From Oceanospirillales bacterium (GTDB lineage Bacteria > Pseudomonadota > Gammaproteobacteria > Xanthomonadales > SZUA-38), in NCBI GenBank assembly GCA_003233095.1, contig QIKT01000180.1:1-50840 (forward strand): a DNA stretch of 50,840 bases. The letters run 5' to 3'. Below are positions 1 to 50,840 of the stretch, piece after piece; within the stretch, counting starts at the first letter, position 1, and each line of letters opens with the position of its first letter. A program made the translations under genes and the position numbers. The notes under the pieces were generated by a model. The model was not told the origin of the DNA and did no database searches. It saw nothing but the letters and a program-made list of their open reading frames with translations.

Positions 1-456
1 CGCTGCGGTTTCAGCCAGCGTCATGCCGGCAAAATAGCGCAGTTCCACGATCTGACGAGCCACCGAGTCGATGCCTTCGAGCTCATTGAGCTTGTCGTCC
101 AGAATGCCCCAGTCGCTGATGCCGTCCGGCGCCGGAATTTCGATGTGAGTGTCGTCAATACGAATGTCGATCTGGTGACCGCCACGTTTTTCGGCGGTGC
201 GTCGCCGGTAGTGATCGACCAGAAACCGTCGCATGGTGTTGGCAAAGGCGATCAGGAATTGGTTCTTGTCGTCCCAGTTGAGCGAGTATTGCTTGAGCAA
301 GCGGAGATAGGTCTCATGAACGATCTCGGTGGTCTGCAGTGTCATCGCAAATGAGCGACGTTTGCGGCTTCGAGCCATGGCCTTGAGTGTGGTCATCAGA
401 GTCTCGAGCAATTCCTCTCGACGCGGATTCTGATTGTCGTCTGATTCTTGTGTCAT
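1..456 (-). CDS. ECF-type RNA polymerase sigma factor (PF07638/TIGR02999-like), 3' end cut by window edge
   Basis: Absent from the ORF track because it runs off the window. Hand translation of the minus strand from ATG at 454-456 gives MTQESDDNQNPRREELLETLMTTLKAMARSRKRRSFAMTLQTTEIVHETYLRLLKQYSLNWDDKNQFLIAFANTMRRFLVDHYRRRTAEKRGG...ARQIVELRYFAGMTLAETAA. The frame stays open to position 1. Confidence 0.7.
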   Translation of the reverse strand, partial: MTQESDDNQNPRREELLETLMTTLKAMARSRKRRSFAMTLQTTEIVHETYLRLLKQYSLNWDDKNQFLIAFANTMRRFLVDHYRRRTAEKRGGHQIDIRIDDTHIEIPAPDGISDWGILDDKLNELEGIDSVARQIVELRYFAGMTLAETAA

Positions 457-689
457 CGGCGAGTGTGTCAGGATGTCAGTGATGGGATTGTTCCAGCTAA
501 GTGGACAAATCCCAGGCAATTAGTTCCTGGTCCGAATCGCTCCAATCAACGTTGCGGATGTTTTCATTCAATCTTTCCCCGCCAGAACGATACCATGTCA
601 GCTATAGGTTGTATTGTGATCCAGTGGTGATGCGAGTCAATCGGGGTCAATCGTGCAGGGGTCACGAAGAGCCTGCACAGGCAAGCCAA

Positions 690-1826
690 TCAGCTGGTGG
701 GTCCCAATGCGTCCAGCGACTGTCTGAGGTCATTGATCAGATCGTTCGGATCCTCCAGCCCAATCGACAATCGCAGCAGACCCACAGGCGAGACACTGTG
801 CTCACCTTCAATCGAGGCACGGTGCTCAATCAGGGTTTCAGGGCCGCCCAGAGAGGTGGCCCGCTTGATCAGTCTCAAGCCGTTGGCCACACCGAAGGCG
901 TTGTCCTGCCCGCCCTGAACCACCATGGACAGCATGCCGCCGAACAGATGCATTTGCCTGCTGGCCAGCGCATGCCCCGGGTCACTCGGCAGTCCGGGGT
1001 AATGCAGATCGATCAGTGCCGGGTGATCCTGCAGCGCCGTGGCTACCGCCATGGCGTTGTCACAGTGCCGCTGCATCCGGGCCGACAGGGTCAGAATGCC
1101 GCGGCGGATCATCCAGCAGTCCATCGGCGACAGCACCAGGCCGGCCAGTGTCTGCATGTCGCGCAGGCCCGGGGTGAGAGCACAGCCGCTGCGCACCACC
1201 ACGGCGCCGCCCATCAGGTCGCTGTGTCCTGCCAGGTATTTTGTACAGGAATGCATCACCAGATCGACGCCCAGCTCCAGCGGCCGCTGCCCCAGTGGTG
1301 TGGCAAAAGTGTTGTCGCAGGCCACCAGAGCTCTCACCTCAGCGGCCAGCTTGCAGGTCGCTTGCAGGTCGGTCATGACCAGCAGTGGATTGGAGGGCGT
1401 TTCTGTCCAGATCAGCCGGGTGTCAGGGCGCAGGTGGTGCTCCAGCTCTTCGAGTCGGGCCATGTCGATGAATTCGACGTCCAGACCCCATGCCATGAAA
1501 TGCGAGCGCAGCACCTTGCCCAATCCGCTGTAGGCGTCGTTAGGCACGAGCACATGATCACCCGGCGTCAGAGACGAGAACACGGCAAAGATCGCCGCCA
1601 TACCGGATGGGTAGGTGATGGCTTGTTCTCCACCTTCGAGCTCGGCCAGACAGACTTCCAGCTGGGTCCGGTTGGGGTTTGAAGTGCGACTGTAGTCATG
1701 TCCGAGCGGGTAGTCACCCTCTTCGGCGCGCTCAAAGGTCGTCGCCGTATGAATGGCCGGCACCAGTGCGCCGCTGGACGGCTCGACCTGAAGGCCGCTG
1801 TGGACAACCTGGCTGTCTTTGTTCAT
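690..1826 (-). CDS. PLP-dependent Cys/Met-metabolism enzyme (cystathionine gamma-synthase / beta-lyase family)
   Basis: 378-aa ORF. Shows a family-typical N-terminus (HSG...ATTFE) and the PLP-lysine motif HSCTKYLAGHSDLMGG. Confidence 0.85.
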   Translation of the reverse strand: MNKDSQVVHSGLQVEPSSGALVPAIHTATTFERAEEGDYPLGHDYSRTSNPNRTQLEVCLAELEGGEQAITYPSGMAAIFAVFSSLTPGDHVLVPNDAYSGLGKVLRSHFMAWGLDVEFIDMARLEELEHHLRPDTRLIWTETPSNPLLVMTDLQATCKLAAEVRALVACDNTFATPLGQRPLELGVDLVMHSCTKYLAGHSDLMGGAVVVRSGCALTPGLRDMQTLAGLVLSPMDCWMIRRGILTLSARMQRHCDNAMAVATALQDHPALIDLHYPGLPSDPGHALASRQMHLFGGMLSMVVQGGQDNAFGVANGLRLIKRATSLGGPETLIEHRASIEGEHSVSPVGLLRLSIGLEDPNDLINDLRQSLDALGPTS

Positions 1827-1827
1827 G

Positions 1828-3447
1828 TCACTCTTCGATTGTCTCGGGCAGCTTGTGAGCGGACTGCTGGCCGTTCTGATGCAGGATCAACCCGTTGATG
1901 GTATCAGCGTCATCCCGTGTGAACTGCAATTGTGCATCGACCACCTTGAAAAAGAAGCGGTCCGTTTCATAGTGGAAGATGGGGTAGGCCGGTTGTCCGG
2001 TCAGTGATGCGGTCAGATGGGTTGGGTTGGCGGCAATGGTGATGATCATTCCCGGGGCCAGCTCGTAGCGGCCCAGGTAAGGACTGAATGCATCGGTAGG
2101 CATCGATACTTCGGTATAGTTTGTAGCGTCCAGCGCCGCTGGAATTCGCGGGCCTCGTTGCTCGACGCCATTTTGAACCAGCCGCAGTTCACCGACCTGG
2201 TCCGCACCATCGCGAATGAATCGGATCGTGGCTCCGATGCTCTTGGCTGTGAACTCATCCTCGGCCTCGGCCACCAGTTCGAAAGGGGGTTGGCCGGTTG
2301 CCTGAGCCATCAGTAAACCGAAACGTTCGAATAAGCTGATCGAGAAGGAGGGGGTCAATCCAAAATGACCGACGTAGTCGCTGTAATCAGGTGAGGCATC
2401 CGAAGTCTGGCCGCCGTGCTCGAGCTGAATGAAGGCAGCCGATGTCAGATCGTATGATGCGTCATTGACCAGCAAGACGATGGCCTGCTCGGTGGCAGGG
2501 CGAAACGCCATCATTGAGCGGAAGCCACCGGTGCCACCGTTGTGCCAGTAGATCGGATCATTTTCTGCAACCAGTCTGATCTGCCAGCCCAGAGCGATGC
2601 CGAGATTCTCGCTGTCCATGAAGCGCGGTGTCATCGCCAGTTGTCTGCTCGCATTGGGTGAGCCCATGTAGCTGTTGAGGAACAGGCTTAGATCGGTCAG
2701 CGAGGAGATCAGGCCACCGGCAGGGTTGTGCACATTGAGATTCCAGTAAGAAGTGGGCTTGCCTTGTGCATGACCGACGGCGGCCAGGTCGGGGATCGCG
2801 CTGAAAGTGGTCGTCTGCATGCCCAGTGGGTCCAGAATCTGCTCTTTCAGCAAGCGCTCATAGGTCGATTCGGCCTCAATGGCCAATAGCTGACCGAGCA
2901 GAGCCGAGCCCAGATTGGAATAGGCAGAAGGCGTCTCAAGCGACTCAGCAGAGAGGCTGCCCAGATAGCTCAGCAGATCGTCCATATCATAGTCCGCATA
3001 GGGATCGGATGGATCGGCCGGTCTGAAATTGGCGGGCAATCGGGGTAGCCCGGATCGGTGAGTGGCCAGTTGTTTCAGGGTGATGGCGGCAATGCTCGGA
3101 TCCAGCACCACTCGATCACCGAGCAGAGAACCGACGGTTTGATCGAGTGTGACCCTCTTTTTGGTGATTTGCTGGGCGAGCAAGGTCGTCGTGAACACCT
3201 TGCTGATGGAGCCGATTTCAAACGCCGTACCTCGACCGGGTGTAGCCTGGCTGTTCGCCTCCAGAAGACCATAGCTGTAAGGTCTGGACTGATCTCCTTC
3301 AATCACAAGAACCACAGCCCCGATGAACTGACCTTCCGCCAGATCATTGTTCAGCTGCTGATCGATGCCGGAATTGAGTGAGGCGGCCTGAGCCGTGATC
3401 GACGCCAGTGTCAGTGCACTGAGCCATACCGGAGGTTGCCATGTCAT
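1828..3447 (-). CDS. secreted serine hydrolase, class C beta-lactamase/esterase family, with two tandem C-terminal accessory domains
   Basis: 539 aa with a signal peptide ([12 protein letters not shown]). Carries the SxxK motif GSISKVF, the YxN motif AYSNLG and an HNGGTGGF third motif. The C-terminal part is an internal repeat. Its stop lies 1 nt from the start of the downstream PLP enzyme gene. Confidence 0.85.
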
Positions 3448-3555
3448 CGGTTCGTCCTGTCAGTCATTCAAGTGAGTCATAGTAGTCAAAGGCGGCGGTT
3501 GGTGCCATCCTCAACAGTCACTGCCAGTGAATTGGACGCTGGGTCTGATCAGGTG

Positions 3556-3583
3556 TTGCTTTTGCCAGTGAAGTTGTTAAAAT
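3556..3583 (+). promoter_or_regulatory. candidate sigma70 promoter of rpmBG
   Basis: TTGCTT (3556-3561), a 16-nt spacer, then TAAAAT (3578-3583), about 80 nt upstream of the rpmB ATG. Confidence 0.35.
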
Positions 3584-3660
3584 GCCCCGCTATTTTGCTC
3601 TCAGACAGAAGTACGTGTCTGTGTGCCGATCCCAAACACGTTTACTTAAAGAGAAGTCGC

Positions 3661-3897
3661 ATGGCCAGAGTATGCCAAGTCACAGGAAAATCAGTTATCG
3701 TCGGCAATAATGTGTCGCATGCAAATAACAAGACACGCCGTCGTTTCTTGCCCAACCTGCACACCCACAAGTTCTGGGTCGAGAGCGAAAATCGTTTCGT
3801 CAGCCTGCGGATATCTGCCAAGGGTATGCGTATCATCGACAAGCGCGGCATTGATTCGGTTCTGGCCGACGTGCGTCGTCTTGGTCACAAGGTTTAG
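3661..3897 (+). CDS. rpmB: 50S ribosomal protein L28
   Basis: [65 protein letters not shown], 78 aa. This is the internal ATG of track ORF 3436..3897. Confidence 0.95.
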
Positions 3898-3906
3898 GAG
3901 AAGGAC

Positions 3907-4062
3907 ATGAGAGAAAAGATCAGACTGGTGTCCAGCGCCAAGACCGGCCACTTCTACACCACAGACAAGAACAAGAGAAGCATGCCGGAAAAGATGGAAA
4001 TAAAAAAATATGACCCGGTCATTCGCAAGCACGTGATGTACAAGGAAGCCAAAATCAAATAG
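3907..4062 (+). CDS. rpmG: 50S ribosomal protein L33
   Basis: Below the track size cutoff. Hand translation gives [51 protein letters not shown]. It starts 10 nt after rpmB. Confidence 0.95.
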
Positions 4063-4083
4063 TGCCTTGCGATGCAAGATATG

Positions 4084-4110
4084 AAAGCCCGCTCAATGCG
4101 GGCTTTTTTT
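4084..4110 (+). terminator. Rho-independent terminator of rpmBG
   Basis: Stem AAAGCCCGC, loop TCAAT, stem GCGGGCTTT, followed by a T-run. Confidence 0.8.
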
Positions 4111-4184
4111 ATGTCTGAACATATCCTCAGCTCAAATCTTCGAAACGGCCGGTGTGGTCTCTGCGATGAATTTTACAGCCCGAT

Positions 4185-4218
4185 CCAACTCGCTTAAGAC
4201 TTGTTCAGAGGCTGCTAG
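4185..4218. repeat. solo terminal fragment of the type-1 intergenic repeat fused to the CTGCTAG end of the type-2 repeat
   Basis: CGCTTAAGACTTGTTCAGAGG matches the reverse complement of 38898-38918 exactly over 21 nt. It is followed by CTGCTAG, the same bases that end the type-2 copies at 8094 and 31709. Confidence 0.6.
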
Positions 4219-4607
4219 CGGAGCGTTTCGGCGATGATCAGGTCCAGTTGTTCGAGCACCTTGTCAGCCTCACCGGTTTCCTTGTAGATATCGGAAATCT
4301 TCAATCTGAGCATGGTTCGAATGGCCTGGCGATCGCCGTGTTGTTTGAGCAGTCGCTCGAAGTGCGCGATCGCGCCCGGTGCATCCTTCTTTTTCTCGTA
4401 GACTTCATAAATGCCTTCTATGGCGAGAAAGACCGAGGCTTCTTCACTGCTGGTGGCCGCGACCACCTGATCAACCAGGCTCATGTAGCGACTCATCAGG
4501 TCTACGAATTCTCGGGTCTGGTCATTGTTAGCCGCTTGGGCATTGATGCTGAACACGGACAGCGCAAACACCATGCCGGCGCGGCAAAGGGTCAGTGTGG
4601 ATTTCAT
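4215..4607 (-). CDS. hypothetical secreted helical (TPR-like) protein, last gene of an ECF operon
   Basis: 130 aa with a signal peptide (FALSVFSINAQA). Its start overlaps the sigma gene stop by an ATGA. Confidence 0.55.
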   Translation of the reverse strand: MKSTLTLCRAGMVFALSVFSINAQAANNDQTREFVDLMSRYMSLVDQVVAATSSEEASVFLAIEGIYEVYEKKKDAPGAIAHFERLLKQHGDRQAIRTMLRLKISDIYKETGEADKVLEQLDLIIAETLR

Positions 4608-5176
4608 GTTTGTTCTCCTGTGGAATGATTAAAGCGTTGATTGAGTGCCTGTGACGCACGATACAGGTGCGTCTTGACTGAGCCGCTGCTGATCGAGAGG
4701 GTGGTGGCTGTCTCTTCAGTGGACAGTCCCTCCAGCAGTCTCAGTGTGGCCACCTGTTGTTGCCGTTTGGGCAGGTCGGCCAGAGCCTTGAATACCTGTT
4801 CCAGTTCACGCCGATTCTCAAAGAATTGCGCGCCATCTCTGGACGCATCGGTCTCTGCCGTCGGCGGCTCGGCAGGAAAGCTGATCAGAGAGCGCCGTTG
4901 CTTTCGAATCTGGTCGATCGCCTGATTATTGGCGACCTTGTACAGCCAGGTTCGAAACTTGGCGTGTCGCCACCGGGGTTTTCTGCGTCTGGCCAATGCC
5001 ATGAAGACCTCTTGGGTAATGTCTTCGGCCATGTGGTGATCCTGCAGTCGCGCCAACACCATTCGAAATACGAAATCACTGTGTCGACGAAACAGTTCAC
5101 TCAGCGCAGCCTGGCTGTGGCTGGTAGCGCTGAGCAGGTCCCAGTCATCCTGTTCGGTGGCTGGCGAATGATTCAA
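4604..5176 (-). CDS. ECF RNA polymerase sigma factor
   Basis: 190 aa. Region 2: DITQEVFMALARR...WLYKVANNQAIDQIRKQRR. Region 4: QQQVATLRLLEGLSTEETATTLSISSGSVKTHLYRA. TTG start overlaps the upstream stop (TTGA). Confidence 0.85.
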   Translation of the reverse strand: MNHSPATEQDDWDLLSATSHSQAALSELFRRHSDFVFRMVLARLQDHHMAEDITQEVFMALARRRKPRWRHAKFRTWLYKVANNQAIDQIRKQRRSLISFPAEPPTAETDASRDGAQFFENRRELEQVFKALADLPKRQQQVATLRLLEGLSTEETATTLSISSGSVKTHLYRASQALNQRFNHSTGEQT

Positions 5177-5598
5177 CTGACGTCGTCACCGACTGGCGCA
5201 AAGCCCACTGAGGATCTGGGTCTGGGCGGCACACGCAGGCCAGTCACGCGACCAGAGGACTCTGCGTTGGGCGTGGGCTGCCTGGCCACGGCTGAGCCAA
5301 AACCCTGACCCCATCGCGACAATTCATCAGCGCCCCTGTGCAGGGCGCTGTACGGGTCCGGTTGTGGACGATCGCCGAACGATTGCACGGGTTCACCCGG
5401 TCGATCTGGCAAAGCCAGAGTCAGGGCCAGAACAAGTGTCGCCGCAATGGGAGCAGCAAACCATGCTCGTTGTGCAAACACCTTGCTGTTGCTTGTCTCC
5501 AGTATCGGCACGCTTCGTTCATGACGAAGTTCAGCGAATTGCTGTTGTGCCGTTTGAATGACAGGAGGCAGTGACGTCGGCAGGTTTGAGTGGTTCAT
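5173..5598 (-). CDS. single-pass membrane protein, first gene of the ECF operon (possible non-canonical anti-sigma)
   Basis: 141 aa. Short N-terminal tail, one TM helix (WFAAPIAATLVLALTLAL), then a Pro/Arg-rich C-terminal part. No recognisable domain. Confidence 0.5.
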   Translation of the reverse strand: MNHSNLPTSLPPVIQTAQQQFAELRHERSVPILETSNSKVFAQRAWFAAPIAATLVLALTLALPDRPGEPVQSFGDRPQPDPYSALHRGADELSRWGQGFGSAVARQPTPNAESSGRVTGLRVPPRPRSSVGFAPVGDDVS

Positions 5599-5963
5599 GG
5601 TCAGTCAGCTTCATGCGGATCCTGACAGTGTATCGAATTGACCAGCAGTCTGGTTGACAGGGGTCGAGAATTGACCGGCCTGTGATGGCTTGTCTGGATA
5701 TGAAGTGTTATGGATATTGGCTGTCACAAATCGATGCAGAGTGACATGATTCGCATCTGGGTTTTGGTTCTGACGTTGCTGAGCCTGTGCGCAAGTGGAG
5801 ATGGGGCGGAGCTTGACTCCGATCCTCGGGTCTCAGTGGATGGTGAATGGTTCTATTTCACCTCCGGGCGGACGAAGCCTTTGGACGGCAGCATGTTTTA
5901 GAACCCGTGCCAGCGTTTCTGAGGAAGCCCATGAACGACCACGGCGACGTGTGTGTCGCCGCA

Positions 5964-6006
5964 GAGCCTCATCAAATCAGTCCTCGTGACTGATTTGATG
6001 AGGCTC
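5964..6006. repeat. perfect 19-bp inverted repeat with a 5-nt loop
   Basis: GAGCCTCATCAAATCAGTC, loop ctcgt, GACTGATTTGATGAGGCTC. It straddles the stop codon (5977-5979) of the DUF3301 gene. No flanking T-run. Confidence 0.9.
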
Positions 6007-6306
6007 CAGATCAATGGAGTCGATCCGCTTGCCAAGCATGACCACGGTGCCACGATATCGGCGCGCTCCAGTGGAGGAAAACTCGAATTCATGCTGGGTC
6101 CACAGCGAGAAACGGCCTCTTGAATTTCTGCGCAACCACAGGCGCTTCAATGAGATGCTGCTGTCGAGAATTTGTACGCCGGACTCCTTGCAGCGTCGCG
6201 TCGCGTGAGTGAATGCCAGCTGTTTGAGTGTATTCAGTGACCACCAGAGCGAAAACGCACTGAAGCCGAGCACCGTGAAGATCAGCAGACCGTTCAATGA
6301 GTCCAT
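5977..6306 (-). CDS. DUF3301-like small membrane protein
   Basis: Internal ATG at 6306 is preceded by a GGAGG. Sequence MDSLNGLLIFTVLGFSAFSLWW...RRCKESGVQILDSSISLKRLWLRRNSRGRFSLWTQHEFEFSSTGARRYRGTVVMLG matches my memory of the DUF3301 pattern. Confidence 0.7.
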   Translation of the reverse strand: MDSLNGLLIFTVLGFSAFSLWWSLNTLKQLAFTHATRRCKESGVQILDSSISLKRLWLRRNSRGRFSLWTQHEFEFSSTGARRYRGTVVMLGKRIDSIDLEPHQISHED

Positions 6307-6391
6307 GAAAGAACCTCCAGGTGAATTTGGCGTGCATGTCGATGTGACTTCTGATGGATGATGTTTTTCATCTGTTTGATATGCTATCGAT

Positions 6392-7054
6392 ATGAATAAA
6401 GTCAATTGCATGATTCTCCTGATGGCCCTGACGCACGTGGTTCACGCAGCCCCTCAGAAAGATTTCTTGTGCGAAGATACGCCGCTGGCGATCTATCCGG
6501 ACATCTATTTCACCTGTGAAGGATTGCAGAGCTTCAAGAAAGGTTTTGATACCCACGCTCTTGAACTGTTCAAGCGTGCCTCGCTGTGGGGCAGCAAGGA
6601 AGCTCAGTATCGGGTGGGTCTGTTTTATTTGGGTGGCATCGGAACCGAAGCAGATCCCATGGAAGGGGCAGCCTGGTTGTTGCTGGCCAATGAGCGCAAT
6701 AATCGACAGGTCACCGAGCGGCTCTTGACCGTCATGGCCGTGTTGTCGCCTTTTCAGCAGGGCGAGGTCTCGCAGCGTGCAGCGGTCTTGCGCGAACAGT
6801 ATGGTGATTTTCAGGCACTGGACCGTCGCGATAACTGGGTCCGCATGCAGAAACGCAAAACAACAGGGTCCCGGCTTGGCAAACCGATGGCAACGGTCCG
6901 ATATCTGGGCTCACAAGGGGTCACCGCGGATCAGGCGAATCAATCTCTTGAGCTGTATGTCACCACTCTGCAGGACATCGTGACCAATGTGAATTATCGA
7001 GATTTCGATGTACTTGAAGATGATCAGGATAATGATTCCGAAGATGATTCATAG
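6392..7054 (+). CDS. secreted Sel1-repeat (TPR-like) protein with an acidic tail
   Basis: 220 aa with a signal peptide (ILLMALTHVVHA). Sel1-like unit GSKEAQYRVGLFYLGGIGTEADPMEGAAWLLLA. C-terminus DVLEDDQDNDSEDDS. Confidence 0.7.
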   Translation: MNKVNCMILLMALTHVVHAAPQKDFLCEDTPLAIYPDIYFTCEGLQSFKKGFDTHALELFKRASLWGSKEAQYRVGLFYLGGIGTEADPMEGAAWLLLANERNNRQVTERLLTVMAVLSPFQQGEVSQRAAVLREQYGDFQALDRRDNWVRMQKRKTTGSRLGKPMATVRYLGSQGVTADQANQSLELYVTTLQDIVTNVNYRDFDVLEDDQDNDSEDDS

Positions 7055-7112
7055 TAGTGGGCCATCCACTGGATGTGGTGGAGTCTTCTGAATCAAACTG
7101 TCGCTGTCATGC

Positions 7113-7745
7113 TCAGCTGGATGGTTTGAGCGGCAAAGGGACTTGTGCAGGTTCCACTGACGAATCATCGCCTTTGAAGACTCGTTTGAATTCGCTTCGG
7201 CTGACTGAGATGTAACGTTCGTTTCCGCCCACTTCGACCTGATTGCCGGCCGTCACAGCGCGACCCTGATCATCCACTCGGACCACCATGGTTGCCTTGC
7301 TGCCGGTGTGGCAGATGGTTTTCAGTTCGCGCAATTCATCCGCCCAGGCCAGCAGATACTGACTGCCTTCAAACAACTCCCCGCGAAAGTCCGTTCGGAG
7401 ACCATAGGACAGCACCGGCAACCCCAGCTGATCGACAATATCAGTCAATTGATACACCTGTTGTCGGCTGAGAAACTGGGCTTCATCGACCAGTACACAA
7501 GCCAGTTCATGATTCTGATGAGCCGACTCGGCCAGTCTGTACAGGTCACAGTCTCCTCCGAAGGTTGTAGCCTCTGCGGCCAGACCGATTCGAGAAGTGA
7601 CCTGTCCGACCGAATAGCGATCATCCAGTGATGGGGTAAAAATGAGTGTCTGCATCCCACGCTCTCGATAGTTGTAACTCGATTGCAGGAGGTGGGTGGA
7701 TTTGCCGGCATTCATTGCCGAATAGTAGAAATAAAGTTTGGCCAT
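7113..7745 (-). CDS. tdk: thymidine kinase
   Basis: Internal ATG of track ORF 7113..7961. [38 protein letters not shown]...VLVDEAQFL...[32 protein letters not shown] is collinear with E. coli Tdk. Confidence 0.9.
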
Positions 7746-7836
7746 GCGATCAGATGAAGCGGTGTTGGCAGGGCAGTATATCGCTGTTCGAATGTGATGC
7801 CATCTTGGCAGCAACTCTGTGCCTGTTACCAGGGAG

Positions 7837-7988
7837 CCGCTGAACAAGTCGTGAGCGACTGTCTTGAGCGTCAAATCCGTCACTCTGCGTTGCATGAACT
7901 GAGCCATAGCACCACGATGACTCAGTCCATGCGCCTTGATTGGACCCATTTGCCATCTCAACCCAATCCGCCCGGACTTGTTCAGAGG
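7837..7988 (+). repeat. type-1 intergenic repeat (MITE-like, about 152 bp, 14-bp terminal inverted repeats)
   Basis: Ends are CCGCTGAACAAGTC and GACTTGTTCAGAGG. The whole element is the reverse complement of 38898-39051, apart from about a dozen substitutions and two 1-nt indels (hand alignment). Confidence 0.85.
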
Positions 7989-7992
7989 CTTC

Positions 7993-8094
7993 CTTGTTCG
8001 TTAAAGAGCGGTGCTCTTCGCCTCAAAAGATCGAAAAATCTGACTCAAATCAACTTTTCCTCGCTGCGACCCGTTAAGTCCGACAGGCTGCTAG
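7993..8094 (+). repeat. type-2 intergenic repeat (102 bp shared core)
   Basis: Aligns without gaps to 31608-31709 with 8 mismatches in 102 positions (hand count). It directly abuts the type-1 copy. Confidence 0.85.
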
Positions 8095-8141
8095 CAGGGT
8101 TTGCTACACTCTACGGCTGTGCCCCCGCCCAAGGTCTGGCC

Positions 8142-10109
8142 GTGTCATTTCAACTCAATTCACAACAGGATGCCGCTGTTCGCCATGTCGCAGGCCCGCT
8201 GCTGGTTCTGGCTGGCGCTGGTAGCGGCAAAACAGGGGTCATCACCCGCAAGATTGCCTGGTTGATTTCTCAGCAGAAGATGCTGCCGGAAAAAATTGCA
8301 GCCATTACCTTCACCAACAAAGCCGCGCGAGAAATGCGCCATCGCTTGTCGAGCCTGCTTGGCAAGGAGGTAGCCTCGCAGCTGCTGGTTTGCACCTTCC
8401 ATTCTCTGGGGCTGAAAATCATGCTGGCTGAAGGCAAGCGACTGGGCTATCGAAGCGGTTTCAGCATTTTCGACACTCAAGACTCCAAAGCCATCGTCCA
8501 GGAACTGCTGCCGGGCGGGTCATCACCGGATGCTCTGGATCGGGTGCGATGGCAGATCTCCCGCTGGAAGTCTGATGGGCTGACGCCCGATCAGATTGAA
8601 GAGCATCCTGAGATGGTGGCGGTCTTCGAGGGTTATCAGGAGCAACTGCTGAAGTTCAATGCCATGGATTTTGACGACCTGATCAGCTTGCCGGTGCGCC
8701 TGCTGGAGTCAGAAGAGCAGGTTCGTCTATCCTGGCAGCAGAAGATTCGCTATCTGCTCGTCGATGAGTATCAGGACACCAATGCCATTCAGTATCGGAT
8801 GCTCAGGCAGCTGCTGGACCAGCGCGGGATGATCACGGCTGTGGGTGATGATGATCAGTCCATTTATGGTTGGCGAGGCGCTCGCCCTGAAAATATCGAC
8901 CAGTTCGGCGTTGATTTCCAGGACCTCAAGATCATTAAGCTGGAGCAGAACTATCGATCATCACGGACCATTCTGAAGGCGGCCAATGCGCTGATCAGTC
9001 ACAATCCCCACACGATCGAAAAACAGTTGTGGAGTGATCTGGGCGACGGTGATCCGATTCGAGTGCTGATTTGTCGTGACGCCCAGCATGAAGCTGAACG
9101 AGTGGTGTCGGGCGTTCTTGAAAAGCGCTTCATCGGCAAGAATGATTACGGCGATTTTGCCGTGTTATACCGATCCAACCACCAGTCACGCCTGCTGGAG
9201 CAGGCGCTCAGATCACATCGGATTCCCTACCAACTCAGCGGTGCCCGGTCTTTTTTTGATCGCTCGGAAATCAAGGATGTGTTGACCTATCTCCGACTTA
9301 TGGTCAACCCGAATGATGATAGTGCCTTCCTGCGGGTGATCAATACGCCGCGGCGCAGCCTCGGTGTGTCGACGGTGGGGCATGTGGCCTCTCATGCAGA
9401 GCGGCAGGGTTGTAGCATGATGACCGCAGCGCGCTCACTGGCTTGCCAGTCGGGCCTGTCTGGTCGTGCCCTGATTGTCCTGAAGCGTTTCCTGGAGTGG
9501 GTTGACAGGTTGTCTCGCCGCACCGAGGGGCAATCAGCTGCTGTGCTTGCGCAGCAGGTCATCGACGATACCGACTATGAAGACTGGTTGCTGAAATCCA
9601 GTCGGGACGCCGTGCAGGCGGACCGCAGAATCGAGGCCGTTGCGGATCTGATGAAGTGGCTCAATGGCATGGATCAGAGCCTGAGTCTGTCCGAGTCCCT
9701 GCAACAACTGGCGCTGTCCAATCAGGATGATGATGAGCCATCCGCCGAAGCGGTGCATCTGATGACGATTCACGCGGCCAAAGGTCTGGAGTTTCCACAT
9801 GTCTTCATGGTGGGTGTCGAGTCAGGCAATCTGCCCCATCAGAACAGCATCGACGAAGGCACTCTGGAAGAAGAGCGACGGTTGATGTATGTCGGTGTGA
9901 CGCGAGCACAGCGAACCTTGTGCCTGAGTTATTCCAGGCATCGGCGTCGTTTCGGTGAGATAGAAAAGGCAGAGCCCAGCCAGTTTCTGGATGAAATGCC
10001 AGCCGAACTGATGCATTGGGAAGGTCGAGACACCGAATCGGACGAAGCGGCCTCTCGCAAGACTGCCAATGCTCATCTGGCAGACATGAAGGCGATGTTC
10101 GACGACTGA
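8142..10109 (+). CDS. rep: ATP-dependent DNA helicase Rep (UvrD/Rep family)
   Basis: GTG at 8142 with AAGG upstream. SFQLNSQQDAAVRHVAGPLLVLAGAGSGKTGVITRKIAWLI...ITFTNKAAREM...LLVDEYQDTN is collinear with E. coli Rep. The track ORF start at 7794 is read-through of the repeats. Confidence 0.9.
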   Translation: MSFQLNSQQDAAVRHVAGPLLVLAGAGSGKTGVITRKIAWLISQQKMLPEKIAAITFTNKAAREMRHRLSSLLGKEVASQLLVCTFHSLGLKIMLAEGKRLGYRSGFSIFDTQDSKAIVQELLPGGSSPDALDRVRWQISRWKSDGLTPDQIEEHPEMVAVFEGYQEQLLKFNAMDFDDLISLPVRLLESEEQVRLSWQQKIRYLLVDEYQDTNAIQYRMLRQLLDQRGMITAVGDDDQSIYGWRGARPENIDQFGVDFQDLKIIKLEQNYRSSRTILKAANALISHNPHTIEKQLWSDLGDGDPIRVLICRDAQHEAERVVSGVLEKRFIGKNDYGDFAVLYRSNHQSRLLEQALRSHRIPYQLSGARSFFDRSEIKDVLTYLRLMVNPNDDSAFLRVINTPRRSLGVSTVGHVASHAERQGCSMMTAARSLACQSGLSGRALIVLKRFLEWVDRLSRRTEGQSAAVLAQQVIDDTDYEDWLLKSSRDAVQADRRIEAVADLMKWLNGMDQSLSLSESLQQLALSNQDDDEPSAEAVHLMTIHAAKGLEFPHVFMVGVESGNLPHQNSIDEGTLEEERRLMYVGVTRAQRTLCLSYSRHRRRFGEIEKAEPSQFLDEMPAELMHWEGRDTESDEAASRKTANAHLADMKAMFDD

Positions 10110-10304
10110 CTCTCACCACTCTGACATGGCATCGCAGTTTGATGTGGTGATTGACAGATCATGGATGCGCAGAGGGTTTGTTCACGTCATACCGAACCGA
10201 TACCTTTGGGATATGTCCAACGTTCGTTGAACTGCTATAAGCACTGTGGGCATCAGCCAATGCGGTCCAGATAGGCTGGCGATCCGCAGACATCAAGGCA
10301 TCAC

Positions 10305-10970
10305 ATGATACAGATAGAAAATCTGCGCAAGACCTACCAGACCGGAGGCGAGGTTGTCCACGCACTGGATGGGGTCGATATCCATATTGCCGAGGGTCAG
10401 TTCGTCGCGATCATGGGGCGTTCCGGCTCAGGTAAATCCACCATGCTGAACATCCTGGGCTGCATGGATCAACCGACTTCAGGCCGCTATCTGCTAGCCG
10501 GAGATGACGTCAACAGTCTGAATGATGATCAACTCTCTTCGATCCGCAATCGACGGATCGGATTCGTCTTTCAAGGATTCCACCTGCTGCCCCGACTCAG
10601 CGCTCTGGAGAATGTGCTGTTGCCCAAGCGATTCTCCGAAGGTGAAGACGCGGCCCATTCCAGACAACGAGCAGAATCCCTTCTGGAGACCGTGGGTCTG
10701 GGACCACGCATGCACCACAGGCCCAATGAAATGTCGGGTGGGCAATGTCAACGGGTTGCGATCGCCCGTTCGCTGGTCAACGACCCAGACATTCTGCTGG
10801 CCGACGAACCCACTGGAAACCTGGATTCGACGACCTCCGGTCACATTCTCGAATTACTCAACGATCTCAACGGCAAGGGGCAAACGGTGGTCATGGTGAC
10901 CCACGAACCTGATATCGCTGCCCACGCTGATCGAACCATTGAACTACTGGACGGGAAGGTTGTGTCATGA
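10305..10970 (+). CDS. ABC transporter ATP-binding protein, MacB/LolD type
   Basis: Walker A GRSGSGKST, signature MSGGQCQRVAIAR, Walker B ILLADEPTGNLD, H-loop VVMVTHEP. Confidence 0.9.
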   Translation: MIQIENLRKTYQTGGEVVHALDGVDIHIAEGQFVAIMGRSGSGKSTMLNILGCMDQPTSGRYLLAGDDVNSLNDDQLSSIRNRRIGFVFQGFHLLPRLSALENVLLPKRFSEGEDAAHSRQRAESLLETVGLGPRMHHRPNEMSGGQCQRVAIARSLVNDPDILLADEPTGNLDSTTSGHILELLNDLNGKGQTVVMVTHEPDIAAHADRTIELLDGKVVS

Positions 10971-11926
10971 ACAGATGCTGGATGGGATGGGCAGCGCTGC
11001 TATCATTGAATGTGAGTATCGCTAGTGATGTGATTCTGGTGACGGGTCAGGTTGAATCACGCCACTCTCAGGATATTCTGACACCGGTGACGACGAACCG
11101 GCAGGGCAAAATATCCGAGTTGGCCGATGAAGGCAGCTGGGTCGATGCTGGTGATGTGGTGGTCCAGTTCGACGGATCGGACGTGGATTCCCGAATTCTT
11201 GCGGCCGAAGACGACTTGATGCTGTTCAAGGCAAACATTCGCCGCGACCTGATTCGTCTGGAGATCGCGATGCGCAACGCCGATCTGGACGCCGAGAAAG
11301 CCCAGGTGGAAGTGGAGATTGCCAACATGGAAGCGGGGGTTCCGCTGGATCTGATTGGTGAACTGGAGTATCGAGAACGGCAGTTGAGAAAAGCACGCGC
11401 TGACAATGCCTTGATCGAAACCAGGCAGCAACTGTCGGATGCCACCAAGGCACTGTCCGAAAAACAGATCGAACTGGAACTGGGTCTGGCAAGAAAGACC
11501 GATAAGCTGGACATGTGGCGCAACATGCTCGAGTCCTACACCATCGTGGCCGAACAGCCAGGCTTCGTCATCCACAGTGTTCATCCGTGGAGTGGCAGCA
11601 AGCTGCAGGAAGGCGATCAGGCCCACTCCGGGATGCAAGTGGCCAGCGTGGCCCAGAACACCAACATGCAGGTCATCTCATGGGTCAATGCGGTGGACAT
11701 TCCACACCTTGCTGACGACCAGAATGTGTCAATACGTTTCGATGCTGTCGAGGCAGTGATCCTGCAAGGAACCATCAGTGAGATTGCCCTGGCCGGTGAC
11801 GTCAAGCCCGAGTGGGGTGACGGTCTGTATTATCGAGTGGTTATCGAGATGCAAGGTGCTGAGGCGCTCGAATTGTTGTCCGGCATGAGTGTCCTGGTAG
11901 AAATTCCTGTGAGGAGTTCGGTATGA
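10967..11926 (+). CDS. periplasmic adaptor (HlyD/MFP family) 1
   Basis: 319 aa with an N-terminal signal or anchor. Lipoyl-like segment (GKISELADEGSWVDAGDVVVQFD), a long coiled-coil hairpin, then a beta-barrel segment. ATGA overlap with the ATPase gene. Confidence 0.75.
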   Translation: MNRCWMGWAALLSLNVSIASDVILVTGQVESRHSQDILTPVTTNRQGKISELADEGSWVDAGDVVVQFDGSDVDSRILAAEDDLMLFKANIRRDLIRLEIAMRNADLDAEKAQVEVEIANMEAGVPLDLIGELEYRERQLRKARADNALIETRQQLSDATKALSEKQIELELGLARKTDKLDMWRNMLESYTIVAEQPGFVIHSVHPWSGSKLQEGDQAHSGMQVASVAQNTNMQVISWVNAVDIPHLADDQNVSIRFDAVEAVILQGTISEIALAGDVKPEWGDGLYYRVVIEMQGAEALELLSGMSVLVEIPVRSSV

Positions 11927-12936
11927 ACACAATCAAGCACATGGCGTTGATCACGATCATGGCGGCGGTACTGACAGCGTGTAGTCAGACAGAAACCACC
12001 GAGGTTGACGAGTCGGTCGTCAAGGTACCCAATCAAGTGTCTTCAGGTGGTGAACTTGAGGCGGTACAGACCCAGGCCATGGCCCCGCCAAGGGTCAAGC
12101 GGATTTGGCGCTATACCATTGCCTTCATGGCTCCGGATGGCACGTCAGTGGAACCCGGCACACCGGTGCTGGGATTTGAAACACAGGAGCTCAAAACCCA
12201 GCTGCTGGACAAGAATGGCGAATTGGCCAACAAACAAAGTGAACTGGAAGCCGCTCAAGTGAGACAGGTTGAAGTTCTCGAAGACAAGGGCTTGACGTAT
12301 GAAGAGCTGGACATGATGAGCGGCAAGGCCAAGCGTAAAGCCGATCTGCCCGAGGGGGTTCTTGCCGGCAACGTGTACCGTGAGAATCAGCTCAATTACA
12401 AATTGGCCAACCTCGAACTGGCACACGGCGAGATCGACGACGGTCTGACTCGACAACAACTGCGCACCGAGGAAGAGATCCTGTCCACCGAAGTGGACAA
12501 GTTGCAGGCCGAAGTCAATGAACTCCAGGTTGCGATCAAGAGCATGACCCTGTTGGCGACTCGTCCAGGCATCGTGATTCACAAAGGGGACTGGGAGGGC
12601 AACAAGTTCACCGTTGGAGATACGACCTGGGGTGGTCGGCGGGTTGTCGAAGTCGCAGACCTGAACGCGATCATCGCCCGGCTCGAAATCCCCGAACGAG
12701 ACATGACCCGGATCAAGATCGGCCAATCGGTCCGTTTTCGTCTTGACGCGAACCCTGACAAGCAATTCATTGGCATCATCGAGAGTCTCTCGAATGTGGT
12801 CCGACAGAAGTCCAAGAATCAGCCGGCCCGCGTCATTGATGCGGTGGTGAAGGTGGAAAATCCCGACCCTGAAATCATGCGCCCTGGCATGCGCGTCAGT
12901 GCCGAAATCGATATCAGTGTGGAGCAGTCATCATGA
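11923..12936 (+). CDS. periplasmic adaptor (HlyD/MFP family) 2, lipoprotein
   Basis: 337 aa with lipobox VLTAC. Coiled coil (KNGELANKQSELEAAQ...LQAEVNELQ), then a beta-barrel part (IGQSVRFRLDANPDKQFIGIIESLS). ATGA overlap. Confidence 0.75.
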   Translation: MNTIKHMALITIMAAVLTACSQTETTEVDESVVKVPNQVSSGGELEAVQTQAMAPPRVKRIWRYTIAFMAPDGTSVEPGTPVLGFETQELKTQLLDKNGELANKQSELEAAQVRQVEVLEDKGLTYEELDMMSGKAKRKADLPEGVLAGNVYRENQLNYKLANLELAHGEIDDGLTRQQLRTEEEILSTEVDKLQAEVNELQVAIKSMTLLATRPGIVIHKGDWEGNKFTVGDTTWGGRRVVEVADLNAIIARLEIPERDMTRIKIGQSVRFRLDANPDKQFIGIIESLSNVVRQKSKNQPARVIDAVVKVENPDPEIMRPGMRVSAEIDISVEQSS

Positions 12937-14153
12937 ATCGCTGCTGGACTTCCACTGCCCTGGCCGTTTTGCTGGCCGGTTGCAGCTCATCGGAGGTTGC
13001 CCAAATGCCCACCCTCGCGATCGAGCCGGGTGACTTTCATTTTGTTGTTTACGCCGATGGCGAGCTTGAAGCAGTCAATTCCACCCCGCTCACCGCCCCG
13101 CCGGGTGGTCGTGGCCCCATGGTGATCTCGTGGATCGCCCCGGCCTTCACCAGCGTTTCGGCCGGAGATGTGGTGGCCCGATTTGATGGCAGCGAGTTTC
13201 AACGCAATGCCGACGATGCCGATTATGAAATTCAGAAGCTGGGACTGGCGGTTGCCAACAAACAGCGCGAACTGAGTCTGTCGCTCAGCGGCCTGACCAA
13301 TGAATCGGAGATTGTCGGGCTGGAAATGGAGATGGCGGATAAATTCAACATTGATGATCCGATGCTGTATTCGCAAATGGAGATTATCGATTCGATGTCC
13401 GATGGCGAGTACCTGGGAGCCAAAACCGGTTACTTGGATCGGATGGGGATTCATTATGAGACCAAGTCCGACGCTGAAATGTCTGTGATTCAGACTCAGC
13501 AGAGCACCTTCGATGCCAAGCTTCAATTCAATCAGAATGGCTTGAGCATGCTGGAAGTCAGCGCGCCGCATGATGGCATGTTCGTGTTGCAGAAAAACTG
13601 GTACGGCAATCTCCCCAGGGCTGGCGAAGCCGTATTCCCAGGCACGCGTCTGGCGACCTTGCCCGACCTGGGTCAGATGCAGGCGAGCCTGTTCGTGCCC
13701 GAAGTCGAGGCCAACGGGATCAAGGAAGGGCAAACCACCACCGTTCAACTGCATGCCTTTCCCGATCGCGAGTTGACCGGTACGGTCAGTCAAATCAGCA
13801 AATCGGCTCAGCCGCGCGAACGCGACAACCCGGTCAAGTATTTTACAGTCAAGGTGTTGCTCGATCAGGCTGACCCCGAGTGGCTGCTTCCAGGGCAACG
13901 CCTCGATGCTGCCATTACGGTTGCGGATCAATCCAACGTGATGTCGGTGCCGGCGCAAGCCACCTTCCGGGATGATGCGGGCAGCTGGGTTTATGTGCAG
14001 TCAGCGGTTGGGTTTGAACGCCGAATCATCGAGACCGGGATGTGCAGCACGTCTCGTTGTCTGGTCAACAAGGGACTCAAGCCTGGAGACCGTATCGCCC
14101 TGTCAGAACCGGATATGATTGGACGCAGCTTCGCCGGATCGCCTTCCTCTTGA
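12933..14153 (+). CDS. periplasmic adaptor (HlyD/MFP family) 3, lipoprotein
   Basis: 406 aa with lipobox LLAGC. Lipoyl-like segment (VSAGDVVARFD), a beta-barrel (GQTTTVQLHAFPDRELTGTVSQIS), and a C-terminal membrane-proximal-like domain (WVYVQSAVGFERRIIETG). ATGA overlap. Confidence 0.75.
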   Translation: MNRCWTSTALAVLLAGCSSSEVAQMPTLAIEPGDFHFVVYADGELEAVNSTPLTAPPGGRGPMVISWIAPAFTSVSAGDVVARFDGSEFQRNADDADYEIQKLGLAVANKQRELSLSLSGLTNESEIVGLEMEMADKFNIDDPMLYSQMEIIDSMSDGEYLGAKTGYLDRMGIHYETKSDAEMSVIQTQQSTFDAKLQFNQNGLSMLEVSAPHDGMFVLQKNWYGNLPRAGEAVFPGTRLATLPDLGQMQASLFVPEVEANGIKEGQTTTVQLHAFPDRELTGTVSQISKSAQPRERDNPVKYFTVKVLLDQADPEWLLPGQRLDAAITVADQSNVMSVPAQATFRDDAGSWVYVQSAVGFERRIIETGMCSTSRCLVNKGLKPGDRIALSEPDMIGRSFAGSPSS

Positions 14154-15385
14154 AACTGACAGAAAGTTTTGGGCATGCGATCAGCGAGATGTTGCATCAC
14201 AAACTGCGCACCTTGCTGACCCTGCTGGGCATGGTTTTTGGCGTGGGCGCGGTGATCGCGATGCTCAGTATCGGCGAAGGTGCCAAGGCCGAAGCCATGC
14301 GCTTGATCGAATCGATGGGGCTGCGAAACCTGCTCGTCAATGCACGCCAGTTCGACCCGGAGACATTGAAGGAGATCCGTGAGGATTCACTCGGGCTGAA
14401 CCTCAACGACCGCCGAGCCATTACCGACACATTGCCATTCGTCGATCAGACCTGTGCCGAGAAAAGCATCAAGACTTACGACCTGTTTTCCAGGCAGAAC
14501 AGCAGTGATGCCAGTGTCCTGGCGGTGTCGCCAAATTGCTTCGGGATGAGTGCTCTGACCGCTGGTGCGGGTCGTCTGTTCGATCAACAGGATGATGCGC
14601 GCTACGATCAGGTTGCGGTCATCGGGTCTGAAGTGGCGGCGACTTTGTTTCCCAATGGAGACGCCGTGGGTGGGCTGATCAAGGTCAATCATCTGTGGCT
14701 GCGGGTGATCGGTGTTCTGGCCAGCCAAACACTCACCAAGGATGAATTTCAGGGCATCAAGCTCGGCGCAGAACAGAACCGCGTCTACATGCCATTGTCG
14801 ACTGCCTTCAAGCGCTTGAAATTCGAACCGATGGAAGACGAGCTGGATACCTTGCGCGTCGGTATCAATACGACCAGCAGCCCGCAGATTGCCGCACTGG
14901 CGATCAACCGGCTGATCAACCGCCGGCATGGTCAAGCCGAAGATTTCGAGATTGTCATTCCTGCCGCGCTGCTCAATCAGCAGCAACAGACTCAGCGAAT
15001 CTTCACGATTGTAATGTCCTGTATTGCGGGGATTTCTCTGTTGGTGGGGGGCATTGGCATCATGAACATCATGTTGGCCACCGTACTCGAACGCACCTCC
15101 GAGATTGGATTACTGCGAGCACTCGGGGCGCGCAAAATCGATATTCAAAGACAATTTCTGGTTGAAAGTGCAACCATTGCAGCGCTCGGTGCGATCCTGG
15201 GCATCATCATGGGGGTGGTGTTGTCATTCATTATTCAGAGTTTCGCCAACTGGCCGGTGGAGTGGTCGCTGTCTTCAATCTTGCTCGCGGTGGGAATCTG
15301 TTTACTGACAGGCATCGGTTTTGGCTGGTATCCAGCTCGACGGGCTGCCGACTTGGACCCGATTCGCGCACTGCAGTCCTCATGA
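14150..15385 (+). CDS. ABC transporter permease, MacB-like (periplasmic core domain plus FtsX)
   Basis: Proposed TTG start at 14150 overlaps the preceding TGA (TTGA), giving MKLTESFGHAISEMLHHKLRTLLTLLGMVFGVGAVI. C-terminal FtsX motif ERTSEIGLLRALGARK. The track ORF start 14042 lies inside the upstream gene. Confidence 0.85.
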   Translation: MKLTESFGHAISEMLHHKLRTLLTLLGMVFGVGAVIAMLSIGEGAKAEAMRLIESMGLRNLLVNARQFDPETLKEIREDSLGLNLNDRRAITDTLPFVDQTCAEKSIKTYDLFSRQNSSDASVLAVSPNCFGMSALTAGAGRLFDQQDDARYDQVAVIGSEVAATLFPNGDAVGGLIKVNHLWLRVIGVLASQTLTKDEFQGIKLGAEQNRVYMPLSTAFKRLKFEPMEDELDTLRVGINTTSSPQIAALAINRLINRRHGQAEDFEIVIPAALLNQQQQTQRIFTIVMSCIAGISLLVGGIGIMNIMLATVLERTSEIGLLRALGARKIDIQRQFLVESATIAALGAILGIIMGVVLSFIIQSFANWPVEWSLSSILLAVGICLLTGIGFGWYPARRAADLDPIRALQSS

Positions 15386-15423
15386 CCATATTGGGTTTTG
15401 CCGGTTGACCCTGCCGGCGAGGC

Positions 15424-15882
15424 TCAGTCTGATTCGGGCTGATAGATGCACAGCTCCACTTCGGCGCCATCTTCCATGCCGTCGACTTGCTCGGCGCAAT
15501 CGCCTGCGAAGGCAAGATAATCGCTCAGATCGGCCAGAAGCATATTGCTGACATCATACTCGCCGCCCATGGCGCAGGGTTCGATCATGGCATAGCACTG
15601 TCCGGGCAAAGGGTCACCCAGGATCAATCGCGCCGCGCTGATCAGCTTGTTCAGCTGCCAGTCTGCCGTGTACTCCTTCGAATTCATCAGTCGATCGATG
15701 GCGGATTCGCTTTGCGCTTCGAGCTTGACGCTCAACTCCTCGGGGCACAGTCTCCAGAACTGGCCGAGCGCATCGCGAACAATCACATTGCCCATGGGGC
15801 TGATTGCATGAACGTCTTCGGCTTGCCCGATAGCCCAGTGCCAATGATCGTCAATGGCCTTCAGAATGAGTTGATTGTCCAC
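15424..15882 (-). CDS. DUF1851 / Tdi1-like (immunity-protein-like) small cytoplasmic protein
   Basis: 152 aa, acidic, no signal peptide. GQCYAMIEPCAMGGEYDVSNMLLADLSDYLAFAGD resembles the conserved C-terminal block of DUF1851 as I remember it. Not verified. Confidence 0.45.
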   Translation of the reverse strand: MDNQLILKAIDDHWHWAIGQAEDVHAISPMGNVIVRDALGQFWRLCPEELSVKLEAQSESAIDRLMNSKEYTADWQLNKLISAARLILGDPLPGQCYAMIEPCAMGGEYDVSNMLLADLSDYLAFAGDCAEQVDGMEDGAEVELCIYQPESD

Positions 15883-16017
15883 AGATGTCCTTCAAGCGAG
15901 TCGATGAATCAGAGCAGTCTATCTGATCGATTCGAACCATCTGTAGAGGGTCACTTCGATCAGACTCCTGCCCCTGATAACCAGCATCGCATGCCCCGAC
16001 GTTCCGGTCACGCCGGA

Positions 16018-18237
16018 TTATTGATCATTAATGAGAAAGTCACCCAGCCGGATGAAAAATGATTGCTCACCGCCTTCGGAGTAGCCCAACCCGGCATACA
16101 CGGGGCCGATGGGTGACCGATAACCGAAATACACCGAAGCATTGAACAGGCTGTCTGTGAAGTTGATATCCGAGCGGTCTGCAAAGGTGTTGCCCAATTC
16201 AAGCGTACCGCCCACATAGGCCGGCAGAAGGCCGCTTTGCCCCAGCTGAAACCGGTAACCACCGAGCAATTGAGCATAGTGCTGGCCGGTGACCTCATTG
16301 AATTCAAGACCTGACAGACGAGTAAAACCACCGGCTCGAAACAGACCGTAAATGGGTGCGTTGTCATTCAGGGTGGTCTCGTAATTCAGACCCAGCTGCA
16401 GGGCGTGCCGCTTGTTGAGCGTGGTGGTGGTGAAGTAGTTGAGTGTGAACTGTTCGAAGTCATCATCGGACCCAAGGCTGCCACGAGCGGTCAGATAGCT
16501 TGCTCTGGCAGACGTCCCTGACGTCGGAAAGTAGACATCATCAAGGGTGTCATGCGTATAGCGGGCAAACAGACTGCCGGTGTTGAAGCTCAGTTCGGGC
16601 TGATTCTCGCCGATGACCAGTTCGACATCACCCAGCCCCCGAGACAGGCCAAGCGCCACCTCGGTATGATTGCCGAAGTATCGCCCGATGATCAGGTCCA
16701 GGCTGACCGTATCGACCAGAAATTCTGCCACTGCCGAATTTCTCTCGAATTCACGGAAGGTGCGCCGACGTGCATCCAGCCTCGGGTTGGCGAACCAGGG
16801 GGATACCGGGGTGAGCGGGCGGAAATACTCGGCAAATAACTCTGGTTGCTCGCCAAGTTGTGCCGCCAGTCGCCATTCCGAACCACTCTGATCCACGCCG
16901 CTTCTGAGCAAGCCGGCACGCACATTGATGGCGTTGTTCAGTCCGTCGCTGAAGAAGCTCAGACCATATTCCAGGCGATTGGGCAGGCGTCGGTCGGGCT
17001 CGATAGTCAGGACCAGACCCTGATCGCCTTCCTTGCGGACGATCTTATAGCGCGCTTCGCGAATACCACCGAGGCCATAAATTTCTGAAATGCTCCGATC
17101 CAGGGCGGCAAATTCAAGCGGTTCACCGGGCCACAGATCCAGATACTTCAGAATAATGTCATCACTGTGAGGGCTCTGATTGGAAATCTGGATGAAATTG
17201 ACGATGGGCCGACCTGTCAGGCAGGTTTCGATCTGATGGCGATGCGCTGCAAATTGATCCGTGGACAGAGTCAATGTGCTCAGCCGATCTGATTGTGCGA
17301 GGGTCGCGTCGTAACCGATGCGCATGGCATCGAGAGTTTTTTTGAAGTCAACCGACGACACCTCATCGGCCAGCGGTGGGGTGATCAGCAGATCCTGCTC
17401 GGACAGCAGCCGAATCTGGCTGACTGTCGAGTTGTAGACCATCAGGTTGCTCATCTGTTCGATCATGTCGAGCACGTCATTGATCGCATCACGCTCCAGC
17501 ATCGGGCTGGACACATCGACTGCAATGACGATATCTGCCCCCATGTCCCTGAGGACCTGGACAGGCAAGTTGTTTGCCAGTCCACCGTCTACCAACAATC
17601 GATCGTTCAGCTCCACCGGCGCAAACAGGCCGGGAATCGACATGCTGGCTCGCATTGCCCTGGCCAGAGACCCTGAATCAAGGACCACCTCCTCGCCGCT
17701 GACGATATCTGCGGCCACGGCGCGAAACGGGATCGGCAAATCATCGAATGAGTCGTTCCAGGTTTTTTCAAGAGTCATTCGCTGAAAGAACAGTTCGGCA
17801 TTCTGTCCGACCAGAGCACCCTCGGGCAGAATGAACTGCCCATCCCGGTAGCCCAGCGATGGGTCGATATAGTCCAGGTCATCATCGCGCTTGCGACGGA
17901 AAGTCTGGAAATCTCTGGGTGTCTGGTCGCGAAACATCAAGTCCCAGTCCATGTTGCCAAGGTCGCTTTCCAGTTCGTCTGCATTCATGCCTGAGGCATA
18001 CATTGCGCCGATCAGCGCTCCCATGGAGGTTCCGGCGATATAATCGATCGGAATCTGCATCTCTTCGAGCGCCTTGAGTACCCCGACGTGCGCAGTGCCT
18101 CGGGCGCCACCGCCGCCAAGAGCCAGGCCGATGCTTGGCCGACTGTTCTCGGCAGCCGTATGCAGGCAGGATTGTGCTGCAGCGATCTGCATCAGCCCCA
18201 GGCTGAGCAGCAGTGTCAAACCGATCCGGTAATGCAT
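16018..18237 (-). CDS. patatin-like phospholipase fused to a POTRA/Omp85-type beta-barrel (PlpD-like, type Vd secretion)
   Basis: 739 aa with a signal peptide. Oxyanion motif GGGGARG, nucleophile GTSMG, catalytic DGG (VDGGLANNLP). The roughly 400-aa C-terminal region has alternating beta-strand character and ends in an aromatic-rich barrel closure. Confidence 0.85.
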   Translation of the reverse strand: MHYRIGLTLLLSLGLMQIAAAQSCLHTAAENSRPSIGLALGGGGARGTAHVGVLKALEEMQIPIDYIAGTSMGALIGAMYASGMNADELESDLGNMDWDLMFRDQTPRDFQTFRRKRDDDLDYIDPSLGYRDGQFILPEGALVGQNAELFFQRMTLEKTWNDSFDDLPIPFRAVAADIVSGEEVVLDSGSLARAMRASMSIPGLFAPVELNDRLLVDGGLANNLPVQVLRDMGADIVIAVDVSSPMLERDAINDVLDMIEQMSNLMVYNSTVSQIRLLSEQDLLITPPLADEVSSVDFKKTLDAMRIGYDATLAQSDRLSTLTLSTDQFAAHRHQIETCLTGRPIVNFIQISNQSPHSDDIILKYLDLWPGEPLEFAALDRSISEIYGLGGIREARYKIVRKEGDQGLVLTIEPDRRLPNRLEYGLSFFSDGLNNAINVRAGLLRSGVDQSGSEWRLAAQLGEQPELFAEYFRPLTPVSPWFANPRLDARRRTFREFERNSAVAEFLVDTVSLDLIIGRYFGNHTEVALGLSRGLGDVELVIGENQPELSFNTGSLFARYTHDTLDDVYFPTSGTSARASYLTARGSLGSDDDFEQFTLNYFTTTTLNKRHALQLGLNYETTLNDNAPIYGLFRAGGFTRLSGLEFNEVTGQHYAQLLGGYRFQLGQSGLLPAYVGGTLELGNTFADRSDINFTDSLFNASVYFGYRSPIGPVYAGLGYSEGGEQSFFIRLGDFLINDQ

Positions 18238-18365
18238 GGGAAGTCCTGTAGCATGTAACTATTGAGCGACTGGATCGTATCATGGATAGCTGAGCGCAAT
18301 CATGCGCCGGTTTTCGACTTTTGCACGGTGGGAACCCGAGATGGGTAATCCGTGCAGACAGTTGA

Positions 18366-18896
18366 TTGAGACGATCTTGCGACGCACTCATGACACAGGC
18401 ACAAATGAAGCGACAGACGTTCAGAAATGTGGTTGACGATCATCAGGATCGTTTGTTCTCCGCTGCGGTCTATATTCTTGGCAATACCGCAGAAGCTGAG
18501 GAAGTGGTGCAGGAAGTGTTCATCAAGCTCTGGCAGCAGAAGCAGACGCTCAAGGACACGCACCTGAGAGCCTGGCTGCTGAAAGTCACACGCAACGCCT
18601 GTCTGGATTTGATCCGAAAACGGGTTCACCAGCGAAACTATGCGGTTGCTGCTGGAGCACAGTCCAATGTGCTGACTCTGTACACCGAGGCAGAAGCCGC
18701 TGAGTTGGGCGATGATCTACAGCAGATGATCAACGGACTCAAAGAGCCCTATCGCTCACTGATTGTGATGCGTGAGGTCGAAGGGTACCGCTACAACGAG
18801 ATAGGCCAGGCCCTGGATTTGTCAGAACAGCAGGTCAAGGTATATTTGTACCGCGCACGCCGACAGCTGCGCGAAAAACTGGAGCAGACCCTATGA
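18366..18896 (+). CDS. ECF RNA polymerase sigma factor
   Basis: Region 2: AEEVVQEVFIKLWQQ...WLLKVTRNACLDLIRKR. Region 4: YRSLIVMREVEGYRYNEIGQALDLSEQQVKVYLYRARRQL. An alternative start at 18390 is possible. Confidence 0.85.
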   Translation: MRRSCDALMTQAQMKRQTFRNVVDDHQDRLFSAAVYILGNTAEAEEVVQEVFIKLWQQKQTLKDTHLRAWLLKVTRNACLDLIRKRVHQRNYAVAAGAQSNVLTLYTEAEAAELGDDLQQMINGLKEPYRSLIVMREVEGYRYNEIGQALDLSEQQVKVYLYRARRQLREKLEQTL

Positions 18897-19420
18897 ATGG
18901 GACCTCATTCAACGAGATGATCGAGCCCTATCTGGACGATGATCTGGATCCGGCCAGCACCGGGATGTTCGAGGCTGAACTGGCTATCAACGCTGATTTG
19001 GCCCGATCGCTTGATCAGGCGCTGGCGCTCAAGGATGCCATGGCCTCCTTGCCGCGCTATCGACTGCCGGCACACAGAGCGGCTCATATCGATGCGCAAA
19101 CCTGGCAACAGCCTCGTCGCTGGCCCGCCATGGTGGCCATCGCTGCCTGTCTGGTGGTGGCCGTCTTGATGGTCATGCTGGTCGATCGCACGCCGATACC
19201 ATCGAGTCAGGGTGTCGTGGCCGGGGCTGATCCGACCCAGCAGGAACTGGAGCAGGCGCGAGAGGATATCGCAGTTGCACTGGCCTACCTGGATCATGCG
19301 GGCGATGTCATGGGCCGCGAAGTGGGCACACTCTGGGTCGACCAGGGCATCAAGCGACCCGTCAATGCAGGCATCCGTGAGGTCCCTGGCAACGTCCGTT
19401 TTGGAGAGACACGATCATGA
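18893..19420 (+). CDS. anti-sigma factor (single-pass, zinc-less variant)
   Basis: ATGA overlap with the sigma gene. N-terminus FNEMIEPYLDDDLDPASTGMFEAELAINADLARSL has the anti-sigma-domain shape but lacks the H/C ligands. One TM helix (MVAIAACLVVAVLMVMLV). Confidence 0.65.
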   Translation: MNGTSFNEMIEPYLDDDLDPASTGMFEAELAINADLARSLDQALALKDAMASLPRYRLPAHRAAHIDAQTWQQPRRWPAMVAIAACLVVAVLMVMLVDRTPIPSSQGVVAGADPTQQELEQAREDIAVALAYLDHAGDVMGREVGTLWVDQGIKRPVNAGIREVPGNVRFGETRS

Positions 19421-19947
19421 GACTGATTCGAGTATTCATTCTTTTGATAAGTCTGTTGATTGCACCGTGGCAGGTCATTGCACAGACCGATTCGGATTTT
19501 GACTCGTTGGTCGATTTCGGTGACTTGACGGACATCACCGGAGGCAAGGAGCCGACTGTTGAAATTTCACTAGGCGGAGCGCTGCTTCGATTCGTCGGCA
19601 ATGCGACCCGTGAAGAAGATAGCGATCTGGCCGAGACACTCAGTTCTCTCAGGTCAATCGAGATTCGAGTATTTGATATTGCCGAGGGGCGCTTTGATCG
19701 TGCCAAGGATCAGGTGAACATGATCGCCGACCGCCTGACGGCCAATCAGTGGGAGCCGACGATCAAGGTCAATTCGGAGGACACCATTGTTCGGATGTTC
19801 ATGAAAATGGATGGTGAGCAGGTCACAGGCATGACCGTCATGATTCTCGAGGATCGCTCTGAGGCAGTCTTCATCAACATTGTTGGTGCGATCGATCCTG
19901 ACCAACTGGGTCGAGTCGCCGACAAGTTCGGAGTCTCCATCGACTGA
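19417..19947 (+). CDS. DUF4252-like periplasmic protein
   Basis: ATGA overlap with the anti-sigma gene. Signal peptide present. VEISLGGALLRFVG...LRSIEIRVFDI...MTVMILEDRSEAVFINIVGAIDPDQL fits my memory of DUF4252, which is often linked to ECF/anti-sigma pairs. Confidence 0.65.
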   Translation: MRLIRVFILLISLLIAPWQVIAQTDSDFDSLVDFGDLTDITGGKEPTVEISLGGALLRFVGNATREEDSDLAETLSSLRSIEIRVFDIAEGRFDRAKDQVNMIADRLTANQWEPTIKVNSEDTIVRMFMKMDGEQVTGMTVMILEDRSEAVFINIVGAIDPDQLGRVADKFGVSID

Positions 19948-20023
19948 GCAGCACGCATCAGCGCGATTGCAATTCGCATAGTCATGGTTACCATATCAGA
20001 CTCATTGTCAGGAGCGCTCACAG

Positions 20024-20515
20024 ATGAGTCACACGCCACGTTTTACCTTGCCGCACCGATCCGGGGCCATTGGTTGGCTGCAGGTTCTCATCGGGCTATC
20101 TCTGATCTGGACGCTAGCCAGTTGTGCATCGGGCGACCCGACCGTGCGCTTGAAGGGGCAGTCGTTCAGCGTTGAAGTCGTCACAACCCCGGAAGATCAG
20201 TCGTTGGGTTTGATGTTTCGAGAACAGATGGATGCCGATCACGGCATGCTGTTTGTCAATACACTGGAAGCGCCAAGGGCCTTCTGGATGAAGAACACGC
20301 GCATACCGCTGGATATTCTGTATTTCGATTCACAGCTGAAACTGGTCAGTGCTCAGTTTGATGTGCCGCCGTGCAAGAGTGATCCCTGTCCGAACTATCC
20401 CAGTGAAGGTCCAGCTCAATATATTCTCGAACTCAATGGTGGTGTCGCTCGCCAGATGGGTGTCACCCAGGGTGACCTGCTGCAGATCGACTATGGATCG
20501 TCCAATCAGCCTTGA
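20024..20515 (+). CDS. DUF192 (COG1430) family protein
   Basis: 163 aa with a signal or lipoprotein-like N-terminus (LASCAS). Contains TPEDQSLGLMFREQMDADHGMLFVN...FWMKNTRIPLDILYFD. Confidence 0.8.
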   Translation: MSHTPRFTLPHRSGAIGWLQVLIGLSLIWTLASCASGDPTVRLKGQSFSVEVVTTPEDQSLGLMFREQMDADHGMLFVNTLEAPRAFWMKNTRIPLDILYFDSQLKLVSAQFDVPPCKSDPCPNYPSEGPAQYILELNGGVARQMGVTQGDLLQIDYGSSNQP

Positions 20516-20809
20516 GAGTCCAGGCAGTATGGGTCTGCCGCAGTGGACTGATTGTGTGAAGCAGTTGCTGCGGGATCGAGGCGATCGATGGGGATGATCT
20601 CATACCAGTCAGCGCAGGGCATGCCGACCTGATAGGGGACCAGCTGATCATTCTGATTCTTGCTGGCTGAGATCAGCGTTTCGTCAAACGGCATAAACAG
20701 TTTCATGGCGACGCTCCGTGTGGTCTGATGAACCCATTAGAGCGCGCCCGTTTGACAACTCAGTGACGCAGATCGGGCAAAATTGTGGCCATGCGAGAAG
20801 CCTCGCCGA

Positions 20810-21007
20810 TCAGAGTTCGACCATTTCGAAGTCTTCCTTGCCCATGCCGCAATCCGGGCAGTACCAGTCCTCGGGCACATCTTCCCAGCGCGTGCCCGGG
20901 GCAATGCCATCTTCGGTCCAGCCATCTTCTTCATGATAGATGAATCCGCAAACCACACACATCCATGATTTGAAGGGCTGACTGTTGGGGGCTGGCGTCT
21001 CGGGCAT
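20810..21007 (-). CDS. rubredoxin
   Basis: [16 protein letters not shown]...[23 protein letters not shown] shows two CxxC knuckles and the conserved aromatics. Confidence 0.9.
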
Positions 21008-21171
21008 GGTCTTTACTCATCGTGGTCAATATCCATCAGATGGGGCCGATTGGCTGGAATTCCAGAGACTCGGTAGCTGCAAAAGAGATTTGTTGAATCA
21101 TTGATCAGCAGGTGCGACTTTTGTGGGCTCGAATTGATACAATCGACGCTCTGATTCTACGAGATACAGCG

Positions 21172-22458
21172 ATGAGCGATAGCGCGAGCCTGTTCAAACA
21201 GGCCTGTGAACACATCCCTGGCGGTGTGAATTCACCCGTTAGGGCCTTCAAGGGCGTTGGTGGCGACCCGGTCTTCATGCAATCGGCACACGGATGCCGA
21301 ATGACCGACGTCTCAGGCAAGTCTTATATCGACTATATTGGTTCGTGGGGCCCGATGATTGCCGGTCATTCCCATCCCGGCGTCATCGAGGCGGTGGTTC
21401 ACGCCGTGCAGTCCGGGCTCAGCTTTGGCACGCCAACCGAAGTGGAAGTCACCATGGCAGATCGCCTCTGTCAGATGGTGCCAAACCTGGAACAGGTTCG
21501 AATGGTGAACTCTGGCACCGAGGCGTGCATGAGTGCGATCCGCCTGGCTCGTGGGGCCACCGGTCGTGATCGAATCATCAAGTTCACCGGTTGCTATCAT
21601 GGTCATGCTGATGCCTTTCTGGTCAAGGCCGGGAGCGGCGCACTGACACTCGGTGTGCCCAATTCACCCGGTGTCCCCTCTTGCTACGCCGATCTGACCC
21701 TGAGCCTTGATTACAACGATGTTGATCAGGTTGCCAAGGCGATGCAGGAGATTGGGGATGAGGTTGCCGCCATTATTGTAGAGCCGGTTGCCGGGAACAT
21801 GAACTGCATTCCGCCAGATGAGGGGTTTCTGGAAGGGCTTCGCGGTCTCTGCGACCAGTTTGGCTGTCTGCTGATCTTTGACGAAGTGATGACCGGTTTT
21901 CGTTTGGCAGCAGGCGGCGCACAGGAACGCTACGGGGTCCGCGCTGACCTGGTGACCTACGGCAAGATCATCGGTGGAGGGATGCCTGTGGGTGCTTTCG
22001 GCGGTCGTCGTGACATCATGCAACAGATCGCTCCGGTTGGGCCGGTTTATCAGGCTGGCACGTTGTCAGGCAACCCAGTGGCCATGGCGGCCGGTCTGGC
22101 GACCCTCGAGCTGATCAGCGCCGACGGATTTTATGAGTCGCTTGAAGAGAAATCCACAGCGCTGATCGAAGGCATACAGGCGGCGGCTGACCATGCCGGT
22201 ATTGCCATGACGACCAATCGGGTTGGAGCCATGTTCGGGCTGTTTTTCAGCACTGAATCACGCATTCATCGCTATGAACAGGTGATCGCCTGTAACGACG
22301 ATCAATTTCGACAGTTTTTCCATGCCATGCTCAGCCGTGGCGTCTACCTGGCGCCCTCGTCCTATGAAGCAGGGTTTCTGTCACAGGCGCATACCATGGA
22401 CGACATCCAGCAGACGATCGATGCAGCTGCAGACGCCTTCGAACAGCTGTCGGCTTGA
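21172..22458 (+). CDS. hemL: glutamate-1-semialdehyde 2,1-aminomutase
   Basis: [35 protein letters not shown]...[13 protein letters not shown]...[16 protein letters not shown]. This is the internal ATG of track ORF 21112..22458. Confidence 0.95.
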
Positions 22459-22490
22459 CTGGATGCTGACCGAGCAGGAGTTGCGGAACC

Positions 22491-24419
22491 GTGCCAGCCT
22501 GGCTTGAAGCCATATTGCTGTGGATCCAGGCGCATCCGCAGACCGCCGGATTGATCATTGCGATTGTCTCCTTTTTGGAAGGTTTTGCGGTCATCGGCAT
22601 CCTGGTGCCGGGCATTATTATCCTGTTCGGATTCGGCACCCTGGTCGGCCTGGGCGTTCTGGAGCTCTGGAGCGTCTGGTTGTGGTGCTCGGTCGGTGCA
22701 ATCCTTGGCGATGGCTTGAGCTTTTGGCTGGGCCATCACTTCAAGGATCACATCAGCGATATCTGGCCGTTCAACCGCAGCCGGGGCTTGCTCAATCGTG
22801 GCCAGCAGTTCTTCAAGCGACATGGCTTGAAGAGTGTAGTCATTGGTCGATTCATCGGTCCGGTCCGCCCGATCATGCCGGTCATTGCCGGCATGATGCA
22901 GATGAATCTTCGTGCTTATATACCGGCCAACATCATCGCCGGCATCCTCTGGGCGCCAGCTTACCTGCTACCTGGTGTAGTCTTTGGGGCCTCTTTGGAG
23001 ATCGCCAAGGTCATTGCCTTGAGGTTGGCTCTTCTGATGGCCGTGGTTGTGGGGACCATCTGGCTGACGGCCTGGTTGGTCAATCGACTCTCGGCCTGGC
23101 TGGCGCCGCGGACGGCACGCATGTTGTCTTTTGCGCTGGCCTGGAGTTCTCGTCACCCGTTGCTGGGACGACCCGCCAGAGCGCTGGTCGATCCGTCCCG
23201 CCCGGATTCAGGCACCTTGCTGTTATTCGCCGTGACGCTACTGCTGACGGCCTGGGGGCTACTGACCCTGATGATTGCCCTGCCTCATCAAGGGGGCATG
23301 CTGCCATTCGATGAACCGGTCATGAATGCCATGCAGGCCCTTCGCACGCCTTGGGCCGATCAGGTCATGCTCTTCCTGGATGGGTTCGGGTCTCTGGTGG
23401 TGCTGTTGCCTATTGTCGTCTTCACCCTGATTTATCTTCTCTGGCGCAAGCGCAGACTGGCCGCCTTGCACTGGCTGGTCGCGACGCTGACAGGGCTACT
23501 GTTGGCACTACTGTTTGACCTATTGCTCGGTGGCGCCAGTGGCCCCGTGGTTGAAGCGATTGGCCAGCCGATCCGACCCAACATGCATCTCGTGTTCAGC
23601 CTGGTGGTGTATGGGTTCTTTGCGGTCATTATTGCTCGACAGTTTCCGCGTCGCAGGCGCGTCTGGCCGTATTGGCTGGCAGCAACCCTGGTCAGCCTGA
23701 TCGCGCTGGCACGGCTATATTTCAACCTCTCGACCCCCAGCTCCATGCTCGCTGGTGTTCTGCTGGGATTACTCTGGGTCAGCATCATTGGCATTGGGTA
23801 TCGACGCCGACTGAGGCGGCCGTTCTGGAATCGACCACTGGCCTGGTCGTTCTATGCACTGACGCTGATTTTGGCGGTAACCTGGGTGAAAGTGTTTGGT
23901 GACCAGGCGCTGGAGGCCTACCGATCCAACGAGCCTGCGGCAATTGTGTCAGTTGAGCAATGGCAAGCCGGTTCTGTTCCAGGCTTGGAAGTCGAGGCGC
24001 ATGATTTTACTATCGCTGGTGATCTTGAGGCGCTGATCGAACGACTCAAGGACTCAGGCTGGCAGGAAGCAGAGACAGCTGACTGGTCGACTGCTCTGGC
24101 CATGATGCAGCCGGAGCCGGTGCCGGAGACCCTGACCATTCTGCCCAGACTGTTCAACAATCGTAGCGAAGCAATCATCATGCAGCGCTGGTCGGATGAC
24201 GGCCCGCACCAGGTGGTCCGTATCTGGCCGCTGAATGCGCAACTTGATGATGGCCGTCCGTTGTATTCAGGAACGGTCCGTGACCATGCGCTGCGGCGTA
24301 TTGCAGTCATGTTTCAGTACTGGAGCGAGCTGGATAGCCCAATGCTCCCCGAACAGGTCTTGAACCGTTTGAGTCTGCCCGTATCACCGAGTGAAGACGA
24401 GTTCAGTATTCATTACTGA
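22491..24419 (+). CDS. DedA-family membrane protein fused to a PAP2-like multi-TM region and a soluble C-terminal (LssY-like) domain
   Basis: 642 aa with a GTG start. DedA block ILGDGLSFWLGHHF...GLKSVVIGRFIGPVRPIMPVIAGMM. The middle section has PAP2-like topology with altered motifs. The soluble tail is about 170 aa. Confidence 0.7.
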   Translation: MPAWLEAILLWIQAHPQTAGLIIAIVSFLEGFAVIGILVPGIIILFGFGTLVGLGVLELWSVWLWCSVGAILGDGLSFWLGHHFKDHISDIWPFNRSRGLLNRGQQFFKRHGLKSVVIGRFIGPVRPIMPVIAGMMQMNLRAYIPANIIAGILWAPAYLLPGVVFGASLEIAKVIALRLALLMAVVVGTIWLTAWLVNRLSAWLAPRTARMLSFALAWSSRHPLLGRPARALVDPSRPDSGTLLLFAVTLLLTAWGLLTLMIALPHQGGMLPFDEPVMNAMQALRTPWADQVMLFLDGFGSLVVLLPIVVFTLIYLLWRKRRLAALHWLVATLTGLLLALLFDLLLGGASGPVVEAIGQPIRPNMHLVFSLVVYGFFAVIIARQFPRRRRVWPYWLAATLVSLIALARLYFNLSTPSSMLAGVLLGLLWVSIIGIGYRRRLRRPFWNRPLAWSFYALTLILAVTWVKVFGDQALEAYRSNEPAAIVSVEQWQAGSVPGLEVEAHDFTIAGDLEALIERLKDSGWQEAETADWSTALAMMQPEPVPETLTILPRLFNNRSEAIIMQRWSDDGPHQVVRIWPLNAQLDDGRPLYSGTVRDHALRRIAVMFQYWSELDSPMLPEQVLNRLSLPVSPSEDEFSIHY

Positions 24420-24447
24420 GGCTTGGAACTGTCTTGAAACAGCGTCT

Positions 24448-25176
24448 TCAACCGAATCGACGCGTGGTGATCATCCACAGTAGATAGCCACTGATCACGG
24501 TGATCAGGGCAAACACGGACATCAGGCTCAGAAACCAGTGGTTGAAGTTGTCGCGACTCTCGAAGTCGAGGGTATGCAGCATCCACAGAAAGTCGAAGAA
24601 TCGCCATGCGTCGGTTCGAATCGAGGTCACTTTTCCGGTCTGCTCACTGACGTATAGCGTCGCAATGGACGGGCTGCTGAGATCAATGCGCCAGGCTGGC
24701 AGCGGCTTGTTGCGATATTCCGAATCGCTGCTTACCTCCGTCAGGCGCTCGACTCGCCGGATCACTCCGGGCTCTTTCAGACTCGCCAGTGCCAGTTCTC
24801 TGGCCAGTGACTCGGTCACCGGAGGTTCGATGTGGCCGTCCGACATGCGGACCAATGCACGCTCGGTGATGTCCTGGCGTTCAATGTCAATCTGGTAGTA
24901 GGCCTGTCCCTGACGTTTGATCACCTGAATCTGTGCGACCCGGTCAATGTCGGACCTGTTAGCCAGCACGGCACGAACTGCGTGATCGGCAGACCAGCCG
25001 TTGTCGGGCAAATCACGAAAATCCGGTTTTGATTCTGTTTTGAGGTGTTCTCCACGAATAGTCTCGATGGGAATCAGCGAGAAATACAGGCCGCCCAGAA
25101 TCCAGAGCAGCATCTGAATGCCGATCAGCAGGCTCATCCAGCGGTGGGTTTTGCGGACGATTTGCGTCTTGTTCAT
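24448..25176 (-). CDS. PepSY-associated membrane protein
   Basis: 242 aa. N-terminus RKTHRWMSLLIGIQMLLWILGGLYF is typical of PepSY_TM proteins, and there is a C-terminal TM helix. ATGA overlap with the mpl stop. Confidence 0.6.
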   Translation of the reverse strand: MNKTQIVRKTHRWMSLLIGIQMLLWILGGLYFSLIPIETIRGEHLKTESKPDFRDLPDNGWSADHAVRAVLANRSDIDRVAQIQVIKRQGQAYYQIDIERQDITERALVRMSDGHIEPPVTESLARELALASLKEPGVIRRVERLTEVSSDSEYRNKPLPAWRIDLSSPSIATLYVSEQTGKVTSIRTDAWRFFDFLWMLHTLDFESRDNFNHWFLSLMSVFALITVISGYLLWMITTRRFG

Positions 25177-26540
25177 GGGCAGTGTGTTTCCAGTAGGGCG
25201 GGCAGGCGCTGCGGTAATCCGTCGAAGCTGCCATTGGACATCAGGATGATCATCGCAGGTCGCGATTGTGCCGAGCTAAGCAGGGCCTGTTGAAGCGCTT
25301 CGATGCTGTCGTGGCAGTGCAGCCTGCTTCCCAGAGCTGCCAGTTGATCGTGGGCATTCCACTCAAGTTCAGGTCGGACCAGGACATGAATGTCATCGGC
25401 CTCATCGAGTGCCGGTGCCAATGCATCGGCGTGAGTCCCGCTGCGCATGGAATGGCTGCGGGGCTCCAGCGCGACGATAATTTTGTGCCCGGCAGCACGT
25501 TTCCGACAGCCGGAGATGGTGGTTCGGATTGCTGTGGGGTGGTGTGCAAAATCTTCAAAGACCGAGAGTCCTTCCTGTTCAGCAATCAGTTCCATGCGCC
25601 GTTTGACCCCGCGAAACGTTCCGAGCGCTTGCACGGCTTCGCCAGGGTCGATATCTGCCGCAGCCGCAGCGGCAACCGCAGCCAGCGCATTGGAGAGGTT
25701 ATGGTCGCCCTGGAGCGACCATGAGACGTGCTGCTCAGTGCCATCAGGACAGCGGATGATGAGCGCGCTGCCTTCGCTGTTGGCAAATCGTGCTTGCCAC
25801 TCGCTGTCAGTCGTCCCGAAGCCAAGCTGTCGGCTCCAGCACCCCATCGACAGCACCTCTGCAAGCTGTGCATCTGATCGATTGACGATGAGTGTTCCCT
25901 GGCCGGGGATGGTGCGGACCAGATGATGAAACTGGGTCTTGATCTGATCGATCGAATCGAAAATATCTGCATGATCAAATTCGAGATTGTTCAAGACCTG
26001 TATCCTGGGTCTGTAATGAACAAACTTGGAACGCTTGTCAAAAAATGCGGTGTCATATTCATCGGCTTCGATGACAAAAAACGGACTGTCGGACCAACGG
26101 GCACTGATGCCGAAATTGGCAGGTACGCCGCCGATCAGAAAACCGGGATTGTGTCCGGTCTCTTCGAGGATCCAGGCGAGCATGCTGCTGGTGGTTGTTT
26201 TGCCATGGGTGCCGGCGACCGCGAGAACCTGCTTGCCTGTCAGCGCGTGTTCGGCCAGCCATTGCGCGCCAGAGGTATACGACAGGCCACGGTCCAGGAC
26301 TGCTTCGACCGCCGCATTGCCGCGTGAGAGGGCGTTGCCGATGATCACCAGATCACAGTCTGCGGGCAGGTCTCCGGCGTGATAGCCCTCGATCAGTGGA
26401 ATGCCGGCATCACCAAGCTGATCGCTCATCGGTGGGTACACCTGTTGATCGGCGCCACTGACCTGGTGACCCATGCTGCGTGCGATTCTGGCCAGAGAGC
26501 CCATGAAGGTGCCGCAAATACCGAGAATGTGAATCTTCAT
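25173..26540 (-). CDS. mpl: UDP-N-acetylmuramate:L-alanyl-gamma-D-glutamyl-meso-diaminopimelate ligase
   Basis: MKIHILGICGTFMGSLARIARSMGHQVSGADQQVYPPMSDQL...LAVAGTHGKTTTSSMLAWILE is collinear with E. coli Mpl. This is the internal ATG of track ORF 25173..26675. Confidence 0.9.
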   Translation of the reverse strand: MKIHILGICGTFMGSLARIARSMGHQVSGADQQVYPPMSDQLGDAGIPLIEGYHAGDLPADCDLVIIGNALSRGNAAVEAVLDRGLSYTSGAQWLAEHALTGKQVLAVAGTHGKTTTSSMLAWILEETGHNPGFLIGGVPANFGISARWSDSPFFVIEADEYDTAFFDKRSKFVHYRPRIQVLNNLEFDHADIFDSIDQIKTQFHHLVRTIPGQGTLIVNRSDAQLAEVLSMGCWSRQLGFGTTDSEWQARFANSEGSALIIRCPDGTEQHVSWSLQGDHNLSNALAAVAAAAAADIDPGEAVQALGTFRGVKRRMELIAEQEGLSVFEDFAHHPTAIRTTISGCRKRAAGHKIIVALEPRSHSMRSGTHADALAPALDEADDIHVLVRPELEWNAHDQLAALGSRLHCHDSIEALQQALLSSAQSRPAMIILMSNGSFDGLPQRLPALLETHCP

Positions 26541-26995
26541 GGGGGTGGTGTCTCGCTCAACAACTGCAGTAACAGCAGGTCGCCGATGAAGACGGCGATC
26601 GTGATCAGCATTCCGATGTGGAAGGAGCGACCCAGTGCCTGTGAATAAATATGCGCCTTGATAATGAAGCTCCACAAGACCAGTAGCAGGTAGGCGAGGA
26701 TCACCAGCGCGTTGGCATTCTGACCTGTCTCGGTGGCCTGATACAGCGAGATGGACAGCGGCAGGGCAAACGCACCCAGCACAAGGCCGGTGGCCAGCAT
26801 GGCACTGAGCGTCTGCACGAATCGTTGCGGGACGCTAAACAGCGACAGCAGCACGTAGGGGATCAGGAAGGAATACGCCACACTGAACCAGTCTGCCTGC
26901 CCGAATACATCTTGATAGAGCCGGGTCTGCATCTGATAACTCAATGCCACCGACACGATGGCCAGAGTGACCAGTGCCCATCGCGAGTAGGCCAT
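26537..26995 (-). CDS. hypothetical polytopic membrane protein
   Basis: 152 aa from the ATG at 26995, with 4-5 hydrophobic helices. ATGA overlap with the mpl start. The longer track ORF (to 27214) overlaps the tusA-like gene. Confidence 0.55.
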   Translation of the reverse strand: MAYSRWALVTLAIVSVALSYQMQTRLYQDVFGQADWFSVAYSFLIPYVLLSLFSVPQRFVQTLSAMLATGLVLGAFALPLSISLYQATETGQNANALVILAYLLLVLWSFIIKAHIYSQALGRSFHIGMLITIAVFIGDLLLLQLLSETPPP

Positions 26996-27137
26996 GTCCT
27001 GTGGGCCAGCGCGCAGCAGGCAGATTCGAGCGGTGGTGATCAACTGGGGGACAATCACGTTAGAGTCTCGTGCTGATGGCTGAGGATCGGCTAGTATAGT
27101 GGATTGGGTGTAACGCTGTGACAGGGAGAACGGCACT

Positions 27138-27404
27138 GTGCAACTGCTTGATGATATGGACCATTCGACCTTCAAGGGATCGCCCGACCACAGCATTGAT
27201 GCGCGTGGCCTCATGTGCCCGGCGCCGGTGCTTGAACTGAAATCCGGAATCGCAGCAATCCAGAGCGGACAGGTGATTGAAATCAGTGCGGATGATCCGC
27301 ATGCACGTCTTGATTTTCAGGTCTTCTGTGCTCGAACCGGACACCACTGGATCGCCCTGCACGAGGATGATCAGGGGTTCAGGGTATTGATTCGAAAGCG
27401 TTGA
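27138..27404 (+). CDS. TusA/SirA-like sulfur carrier protein
   Basis: DARGLMCPAPVLELK (CPxP active-site motif). GTG start with AGGGAGA 8 nt upstream. Confidence 0.8.
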   Translation: MQLLDDMDHSTFKGSPDHSIDARGLMCPAPVLELKSGIAAIQSGQVIEISADDPHARLDFQVFCARTGHHWIALHEDDQGFRVLIRKR

Positions 27405-27419
27405 AACGGTTTGAGCCGA

Positions 27420-28001
27420 CTATTCGCCGTCCGAATCGTCGGCGTTGAGAATTGCCACGATCCGTTCAGACACATCGTCGACCGAGCCACTGCCCAGTAC
27501 CTGACTGAGTTTGTGCTGCTGTGCGTAGAAGTCAACCACCGGCGCGGTGTCGTTTTCATACACATTCAGGCGATGACGAACGGTCTCGGCATTGTCGTCG
27601 TTGCGACCTTCCAGTTCGGCGCGCTTGGCGATCCGTTCGACCACCTCGTCCACGTCCACATCGATCTGGATCGCCTCCTGAACGGGCAGCCGCAGCTCAT
27701 CGAGCAACTCATCCAGTGCTCTGGCCTGTGCCAGATTGCGTGGATAGCCGTCCAGAATGTATCCGGACTGAATATCATCAAGACCCAGACGTTCACGAAG
27801 CAAGCCGAGAATCATCGCATCGGGGACCAGATTGCCTCCGGCCATGATGCTTTCGGCCTGTTTGCCAATTTCAGTCTGATCACGGGCAGCCTGACGCAGC
27901 AGGTCTCCGGTGGAGATATGTGGGATATTCAAGGTTTCCCGGAGGATAGCGGCCTGAGTTCCCTTTCCGGAACCTGGCGCGCCCAGTAACACAATACGCA
28001 T
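27420..28001 (-). CDS. adk: adenylate kinase (short-LID form)
   Basis: MRIVLLGAPGSGKGTQAA...ILDGYPRN. The LID region is only RIAKRAELEGRNDDNAETVRHRL. Total length 193 aa. Confidence 0.95.
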   Translation of the reverse strand: MRIVLLGAPGSGKGTQAAILRETLNIPHISTGDLLRQAARDQTEIGKQAESIMAGGNLVPDAMILGLLRERLGLDDIQSGYILDGYPRNLAQARALDELLDELRLPVQEAIQIDVDVDEVVERIAKRAELEGRNDDNAETVRHRLNVYENDTAPVVDFYAQQHKLSQVLGSGSVDDVSERIVAILNADDSDGE

Positions 28002-28097
28002 GAAATGATCCTGTCGCGTTTCCCAAAATCGGCGAGGCTGATAAGCTACAGGCTGGTGCCATACAAGTCAATCTGGCAGTGACAACAGGACAATCGA

Positions 28098-29360
28098 ATG
28101 ACAGTACGCAATGCGCTGTATGCTCAATCCGGCGGAGTGACAGCGGTGATCAACGCCAGTGCCAGAGGGGTGATTGAAGCGGCACGGCAGAATCCGGATC
28201 GAATCGGCACGCTGTTTGCCGCACACAATGGAATCGTGGGGGTCCTGCGGGAGGCGCTGATTGACACATCGAGCTTGAGTGATGATCAGGTGACCAGTCT
28301 CTCGCAAAGGCCAGGCGGGGTGTTCGGGTCGTGCCGCTACAAGCTGCCGCCTCTGGATGATGATCCGGAGGGGATTTACCCACGCTTGGTCGACGTGTTC
28401 AGGGCGCACGATATTGGCACCTTGTTCTACAATGGAGGGGGTGATTCGGCCGACACGGCACACAAGCTGGGGTTGTTGTCCGACCAGCATCAATTGGGCC
28501 TGCAATGCATTGCCGTGCCCAAGACGGTGGACAACGATCTGCCCATGACGGACTGCTCACCTGGCTTCGGTTCAGTTGCTCGCTACGTGGCGACCTCATT
28601 GCTCGAGGCTAGCCTGGATGTCCGATCGATGTGTGATACCTCGACCAAAGTCTTCGTCATGGAAGTCATGGGGCGTCATGCGGGCTGGATTGCAGCCTCA
28701 GCAGGACTGGTGGCGCTTGCCGCTGATCCATCACCGCTACTGATCCTGTTTCCCGAAGTACCGTTTCAGCCGGAGGCCTTCCATGCCGAGGTCGATCGCC
28801 TGATCGAGCAACATGGCTACTGCTGTGTCGTCGTCAGTGAGGGAGTCAGAGATGATTGTGGTGACTTTCTCGCGGACTCGGGGCGCACAGACGCCTTCGG
28901 TCATCAGCAGCTGGGCGGCGTGGCGGCGGTGATTGCCGGTATGATTGTTGAGAATGGTGGGCACAAGTGTCACTGGGCGGTCCCGGATTATCTGCAACGG
29001 GCAGCACGCCATCTGGCATCGGCGACCGATCTGTCTCATGCGCTTGCGGTGGGGCGACATGCGGTGGCCTTAGCGATGGATCACCATCACCAGGTCATGG
29101 TGACGATTGAACGGATCAGTGATTCGCCGTATCAATGGAAAGTCGGTCACGCACCGCTCGCCGAGATCGCTAACGTCGAGGCTGGCGTTCCAGCGGCGTA
29201 TATTCGCGAGGATGGTTTTGGCATCACCGAACAGGCGCTGACCTATCTTGCTCCCCTGATCGAGGGTGATGCCTCGCAGGTCCTGAGGCATGGATTGCCT
29301 GATATTCAGACGCTGCCTTTGCAGTGTGTCCCTCGCAAGTTGAGTGATTTCAAGGTCTGA
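28098..29360 (+). CDS. pfp: 6-phosphofructokinase, probably pyrophosphate-dependent (Pfp)
   Basis: 420 aa. MTVRNALYAQSGGVTAVINASARGVIEAAR...YNGGGDSADTAH...PKTVDNDLPMTD. The length, N-terminus and adjacency to an H+-PPase gene recall the Methylococcus-type PPi-PFK. Phosphoryl-donor specificity is inferred. Confidence 0.75.
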   Translation: MTVRNALYAQSGGVTAVINASARGVIEAARQNPDRIGTLFAAHNGIVGVLREALIDTSSLSDDQVTSLSQRPGGVFGSCRYKLPPLDDDPEGIYPRLVDVFRAHDIGTLFYNGGGDSADTAHKLGLLSDQHQLGLQCIAVPKTVDNDLPMTDCSPGFGSVARYVATSLLEASLDVRSMCDTSTKVFVMEVMGRHAGWIAASAGLVALAADPSPLLILFPEVPFQPEAFHAEVDRLIEQHGYCCVVVSEGVRDDCGDFLADSGRTDAFGHQQLGGVAAVIAGMIVENGGHKCHWAVPDYLQRAARHLASATDLSHALAVGRHAVALAMDHHHQVMVTIERISDSPYQWKVGHAPLAEIANVEAGVPAAYIREDGFGITEQALTYLAPLIEGDASQVLRHGLPDIQTLPLQCVPRKLSDFKV

Positions 29361-29403
29361 CCAGCACCCGACAGGCTCTAAGCTCGGTCATTTGGCAGAC
29401 AGC

Positions 29404-29431
29404 AAAAACCCGGCACTGTGGCCGGGTTTTT
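29404..29431. terminator. bidirectional Rho-independent terminator between pfp and hppA
   Basis: AAAAACCCGGC, loop actgtg, GCCGGGTTTTT. An A-run and a T-run flank a GC stem between the convergent genes. Confidence 0.8.
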
Positions 29432-29455
29432 GGGTCGAACAGATGTGGCCGTGAT

Positions 29456-31465
29456 CTACAAAATCGGAATGATCAACAGCGCCACGATGTTAATGATCTT
29501 GATCAACGGGTTGATGGCAGGTCCGGCGGTGTCCTTGTAGGGGTCACCCACGGTGTCACCGGTGATCGAGGCCTTGTGGGCATCGGATCCCTTGCCGCCG
29601 TGGTTGCCATCCTCGATCAGTTTCTTGGCGTTGTCCCAGGCACCACCACCGGTGGTCATCGAGATGGCCACGAAGATTCCCGTGACAATCGTTCCAATCA
29701 GCAAGCCACCCAGCGCCTGTGGGCCCAGCAGAAGACCGACCAGAACCGGTGCAACGATCGGCAGCATCGATGGAATGATCATCTCCTTGATGGCCGCACG
29801 GGTCAGCAGATCAACGGCCCTGGAGTAGTCAGGCTTGGCCGTCCCTTCCATGATGCCGTCAATTTCGCGGAATTGTCGTCGCACCTCTTCAACCACCGAT
29901 GCGGCGGCTCGTCCGACCGCTTCCATGGCCATCGAGGCAAACAGATACGGCAGCAGACCACCGAGAAACAGACCGATAATGACCATGGGTTCATCGAGTG
30001 AGAAGGTCACCATCTTTCCGGCGGCTTCCAGCTTGTGGGTGTAGTCGGCAAACAGCACCAGCGCGGCCAGACCCGCCGAGCCGATTGCGTAGCCCTTGGT
30101 CACAGCCTTGGTGGTGTTGCCTACGGCATCGAGAGGATCAGTAATGTTTCGGATATTCTCATCCAGATCGGCCATCTCGGCAATGCCACCGGCGTTGTCG
30201 GTGATCGGACCGTAGGCATCCAGCGCGACAATCATGCCGGTCATCGACAGCATGGCGGTTGCCGCAATGGCAATGCCGTACAGTCCAGACAGTTCATAGC
30301 TGCCCCAGATGGCCGCGCAGACCGCAAGCACTGGCCAGGCGGTGGATTTCATCGAAATGCCCAAGCCTGCGATGATGTTTGTGGCATCACCGGTTTCAGA
30401 GGCCTTTGCTATATGCTTGACCGGCTTGTATTCGGTCGAGGTGTAGTACTCGGTGATCACCACCATTGCCCCGGTCAGAGCAAGTCCGATCAAGGTGCAG
30501 TAGAACAGGTTCATGGCCGTCTCTTCGGGCATCATCTCAGTGGTGATGAAGTAGAAGCCAATCGCCGACAATACAGCTGACACAATCACACCTTTGTACA
30601 GCGCACCCATGATCGAGCCGCCTTCCTTAGTGCTGACAAAAAAGGTCCCGACTATCGAAGCGATGATCGAGGCTGCGCCAAGCACCATCGGATACAGAAT
30701 CGGATTGCCTCCGACTTCTGCGGCCATCAGACCGCCAAGCAGCATGGTGGCAATCAGAGTCACCGCATAAGTTTCGAACAGGTCGGCTGCCATGCCGGCA
30801 CAGTCACCGACATTATCGCCCACGTTGTCCGCGATGACCGCAGGATTACGCGGATCATCTTCGGGAATGCCGGCTTCGACCTTTCCGACCAGATCAGCGC
30901 CGACGTCAGCACCCTTGGTGAAAATGCCACCCCCCAGTCGAGCAAAGATTGAAATCAGTGATCCACCGAATGCCAGTCCAACCAGCGCGTGCAAGGTGTT
31001 GTCAATGCCAATCATTGGCTCGGCAATCGCATAGAAACCGGCCACGCCCAACAGGCCCAATCCCACCACCAGCATGCCGGTAACGGCGCCGCCGCGGAAG
31101 GCAACCGCGAGTGCGGCGTTGATGCCATCATTGGCAGCCTGAGCGGTTCGCACGTTGGCACGAACCGAGATATGCATGCCGACGTAGCCTGCTGCACCGG
31201 AGAACACCGCACCAATACCAAAGGCAATTGCAGTGGCCCAGTCGAGGGCGAAGCCCATCACGAGCAGCAACACAACGCCAACAACAGAGATGGTCAGATA
31301 CTGTCGATTCAGGTAGGCCGAAGCGCCTTCCTGGATCGCTTGCGCGATTTCACGCATGCGGGCGTTCCCGTCAGATTTTGCCAAAATCCAGCGTATCGAC
31401 CAGCCACCATACAAGATAGTGATAATCGCCGCCCCAATCGCAATCCAGAGTGCATACTCGACCAT
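29456..31465 (-). CDS. hppA: membrane-bound proton-translocating pyrophosphatase, K+-independent type
   Basis: 669 aa and polytopic. Contains [18 protein letters not shown] and [25 protein letters not shown] carries Lys at the position that distinguishes K+-independent enzymes. Confidence 0.95.
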
Positions 31466-31549
31466 AATTACTCCCGTTTATATCGTCGTTGATTGTTATC
31501 GTTCTGAGGTTTGGGTCCATGGGCCACCTTCAGTGGCTGGACCTGGCAA

Positions 31550-31709
31550 CCTGTCGGACTTGAGGTGATCGACTGCGGAAAATCCGAGTGTGGCCAGATG
31601 TCCTGATCTTGTTGGTTAAATAGCGGTGCTATTCGCCTCAAAAGATCGAAAAATCTGACTCAAATCGACTGTTCCTCGTGACGACCCGTTAAGTCCGACA
31701 GGCTGCTAG
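31550..31709 (+). repeat. type-2 intergenic repeat copy, bracketed by 12-bp perfect inverted repeats
   Basis: CCTGTCGGACTT (31550-31561) pairs with AAGTCCGACAGG (31691-31702). The core 31608-31709 matches 7993-8094. Confidence 0.8.
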
Positions 31710-31892
31710 ACTGACGGATATGTCTGCCAGTCCGGTTGGTCTGGCCGCACATTAGCGGTCGGAGCCGTCTGGATCATAGACAATCTGGTCGGTTTTTCAT
31801 AGTGAATGACCAATTTAGCGCGTTGTTTGCCTTGATAATCGAGACAAATGCCTCCAGTTTGCCCACTCAATCCAGAGACTCAGGATACACAG

Positions 31893-32432
31893 ATGAATAT
31901 CGATCGCATTTCTGCAGGTGACGACCTGCCCAATGAAATCAATGTCATTATCGAAATTCCGGTCGATAGTGAGCCCGTGAAGTATGAAGTCGACAAGGAT
32001 ACCGGTGCTATCTTTGTCGATCGGATCATGAAAACGTCCATGCGATATCCGACCAATTACGGCTATATCCCCGATACCCTCAGCGATGACGGGGATCCAG
32101 CCGATGTCCTGGTCATCATGCCGATGGCGCTGATCCCAGGCTCAGTCATTCAATGTCGTCCGGTTGGATTGTTGAGAATGGAGGATGAGGCAGGTGGCGA
32201 TGACAAGGTGTTGGCGGTTCCGGTTGAAAAGATTACCGGTCTGTATCGAAACGTCCTGGATATCGAGGATGTCGACAAGATGACTCTGGATCGGATTGCT
32301 CACTTCTTTGATCACTACAAGGATCTGGAGACCGGCAAATTCGTCAATATCAATGGTTGGTTCGGCGTTGAAGAAGCCCGTCAGGAAATCATGGATTCAT
32401 ATGACCGAGCGCATCGCAACAACGTAGACTGA
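31893..32432 (+). CDS. ppa: soluble inorganic pyrophosphatase (family I)
   Basis: MNIDRISAGDDLPNEINVIIEIP...KYEVDKDTGAIFVDR...YPTNYGYIPDTLSDDGDPADVLV. This is the internal ATG of track ORF 31848..32432. Confidence 0.95.
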   Translation: MNIDRISAGDDLPNEINVIIEIPVDSEPVKYEVDKDTGAIFVDRIMKTSMRYPTNYGYIPDTLSDDGDPADVLVIMPMALIPGSVIQCRPVGLLRMEDEAGGDDKVLAVPVEKITGLYRNVLDIEDVDKMTLDRIAHFFDHYKDLETGKFVNINGWFGVEEARQEIMDSYDRAHRNNVD

Positions 32433-32485
32433 TTGACTGTTGTGTGAGGGACCTGGCCGCAGCATCATGCAGCCAGCTCCGATAC

Positions 32486-33505
32486 TTATCCGTCGTCAAG
32501 CAATTTCTGCAGATCGATCATTGCAGCGTTGGCCTGAGAGATGTGTGACGCCATCACCAGTGAGTGGTTGGCCGTCAGACCGAACCCACCCCCGTTCAGA
32601 ACGATTGGGCTCCACATGGTGGCCTGAGTTGCTTCCAGGTCACGAATGATCTGAGCCAGGCTTGCGGTGGCATTCTTGTCCTCCAGTACCGACCTGAAAT
32701 CGATTTCCATGGCCTTGAGGAAATGGATCATGGCCCAGCAGCTGCCTCGAGCTTCATAGAACACATCGTCGATCTCCAGCCAGGGTGTTTTGACGAAACG
32801 GTCAGCAGCAGCGGACGTTGATTGGGTCGCCGCCGTTTCTCCAGCAAGGTCCAGGTTCAGTCGCGCCTGACCGATGCTCTGCGCCAGGCGTGATGACAGG
32901 GAGCCCAGTTGCTGGTTGGCTATCGCCAGGTAGTCTCGAAGGTTGTCAGCGCGCGCATAGAACTGCGCATTGTCATTATCATCGTCTTCCAGGCGAAGCA
33001 GATAGCCATCCAGCAGCTCGATCGCTTGTCGGTATTCGGACTCGGCTCGGGGCAGTATCCAACTGTCCGAATCGATTGACAGCTTCGGATGGGCCAACAT
33101 CAGATCCTCATCTTCTTTGGACTGGCTTTGAGATCGGCTGATCTCAAAGCGAAGCACCTGAGTCAGATCACGCACTTGCCGCAGTACTCCCCACTCCCAA
33201 CTGGGCACGTTGTCCATCCACACCGATGGTGGACTCAGGTCATTGGAGAGATAGCCTCCCCGCTTGTCCAGCATGGTGCGCGCGACTTCCTGCAGGGTGA
33301 CCACGGTGATGTAGCCCGTCTTGATGGTATGGCCGCGCTCAGCGGCCTTCAGCTGGGCTCTGGCGGCCACATCGAAGCTGTCGGGTTCGTGGTCGTAGTA
33401 GAATATCAACACCACGCACAGCAGGATCAGAATCAATGGAATCAGCAGCCACCGTTTGCGGCGGATATCCAGCAAGAGCATGGCATCACGGAGTCGTTGA
33501 AACAT
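32486..33505 (-). CDS. DUF2333-like membrane-anchored protein
   Basis: Start at MFQRL (33505) with one N-terminal TM helix. YYDHEPDSFDV...GGYLSNDLSPPSVWMDNVPSWEWGVLRQVRDLTQVLRFEISRSQSQSKEDEDL fits my memory of DUF2333. Confidence 0.65.
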   Translation of the reverse strand: MFQRLRDAMLLLDIRRKRWLLIPLILILLCVVLIFYYDHEPDSFDVAARAQLKAAERGHTIKTGYITVVTLQEVARTMLDKRGGYLSNDLSPPSVWMDNVPSWEWGVLRQVRDLTQVLRFEISRSQSQSKEDEDLMLAHPKLSIDSDSWILPRAESEYRQAIELLDGYLLRLEDDDNDNAQFYARADNLRDYLAIANQQLGSLSSRLAQSIGQARLNLDLAGETAATQSTSAAADRFVKTPWLEIDDVFYEARGSCWAMIHFLKAMEIDFRSVLEDKNATASLAQIIRDLEATQATMWSPIVLNGGGFGLTANHSLVMASHISQANAAMIDLQKLLDDG

Positions 33506-33609
33506 GTTGGACCTTGGATTCAAACAGAATCCACATGATATCACGCAGCGAGGCAAGCCTGCCTGAGCAAGAGGTCACCCATTCGGTGAGAATGATGTGC
33601 TTTGACAGT

Positions 33610-34101
33610 TTAGTCGTCTGAGCTGTCGAATCGTTGTTTGAGTTGTTCGCGTGCTCGGAACAGTTGGGTCATGACGGCACTCTTGCTGATCTGCAATTGA
33701 TCGGCGATTTCCTGGCAGCTATAGCCCATGATGACCTGAAGAACCAGTGGCTCTCGATATTTTACTGGCAGGGTAGCCATGGCTCCTCGAAGTTGTTCAC
33801 TGTCTGAGACCTCATCATGGCTGTCGATCGAGTCATCGGCGATCACCTGATCGTCAATGTCGACAAGATCCGGAACTTTCCTCTCGAAGGTGCGAGCGTA
33901 CTCTCGCCTGAGAATGGTAATCAACCAGCTTTTCACCGCCTTTTGATCACGCAGTCGATCGAAGGCCTTGAAGGCCCTCAAGAAAGTTTCCTGAACCAGA
34001 TCCTGAGACAATGGCTTGTCGCGACAGAGCCAGTAGGAGTAACGAGCCAAGTCGTCGTGATAGGTGGCAACGACCTCATCAAATGAGAGTTTTTGATTCA
34101 T
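33610..34101 (-). CDS. ECF RNA polymerase sigma factor
   Basis: Region 2: SQDLVQETFLRAFKAF...WLITILRREYARTFERK. Region 4: YREPLVLQVIMGYSCQEIADQLQISKSAVMTQLFRAREQL. Confidence 0.85.
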   Translation of the reverse strand: MNQKLSFDEVVATYHDDLARYSYWLCRDKPLSQDLVQETFLRAFKAFDRLRDQKAVKSWLITILRREYARTFERKVPDLVDIDDQVIADDSIDSHDEVSDSEQLRGAMATLPVKYREPLVLQVIMGYSCQEIADQLQISKSAVMTQLFRAREQLKQRFDSSDD

Positions 34102-34468
34102 GGCATTGGCTCAACAGCTCAGGCACAAGCAAGTGGGTTCAATAGGTAAGATCATCAGGTCAGAGTCTGTCATGCATCGGTGATCCGGTTGTTTTACACG
34201 GCCATGCTGATTCTACGTGCAGGGTTGCTCATCCTGCAAGTCAGTTCTGTGCCAGAGCGCCTGCCTTCGCAAGTTCGCCAGCGCCTTGATGACCTCTGGC
34301 ACTTTCTGTATCCCGGCTCAAGTGGTCGAATGATTCACTTGGGCAAACAGCCGGATCATGTCACTTGTTGCCACATCATTCGTCATACCCAACAGACCTG
34401 CAGCAATCGGCAGGCGCACTGGCCGCGACAGCCCGAGAGGCCAGTGCAAGCAAGGCTTGATCTGATCA

Positions 34469-34499
34469 GGCATACTGCTTAGTATGTCGATCTTTTTTT
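34469..34499 (+). terminator. candidate Rho-independent terminator inside the sigma/pcm intergenic gap
   Basis: GGCATACT, loop gctt, AGTATGTC (8 bp including one G-U pair), then GATCTTTTTTT. It ends 22 nt before the pcm-like ATG. Confidence 0.55.
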
Positions 34500-34520
34500 A
34501 GATTTTTTCGGGAATGACAC

Positions 34521-35180
34521 ATGGCTATGAATTTCGAGCAGGCACGATCAAATATGGTAAGTCAGCAGGTGCGAACCTGGGATGTGCTCGACAGTGACGT
34601 TCTCGATGTTCTGCGTGAATTGCCACGTGAAGAATTCGTCCCTCAGAAGTATCGACAGCTAGCGTACTCCGACAGCATGATACCGCTGGATCAGGGACAG
34701 GCTATGCTCAAGCCGGTGGTCGAAGGACGATTGCTTCAGGGGCTGGATCTGAAACCGACCGATGATGTCCTCGAAATTGGCACAGGCAGTGGATATTTCA
34801 CAGCTTGTCTGGCGTCTTTGTGCCGTCGGGTGACCTCAGTCGAGAGGTATGCTGACCTGCTGAAATCGGCTCAGGGCAGATTGGACGATCTCGATTTTAG
34901 CTCGGTCGAACTGATTGAAGCTGATGCGCTGTCTGGCTGGTCCGCGACGTCCAGATACGATGTCATTGTGCTCACTGGTGCGGTCCATGCCCTACCTGAT
35001 CGGATGGCCAATTGGCTCAAGCCAGGAGGGCGAGTTTGCGCGATAGTCGGCGATTCGCCCAACATGCATGCCATGATTGCGACTGCTCAGGGAAAGTCCC
35101 TGATTCGTTCACAATCAATGTTCGAAACCGATATTCCCTATCTGATTGGCGGTGAGCCGCCAGTCCGTTTCAAGTTCTGA
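34521..35180 (+). CDS. protein-L-isoaspartate O-methyltransferase-family protein
   Basis: 219 aa with SAM-binding motif VLEIGTGSGYFTACLA. Lies directly upstream of tolC, a common arrangement. Confidence 0.8.
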   Translation: MAMNFEQARSNMVSQQVRTWDVLDSDVLDVLRELPREEFVPQKYRQLAYSDSMIPLDQGQAMLKPVVEGRLLQGLDLKPTDDVLEIGTGSGYFTACLASLCRRVTSVERYADLLKSAQGRLDDLDFSSVELIEADALSGWSATSRYDVIVLTGAVHALPDRMANWLKPGGRVCAIVGDSPNMHAMIATAQGKSLIRSQSMFETDIPYLIGGEPPVRFKF

Positions 35181-35192
35181 CAAGGTGACTCT

Positions 35193-36518
35193 GTGATTAA
35201 CCGAAACCATACGCTCATGCTGGCCATCGTGGTCGCCACGTCCTTCTCATCCGTGAAGGCAGAAGATCTGATTGATATTTATCAGCTCGCAATACAAAAC
35301 GACCCGCTGCTCAGTCAGGAAGAATCTCGCTTCAACAGCGTCTCCGAGACACAGCGGCAAGTTCTGGCTAATTTGCTGCCCTCGATCAGCGCAAGCGCCA
35401 GCTATACGGATTCTTCCGGTAATTCGACGACTGGAGATGGCAGTCAGTTTGCTTCCGATACCCAGACCGAGTCGATTCGAGTGACGCTGGATCAGACGAT
35501 CTATGACCACTCTGACTACACTCGCCTGGACTCAGCCAAGTCGAGCTCGCTGCAGGCTGAAGCCAATCTGGTTGCTGCGCGTCAGGATCTGATAATTCGG
35601 GTGGCTGAACGCTACCTTGCAGTCTTGACCAATGAAGACGCCTTCCGCTTCTCCGAGGCAGAATTGAAAGCCAATCAGAGGCAACTGGAACAGGCCGAAC
35701 AGCGTTATGAAGTGGGCCTGACTGCGATCACCGATGTGCACGAAGCGCGCGCGTCATTCGATCGTTCGAGAGCCAATCTGATCGTGGCACAGAACACGCT
35801 CGATGATTCCTTCGAGGCACTCAGTGAGATTACTGCGCAATACATCGATAACCTCGATCCACTTCAGGAAGAGGTGCTCTTTACGCCACCGGTGCCGGCA
35901 GACCCGAATGCCTGGGTTCAACAGGCTCTGAGCGAGAATCCGTCGGTACAGGCCCGCAAGTATGCGGTGGATGCGCAGTTCTACACTATTCGTACCCAAC
36001 GGGCCGGACACCTGCCATCGATCGTTGCCAATGCGTCTTATTCCGATCGTACCAATGATGGCGACCTCGGTCCCTTTGCCACCACCAATGCCGATGACAT
36101 CTCCTTTGGCTTCACGGTCAGCATTCCGATCTACGCAGGTGGATCAGTCAGTTCGCAAACTCGTCAGGCCCGCTATGATCACGAAGTGGCCATGCAACGA
36201 CTGGAGCAGGAACAGCGGACCGTCACCCGCTCAACCCGAAACAACTATCGTTCGGTGATCGCTGGTATCAGTCAGGTGGAGGCATTCAGTCAGAGTGTGG
36301 TGTCTGCCACCAGCGCGCTGGAGGCCACAGAAGCAGGTTTTGAAGTGGGCACACGAACCATTGTCGATGTGCTGCAGTCACAGCAGCTGCTGTTTCAGGC
36401 ACAGCGTGATTACTCCAGGGCGCGTCATGACTTGCTGCTGGACGAGTTGCGCCTGGAAGCCTCTGCCGGTCAAATTGATGAGGAAGATCTGAAGAAGATC
36501 AACATGATGCTTCGCTGA
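35193..36518 (+). CDS. tolC: TolC-family outer-membrane channel
   Basis: 441 aa with a GTG start and a signal peptide. DLIDIYQLAIQNDPLL...two repeated halves with the long helical pattern typical of TolC. Confidence 0.9.
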   Translation: MINRNHTLMLAIVVATSFSSVKAEDLIDIYQLAIQNDPLLSQEESRFNSVSETQRQVLANLLPSISASASYTDSSGNSTTGDGSQFASDTQTESIRVTLDQTIYDHSDYTRLDSAKSSSLQAEANLVAARQDLIIRVAERYLAVLTNEDAFRFSEAELKANQRQLEQAEQRYEVGLTAITDVHEARASFDRSRANLIVAQNTLDDSFEALSEITAQYIDNLDPLQEEVLFTPPVPADPNAWVQQALSENPSVQARKYAVDAQFYTIRTQRAGHLPSIVANASYSDRTNDGDLGPFATTNADDISFGFTVSIPIYAGGSVSSQTRQARYDHEVAMQRLEQEQRTVTRSTRNNYRSVIAGISQVEAFSQSVVSATSALEATEAGFEVGTRTIVDVLQSQQLLFQAQRDYSRARHDLLLDELRLEASAGQIDEEDLKKINMMLR

Positions 36519-36552
36519 TCGTCGTCTACTGCCTCTCGCAGCCTGATTCAGT

Positions 36553-37839
36553 TCAGGAAGGGGGGCAGTGTATTGAATCGTTCATGGCTGTCTTCACCAG
36601 TTCGATCGTCCGTTCCAGTGCCCCTCGATTTTCCTCTACCAATGCTATTGCGTTGCGCCCCATCTGTTTTCGCAGCGTCACGTCATTGCGCAGACGAATC
36701 AGCGCATCACACAATTGATCGGCGTCATGAACCAGATGCGCACCCTGCTTTTGCAGCAGCAAAGAGGTGATTTCTGCAAAGTTGAAGGTATGCGGGCCAA
36801 CCACGACCGGAATCCCCAAAGTGGCTGGTTCGAGAACATTATGGCCACCGATCTGGGCCAGTGAGCCTCCGATGAATGCGATATCCGATCCGGCATAGAA
36901 ATTGAGCAGTTCACCCAGCGTATCGACGACGAAAATCTGTGTGTCTGCTTTGACCTGGTCCCCGGTTGAACGTTGCGCCACACGATAGCCCATTGATCGA
37001 CATCTGACGATGACACGACTGAAGCGCTCGGGGTGCCGGGGTGCAATAATCAACAGCATGTCTGGGTCAGCCTTCAGCAATCGAGGGAAGGCTTCAAGCA
37101 ACGGAGTCTCGTCGTCCTCGTGGGTGCTGGCTGCAATGACGACGAATCGATCGGTGCCCCATTGCTCCCTGAACCGGATGCCTGCTTTGCGTATGTCATC
37201 GGAAATCCTCAGGTCGAATTTCAGGCTGCCGACCAGATGCAGCAATTCAGGCTTGCCCCCGAGTCTGATCAAGCGTCGATAATCGGTGTCGGTTTGTGCC
37301 GCAATGCTGTGCGTGCTGTTCAAAGCCATGGCCACCATCTCACGTCCGGGACGATAGCCTTTCAGTGATTTTTCCGACAGGCGCGCGTTGGCAACGATGA
37401 TCGGAATGTTGTGGTCACTGCACTTGAAGAACAGGTTTGGCCAGATCTCCGTTTCCATGACCACGCCAACGCATGGGTTGACTCGTTTGAGAAAGCGGTT
37501 GACCGCAGACGGCAGGTCATAGGGAAGGTAGACATGAAAGACGCTGTCACCGAGCTCCTTGATTACCTGGGCGGAGCCGGTAGGGGTAATCGTCGTCACG
37601 ACAAAGGGTCGGGATGGAAACTGCAGCAGCAAGGCTCGAATCAGTGGCAGTGCTGCGTTGAATTCACCGAGTGAGACGGCATGTATCCAGATGGAACCGG
37701 ACAGCGGCGGTGCTTTGAAAAATCCGAATCGTTCTTTCCAGCGACTGAAATATGCCGGTGCACGAATTCCTCTGAGAGAAAGACGAAGCAGGATGACCGG
37801 CGTGAGCAGATACATCAACACTGTATAGAAGTGGCGCAT
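36553..37839 (-). CDS. waaA: 3-deoxy-D-manno-octulosonic acid (Kdo) transferase
   Basis: Start at MRHFYTVLMYLLTPV (37839). WIHAVSLGEFNAALPLIRAL...ETEIWPNL. The first 54 codons of the track ORF are an upstream extension. Confidence 0.9.
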   Translation of the reverse strand: MRHFYTVLMYLLTPVILLRLSLRGIRAPAYFSRWKERFGFFKAPPLSGSIWIHAVSLGEFNAALPLIRALLLQFPSRPFVVTTITPTGSAQVIKELGDSVFHVYLPYDLPSAVNRFLKRVNPCVGVVMETEIWPNLFFKCSDHNIPIIVANARLSEKSLKGYRPGREMVAMALNSTHSIAAQTDTDYRRLIRLGGKPELLHLVGSLKFDLRISDDIRKAGIRFREQWGTDRFVVIAASTHEDDETPLLEAFPRLLKADPDMLLIIAPRHPERFSRVIVRCRSMGYRVAQRSTGDQVKADTQIFVVDTLGELLNFYAGSDIAFIGGSLAQIGGHNVLEPATLGIPVVVGPHTFNFAEITSLLLQKQGAHLVHDADQLCDALIRLRNDVTLRKQMGRNAIALVEENRGALERTIELVKTAMNDSIHCPPS

Positions 37840-37980
37840 GAGCACGAGATTCCTGCAGGGTGGAGTTCGGATCAGCCAGCTGGCCGGTCTACACGGCCGG
37901 ATTATACTATCACTGGAGTGCTCCTTCTCGGTAGAATGCTCCGGTGATACGTTGCCAATTCCATCCATAGGCCTGATGGC

Positions 37981-38904
37981 ATGCTGAGCCTGCTCAAACA
38001 TCCCCGAGACTGGCCCATGTTGCTGGGCATGAGTCTTCTCAGGCTCATCTGCCTGTTACCCTACCGCTGGCTGATGGCGTTGGGTCGCACACTGGGGCGT
38101 CTGCTTTATCATGGGCTGGCCAGTCGACGAGGTGTCGCTGCCATCAACCTTGAGTTGACCCATCCACATCTGACTGACAAGGCTCGCAGCGGCCTGCTTC
38201 GTGCCTCGTTCCAGTCTCTTGGCTGCATGGTGTTTGAAGCCGGCCTGGCCTGGTGGTCTTCGAATCGTCGGATCGCAGGACTCTCGGAGGTGCTTGGCCA
38301 GGATCAATTGTTGTCACTGCTGGGTGAGGGGCAAGGTGTATTGCTCGTTTCAGCCCATTTCACGACTCTGGAGATCGGTACCAGAATTCTGTGTGACGCC
38401 ATACCCGGTCAGATTGCCGGTTTGTATCGCAAACACGGCAGCGCTGCACTGGACACAGTGGTGCGAGGTTCACGTCTGCGCTATGCGGCCAATCTGTTCA
38501 ACCGCCTCCAGACGAGGCAGGCGGTCAGGCATATGCGTCAGGGCCATGCACTATGGTATGCAGCGGATCAGGACTATGGTCGCGGAGACAGTATTTTTGT
38601 GCCTTTTCTGGGGGTCACAGCCTCAACGATTACCTCGACGCACCACCTGGCAAGGATGGGCAATGCCCGCGTCATCATGGTCTCTCAGCAGCGACTGCCT
38701 GAGGGTCGAGGCTATCGGCTGGTGTTTTCCAGACCACTGGATGGCATCCCGTCAGACGACATTCAAGCGGACACTCTGCGCATCAATCAGCAGCTGGATC
38801 AGATGGTGTTCGCCAATCCTGAGCAATATCTGTGGATTCATCGACGGTTCAAGACACGCCCCGAGGGGCATGAGTCTCTGTACAGACGCCCTGGGAACCT
38901 CTGA
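37981..38904 (+). CDS. lpxL: lipid A biosynthesis lauroyl (late) acyltransferase
   Basis: MLSLLKHPRDWPMLLGMSLLRLICLLPYRWLMALGRTLG...VSAHFTTLEI (HX4E/D-type motif). 307 aa. Confidence 0.85.
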   Translation: MLSLLKHPRDWPMLLGMSLLRLICLLPYRWLMALGRTLGRLLYHGLASRRGVAAINLELTHPHLTDKARSGLLRASFQSLGCMVFEAGLAWWSSNRRIAGLSEVLGQDQLLSLLGEGQGVLLVSAHFTTLEIGTRILCDAIPGQIAGLYRKHGSAALDTVVRGSRLRYAANLFNRLQTRQAVRHMRQGHALWYAADQDYGRGDSIFVPFLGVTASTITSTHHLARMGNARVIMVSQQRLPEGRGYRLVFSRPLDGIPSDDIQADTLRINQQLDQMVFANPEQYLWIHRRFKTRPEGHESLYRRPGNL

Positions 38905-39051
38905 ACAAGTCTTAAGCGGATTGGCTTGAGATGGCAAATGGGTCCAATCAAGGCGCATGGACTGAATCATAGTGGTGCTATGGCTCAGTTCATGCAACGC
39001 AGAGTGGGCGGATTTGACGCTCAAGACAGTCGGTCACGACTTGTTCAGGGG
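38898..39051 (-). repeat. type-1 intergenic repeat, inverted copy
   Basis: Ends are CCTCTGAACAAGTC and GACTTGTTCAGGGG. It fills the whole gap between the convergent lpxL (whose stop TGA lies inside the left TIR) and radC. Confidence 0.85.
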
Positions 39052-39054
39052 CTC

Positions 39055-39729
39055 CTAGAGCAAACCCTGTTCGGCAAATGACACCACACCCAAAGAGCCA
39101 ATGACCAGGTGATCGAGCAGCGGGATGTCAATCAGAGCCAATGCATGCTTGATCTTGACCGTGATGTGTTGATCAGCGTGAGATGGTTCGGCAACTCCAG
39201 ACGGGTGATTGTGGGCGATGATCAAGGCCGCGGCATTCAGCTGCAGGCAACGTTGTACAATGACACGTGGGTAGACTGAGGCTCCATCAATCGTGCCATG
39301 GAACAGAATCTCGCAGCGCAGTACCTGATGGCGAGCATCGAGGAACATGCAGGCGAAGCATTCGTTGGGGCGATCCTGTATCCACAGTCTGAAAAACTCT
39401 CGGGTGGCCTCTGGGCTGTCCATGACCGGGAGTTCAGCAAGCTCTGCGCTGATCGAGCGCCGAGACAACTCACGGGCGGCCATCATCTGACTGAATTTTG
39501 CCGGACCGATCCCTGATAAGCACTCGAAGGCGGTGTACTCGGCATTCAGCAATCGGTTGAGACTGCCAAAATGATCGAGCAGAGTGCGAGCCAGATCGAC
39601 GGCTGAGCAGCCGGCATGGCCGGTTCTCAGAAACAATGCCAACAGCTCACAGTCGGTCAGTGCTTCTGCACCAAATGTCAATAATTTCTCACGAGGCCGT
39701 TCTGAACTCGGCCATTGATGGATTGCCAT
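39055..39729 (-). CDS. radC: RadC-family (JAB/MPN domain) protein
   Basis: [37 protein letters not shown]...AHNHPSG. Confidence 0.9.
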
Positions 39730-39865
39730 GCTAAAATCCTTTTCGGCAGGAATAATGAGTCTAACAAGTCGATGCGGCGTAGCCTGTAATCCAGAACCTT
39801 ATTTCATGTCAGAGTTTGCTGACATTGTGGCTGTTTTTGTCAAAAAAACGCAGGGGAGTGCGAGT

Positions 39866-40327
39866 TTGAATACACAACGGATCAAATTGAGATCTCTGGA
39901 TCCTCGCTTGGGAGAATCCATTCCGTTTCCAGAGTACGAGACGGCTGGTTCGGCAGGTCTGGATTTGCGCGCGTGCCTGGATCATCCACTCTGTGTCGAG
40001 CCCGGTGAAACTGTTCTGATCGATTCGGGGCTTGCCATTCACATTGAAAACCCAGGCCTTGCAGCCGTCATCATTCCTCGTTCGGGACTGGGCCACAAGC
40101 ATGGCCTGGTAATGGGCAACCTGATCGGTCTGATCGACTCGGATTATCAAGGGCCTTTGAAAATATCTTGCTGGAACCGTAGCCAGACGCCGTACACGAT
40201 CGAACCTGCCGAGCGAATTGCCCAGCTGGTGTTCGTGCCTGTTGTGACCGTTGAATTCGAGCGGGTTGAGCATTTTCAAGCAAGTGATCGTGGAGCCGGT
40301 GGGTTTGGACACACCGGCCGCGATTAG
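39866..40327 (+). CDS. dut: dUTP diphosphatase
   Basis: Proposed TTG at 39866 with AGGGGAG upstream gives 153 aa. [31 protein letters not shown]...GLIDSDYQG...[10 protein letters not shown]. An alternative ATG lies at 39806. Confidence 0.85.
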
Positions 40328-40339
40328 GGTAGCCAAGCC

Positions 40340-42700
40340 ATGTCAGACATCTTGAACGAACGAGCCACCAAGAAAATATTGCTGCCAGGCCTTGATCTGG
40401 TTCGCCTGCGCAACATGGCCCTGATGATTGTGGGCGGTGTGATTCTGCTGTACTTCGCTTATCAGGTGGCTGTGGGCACTCTGAACAGCCGGGCAACCAG
40501 CAGCGGCGCCAGTTCGGTGATCAGTGTCGTCAATGCCTTGAATGAAAAATTTGATGCCTTCCGCGCGTCCGTCGACGCGCTGAATGCCAACCCCAGTGTG
40601 CATGTAGCCATAGAATCCTCACCGACCAAAGCAGCCGCCGAAAGTCGCATCAATACGCTGCTGGGTGGTGAAGCACGTGCCGTGCTCTATCTGCTGGATG
40701 TCGAATTCGTCGACCCTGAACCCTGGCCGGGACCAGACTATTCCTCCATTGCGTTGCTGTTGGAGGCAAAATCTCAGGAACAGACCTCGTCGATGGGAGT
40801 GATTCATCTGAACTCCCCCGATGCCGGAGTTGCCTGGGCCACAGTGGTGAAGAATCCTGCAGAAGAGCGCCTCACAGCACTGCTCATTGTCAGTTATCCA
40901 TTCAGCACAGTGACCGAGTATCTGGATGAGCGCATGTCATTCAGCAGTTATTACGATTTGCGAATGAATCAGCGATATCGCAAGGGCGTGGTCTATTTCA
41001 AAGGGAGTCCGAACGAGATTTTTCCCGATGATCTGAAACAGACAGAGATCAAGAACCACAACGTCTCTGTGACTTATCTGGTCTCACCGTATCTGTTTTC
41101 AAATGGCAAAGCCTGGTGGATGAACGTGTTCGGCTTGCTGATCGGGATGGGCATGTTGCTGACTGGGCAAAAGCTGGAGAAAAAAATCGAGGATGCCGAG
41201 CTGACTCTGAATGATGTCATGAGCCAAAAGAAGGGCGACTCTGAACAGCCGGATCACGAGCTTGAAGACGCGCTGGGATTTGTCGAGGATGACATCAAGG
41301 GCGCTGCTGGTTCAGCGGCGGATGACATAGTGATGGATGAGTCGATTTTTCGGGCCTATGATATTCGTGGCGTTATCGGGAAAACTTTGACCGCCTCAGG
41401 CGCTGTGATGATCGGTAAGGCCATTGGCTCCGAAGCAATCGATGAGCAGATTTCGGAACTAGTCGTTGGCCGAGATGGCCGATTGTCGAGCCCCGAGTTT
41501 TCTCACAAACTGATCGAAGGTCTGCAATCAACGGGCGTCAACGTCATAGACGTTGGTGATGTCACTACCGGCATGATGTATTTTGCCACCCAGCATTTGA
41601 AGACTGGCTCAGGCGTCATGGTGACTGGATCGCACAATCCGGCTGATTACAACGGCTTCAAGATCATGCTCAACGGTTTGCCTGTGGCCGGAGAACGTAT
41701 CAAGCATCTGCTCGCTCGCATCAACAATCGAGATTTTCACCAGGGCAACGGCGGTTTGCAGGATGTCGATATCAGCGAAGACTACATCGAGGAGATCGCA
41801 TCGGATGTGCTGGTTGAGGATCACCTCAAAGTGGTCATTGATTGCGGCAACGGAATTGCCGGAAAATACGCGCCTAGACTGCTTGAGGAAATTGGCTGTG
41901 AAGTTGAGGCGCTGTACTGTGAAGTGGACGGCGAATTTCCCAATCATCACCCGGATCCCAGTGATCCGGAAAATCTCAAAGATCTGATTCTGGCGGTCAA
42001 GAACACTGGCGCTGATCTGGGTCTGGCAATGGACGGTGACGGTGACCGACTTGGTGTGATCACCAGTGAAGGAGTCAATATCTACGCAGATCGAATTCTG
42101 ATGCTGTTTGCCAAAGACGTCTTGTCACGAAATCCGGGTGCCGCCATCATCTATGATGTCAAATGCACTGGGGAATTGTCCAAGGTGATCTTGCAGCACG
42201 GTGGCAGTCCTGTCATGTGGAAGACGGGACATTCGTTCATCAAGCAAAAGATGAAAGAGATCAATGCTGAGCTGGCTGGCGAAATGAGTGGTCACTTCTT
42301 CTTCAAGGAGCGCTGGTATGGATTTGATGATGCGATCTATGCCGCTGCACGATTGGTTGAAATTCTGGCGGCCCAGCCAGACGGCGCGACAGAGACACTC
42401 AAGGCGCTGCCGGATTCAGTCAGTACCCCGGAGCTCAAGGTTGAGATGGAAGAGGGTGCCCACTATGAATTCATGGATCGATTTGTCAAGGTGGCTTCGT
42501 TCGATGGTGCCCGCATCACGACCATTGATGGGGTTCGAGCTGATTTTGAAGATGGCTGGGGGCTGGCGCGTTGTTCCAATACAACGCCATGCCTGGTGCT
42601 GCGATTCGATGCCATCAACGAATCGGCCCTGGAGAGAATTTCAGAACTCTTCAGGGCGCAGCTTCTGGCAGTCGACAGCAGCCTGTCGTTACCCTTCTGA
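40340..42700 (+). CDS. algC: phosphomannomutase/phosphoglucomutase with a long membrane-anchored N-terminal extension
   Basis: The catalytic part from codon ~336 (IFRAYDIRGV...VTGSHNPADYNGFKIM...DGDGDR) is collinear with AlgC. Codons 1-331 encode two predicted TM helices flanking a roughly 210-aa domain. An in-frame ATG at 41333 would give a canonical 455-aa enzyme. Confidence 0.85.
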   Translation: MSDILNERATKKILLPGLDLVRLRNMALMIVGGVILLYFAYQVAVGTLNSRATSSGASSVISVVNALNEKFDAFRASVDALNANPSVHVAIESSPTKAAAESRINTLLGGEARAVLYLLDVEFVDPEPWPGPDYSSIALLLEAKSQEQTSSMGVIHLNSPDAGVAWATVVKNPAEERLTALLIVSYPFSTVTEYLDERMSFSSYYDLRMNQRYRKGVVYFKGSPNEIFPDDLKQTEIKNHNVSVTYLVSPYLFSNGKAWWMNVFGLLIGMGMLLTGQKLEKKIEDAELTLNDVMSQKKGDSEQPDHELEDALGFVEDDIKGAAGSAADDIVMDESIFRAYDIRGVIGKTLTASGAVMIGKAIGSEAIDEQISELVVGRDGRLSSPEFSHKLIEGLQSTGVNVIDVGDVTTGMMYFATQHLKTGSGVMVTGSHNPADYNGFKIMLNGLPVAGERIKHLLARINNRDFHQGNGGLQDVDISEDYIEEIASDVLVEDHLKVVIDCGNGIAGKYAPRLLEEIGCEVEALYCEVDGEFPNHHPDPSDPENLKDLILAVKNTGADLGLAMDGDGDRLGVITSEGVNIYADRILMLFAKDVLSRNPGAAIIYDVKCTGELSKVILQHGGSPVMWKTGHSFIKQKMKEINAELAGEMSGHFFFKERWYGFDDAIYAAARLVEILAAQPDGATETLKALPDSVSTPELKVEMEEGAHYEFMDRFVKVASFDGARITTIDGVRADFEDGWGLARCSNTTPCLVLRFDAINESALERISELFRAQLLAVDSSLSLPF

Positions 42701-43333
42701 CAGGGCAGGAGTGCTGCGCTGGGTCATGATGCGAACGTACTCACTGTGCTCCTGTTCGTACTTGTTCTTGATCTGGATGTATTCGGACTGCTTTCGTTCG
42801 ATGAAGGCCTTCAGCTCCATGATTTCTTCTCGTGTTCTGCTGATGGCCAGCGTCGTGTTTCCACTGATCGCCTCACTGTTACGTTCCTGGGTGGCGACTC
42901 GATCCATCAGCTTTGAGAGGCTGATGCTCTTGCTGGACAGGTAGTCCTTAGAGGAGATGATGGATTTCTTGATCGGTTCGATCTTTTCATCGCGGACCTG
43001 AATGATGTGGTCTGCACTGGCATACGAATCGAGCAACTTCTTCTCAGTCGTCAGACGGTCCTCCTGCTCTTGGCGCACTAGATCAAGTGCAGCCTGCTTC
43101 TCACTATCGATACGCAGCTCTTCGTCGGTCCTGGCGCGTTCAACCTCGTTTATCTTGACGCCTTGTGCGTTCATTTCTTCACGGCCCTCATCCACCTGTT
43201 CAGGGGGAACCTGGTCGCTGAACGTGACATTGCCGTCTTTATCGACGTATTTATAGAGTTTTTGTGCTGATGCGCTGCCCATTGTTGCCATGAGGCCGAG
43301 CAGCATACAGGCTGAGATAATGCGGTGTTTCAT
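42689..43333 (-). CDS. DUF4124 domain protein with a coiled-coil tail
   Basis: Start at MKHRII (43333) with a signal peptide. KLYKYVDKDGNVTFSDQVP is the DUF4124 signature. 12-nt convergent overlap with the algC end. Confidence 0.7.
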   Translation of the reverse strand: MKHRIISACMLLGLMATMGSASAQKLYKYVDKDGNVTFSDQVPPEQVDEGREEMNAQGVKINEVERARTDEELRIDSEKQAALDLVRQEQEDRLTTEKKLLDSYASADHIIQVRDEKIEPIKKSIISSKDYLSSKSISLSKLMDRVATQERNSEAISGNTTLAISRTREEIMELKAFIERKQSEYIQIKNKYEQEHSEYVRIMTQRSTPALSEG

Positions 43334-43427
43334 GATGGAATCTCTCTGTGACAAATTATTTCCAGGCAACAATCATAGCCTTTGCTGCCTGAATTTTCAC
43401 TGAACAGCAGGACTTGGACTCAACCGA

Positions 43428-44078
43428 TCAACCGCCATATCGTTTGCGATACGCTGAAATGGACGCTGCCTGAGCCCGTATTTTCTGGTTATCTGATGCC
43501 TCGACAAAGGCGATCAGCTGATTCAGCCCGCAAATCGACACGACGTTCATGCCATGATCGACCTCTATTTCCTGTCTCGCCGTTCTCTGATCAGTGCCTT
43601 GTTCTTCGCGATCCAGCGCGACCGCTACGCAGGCAGGGGACGCACCATGATCTCGAATCACCTGGATTGACTCACGAATGGATGTGCCCGCTGAGATGAC
43701 GTCGTCGACGATCAGGACGCGCCCTTCCAGTTTGGCACCAATCAACTGCCCACCCTCGCCATGATCCTTGGCTTCCTTGCGATTGAAGCAGACCGGTACA
43801 TCGCGGTCATGGTCAATGGCCATGGCTATGGAAATCGCGGTGGCCAGTGGAATGCCCTTGTAAGCGGGGCCATACAGCAGATTAAAATCCAGTGCTTCGT
43901 TGACGATGGTCTGAGCATACAACTGACCCAGCTTTAGCAGTTGCCGACCTGTATTGAACAGGCCTGCATTGAAAAAATAGGGGCTTTGCCGGCCCGACTT
44001 GAGTGTGAAGTCGCCAAACTTGAGAACTCGACTCTCGAGAGCCAACGCGATAAATTCTCGTTGCAGATCTGTCAGCAT
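43428..44078 (-). CDS. pyrE: orotate phosphoribosyltransferase
   Basis: PRPP-binding motif VLIVDDVISAGTSIRES. 216 aa, collinear with PyrE. Confidence 0.95.
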   Translation of the reverse strand: MLTDLQREFIALALESRVLKFGDFTLKSGRQSPYFFNAGLFNTGRQLLKLGQLYAQTIVNEALDFNLLYGPAYKGIPLATAISIAMAIDHDRDVPVCFNRKEAKDHGEGGQLIGAKLEGRVLIVDDVISAGTSIRESIQVIRDHGASPACVAVALDREEQGTDQRTARQEIEVDHGMNVVSICGLNQLIAFVEASDNQKIRAQAASISAYRKRYGG

Positions 44079-44106
44079 GGTGATGTCCTGAGTTCAGATA
44101 ATAAAG

Positions 44107-44122
44107 GGGCGCTGATGCGCCC
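44107..44122 (-). terminator. possible terminator of the flotillin operon
   Basis: GGGCGC, loop tgat, GCGCCC, about 25 nt after the flotillin stop. It is followed on the minus strand by a weak CTTTAT tract. Confidence 0.4.
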
Positions 44123-44146
44123 GCGAGATTATAGCCGTTCTATCGA

Positions 44147-45868
44147 TCAGCTTTTCAATGGGTCGGTCAATCCGTCAAGTGAGTGTCCACTCAGGCCGAC
44201 TTCATTGAGGATTGATTCGACCAGTGGTGCTTGAGCCTTGTACCGAAGGGCACTGTTGACGACCTCATCTGCCAGGCTGCATTTTCCCGAAACAGAGCGG
44301 CCGTCTTCGGACATCTCAACCCTTGATCCGCCGGAAGAGCCGCCATTGAGCCCCTCGACTTGAACGATCTTGATGCCGTCAATCTGCTCCATGGGTTTGA
44401 CGCTCTCTCGAATGATTTCCGGCAAGCGGCTGACAATTTCCATTTTGATCTTCATCGAGATCTGCTCGTTGGAGAGCAGGTTGGCCGCTTCGTTGAGCGC
44501 CTGTTGCCCATCAGCTTCAACCCGGTATCGTTCAGCAGACGCAAGGGCTCGGATTTTTTCAGAATCTGCCTCAGCCGCCGCCAGAGTCCGAATGGCGTCT
44601 GCCTTGTCCTCGGCGGACTTGCGTTCGGCTTCGGCAGCGACGGTCATTTCAATCATCTCGGTTTCAGCTTCCTTGGAGGCTTCGACCAGAGTGATCATTT
44701 TTTCCCGCTCGGCTATTTCCTGTTCGCGGGCAGTGACCACTCGTTCAAAAGCGCGCACCGCTTCAGCCTTGGCGGTGTCGGCGTCTTTCTCAGCCAGTGA
44801 CTGCATCTTGGACTTGTCGGCCACTTCAATGGCCCGGTCCTGTTCGCTCAGTTCCAGCGATTTCCTTTTGGTGATCTCGGCCGTTTCGATGGTTCGCATC
44901 TTTTCGATTTCCAGTTCCCTGATCTGGCGATCCTTGTTGATGCGTTCTTCCTCTACGATCCGGTCTGATTCAATCTGCGCCTGATCGATCTGACGTTGCG
45001 CCATGATCTGCGCTGCTTCGGCATCCTGGCGACGCTCCGCCTGTTCGGTCATGATGTTGGATTGCTGGGTGGCTCGACGAATCTCGATTTGCCGTTCCAG
45101 CTGCAGCTTTGCGTACTCTTCCTCACGCTGGATTTCCAGGCGCTGCTGCTCGGCTTCAAGATTCTTGCGCATGATTTCGACCGATGTATCCTGCTCGATA
45201 TCGTTGCGTTTCTTGCGACGTGACTCGATCGACTCGGTCAGGAAGGTCAGACCTTCGGCATCAAAGGCGTTGTCAGGGTTGAAGTATTCGCGAGAGGTCT
45301 GATCCAGACCGGTCAGCGAGACCGATTCGAGTTCCAGACCATTTTTGAGAAGATCTTCGGTGACAACCTGCTGAACTTTCTGAACAAAGGCGGTACGTTG
45401 TTCATGCAGTTCTTCCATGGCCATTTCGGCGGCGACTGATCTGAGCGCATCGACGAACTTGCCTTCAACCAGCTCTTTTAGCATTTCCGGTTGCATCGTT
45501 TTCAGACCTAGCGTCTGGGCCGCATTGGCAATGGACTCTTCCAGAGGTTGAGCACGTACATAGAATTCGGCGGTGACATCGACTCGCATGCGGTCACGGG
45601 TAATCAGTGCCTGATCTTTAGCGCGTTGCACATCCAGCCTCAGAGTATTCAGGTTGACGGGTATGACTTCCTGGAAGATCGGAATGACTATCGCGCCGCC
45701 ATTGAGAATGACCTTCTGGCCTCCCAATCCGGTCCGAACAAAGGCAGTCTCCTTCGATGCCCTGACATAGAGTCGTGAGACGATCATCACGATCAGGAGA
45801 ATGCCGATAAAGACACCACCCCCGACGTAAGCCCACATCATGTTGAAACTTTCCAAAGTGGTGTCCAT
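44147..45868 (-). CDS. flotillin / SPFH-domain protein (YqiK-like)
   Basis: ATG at 45868 with AGGAGA upstream. N-terminal TM helix, then SRLYVRASKETAFVRTGLGGQKV (SPFH start), then a long E/A/R/Q coiled coil. Confidence 0.85.
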   Translation of the reverse strand: MDTTLESFNMMWAYVGGGVFIGILLIVMIVSRLYVRASKETAFVRTGLGGQKVILNGGAIVIPIFQEVIPVNLNTLRLDVQRAKDQALITRDRMRVDVTAEFYVRAQPLEESIANAAQTLGLKTMQPEMLKELVEGKFVDALRSVAAEMAMEELHEQRTAFVQKVQQVVTEDLLKNGLELESVSLTGLDQTSREYFNPDNAFDAEGLTFLTESIESRRKKRNDIEQDTSVEIMRKNLEAEQQRLEIQREEEYAKLQLERQIEIRRATQQSNIMTEQAERRQDAEAAQIMAQRQIDQAQIESDRIVEEERINKDRQIRELEIEKMRTIETAEITKRKSLELSEQDRAIEVADKSKMQSLAEKDADTAKAEAVRAFERVVTAREQEIAEREKMITLVEASKEAETEMIEMTVAAEAERKSAEDKADAIRTLAAAEADSEKIRALASAERYRVEADGQQALNEAANLLSNEQISMKIKMEIVSRLPEIIRESVKPMEQIDGIKIVQVEGLNGGSSGGSRVEMSEDGRSVSGKCSLADEVVNSALRYKAQAPLVESILNEVGLSGHSLDGLTDPLKS

Positions 45869-45957
45869 AGTGCTCTCCTGTGTGTTGTAAGTAGGGTGGT
45901 TGCTTGTCTTGATAGGGTCGAGCGAATCAGCAGGCAACCAAGTTCATCGGGGCTGGG

Positions 45958-46611
45958 TTATTTCCGACAAACGATATAGATACTGTTTTTCTGCTCCAGA
46001 ACGATCACGTCCGTCCCTTGTGGGATGGCGTGTTCCTCTTCGGCAGGTTCGACCATGATGTAATGGTCACGGCCATATTCATCGGCCAGTTTTGCCTGGG
46101 CTGCCGAACCAGAGGTCGCTTGGCCCATGATAATAATCGCTGACTTGCCGATAAAACTCTCGGAGGACACCGATTCGGTCTCATCCTGAGGCAGGATTCT
46201 TGCCAGCCAGCCAGTGAGGATTCTCATCACGGGCAGGCATGCTGGCAGTACGATCAGCGATGCGGCCATTGCACTCATGGGATCTTCGTTGATCGAGATC
46301 AGCGTGGCCTGGAGGCCAAGACCCAGACCGCTAAACGAGGCCAGAAAAACCACCAGACTGACCGCAGCGGGCACTTCTCCCAGTCGCAGCCAACCAAACA
46401 GACCGCCGAGCATTGACGAGGGCCCCGATGCAGTATCGGCATCCACATCCACATCCAGATCGGCGTCCATGTCTGGCAAAAAGGAATCCATCAGATCCGA
46501 AAAACCGGTTCCCATGATCAGGCCGACCACTTCCAGCAAGGCGAGCAACAGCATCAGCAGCAGTGCCGCTGAAAAAGGCCAGTTGGCCGACAGTCCGATA
46601 AATTCAGTCAT
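45958..46611 (-). CDS. YqiJ/NfeD-like inner-membrane protein with a C-terminal OB-fold
   Basis: 217 aa. Hydrophobic N-terminus, an acidic DMDADLDVDVDAD loop, more TM helices, and a soluble tail (GKSAIIIMGQATSGSAAQAKLADEYGRDHYIMVEP). Pairing with a flotillin gene is classical. Confidence 0.7.
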   Translation of the reverse strand: MTEFIGLSANWPFSAALLLMLLLALLEVVGLIMGTGFSDLMDSFLPDMDADLDVDVDADTASGPSSMLGGLFGWLRLGEVPAAVSLVVFLASFSGLGLGLQATLISINEDPMSAMAASLIVLPACLPVMRILTGWLARILPQDETESVSSESFIGKSAIIIMGQATSGSAAQAKLADEYGRDHYIMVEPAEEEHAIPQGTDVIVLEQKNSIYIVCRK

Positions 46612-47137
46612 TGGCGTTCTCCTCTGTCGTCTGTTGCTGTTGTGTCATGACCAGCCTGGCAAGCGTCAGAACCTGTGGCATGCTGCGACGAACCAACGTT
46701 GGGTCGTAGCAGGGCGCATGCTCGGTGACGGCCAGTCGCATCATGTACTCGCAGTGTCGTATCAGTCGTTCCATCACGTTCTCTTCGAGGGTGGCCAGGT
46801 CAATCATCTGCGTTTCATCGTCTTCCTGATCGACGCCTGAAAGCATGTAGGCCGTAATCTCCTTGAGCCAGTGATAGGTCTGGATGAGCAGCTCGGAGTG
46901 GCGAGATTCGCGTCGTTCGATCTCGCGTATCTGGCCGGCGACCGGCTCAAGCAGTCCTCTCATGACTTCCAGAGCCGCTTGGTAGCTATAGGTCCCTGCG
47001 TCCTGAAGTCGAGCCTGTTTGATGATCGCCCGAAGCTTTTCGGACGGTGTTTCCGCATCATCAATGGCCAGGCCTTCAAGAAATGCCAGGTCGCTGTCGC
47101 TGACTCGGACGCTGATCAGATTGTTTTTCCCGGTCAT
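46604..47137 (-). CDS. hypothetical protein with an N-terminal ribbon-helix-helix-like segment
   Basis: 177 aa. ISVRVSDSDLAFLEGLA...TPSEKLRAIIKQA has a strand-helix-helix pattern, and the rest is helical and acidic. 8-nt overlap (ATGACTGA) with the yqiJ-like start. Confidence 0.5.
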   Translation of the reverse strand: MTGKNNLISVRVSDSDLAFLEGLAIDDAETPSEKLRAIIKQARLQDAGTYSYQAALEVMRGLLEPVAGQIREIERRESRHSELLIQTYHWLKEITAYMLSGVDQEDDETQMIDLATLEENVMERLIRHCEYMMRLAVTEHAPCYDPTLVRRSMPQVLTLARLVMTQQQQTTEENAND

Positions 47138-47138
47138 A

Positions 47139-47188
47139 TTGTTTACACATCAAAATGGAAAGTAATTATTGTATACAAATGTAAACAA
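47139..47188. promoter_or_regulatory. operator-like array of TTGTWTACA motifs upstream of the RHH/YqiJ/flotillin operon
   Basis: TTGTTTACA (47139-47147), the 10-bp palindrome TTGTATACAA (47169-47178) and TGTAAACAA (47180-47188, inverted copy of the first), all in an AT-rich gap. Confidence 0.45.
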
Positions 47189-47336
47189 AGCAATAGGCCA
47201 AAAGTCAGCAGCCTTGAAAACACGCCGTTGAGACTGAGTAGACCCATGCACTATCAATCCTTTCAAGCGGCCTTTTCCGGGTGGCTATTGGCGGATGGTT
47301 GCGGTTAAATAGCGGGATTGAATCTGGAATCTTGTC

Positions 47337-48104
47337 ATGAAAATTACCAGTCTGAATGCCAATGGGATAAGAGCTGCGGCCCGCAAGGGTTTTTTTGACT
47401 GGATGCAGGCAGAGGTTCCCGATGTGGTCTGCATTCAGGAGACCAAGGCGCAGGTGCATCAGTTGACAGATGCGCTGTTCAACCCGGCGGGATATTACTG
47501 TCAGTATCGAGATGCCGAAAAGAAAGGCTATAGCGGGGTGGCTATCTACTCCAGAGTACCTCCGAACTCGGTGATTAAGGGGCTGGGCCACCTCGAATTT
47601 GATTCCGAAGGGCGCTGGATTCAGTACGACTTCGATCGGTTCAGCGTGATCTCTCTGTATCTTCCCTCGGGTTCCTCCAAAGAAGAACGGCAGGTGTTCA
47701 AGTATGTGTGCATGGAGAACCTGGAACCTCATCTCAGGCAGATGGTTGCGGCGGACCGGGAGTTCATCATCTGTGGCGACTGGAATATTGCCCATCACAA
47801 GATTGATATCAAGAATTGGCGTGGCAATCAGAAAAACTCGGGTTTCCTGCCAGAAGAACGAGCCTGGATGACCAAGCTGTTTGATGAGTACGGACTGGTT
47901 GACGCGTTCAGAGAAGTTGATCAGCGAGATCATCAATACACCTGGTGGTCGAATCGTGGCCAAGCCTGGGCCAACAATACCGGATGGCGGATCGATTATC
48001 AGATCGTGACGCCGGGACTGCGTGAGAGCATTCAGTCGGCCTCGATCTACAAGGAAGAGCGATTCTCGGATCATGCGCCCTTGACGATTCACTATGATTT
48101 TTAG
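47337..48104 (+). CDS. xthA: exodeoxyribonuclease III
   Basis: MKITSLNANGIRAAARKGFFDWMQAEVPDVVCIQETK...GDWNIAH...SDHAPL. Confidence 0.9.
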   Translation: MKITSLNANGIRAAARKGFFDWMQAEVPDVVCIQETKAQVHQLTDALFNPAGYYCQYRDAEKKGYSGVAIYSRVPPNSVIKGLGHLEFDSEGRWIQYDFDRFSVISLYLPSGSSKEERQVFKYVCMENLEPHLRQMVAADREFIICGDWNIAHHKIDIKNWRGNQKNSGFLPEERAWMTKLFDEYGLVDAFREVDQRDHQYTWWSNRGQAWANNTGWRIDYQIVTPGLRESIQSASIYKEERFSDHAPLTIHYDF

Positions 48105-48110
48105 GATCCG

Positions 48111-49496
48111 ATGATTCAATCGGGTTCATCCTCCTGGCGGCAGGTGTTCAGCACACTCCGCAATCCCCGATTACTGATGATTTTTGCCTTGGGTTTCGTG
48201 CAGGGATTTCCTTGGGTGTTAGCGGGCTCAGTGATGACCCTGTGGTTGCAATCTGAAGGTCTTTCGCGAACCGGTGTGGGTTATTTTGGGCTGGTTTTTT
48301 CAGTTTATGCGATCAATTGGACGTGGGCTCCGTTTCTGGATCGGGTTCGGTTACCGATTCTGTATCGATTATTCGGTCAGCGTCGATCCTGGATTGTCTT
48401 GTGTCTGGCGATGATCACGGTTCTGGTCTGGTTGATCTCTCAGCAGAACCCCAGTGACAATTTGGTGCTGATCAGCGTGCTCACGCTTGGTGTGACCATC
48501 ATCTCTGCGACGCAAGATATTGCCATTGATGCGTATCGAATCGAATCGTTTGCACCTGATGACGAGCAGATGTATGGCCATGCAGCTGCTGCAGCGACCA
48601 GTGGTTGGTGGGCAGGATATGCGTTTATCGGTGGGGCAGTTGCCCTGTATCTGGGTGGCGAGACTATCGGCCTGAGCTGGCCGCAGGTGTATCAGTGTCT
48701 GTGTCTGATGCTATTGGCACAGATCATCATGGTCATTTTCATTCCTTCTCCAGAGTATGGTCGTTCCGAGGCGCAGGAAATACGGCGACAAGCCTATGAA
48801 CAGCAGTTGAACCTCGGTCGATTTTCAGCCTGGTGGGTGGTGACTGTCGTTGATCCATTCGTGGATTTCTTTCGGCGTTGTGGCTGGCAATTAGCCATTG
48901 GCATATTGCTGTTTGTGTTTACCTTCAAGCTGGGCGAAGCCTTTCTCGGCAGAATGTCGCTGCTGTTCTACAAGGAAGTCGGCTTCAGTACCGAGCAGAT
49001 TGGCACCTACTCCAAACTGATCGGAGGGATGACCACTGTTGTGTTCTCATTCATGGGTGCTGCGATCAGTGCACGCTATGGTGTGATTCGTGGGTTATTT
49101 ATTGGTGGCATTTCGATGGCCGGCTCCAATCTGATGTTCAGCGTGATTGCCCTGGCTGGGCCGTCGGAATCGCTGTTGCTGGCCACTATTCTGGTCGACG
49201 GCTTCACGGCAGCATTTGCGACCGTGGCTTTTGTCTCGTTTATCTCGTATTTTACCTCGCGCACTTATACCGCCACTCAATATGCATTGCTGGCATCGTT
49301 GGGAAATTTTGGTCGGACCACCTTGTCAGCGTCCAGCGGCCAGTTGGTCGATGGCTTGCACGGTAGTTGGGCGCTGTTCTTCGTGATAACAGCGTTGATG
49401 GTGATACCAGGTTTGTGTCTGTTGTGGTGGATCAGTCGTCGAATGAAGTCACGTTCAGTGACCGATTCGATCGAGTCGTCGAATCAGGCAGAGTAG
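48111..49496 (+). CDS. ampG: AmpG-family muropeptide MFS permease
   Basis: 461 aa and polytopic. LGFVQGFPWVLAGSVMTLWL...WTWAPFLDRVRLPILYRLFGQRRSW is AmpG-like. Confidence 0.8.
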   Translation: MIQSGSSSWRQVFSTLRNPRLLMIFALGFVQGFPWVLAGSVMTLWLQSEGLSRTGVGYFGLVFSVYAINWTWAPFLDRVRLPILYRLFGQRRSWIVLCLAMITVLVWLISQQNPSDNLVLISVLTLGVTIISATQDIAIDAYRIESFAPDDEQMYGHAAAAATSGWWAGYAFIGGAVALYLGGETIGLSWPQVYQCLCLMLLAQIIMVIFIPSPEYGRSEAQEIRRQAYEQQLNLGRFSAWWVVTVVDPFVDFFRRCGWQLAIGILLFVFTFKLGEAFLGRMSLLFYKEVGFSTEQIGTYSKLIGGMTTVVFSFMGAAISARYGVIRGLFIGGISMAGSNLMFSVIALAGPSESLLLATILVDGFTAAFATVAFVSFISYFTSRTYTATQYALLASLGNFGRTTLSASSGQLVDGLHGSWALFFVITALMVIPGLCLLWWISRRMKSRSVTDSIESSNQAE

Positions 49497-50617
49497 ACGG
49501 CACCCAGCACTCGTTTTCCGTTTGCCTCGGTCACCGAGGGGCAATTGCCGGGAAGACCTTCGAGTCGTCGAGCAGCCAGCCAGGCAAACAAGATCCCTTC
49601 AACCCAGTTCGGATCGATCCCGGTTCGTGAGGTGGATTCAATCACGGCATGGGGCAGAAGATGCTTCAGTCGCTTCATCATATCCAGGTTGTGTACCCCG
49701 CCGCCGCAGACCATGACCCGTGCGCTGTTGGGTTGGGAATGCTCGATGGCTTGCGAGATTGATTCGGCCGTCAGTTGACACAGAGTGGCCTGAACATCAA
49801 TGGGGCGATAGACCCGGCCGGCGAACTGTTTACTCAGCCAGGCCAGGTCAAAGTATTCACGGCCAATGCTTTTGGGTGCGGGCCGCATCAGATACGGATC
49901 GGCCAGCATGCGAGACAATAGCGCTTGCTGAAGATCGCCGCCAGAAGCCCACTCGCCATGTCGATCCAGTGCCAGGCCCTGTTGATCATCAATCCAGGCG
50001 TCCATCAGGCAGTTCCCCGGACCACAGTCATAGCCTGTAATCAGGTCCTCGCCCGCTGACTCGCAGGCAGGCAGGCAGGTAATATTCGCAATGCCGCCTA
50101 TGTTGACGATCACCCGATTTTCAGTGTCGGAATGGAACAGTAAGCGATGCAACGCCGGAGCCAGAGGTGCACCTTCGCCACCGGCTGCCATATCGCGACG
50201 TCTGAAATCGCTGACCGTGACTATGCCACAGCGTTCGCTGATGATATTGGGGTTGGCAATCTGCACTGTGTAACGATGCCGCGCGTCCAATTGATGGGCG
50301 ATAGTCTGACCATGACTGCCGATCGCGCTGATGTCAGCAGCGTTTAGTCCAGCCTGTTTGATTGAACGGTTGATGGCGTCGGCGAACGCACTGCCCAGAT
50401 CCTGATCCATTCGCATGCAGTCATCGAGGGTTGTGTCACCTGCCTTGCCAAGTATGACGGACAGACGTTGCCTGAGTGCAAAGTTCAGGGTGTGTGTACG
50501 GGCATGGATAATGCTGGGCCTGGACGCCATTTGGGTATTCAGCTTGCAAATCACCACGTCGATGCCGTCCATGCTGGTGCCAGACAGTGCGCCAACATAC
50601 AAACCCGACTCGCTCAT
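49484..50617 (-). CDS. anmK: anhydro-N-acetylmuramic acid kinase
   Basis: GLYVGALSGTSMDGIDVV...NIGGIANI...CGGGVHN. 377 aa. Confidence 0.9.
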   Translation of the reverse strand: MSESGLYVGALSGTSMDGIDVVICKLNTQMASRPSIIHARTHTLNFALRQRLSVILGKAGDTTLDDCMRMDQDLGSAFADAINRSIKQAGLNAADISAIGSHGQTIAHQLDARHRYTVQIANPNIISERCGIVTVSDFRRRDMAAGGEGAPLAPALHRLLFHSDTENRVIVNIGGIANITCLPACESAGEDLITGYDCGPGNCLMDAWIDDQQGLALDRHGEWASGGDLQQALLSRMLADPYLMRPAPKSIGREYFDLAWLSKQFAGRVYRPIDVQATLCQLTAESISQAIEHSQPNSARVMVCGGGVHNLDMMKRLKHLLPHAVIESTSRTGIDPNWVEGILFAWLAARRLEGLPGNCPSVTEANGKRVLGAVYSA

Positions 50618-50840
50618 CGTGAATCGGCTAGCAACAGCTCTTGTTGCTGCATCAGATTCAATCGATCACGAAATGGTGAGGATTCGGCGATGAAATTAGC
50701 CATCAAGGCCGGTGGCAAAGGCTCGGCTTTGGGCAATTCAACGGTTCTGGGGTTGCGATGAACACCGTTGAGCAGAAACTCGTAATGCAGATGGGCGCCG
50801 GTAACACGGCCGGTACTACCCAGGTAGCCCACAACCTGAC
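50614..50840 (-). CDS. M23-family metallopeptidase, C-terminal part only (5' end outside the window)
   Basis: QVVGYLGSTGRVTGAHLHYEFLLNGVHRNP contains the HxH motif. The frame stays open to the window edge. ATGA overlap with the anmK start. Confidence 0.8.
   Translation of the reverse strand, partial: QVVGYLGSTGRVTGAHLHYEFLLNGVHRNPRTVELPKAEPLPPALMANFIAESSPFRDRLNLMQQQELLLADSR

Follow-up and report, generated by a model that had tools for sequence, protein, structure and literature searches.

Positions 10305-15385 of the window (that is, of the whole 50,840-nucleotide stretch of DNA that was analysed) contain five overlapping genes, which encode an ABC ATPase, three HlyD/MFP adaptors (termed here A1, A2 and A3) and a MacB-type permease. 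These genes, together with the only tolC seen in the window, are:

10305..10970, + strand: ABC ATPase, 221 aa, MacB/LolD-type nucleotide-binding subunit (Pfam ABC_tran, 1.3e-34)
10967..11926, + strand: adaptor A1, 319 aa (HlyD_3, HlyD_D23; orthologues at position 1 in all loci)
11923..12936, + strand: adaptor A2, 337 aa, lipoprotein (HlyD_D23, 2.5e-12; at least 100 homologue clusters)
12933..14153, + strand: adaptor A3, 406 aa, lipoprotein (NCBIfam RND_mfp above cut-off; MacA structure matches)
14150..15385, + strand: MacB-type permease, 411 aa from TTG 14150 (MacB_PCD, FtsX)
35193..36518, + strand: TolC-family outer-membrane factor (Pfam OEP, 5.4e-64; flanked by pcm and waaA)

A first-pass annotation, made from the sequence alone, had placed five open reading frames here and had read the middle three as adaptors; the frames are present at those coordinates, and each of the three matches both HlyD_3 and HlyD_D23 (2e-06 and 6e-05 for A1; 5e-10 and 2.5e-12 for A2; 2.8e-12 and 2.5e-10 for A3). 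All four junctions are, as it had reported, 4-nt overlaps--ATGA at 10967, 11923 and 12933, and TTGA at 14150--and such overlaps predominate at the equivalent junctions family-wide (32/51, 22/52, 51/57 and 44/52, in gene order). In NCBIfam the ATPase best matches the N-terminal region of MacB, at 252 bits, which falls under the equivalog cut-off because the model represents a fused protein; among PDB structures its best match is Spr0694 (5xu1_A, 4.6e-69), with MacB nucleotide-binding domains at about 1e-60. The permease (MacB_PCD, 7e-30; FtsX, 5e-21) consists of four transmembrane helices and a periplasmic core domain and matches MacB structures end to end (5gko, 3e-52; 5nik_J, 3e-51; 5lil, 1e-50). 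Its TTG start is supported by an ATG at the homologous position in orthologues (e.g., MRLVDSFRHA in locus L009 versus (M)KLTESFGHA in the window); no Shine-Dalgarno sequence lies upstream, so that translation of the permease is probably dependent on coupling to A3. Against the DevB, DarC, LolCE and MacA equivalog models alike, the window proteins score far under the cut-offs.

Both A1 and A2 are three-domain, EmrA-like adaptors (lipoyl, α-hairpin and β-barrel) without a membrane-proximal domain: the alignment of A1 to the A3 profile stops at position 330 of 399, and the A2 family profile finds EmrA as its best PDB match (4tko, 1.5e-11), in an alignment reaching the EmrA C-terminal end. A3 is a MacA-like, four-domain adaptor, the membrane-proximal domain of which spans about residues 323-389. 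It passes the RND_mfp cut-off (103.2 vs 94.9); its profile aligns with MacA through the membrane-proximal domain (4dk0, 8.5e-20; 5nik, 6e-13); and the AF2 model of a single A3 (pLDDT 88.6, pTM 0.64) has as its top Foldseek matches E. coli MacA within MacAB-TolC (9qgy_G, 2e-23; 5nik_D, 3.6e-21). The extra C-terminal domain is thus restricted to A3 among the window's three adaptors, as had been proposed. Within the Acidobacteriota, A2 aligns through the A3 membrane-proximal region, ending at position 390 of the 399 in the profile, whereas A1 aligns to positions 352-394, covering some or all of this region; by these alignments, all three acidobacterial adaptors look near four-domain and like roughly equivalent members of a ring.

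The predicted lipoboxes, LTAC in A2 and LAGC in A3, are also borne out, and A1 has none. Instead A1 has a short Sec-type signal peptide ending SIA|SD, with AxA-like sites in its orthologues, from which cleavage is inferred; A1 is probably soluble thereafter. The A2 lipobox is kept in this lineage, but Marinicella has a plain signal peptide in its place; that of A3 is retained at almost every locus in the two phyla. In E. coli, an Asp directly behind the lipidated Cys (position +2) goes with inner-membrane retention; because this residue is Ser in both A2 and A3, the E. coli rule gives no clear indication that they stay in the inner membrane.

The adaptors are paralogous, as had been suspected (pairwise identities of 21-26%, E values of 1e-12 to 3e-25), and the duplication is ancient. 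The hint originally offered for this, an MNRCW N-terminus common to A1 and A3, is a coincidence: the closest orthologues lack it, A1 and A3 starting with MNRFC and MRSLP in L002 and with MNAGK and MSRVF in L009. The lipoyl halves are separated by an α-hairpin insert of exactly 127 residues in 155/155 sequences (52 A1, 52 A2 and 51 A3), and helix lengths agree across the models, at about 54 plus 59 residues. This identity of length holds despite the low sequence identity between paralogues. The hairpin tips are conserved and paralogue-specific (VP..FIGELEY.E.QL in A1, LP.SVIA.NEY.ENQL in A2 and FNIDDPLLY..IEII in A3); A1 and A2 have in common a Pro at offset 58, a Tyr at 67 and QL at 71-72, whereas the A3 tip differs.

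The order ATPase-A1-A2-A3-permease recurs in 55/55 genome loci from two phyla, spanning Marinicella, Lysobacterales, other gammaproteobacterial MAGs and Acidobacteriota; two seeming exceptions reflect a scaffold gap and frameshifts. Across these loci the adaptor at position 1 best matches A1, that at position 2 A2 and that at position 3 A3, and neighbor-joining trees yield three clean orthologous clades, each with gammaproteobacterial and acidobacterial members and with congruent internal topologies. The architecture is therefore that of a conserved family rather than a local oddity. Neither outcome that would have refuted the initial proposal--middle genes without MFP matches, or an already characterized family of the same architecture--was encountered, the latter within the literature searched; nor did that literature yield a published description of this three-adaptor MacB-type arrangement, which is present in many bacteria.

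A1 and A2 also occur naturally as one polypeptide. About 40 of the best 150 representative A1 matches are two-module proteins of 615-800 aa (although at least two of those inspected, P0229 and P0245, look like frameshift artefacts), and the 14 placed on the tree have their N-module on the A1 side and their C-module within the A2 clade. Between the modules lies a linker of 10-25 aa, without a second signal peptide. The fusions have at least 288 homologue clusters, including those of cultured Rhodanobacter, Frateuria, Dyella and Fulvimonas, where the fusion is ~630 aa long and invariably runs A1 then A2; the corresponding operon reads ATPase, fusion, A3, permease. The tree shows at least four fusion lineages, and the unfused locus L005 is nested among them. 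Only A1 and A2 were seen fused to each other; A3 stays separate. An AF2 model of one fusion (pLDDT 90.4, pTM 0.80) lacks a membrane-proximal domain in its N-module, the A1 counterpart, and each module matches the EmrA protomer of the assembled EmrAB-TolC pump (4.4 Å structure). Given the lower pTM of the single A3, we take this to mean that the two modules are predicted to hold a confidently fixed, side-by-side arrangement.

These fusions bear upon a choice that the first-pass annotation had left between one hetero-oligomeric ring and alternative channels. In the latter case each paralogue would form a separate homo-hexamer, and one ABC engine would swap among them for different substrates, conditions or outer-membrane ducts. 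Known adaptors (MacA, AcrA and EmrA) do make homo-hexamers, and differing anchors and domain content could mean different partners. However, covalent A1-A2 fusion in many genera excludes A1-only and A2-only rings there, and because these two were fused repeatedly while A3 was kept beside them, three alternative homo-hexamers are hard to reconcile with the data. Furthermore, paralogue loss was seen in 0/55 loci; A1, A2 and A3 are co-transcribed and coupled, without visible independent regulation; no tolC is linked to any locus; and neither A1 nor A2 has the membrane-proximal domain, through which adaptors engage the transporter's periplasmic domain (PMC5985334). We consider such swapping improbable.

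The evidence favours the hetero-oligomeric ring: the paralogues are never apart, they form three clades of matching topology, their hairpins are matched in length and A1 and A2 are repeatedly fused. Specifically, we lean, with little better than even confidence, toward one MacB-type (type VII ABC) exporter in which an equimolar (A1-A2-A3)×2 hetero-hexamer surrounds the MacB dimer. Both the composition and the order of this ring are inferred from genomics only, without support from a multimer model or from data on interactions or expression. In the established stoichiometry six MacA and three TolC subunits assemble with a MacB dimer (PMC5985334); with a two-fold dimer beneath a six-membered ring, three non-equivalent adaptor positions fall to each permease protomer (6 / 2 = 3), and one paralogue would be specialised for each of them. 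Lipid-anchored, MacA-like A3, being the sole subunit here with a membrane-proximal domain, would probably be the main contact with the permease periplasmic domain and the membrane; A1 and A2 would fill the remaining places in the lipoyl and β-barrel rings and in the tube of six hairpins. The complex would require equal numbers of all components (2 ATPase : 2 A1 : 2 A2 : 2 A3 : 2 permease), which agrees with the unbroken chain of overlaps, and the earlier idea of fixed-ratio co-expression fits such a 2:2:2:2:2 complex. The length-matched hairpins would meet, tip to tip, a TolC-type duct encoded elsewhere, and ATP-driven motion of the MacB periplasmic domain would then push out a substrate from the periplasm or the outer leaflet; the TolC partnership and the direction of transport are inferences, and the substrate is unknown.

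Several observations count against the (A1-A2-A3)×2 ring. Its register would not match that of the TolC trimer, so that every paralogue would face both intra- and inter-protomer grooves, and yet the tips are conserved in paralogue-specific form; a ring holding just two membrane-proximal domains, as it would in this lineage, would leave the chamber open at its base, in contrast to MacA6; the Ser at +2 leaves the anchoring of A2 and A3 in the inner membrane uncertain; and co-inheritance, congruent trees and equal hairpins are also expected of adaptors that merely share an operon and a periplasm. A TriAB-like (A1-A2)×3 hetero-hexameric tube, with A3 outside the ring as a separate membrane-anchored subunit (for example, a recruiter, a regulator or a collar at the base of the periplasmic domain of MacB), better fits TolC three-fold symmetry and the alternating two-paralogue solution established for TriAB. 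It likewise accommodates the exclusive involvement of A1 and A2 in fusions, their common tip landmarks and their EmrA-like, rather than MacA-like, architecture. We nevertheless regard it as unlikely, though not to be dismissed: it leaves the full-length A3 hairpin, with the same 127-residue insert, without a role; it requires unequal stoichiometry despite continuous coupling; it sits poorly with the three near-equivalent acidobacterial adaptors; and it offers no obvious place for extra adaptors, the MacB periplasmic domain normally being inside one six-membered ring. Moreover, we infer that the conserved N-terminal lipobox of A3, which requires an unobstructed signal peptide, makes its fusion behind another module unlikely; this alone would account for the confinement of fusions to A1 and A2.

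No outer-membrane factor is encoded in the operon, as had been noted, and none of 68 related loci has a TolC homologue closer than about 7 kb to the operon. The tolC at 35193-36518 had also been correctly identified; it lies 20 kb away in a housekeeping locus, between pcm and waaA, and can be inferred to supply the exit duct only as a candidate, without genetic linkage. This missing linkage also weighs against the (A1-A2-A3)×2 ring, and might instead suggest that a ring of any composition forms a periplasmic chamber on a MacB-type transporter without TolC docking, much like the Gram-positive YknXYZ or Spr0693-0695, or that the system is a MacB-family mechanotransducer that serves envelope maintenance instead of export through the outer membrane. 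The canonical adaptor tip motif, R-x3-L-x6-S, is partial in A1 (R-x3-L, with Asn for Ser) and A2 (R-x3-L only) and absent in A3, which is consistent with duct independence, and Gram-positive MacB homologues with adaptors function without an outer membrane (PMC5985334). On the other hand, the long hairpins are rigidly conserved in length, as expected of a tube reaching a partner at a fixed distance, and the window does contain a housekeeping tolC. Many TolC-dependent pumps, including E. coli macAB, lack an outer-membrane factor gene in their operon. Independence from a duct seems to us doubtful, with little probability.

Among known systems, MacAB-TolC (E. coli and A. actinomycetemcomitans; type VII ABC) shares the MacB-type permease with its periplasmic core domain and FtsX fold, the MacB/LolD-type ATPase, an adaptor resembling A3 in structure and sequence, with four domains and a long hairpin, and an outer-membrane factor encoded elsewhere. 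It differs in having one adaptor gene rather than three diverged ones (two without a membrane-proximal domain), an uncleaved N-terminal helix rather than lipid anchors (A2, A3) or none (A1), ATPase and permease in one polypeptide, and an adaptor-to-pump ratio of 3:1 rather than the equimolar synthesis that the gene ratio implies here. The split MacB-type systems Spr0693-0695, YknXYZ and DevBCA likewise encode the ATPase and the permease separately, in an operon that also includes an adaptor--Spr0694 being the top PDB match of the window ATPase--but each has a single adaptor. EmrA of the MFS pump EmrAB-TolC has the domain content of A1, A2 and the fusion modules, and is the best PDB match of the A2 family by profile and of those modules by fold; however, EmrA is a homo-oligomer whose MFS partner has no periplasmic domain, whereas here the permease has a large one and the four-domain A3 is always present. 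In TriABC-OpmH, an RND pump of Pseudomonas aeruginosa, TriA and TriB form a 3:(3+3):3 pump on a trimeric transporter; functional tandem-fused AcrA is a further precedent (PMC13328181, PMC8277102). As is inferred for A1, A2 and A3, the tandem diverged paralogues of TriABC-OpmH share one ring in non-equivalent roles, and their number equals six divided by the transporter symmetry; adaptor fusions are functional there (a TriAxB fusion chain, 6vej_P, is among the PDB matches of the A3 profile). Fusions here are natural and recurrent rather than engineered, and the transporter is a dimeric ABC rather than a trimeric RND protein, so that three paralogues rather than two would be needed, in a two-fold ring whose register does not match that of the TolC trimer. 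If true, the (A1-A2-A3)×2 ring would be to a two-fold transporter what TriA/TriB is to RND trimers.

The five open reading frames at 10305-15385 are coupled to one another by start/stop overlaps of 4 nt; this part of the first-pass annotation was borne out when both the frames and their junctions were re-examined. In order of translation the genes are:

10305-10970, + strand: ATPase, 221 aa (Pfam ABC_tran, 1.3e-34)
10967-11926, + strand: adaptor A1, 319 aa (Pfam HlyD_3 and HlyD_D23)
11923-12936, + strand: adaptor A2, 337 aa (Pfam HlyD_3 and HlyD_D23)
12933-14153, + strand: adaptor A3, 406 aa (Pfam HlyD_3 and HlyD_D23)
14150-15385, + strand: permease, 411 aa counted from TTG (Pfam MacB_PCD and FtsX)

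Profile searches of each frame thus agree with the proposed series of three adaptors followed by a MacB/FtsX-type permease. Within the permease, MacB_PCD is matched at residues 21-249 (7e-30) and FtsX at residues 291-402 (5e-21), so that a MacB periplasmic core domain lies between TM1 and TM2 and is followed by a C-terminal FtsX-type transmembrane bundle, which is the build that defines the MacB family (type VII); over its full length the protein aligns with the transmembrane and periplasmic parts of MacB (PDB 5gko, 5nik and 5lil, E ~1e-51). The ATPase belongs to the MacB/LolD clade, as a cognate ATPase should, and its PDB matches are Spr0694 and the nucleotide-binding domains of MacB (E 1e-60 to 5e-69).

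None of the operon proteins, however, reaches an NCBIfam equivalog cut-off among the MacA, MacB, DevB, DarC/D and LolCDE models: A2 scores 18.8 bits against the MacA model NF008606 (cut-off 342); the MacB model NF007826 yields 200-252 bits (cut-off 966), the upper value being that of the ATPase, whose other best match is LolD (245 vs 308); and the remaining models yield 24.6-27.8 bits for DevB (cut-off 129), 17.3 for DarC (450), 218 for DarD (375) and 47.9 for LolCE (362). The only NCBIfam model passed is the generic RND_mfp, and by A3 alone. Judged on sequence, these proteins are relatives of E. coli MacAB, not its orthologues.

Orthologues have an ATG start at the position of the permease's TTG, which makes that start credible. 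A GGAG-like element precedes each of A1, A2 and A3, but no Shine-Dalgarno sequence lies ahead of this TTG, from which it is inferred that translation of the permease depends upon coupling. A promoter scan of the 195 nt before the ATPase gene (10110-10304) found no σ70-consensus promoter; a terminator scan found no convincing intrinsic terminator of the operon, terminator-like sites being at or below chance level; and Rfam and tRNA scans of the whole window returned no matches.

The three adaptors are indeed paralogous, with pairwise identities of 21-26%, although the MNRCW start shared by A1 and A3, which had been taken as a hint of this, is a coincidence: it is missing in their nearest orthologues. 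In a word-indexed search A1 has very few close relatives, owing to its fast evolution, and A2 has at least 100 homologue clusters, cultured Marinicella species among them. A genome scan using the A2-family alignment, in effect a single peptide pattern, returned 55 loci. The closest is a Lysobacterales MAG (73%); about 20 are Marinicella genomes or MAGs, including the complete genome NZ_CP171822; and others are gammaproteobacterial MAGs and Aminicenantes and Terriglobales (Acidobacteriota). Because only one pattern was used, the true distribution must be wider than 55 species; the fused forms of Rhodanobacteraceae (see below), for example, were missed. When ORFs were called in these loci and scored against the five window proteins, the best match at each operon position was the corresponding window protein in all loci with enough sequence, and the order ATPase, three adaptors, permease was kept in every sufficiently sequenced locus. 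Two loci that seemed to lack adaptors were rejected as exceptions: L043 contains a 10-N scaffold gap, and in L049 (positions 5900-9200 of a long-read MAG) all three adaptor genes are frameshifted beside an intact ATPase and permease, through either indel errors in the assembly or genuine pseudogenisation of this copy.

Neighbor-joining trees of all adaptor modules, computed without support values, resolve three clades (A1, A2 and A3), each containing both phyla and each with similar internal branching. Hence the triplication dates far back, and the three genes have been inherited together from then on; recent tandem duplication, or a set of degenerating copies, is rejected on the grounds of these ancient orthologous clades and of full-length conservation. 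In databases the family bears generic names, such as "HlyD family secretion protein" and "efflux RND transporter periplasmic adaptor subunit".

The genes flanking the operon vary by lineage: Rep/UvrD and patatin in the window, ccoGHIS and a TonB receptor in Marinicella, and an SNF2 helicase and glucokinase in Rhodanobacter; across the compared lineages no conserved neighbor was found that hints at a substrate. In the window, 38 nt separate the permease stop from a convergent gene (15424-15882, -), whose 152-aa product matches the T6SS immunity Tdi1 C-terminal domain (Pfam 1.3e-06). This gene is followed by another, also convergent with the operon (16018-18237, -), for a 739-aa PlpD-like protein in which a patatin-like phospholipase is fused to an Omp85-type β-barrel. 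The patatin gene is also the downstream neighbor in the related contig L001, the sole close relative whose contig reaches so far, and not in other lineages; since in L001 it directly follows the permease, the Tdi1-like gene looks like a lineage-specific orphan immunity insertion. Further on (18366-19947, +) lie an ECF sigma factor gene, a 175-aa ORF without annotation and the gene for a DUF4252 protein, all joined by 4-nt overlaps; in L001 the patatin gene is likewise followed by a comparable cluster headed by an ECF sigma factor.

The adaptors differ in domain content. A3 consists of hairpin, lipoyl, β-barrel and membrane-proximal domains, the full set expected of a MacAB-TolC-type adaptor: the A3 family profile matches MacA (4dk0, 8.5e-20) in an alignment running through the membrane-proximal domain, and a structure model built from a mixed alignment of homologues (pLDDT 88.6), with hairpin helices at 87-140/148-206 and an additional β-domain at 323-389, has as its best fold match E. 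coli MacA within MacAB-TolC (2e-23). A1 and A2 have the EmrA-type build, that is, hairpin, lipoyl and β-barrel without a membrane-proximal domain. The best PDB match of the A2-family profile is EmrA, aligned to its C-terminal end, and the alignment of gammaproteobacterial A1 and A2 to the A3 profile ends near position 330 of 399, at the β-barrel. In Acidobacteriota, A2 aligns through the A3 membrane-proximal region and A1 does so partly or fully. These alignments suggest that the ancestor likely had three four-domain adaptors, two of which would later have lost the membrane-proximal domain.

Signal-peptide cleavage and lipoprotein sorting are inferred here from sequence patterns. On this basis nearly all loci, in both phyla, encode an A3 with a lipobox; A2 is lipidated in the window's lineage and carries only a plain signal peptide in Marinicella; and A1 begins with a Sec signal that is short in Gammaproteobacteria, and in Acidobacteriota with a longer, hydrophobic anchor. 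An adaptor is expected to remain in the inner membrane. The lipidated Cys is followed by Ser-Gln-Thr in A2 (11980-11985) and by Ser-Ser-Ser in A3 (12981-12986); the +2 residue is highly variable among A3 orthologues (G, S, Q, D, K, T, A or E), and no conserved Lol-avoidance signal is visible after this Cys in A2 or A3 across the loci.

The hairpins are constrained to a striking degree: the segment between the lipoyl halves is exactly 127 residues long in 52/52 A1, 52/52 A2 and 51/51 A3 sequences, without net indel despite the paralogues sharing only about a quarter of their residues. The hairpin tips (A1 ~125-140, A2 ~142-157, A3 ~138-153) are kept within each paralogue and are distinct between paralogues. 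Counted from the lipoyl anchor, the A1 and A2 tips both have Pro at offset 58, Tyr at 67 and QL at 71-72, in place of which the A3 tip reads DDPxLY. The canonical hairpin-tip motif is R-x3-L-x6-S, of which A1 keeps R-x3-L with Asn for Ser, A2 keeps R-x3-L only, and A3 keeps nothing. The operon was said to encode no outer-membrane factor, and this extends to the family: across 68 loci, none has a TolC homologue closer than about 7 kb. The sole such factor identified in the window, not all ORFs of which were scanned, is:

35193-36518: tolC (OEP, 441 aa), between pcm and waaA, by appearance a housekeeping locus

There (34521-38001) pcm (PCMT) and tolC are followed by waaA (Kdo transferase) on the opposite strand. 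The absence of a linked outer-membrane factor, together with the non-canonical tips, might suggest a periplasmic machine that works independently of TolC; long hairpins conserved so rigidly speak against such a machine, which is accordingly considered improbable.

Evidence that the adaptors act together comes from natural fusions. When A1 was used in an exhaustive HMMER search, 1516 relatives were retrieved; of the best 150, about 40 measure 615-800 aa and match A1 in two stretches. At least two of these proteins (P0229 and P0245) look like frameshift artefacts. By family HMMs, fusions of ~630-660 aa have an N-module that scores best as A1 and a C-module that scores best as A2; in those of 740-800 aa the N-module scores about equally as A1 and A2. 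In an NJ tree that includes 14 fusions, all 14 N-modules fall on the A1 side and all 14 C-modules inside the A2 clade. The modules are joined by a linker of 10-25 residues without a second signal peptide. One fusion, P0118, has at least 288 homologue clusters, including Frateuria terrea, Rhodanobacter spp., Dyella, Fulvimonas and Aquimonas, and the operon order ATPase, fusion, A3, permease is found in Rhodanobacter sp. B04, Frateuria terrea and two metagenomic contigs. Fusions occupy at least four lineages of the tree, and the unfused locus L005 sits among fused ones; therefore fusion, or fission, has occurred repeatedly. (A 45-aa ORF upstream in L005 is unremarkable in sequence and probably spurious.) The longer fusions form a second class, again with two adaptor modules: in P0128, P0166, P0219 and P0243 (784-799 aa), among others from the representative search, both modules align into the membrane-proximal region, and in those of ~740-750 aa (such as P0155 and P0190) the C-module alone reaches it. 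A lipobox requires a free N-terminal signal peptide, and this is inferred to be the reason that A3 is never the downstream fusion partner.

An AlphaFold2 model of a fusion (111-sequence alignment; pLDDT 90.4, pTM 0.80) consists of a lipoyl, hairpin and β-barrel module present twice in identical form (helices at 78-130/139-197 and 387-439/448-506), without a membrane-proximal domain; for each module the best Foldseek match is EmrA, including protomers from the assembled EmrAB-TolC pump (4.4 Å over ~323 columns). Because pTM is high for an elongated two-module chain (0.80 vs 0.64 for single A3), the model implies side-by-side packing in a fixed arrangement, an inference made without coordinates. 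As far as sequences can tell, the fusions are classical Rosetta-stone evidence that A1 and A2 occupy one assembly, adjacent and at 1:1. Three alternative homo-hexamers, one per adaptor, are contradicted both by these fusions and by the fact that no paralogue is ever lost, and so are very unlikely.

In the established assembly a MacB dimer is combined with one MacA hexamer and one TolC trimer (PMC5985334). A two-fold dimer below a six-membered ring entails three non-equivalent adaptor positions per protomer. We slightly favor an equimolar (A1-A2-A3)×2 ring on the MacB-type dimer, for which there are no interaction, expression or multimer-model data, because it fits paralogues that never number fewer than three, length-matched hairpins and unbroken translational coupling. 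Each gene product would be used twice per machine; A3 would both anchor the ring to the membrane and touch MacB's periplasmic domain; and the rest of the tube would be built from A1 and A2. What each gene encodes, and that the three adaptors are used jointly, is far more secure than the exact order around the ring: tandem paralogy, strict co-inheritance and natural A1-A2 fusions support joint action, and ring membership and joint requirement are inferred. An alternative (A1-A2)×3 ring, to which A3 is only an accessory, would suit the three-fold symmetry of TolC, the joining of A1 and A2 only in fusions and the likeness of their tips; yet it leaves the identical full-length hairpin of A3 without explanation, requires unequal stoichiometry and fits poorly with the near-equivalent domain content of the three adaptors in Acidobacteriota, so that it seems unlikely.

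For the (A1-A2-A3)×2 ring there is a precedent in TriA and TriB, two paralogues with distinct roles that alternate in a 3:(3+3):3 RND pump and for which engineered adaptor fusions are functional (PMC13328181, PMC8277102). Taken as a whole, the following reading has about an even chance of being right: the ring adopts the two-fold symmetry of MacB as an ABC counterpart of TriA/TriB; it descends from three four-domain adaptors; the gammaproteobacterial form has lost four of six membrane-proximal domains, perhaps creating portals for lateral entry at the chamber base; and A1 and A2 have repeatedly been welded together.

A long-standing puzzle of tripartite pumps is how a six-membered adaptor ring is placed between a dimeric (MacB) or trimeric (RND) motor and a trimeric duct; where all six adaptors are the same protein, genetics cannot tell apart the positions that are non-equivalent. 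To our knowledge TriAB has so far been the sole natural handle on these positions, and for RND pumps only. If the proposed ring is correct, then the mismatch between dimeric pump and hexameric ring was solved in evolution through subunit specialisation, and a natural system is available for giving each adaptor position a function. A widespread three-adaptor ABC system with natural fusions and domain-loss variants would permit each position to be mutated, tagged or deleted singly, and would show which positions require the membrane-proximal domain and the lipid anchor. Such experiments are feasible because the system is present in cultured Marinicella, Rhodanobacter, Frateuria and Dyella. The analysis also flags an entire family for which annotation pipelines name only a generic HlyD or RND adaptor.

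Regarding known systems, reviews of 2021 and 2026 name TriAB as the only multi-adaptor pump (PMC8277102, PMC13328181). The full-text literature searched, in which coverage of journals is incomplete so that a prior description is not excluded, did not yield any account of a tripartite ABC system that has three or multiple adaptors, or adaptors naturally fused in tandem. Two candidates were dismissed: in VarABCDEF of Vibrio cholerae VarA is the sole adaptor, VarB being a 40-aa remnant and VarC an outer-membrane protein; and the "three membrane fusion proteins" of a uranium-resistance review are separately encoded, unrelated RND adaptors. The operon is thus a MacAB-type pump with a three-paralogue adaptor set not found described. 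It shares with EmrA the three-domain adaptor build of A1 and A2. It differs from MacAB-TolC, where one adaptor species forms a homo-hexamer, in having three paralogous adaptor genes in three orthologous groups (the oligomeric state being inferred), and from TriAB-type pumps, where the transporter is a trimeric RND protein, in having a MacB-type ABC transporter.
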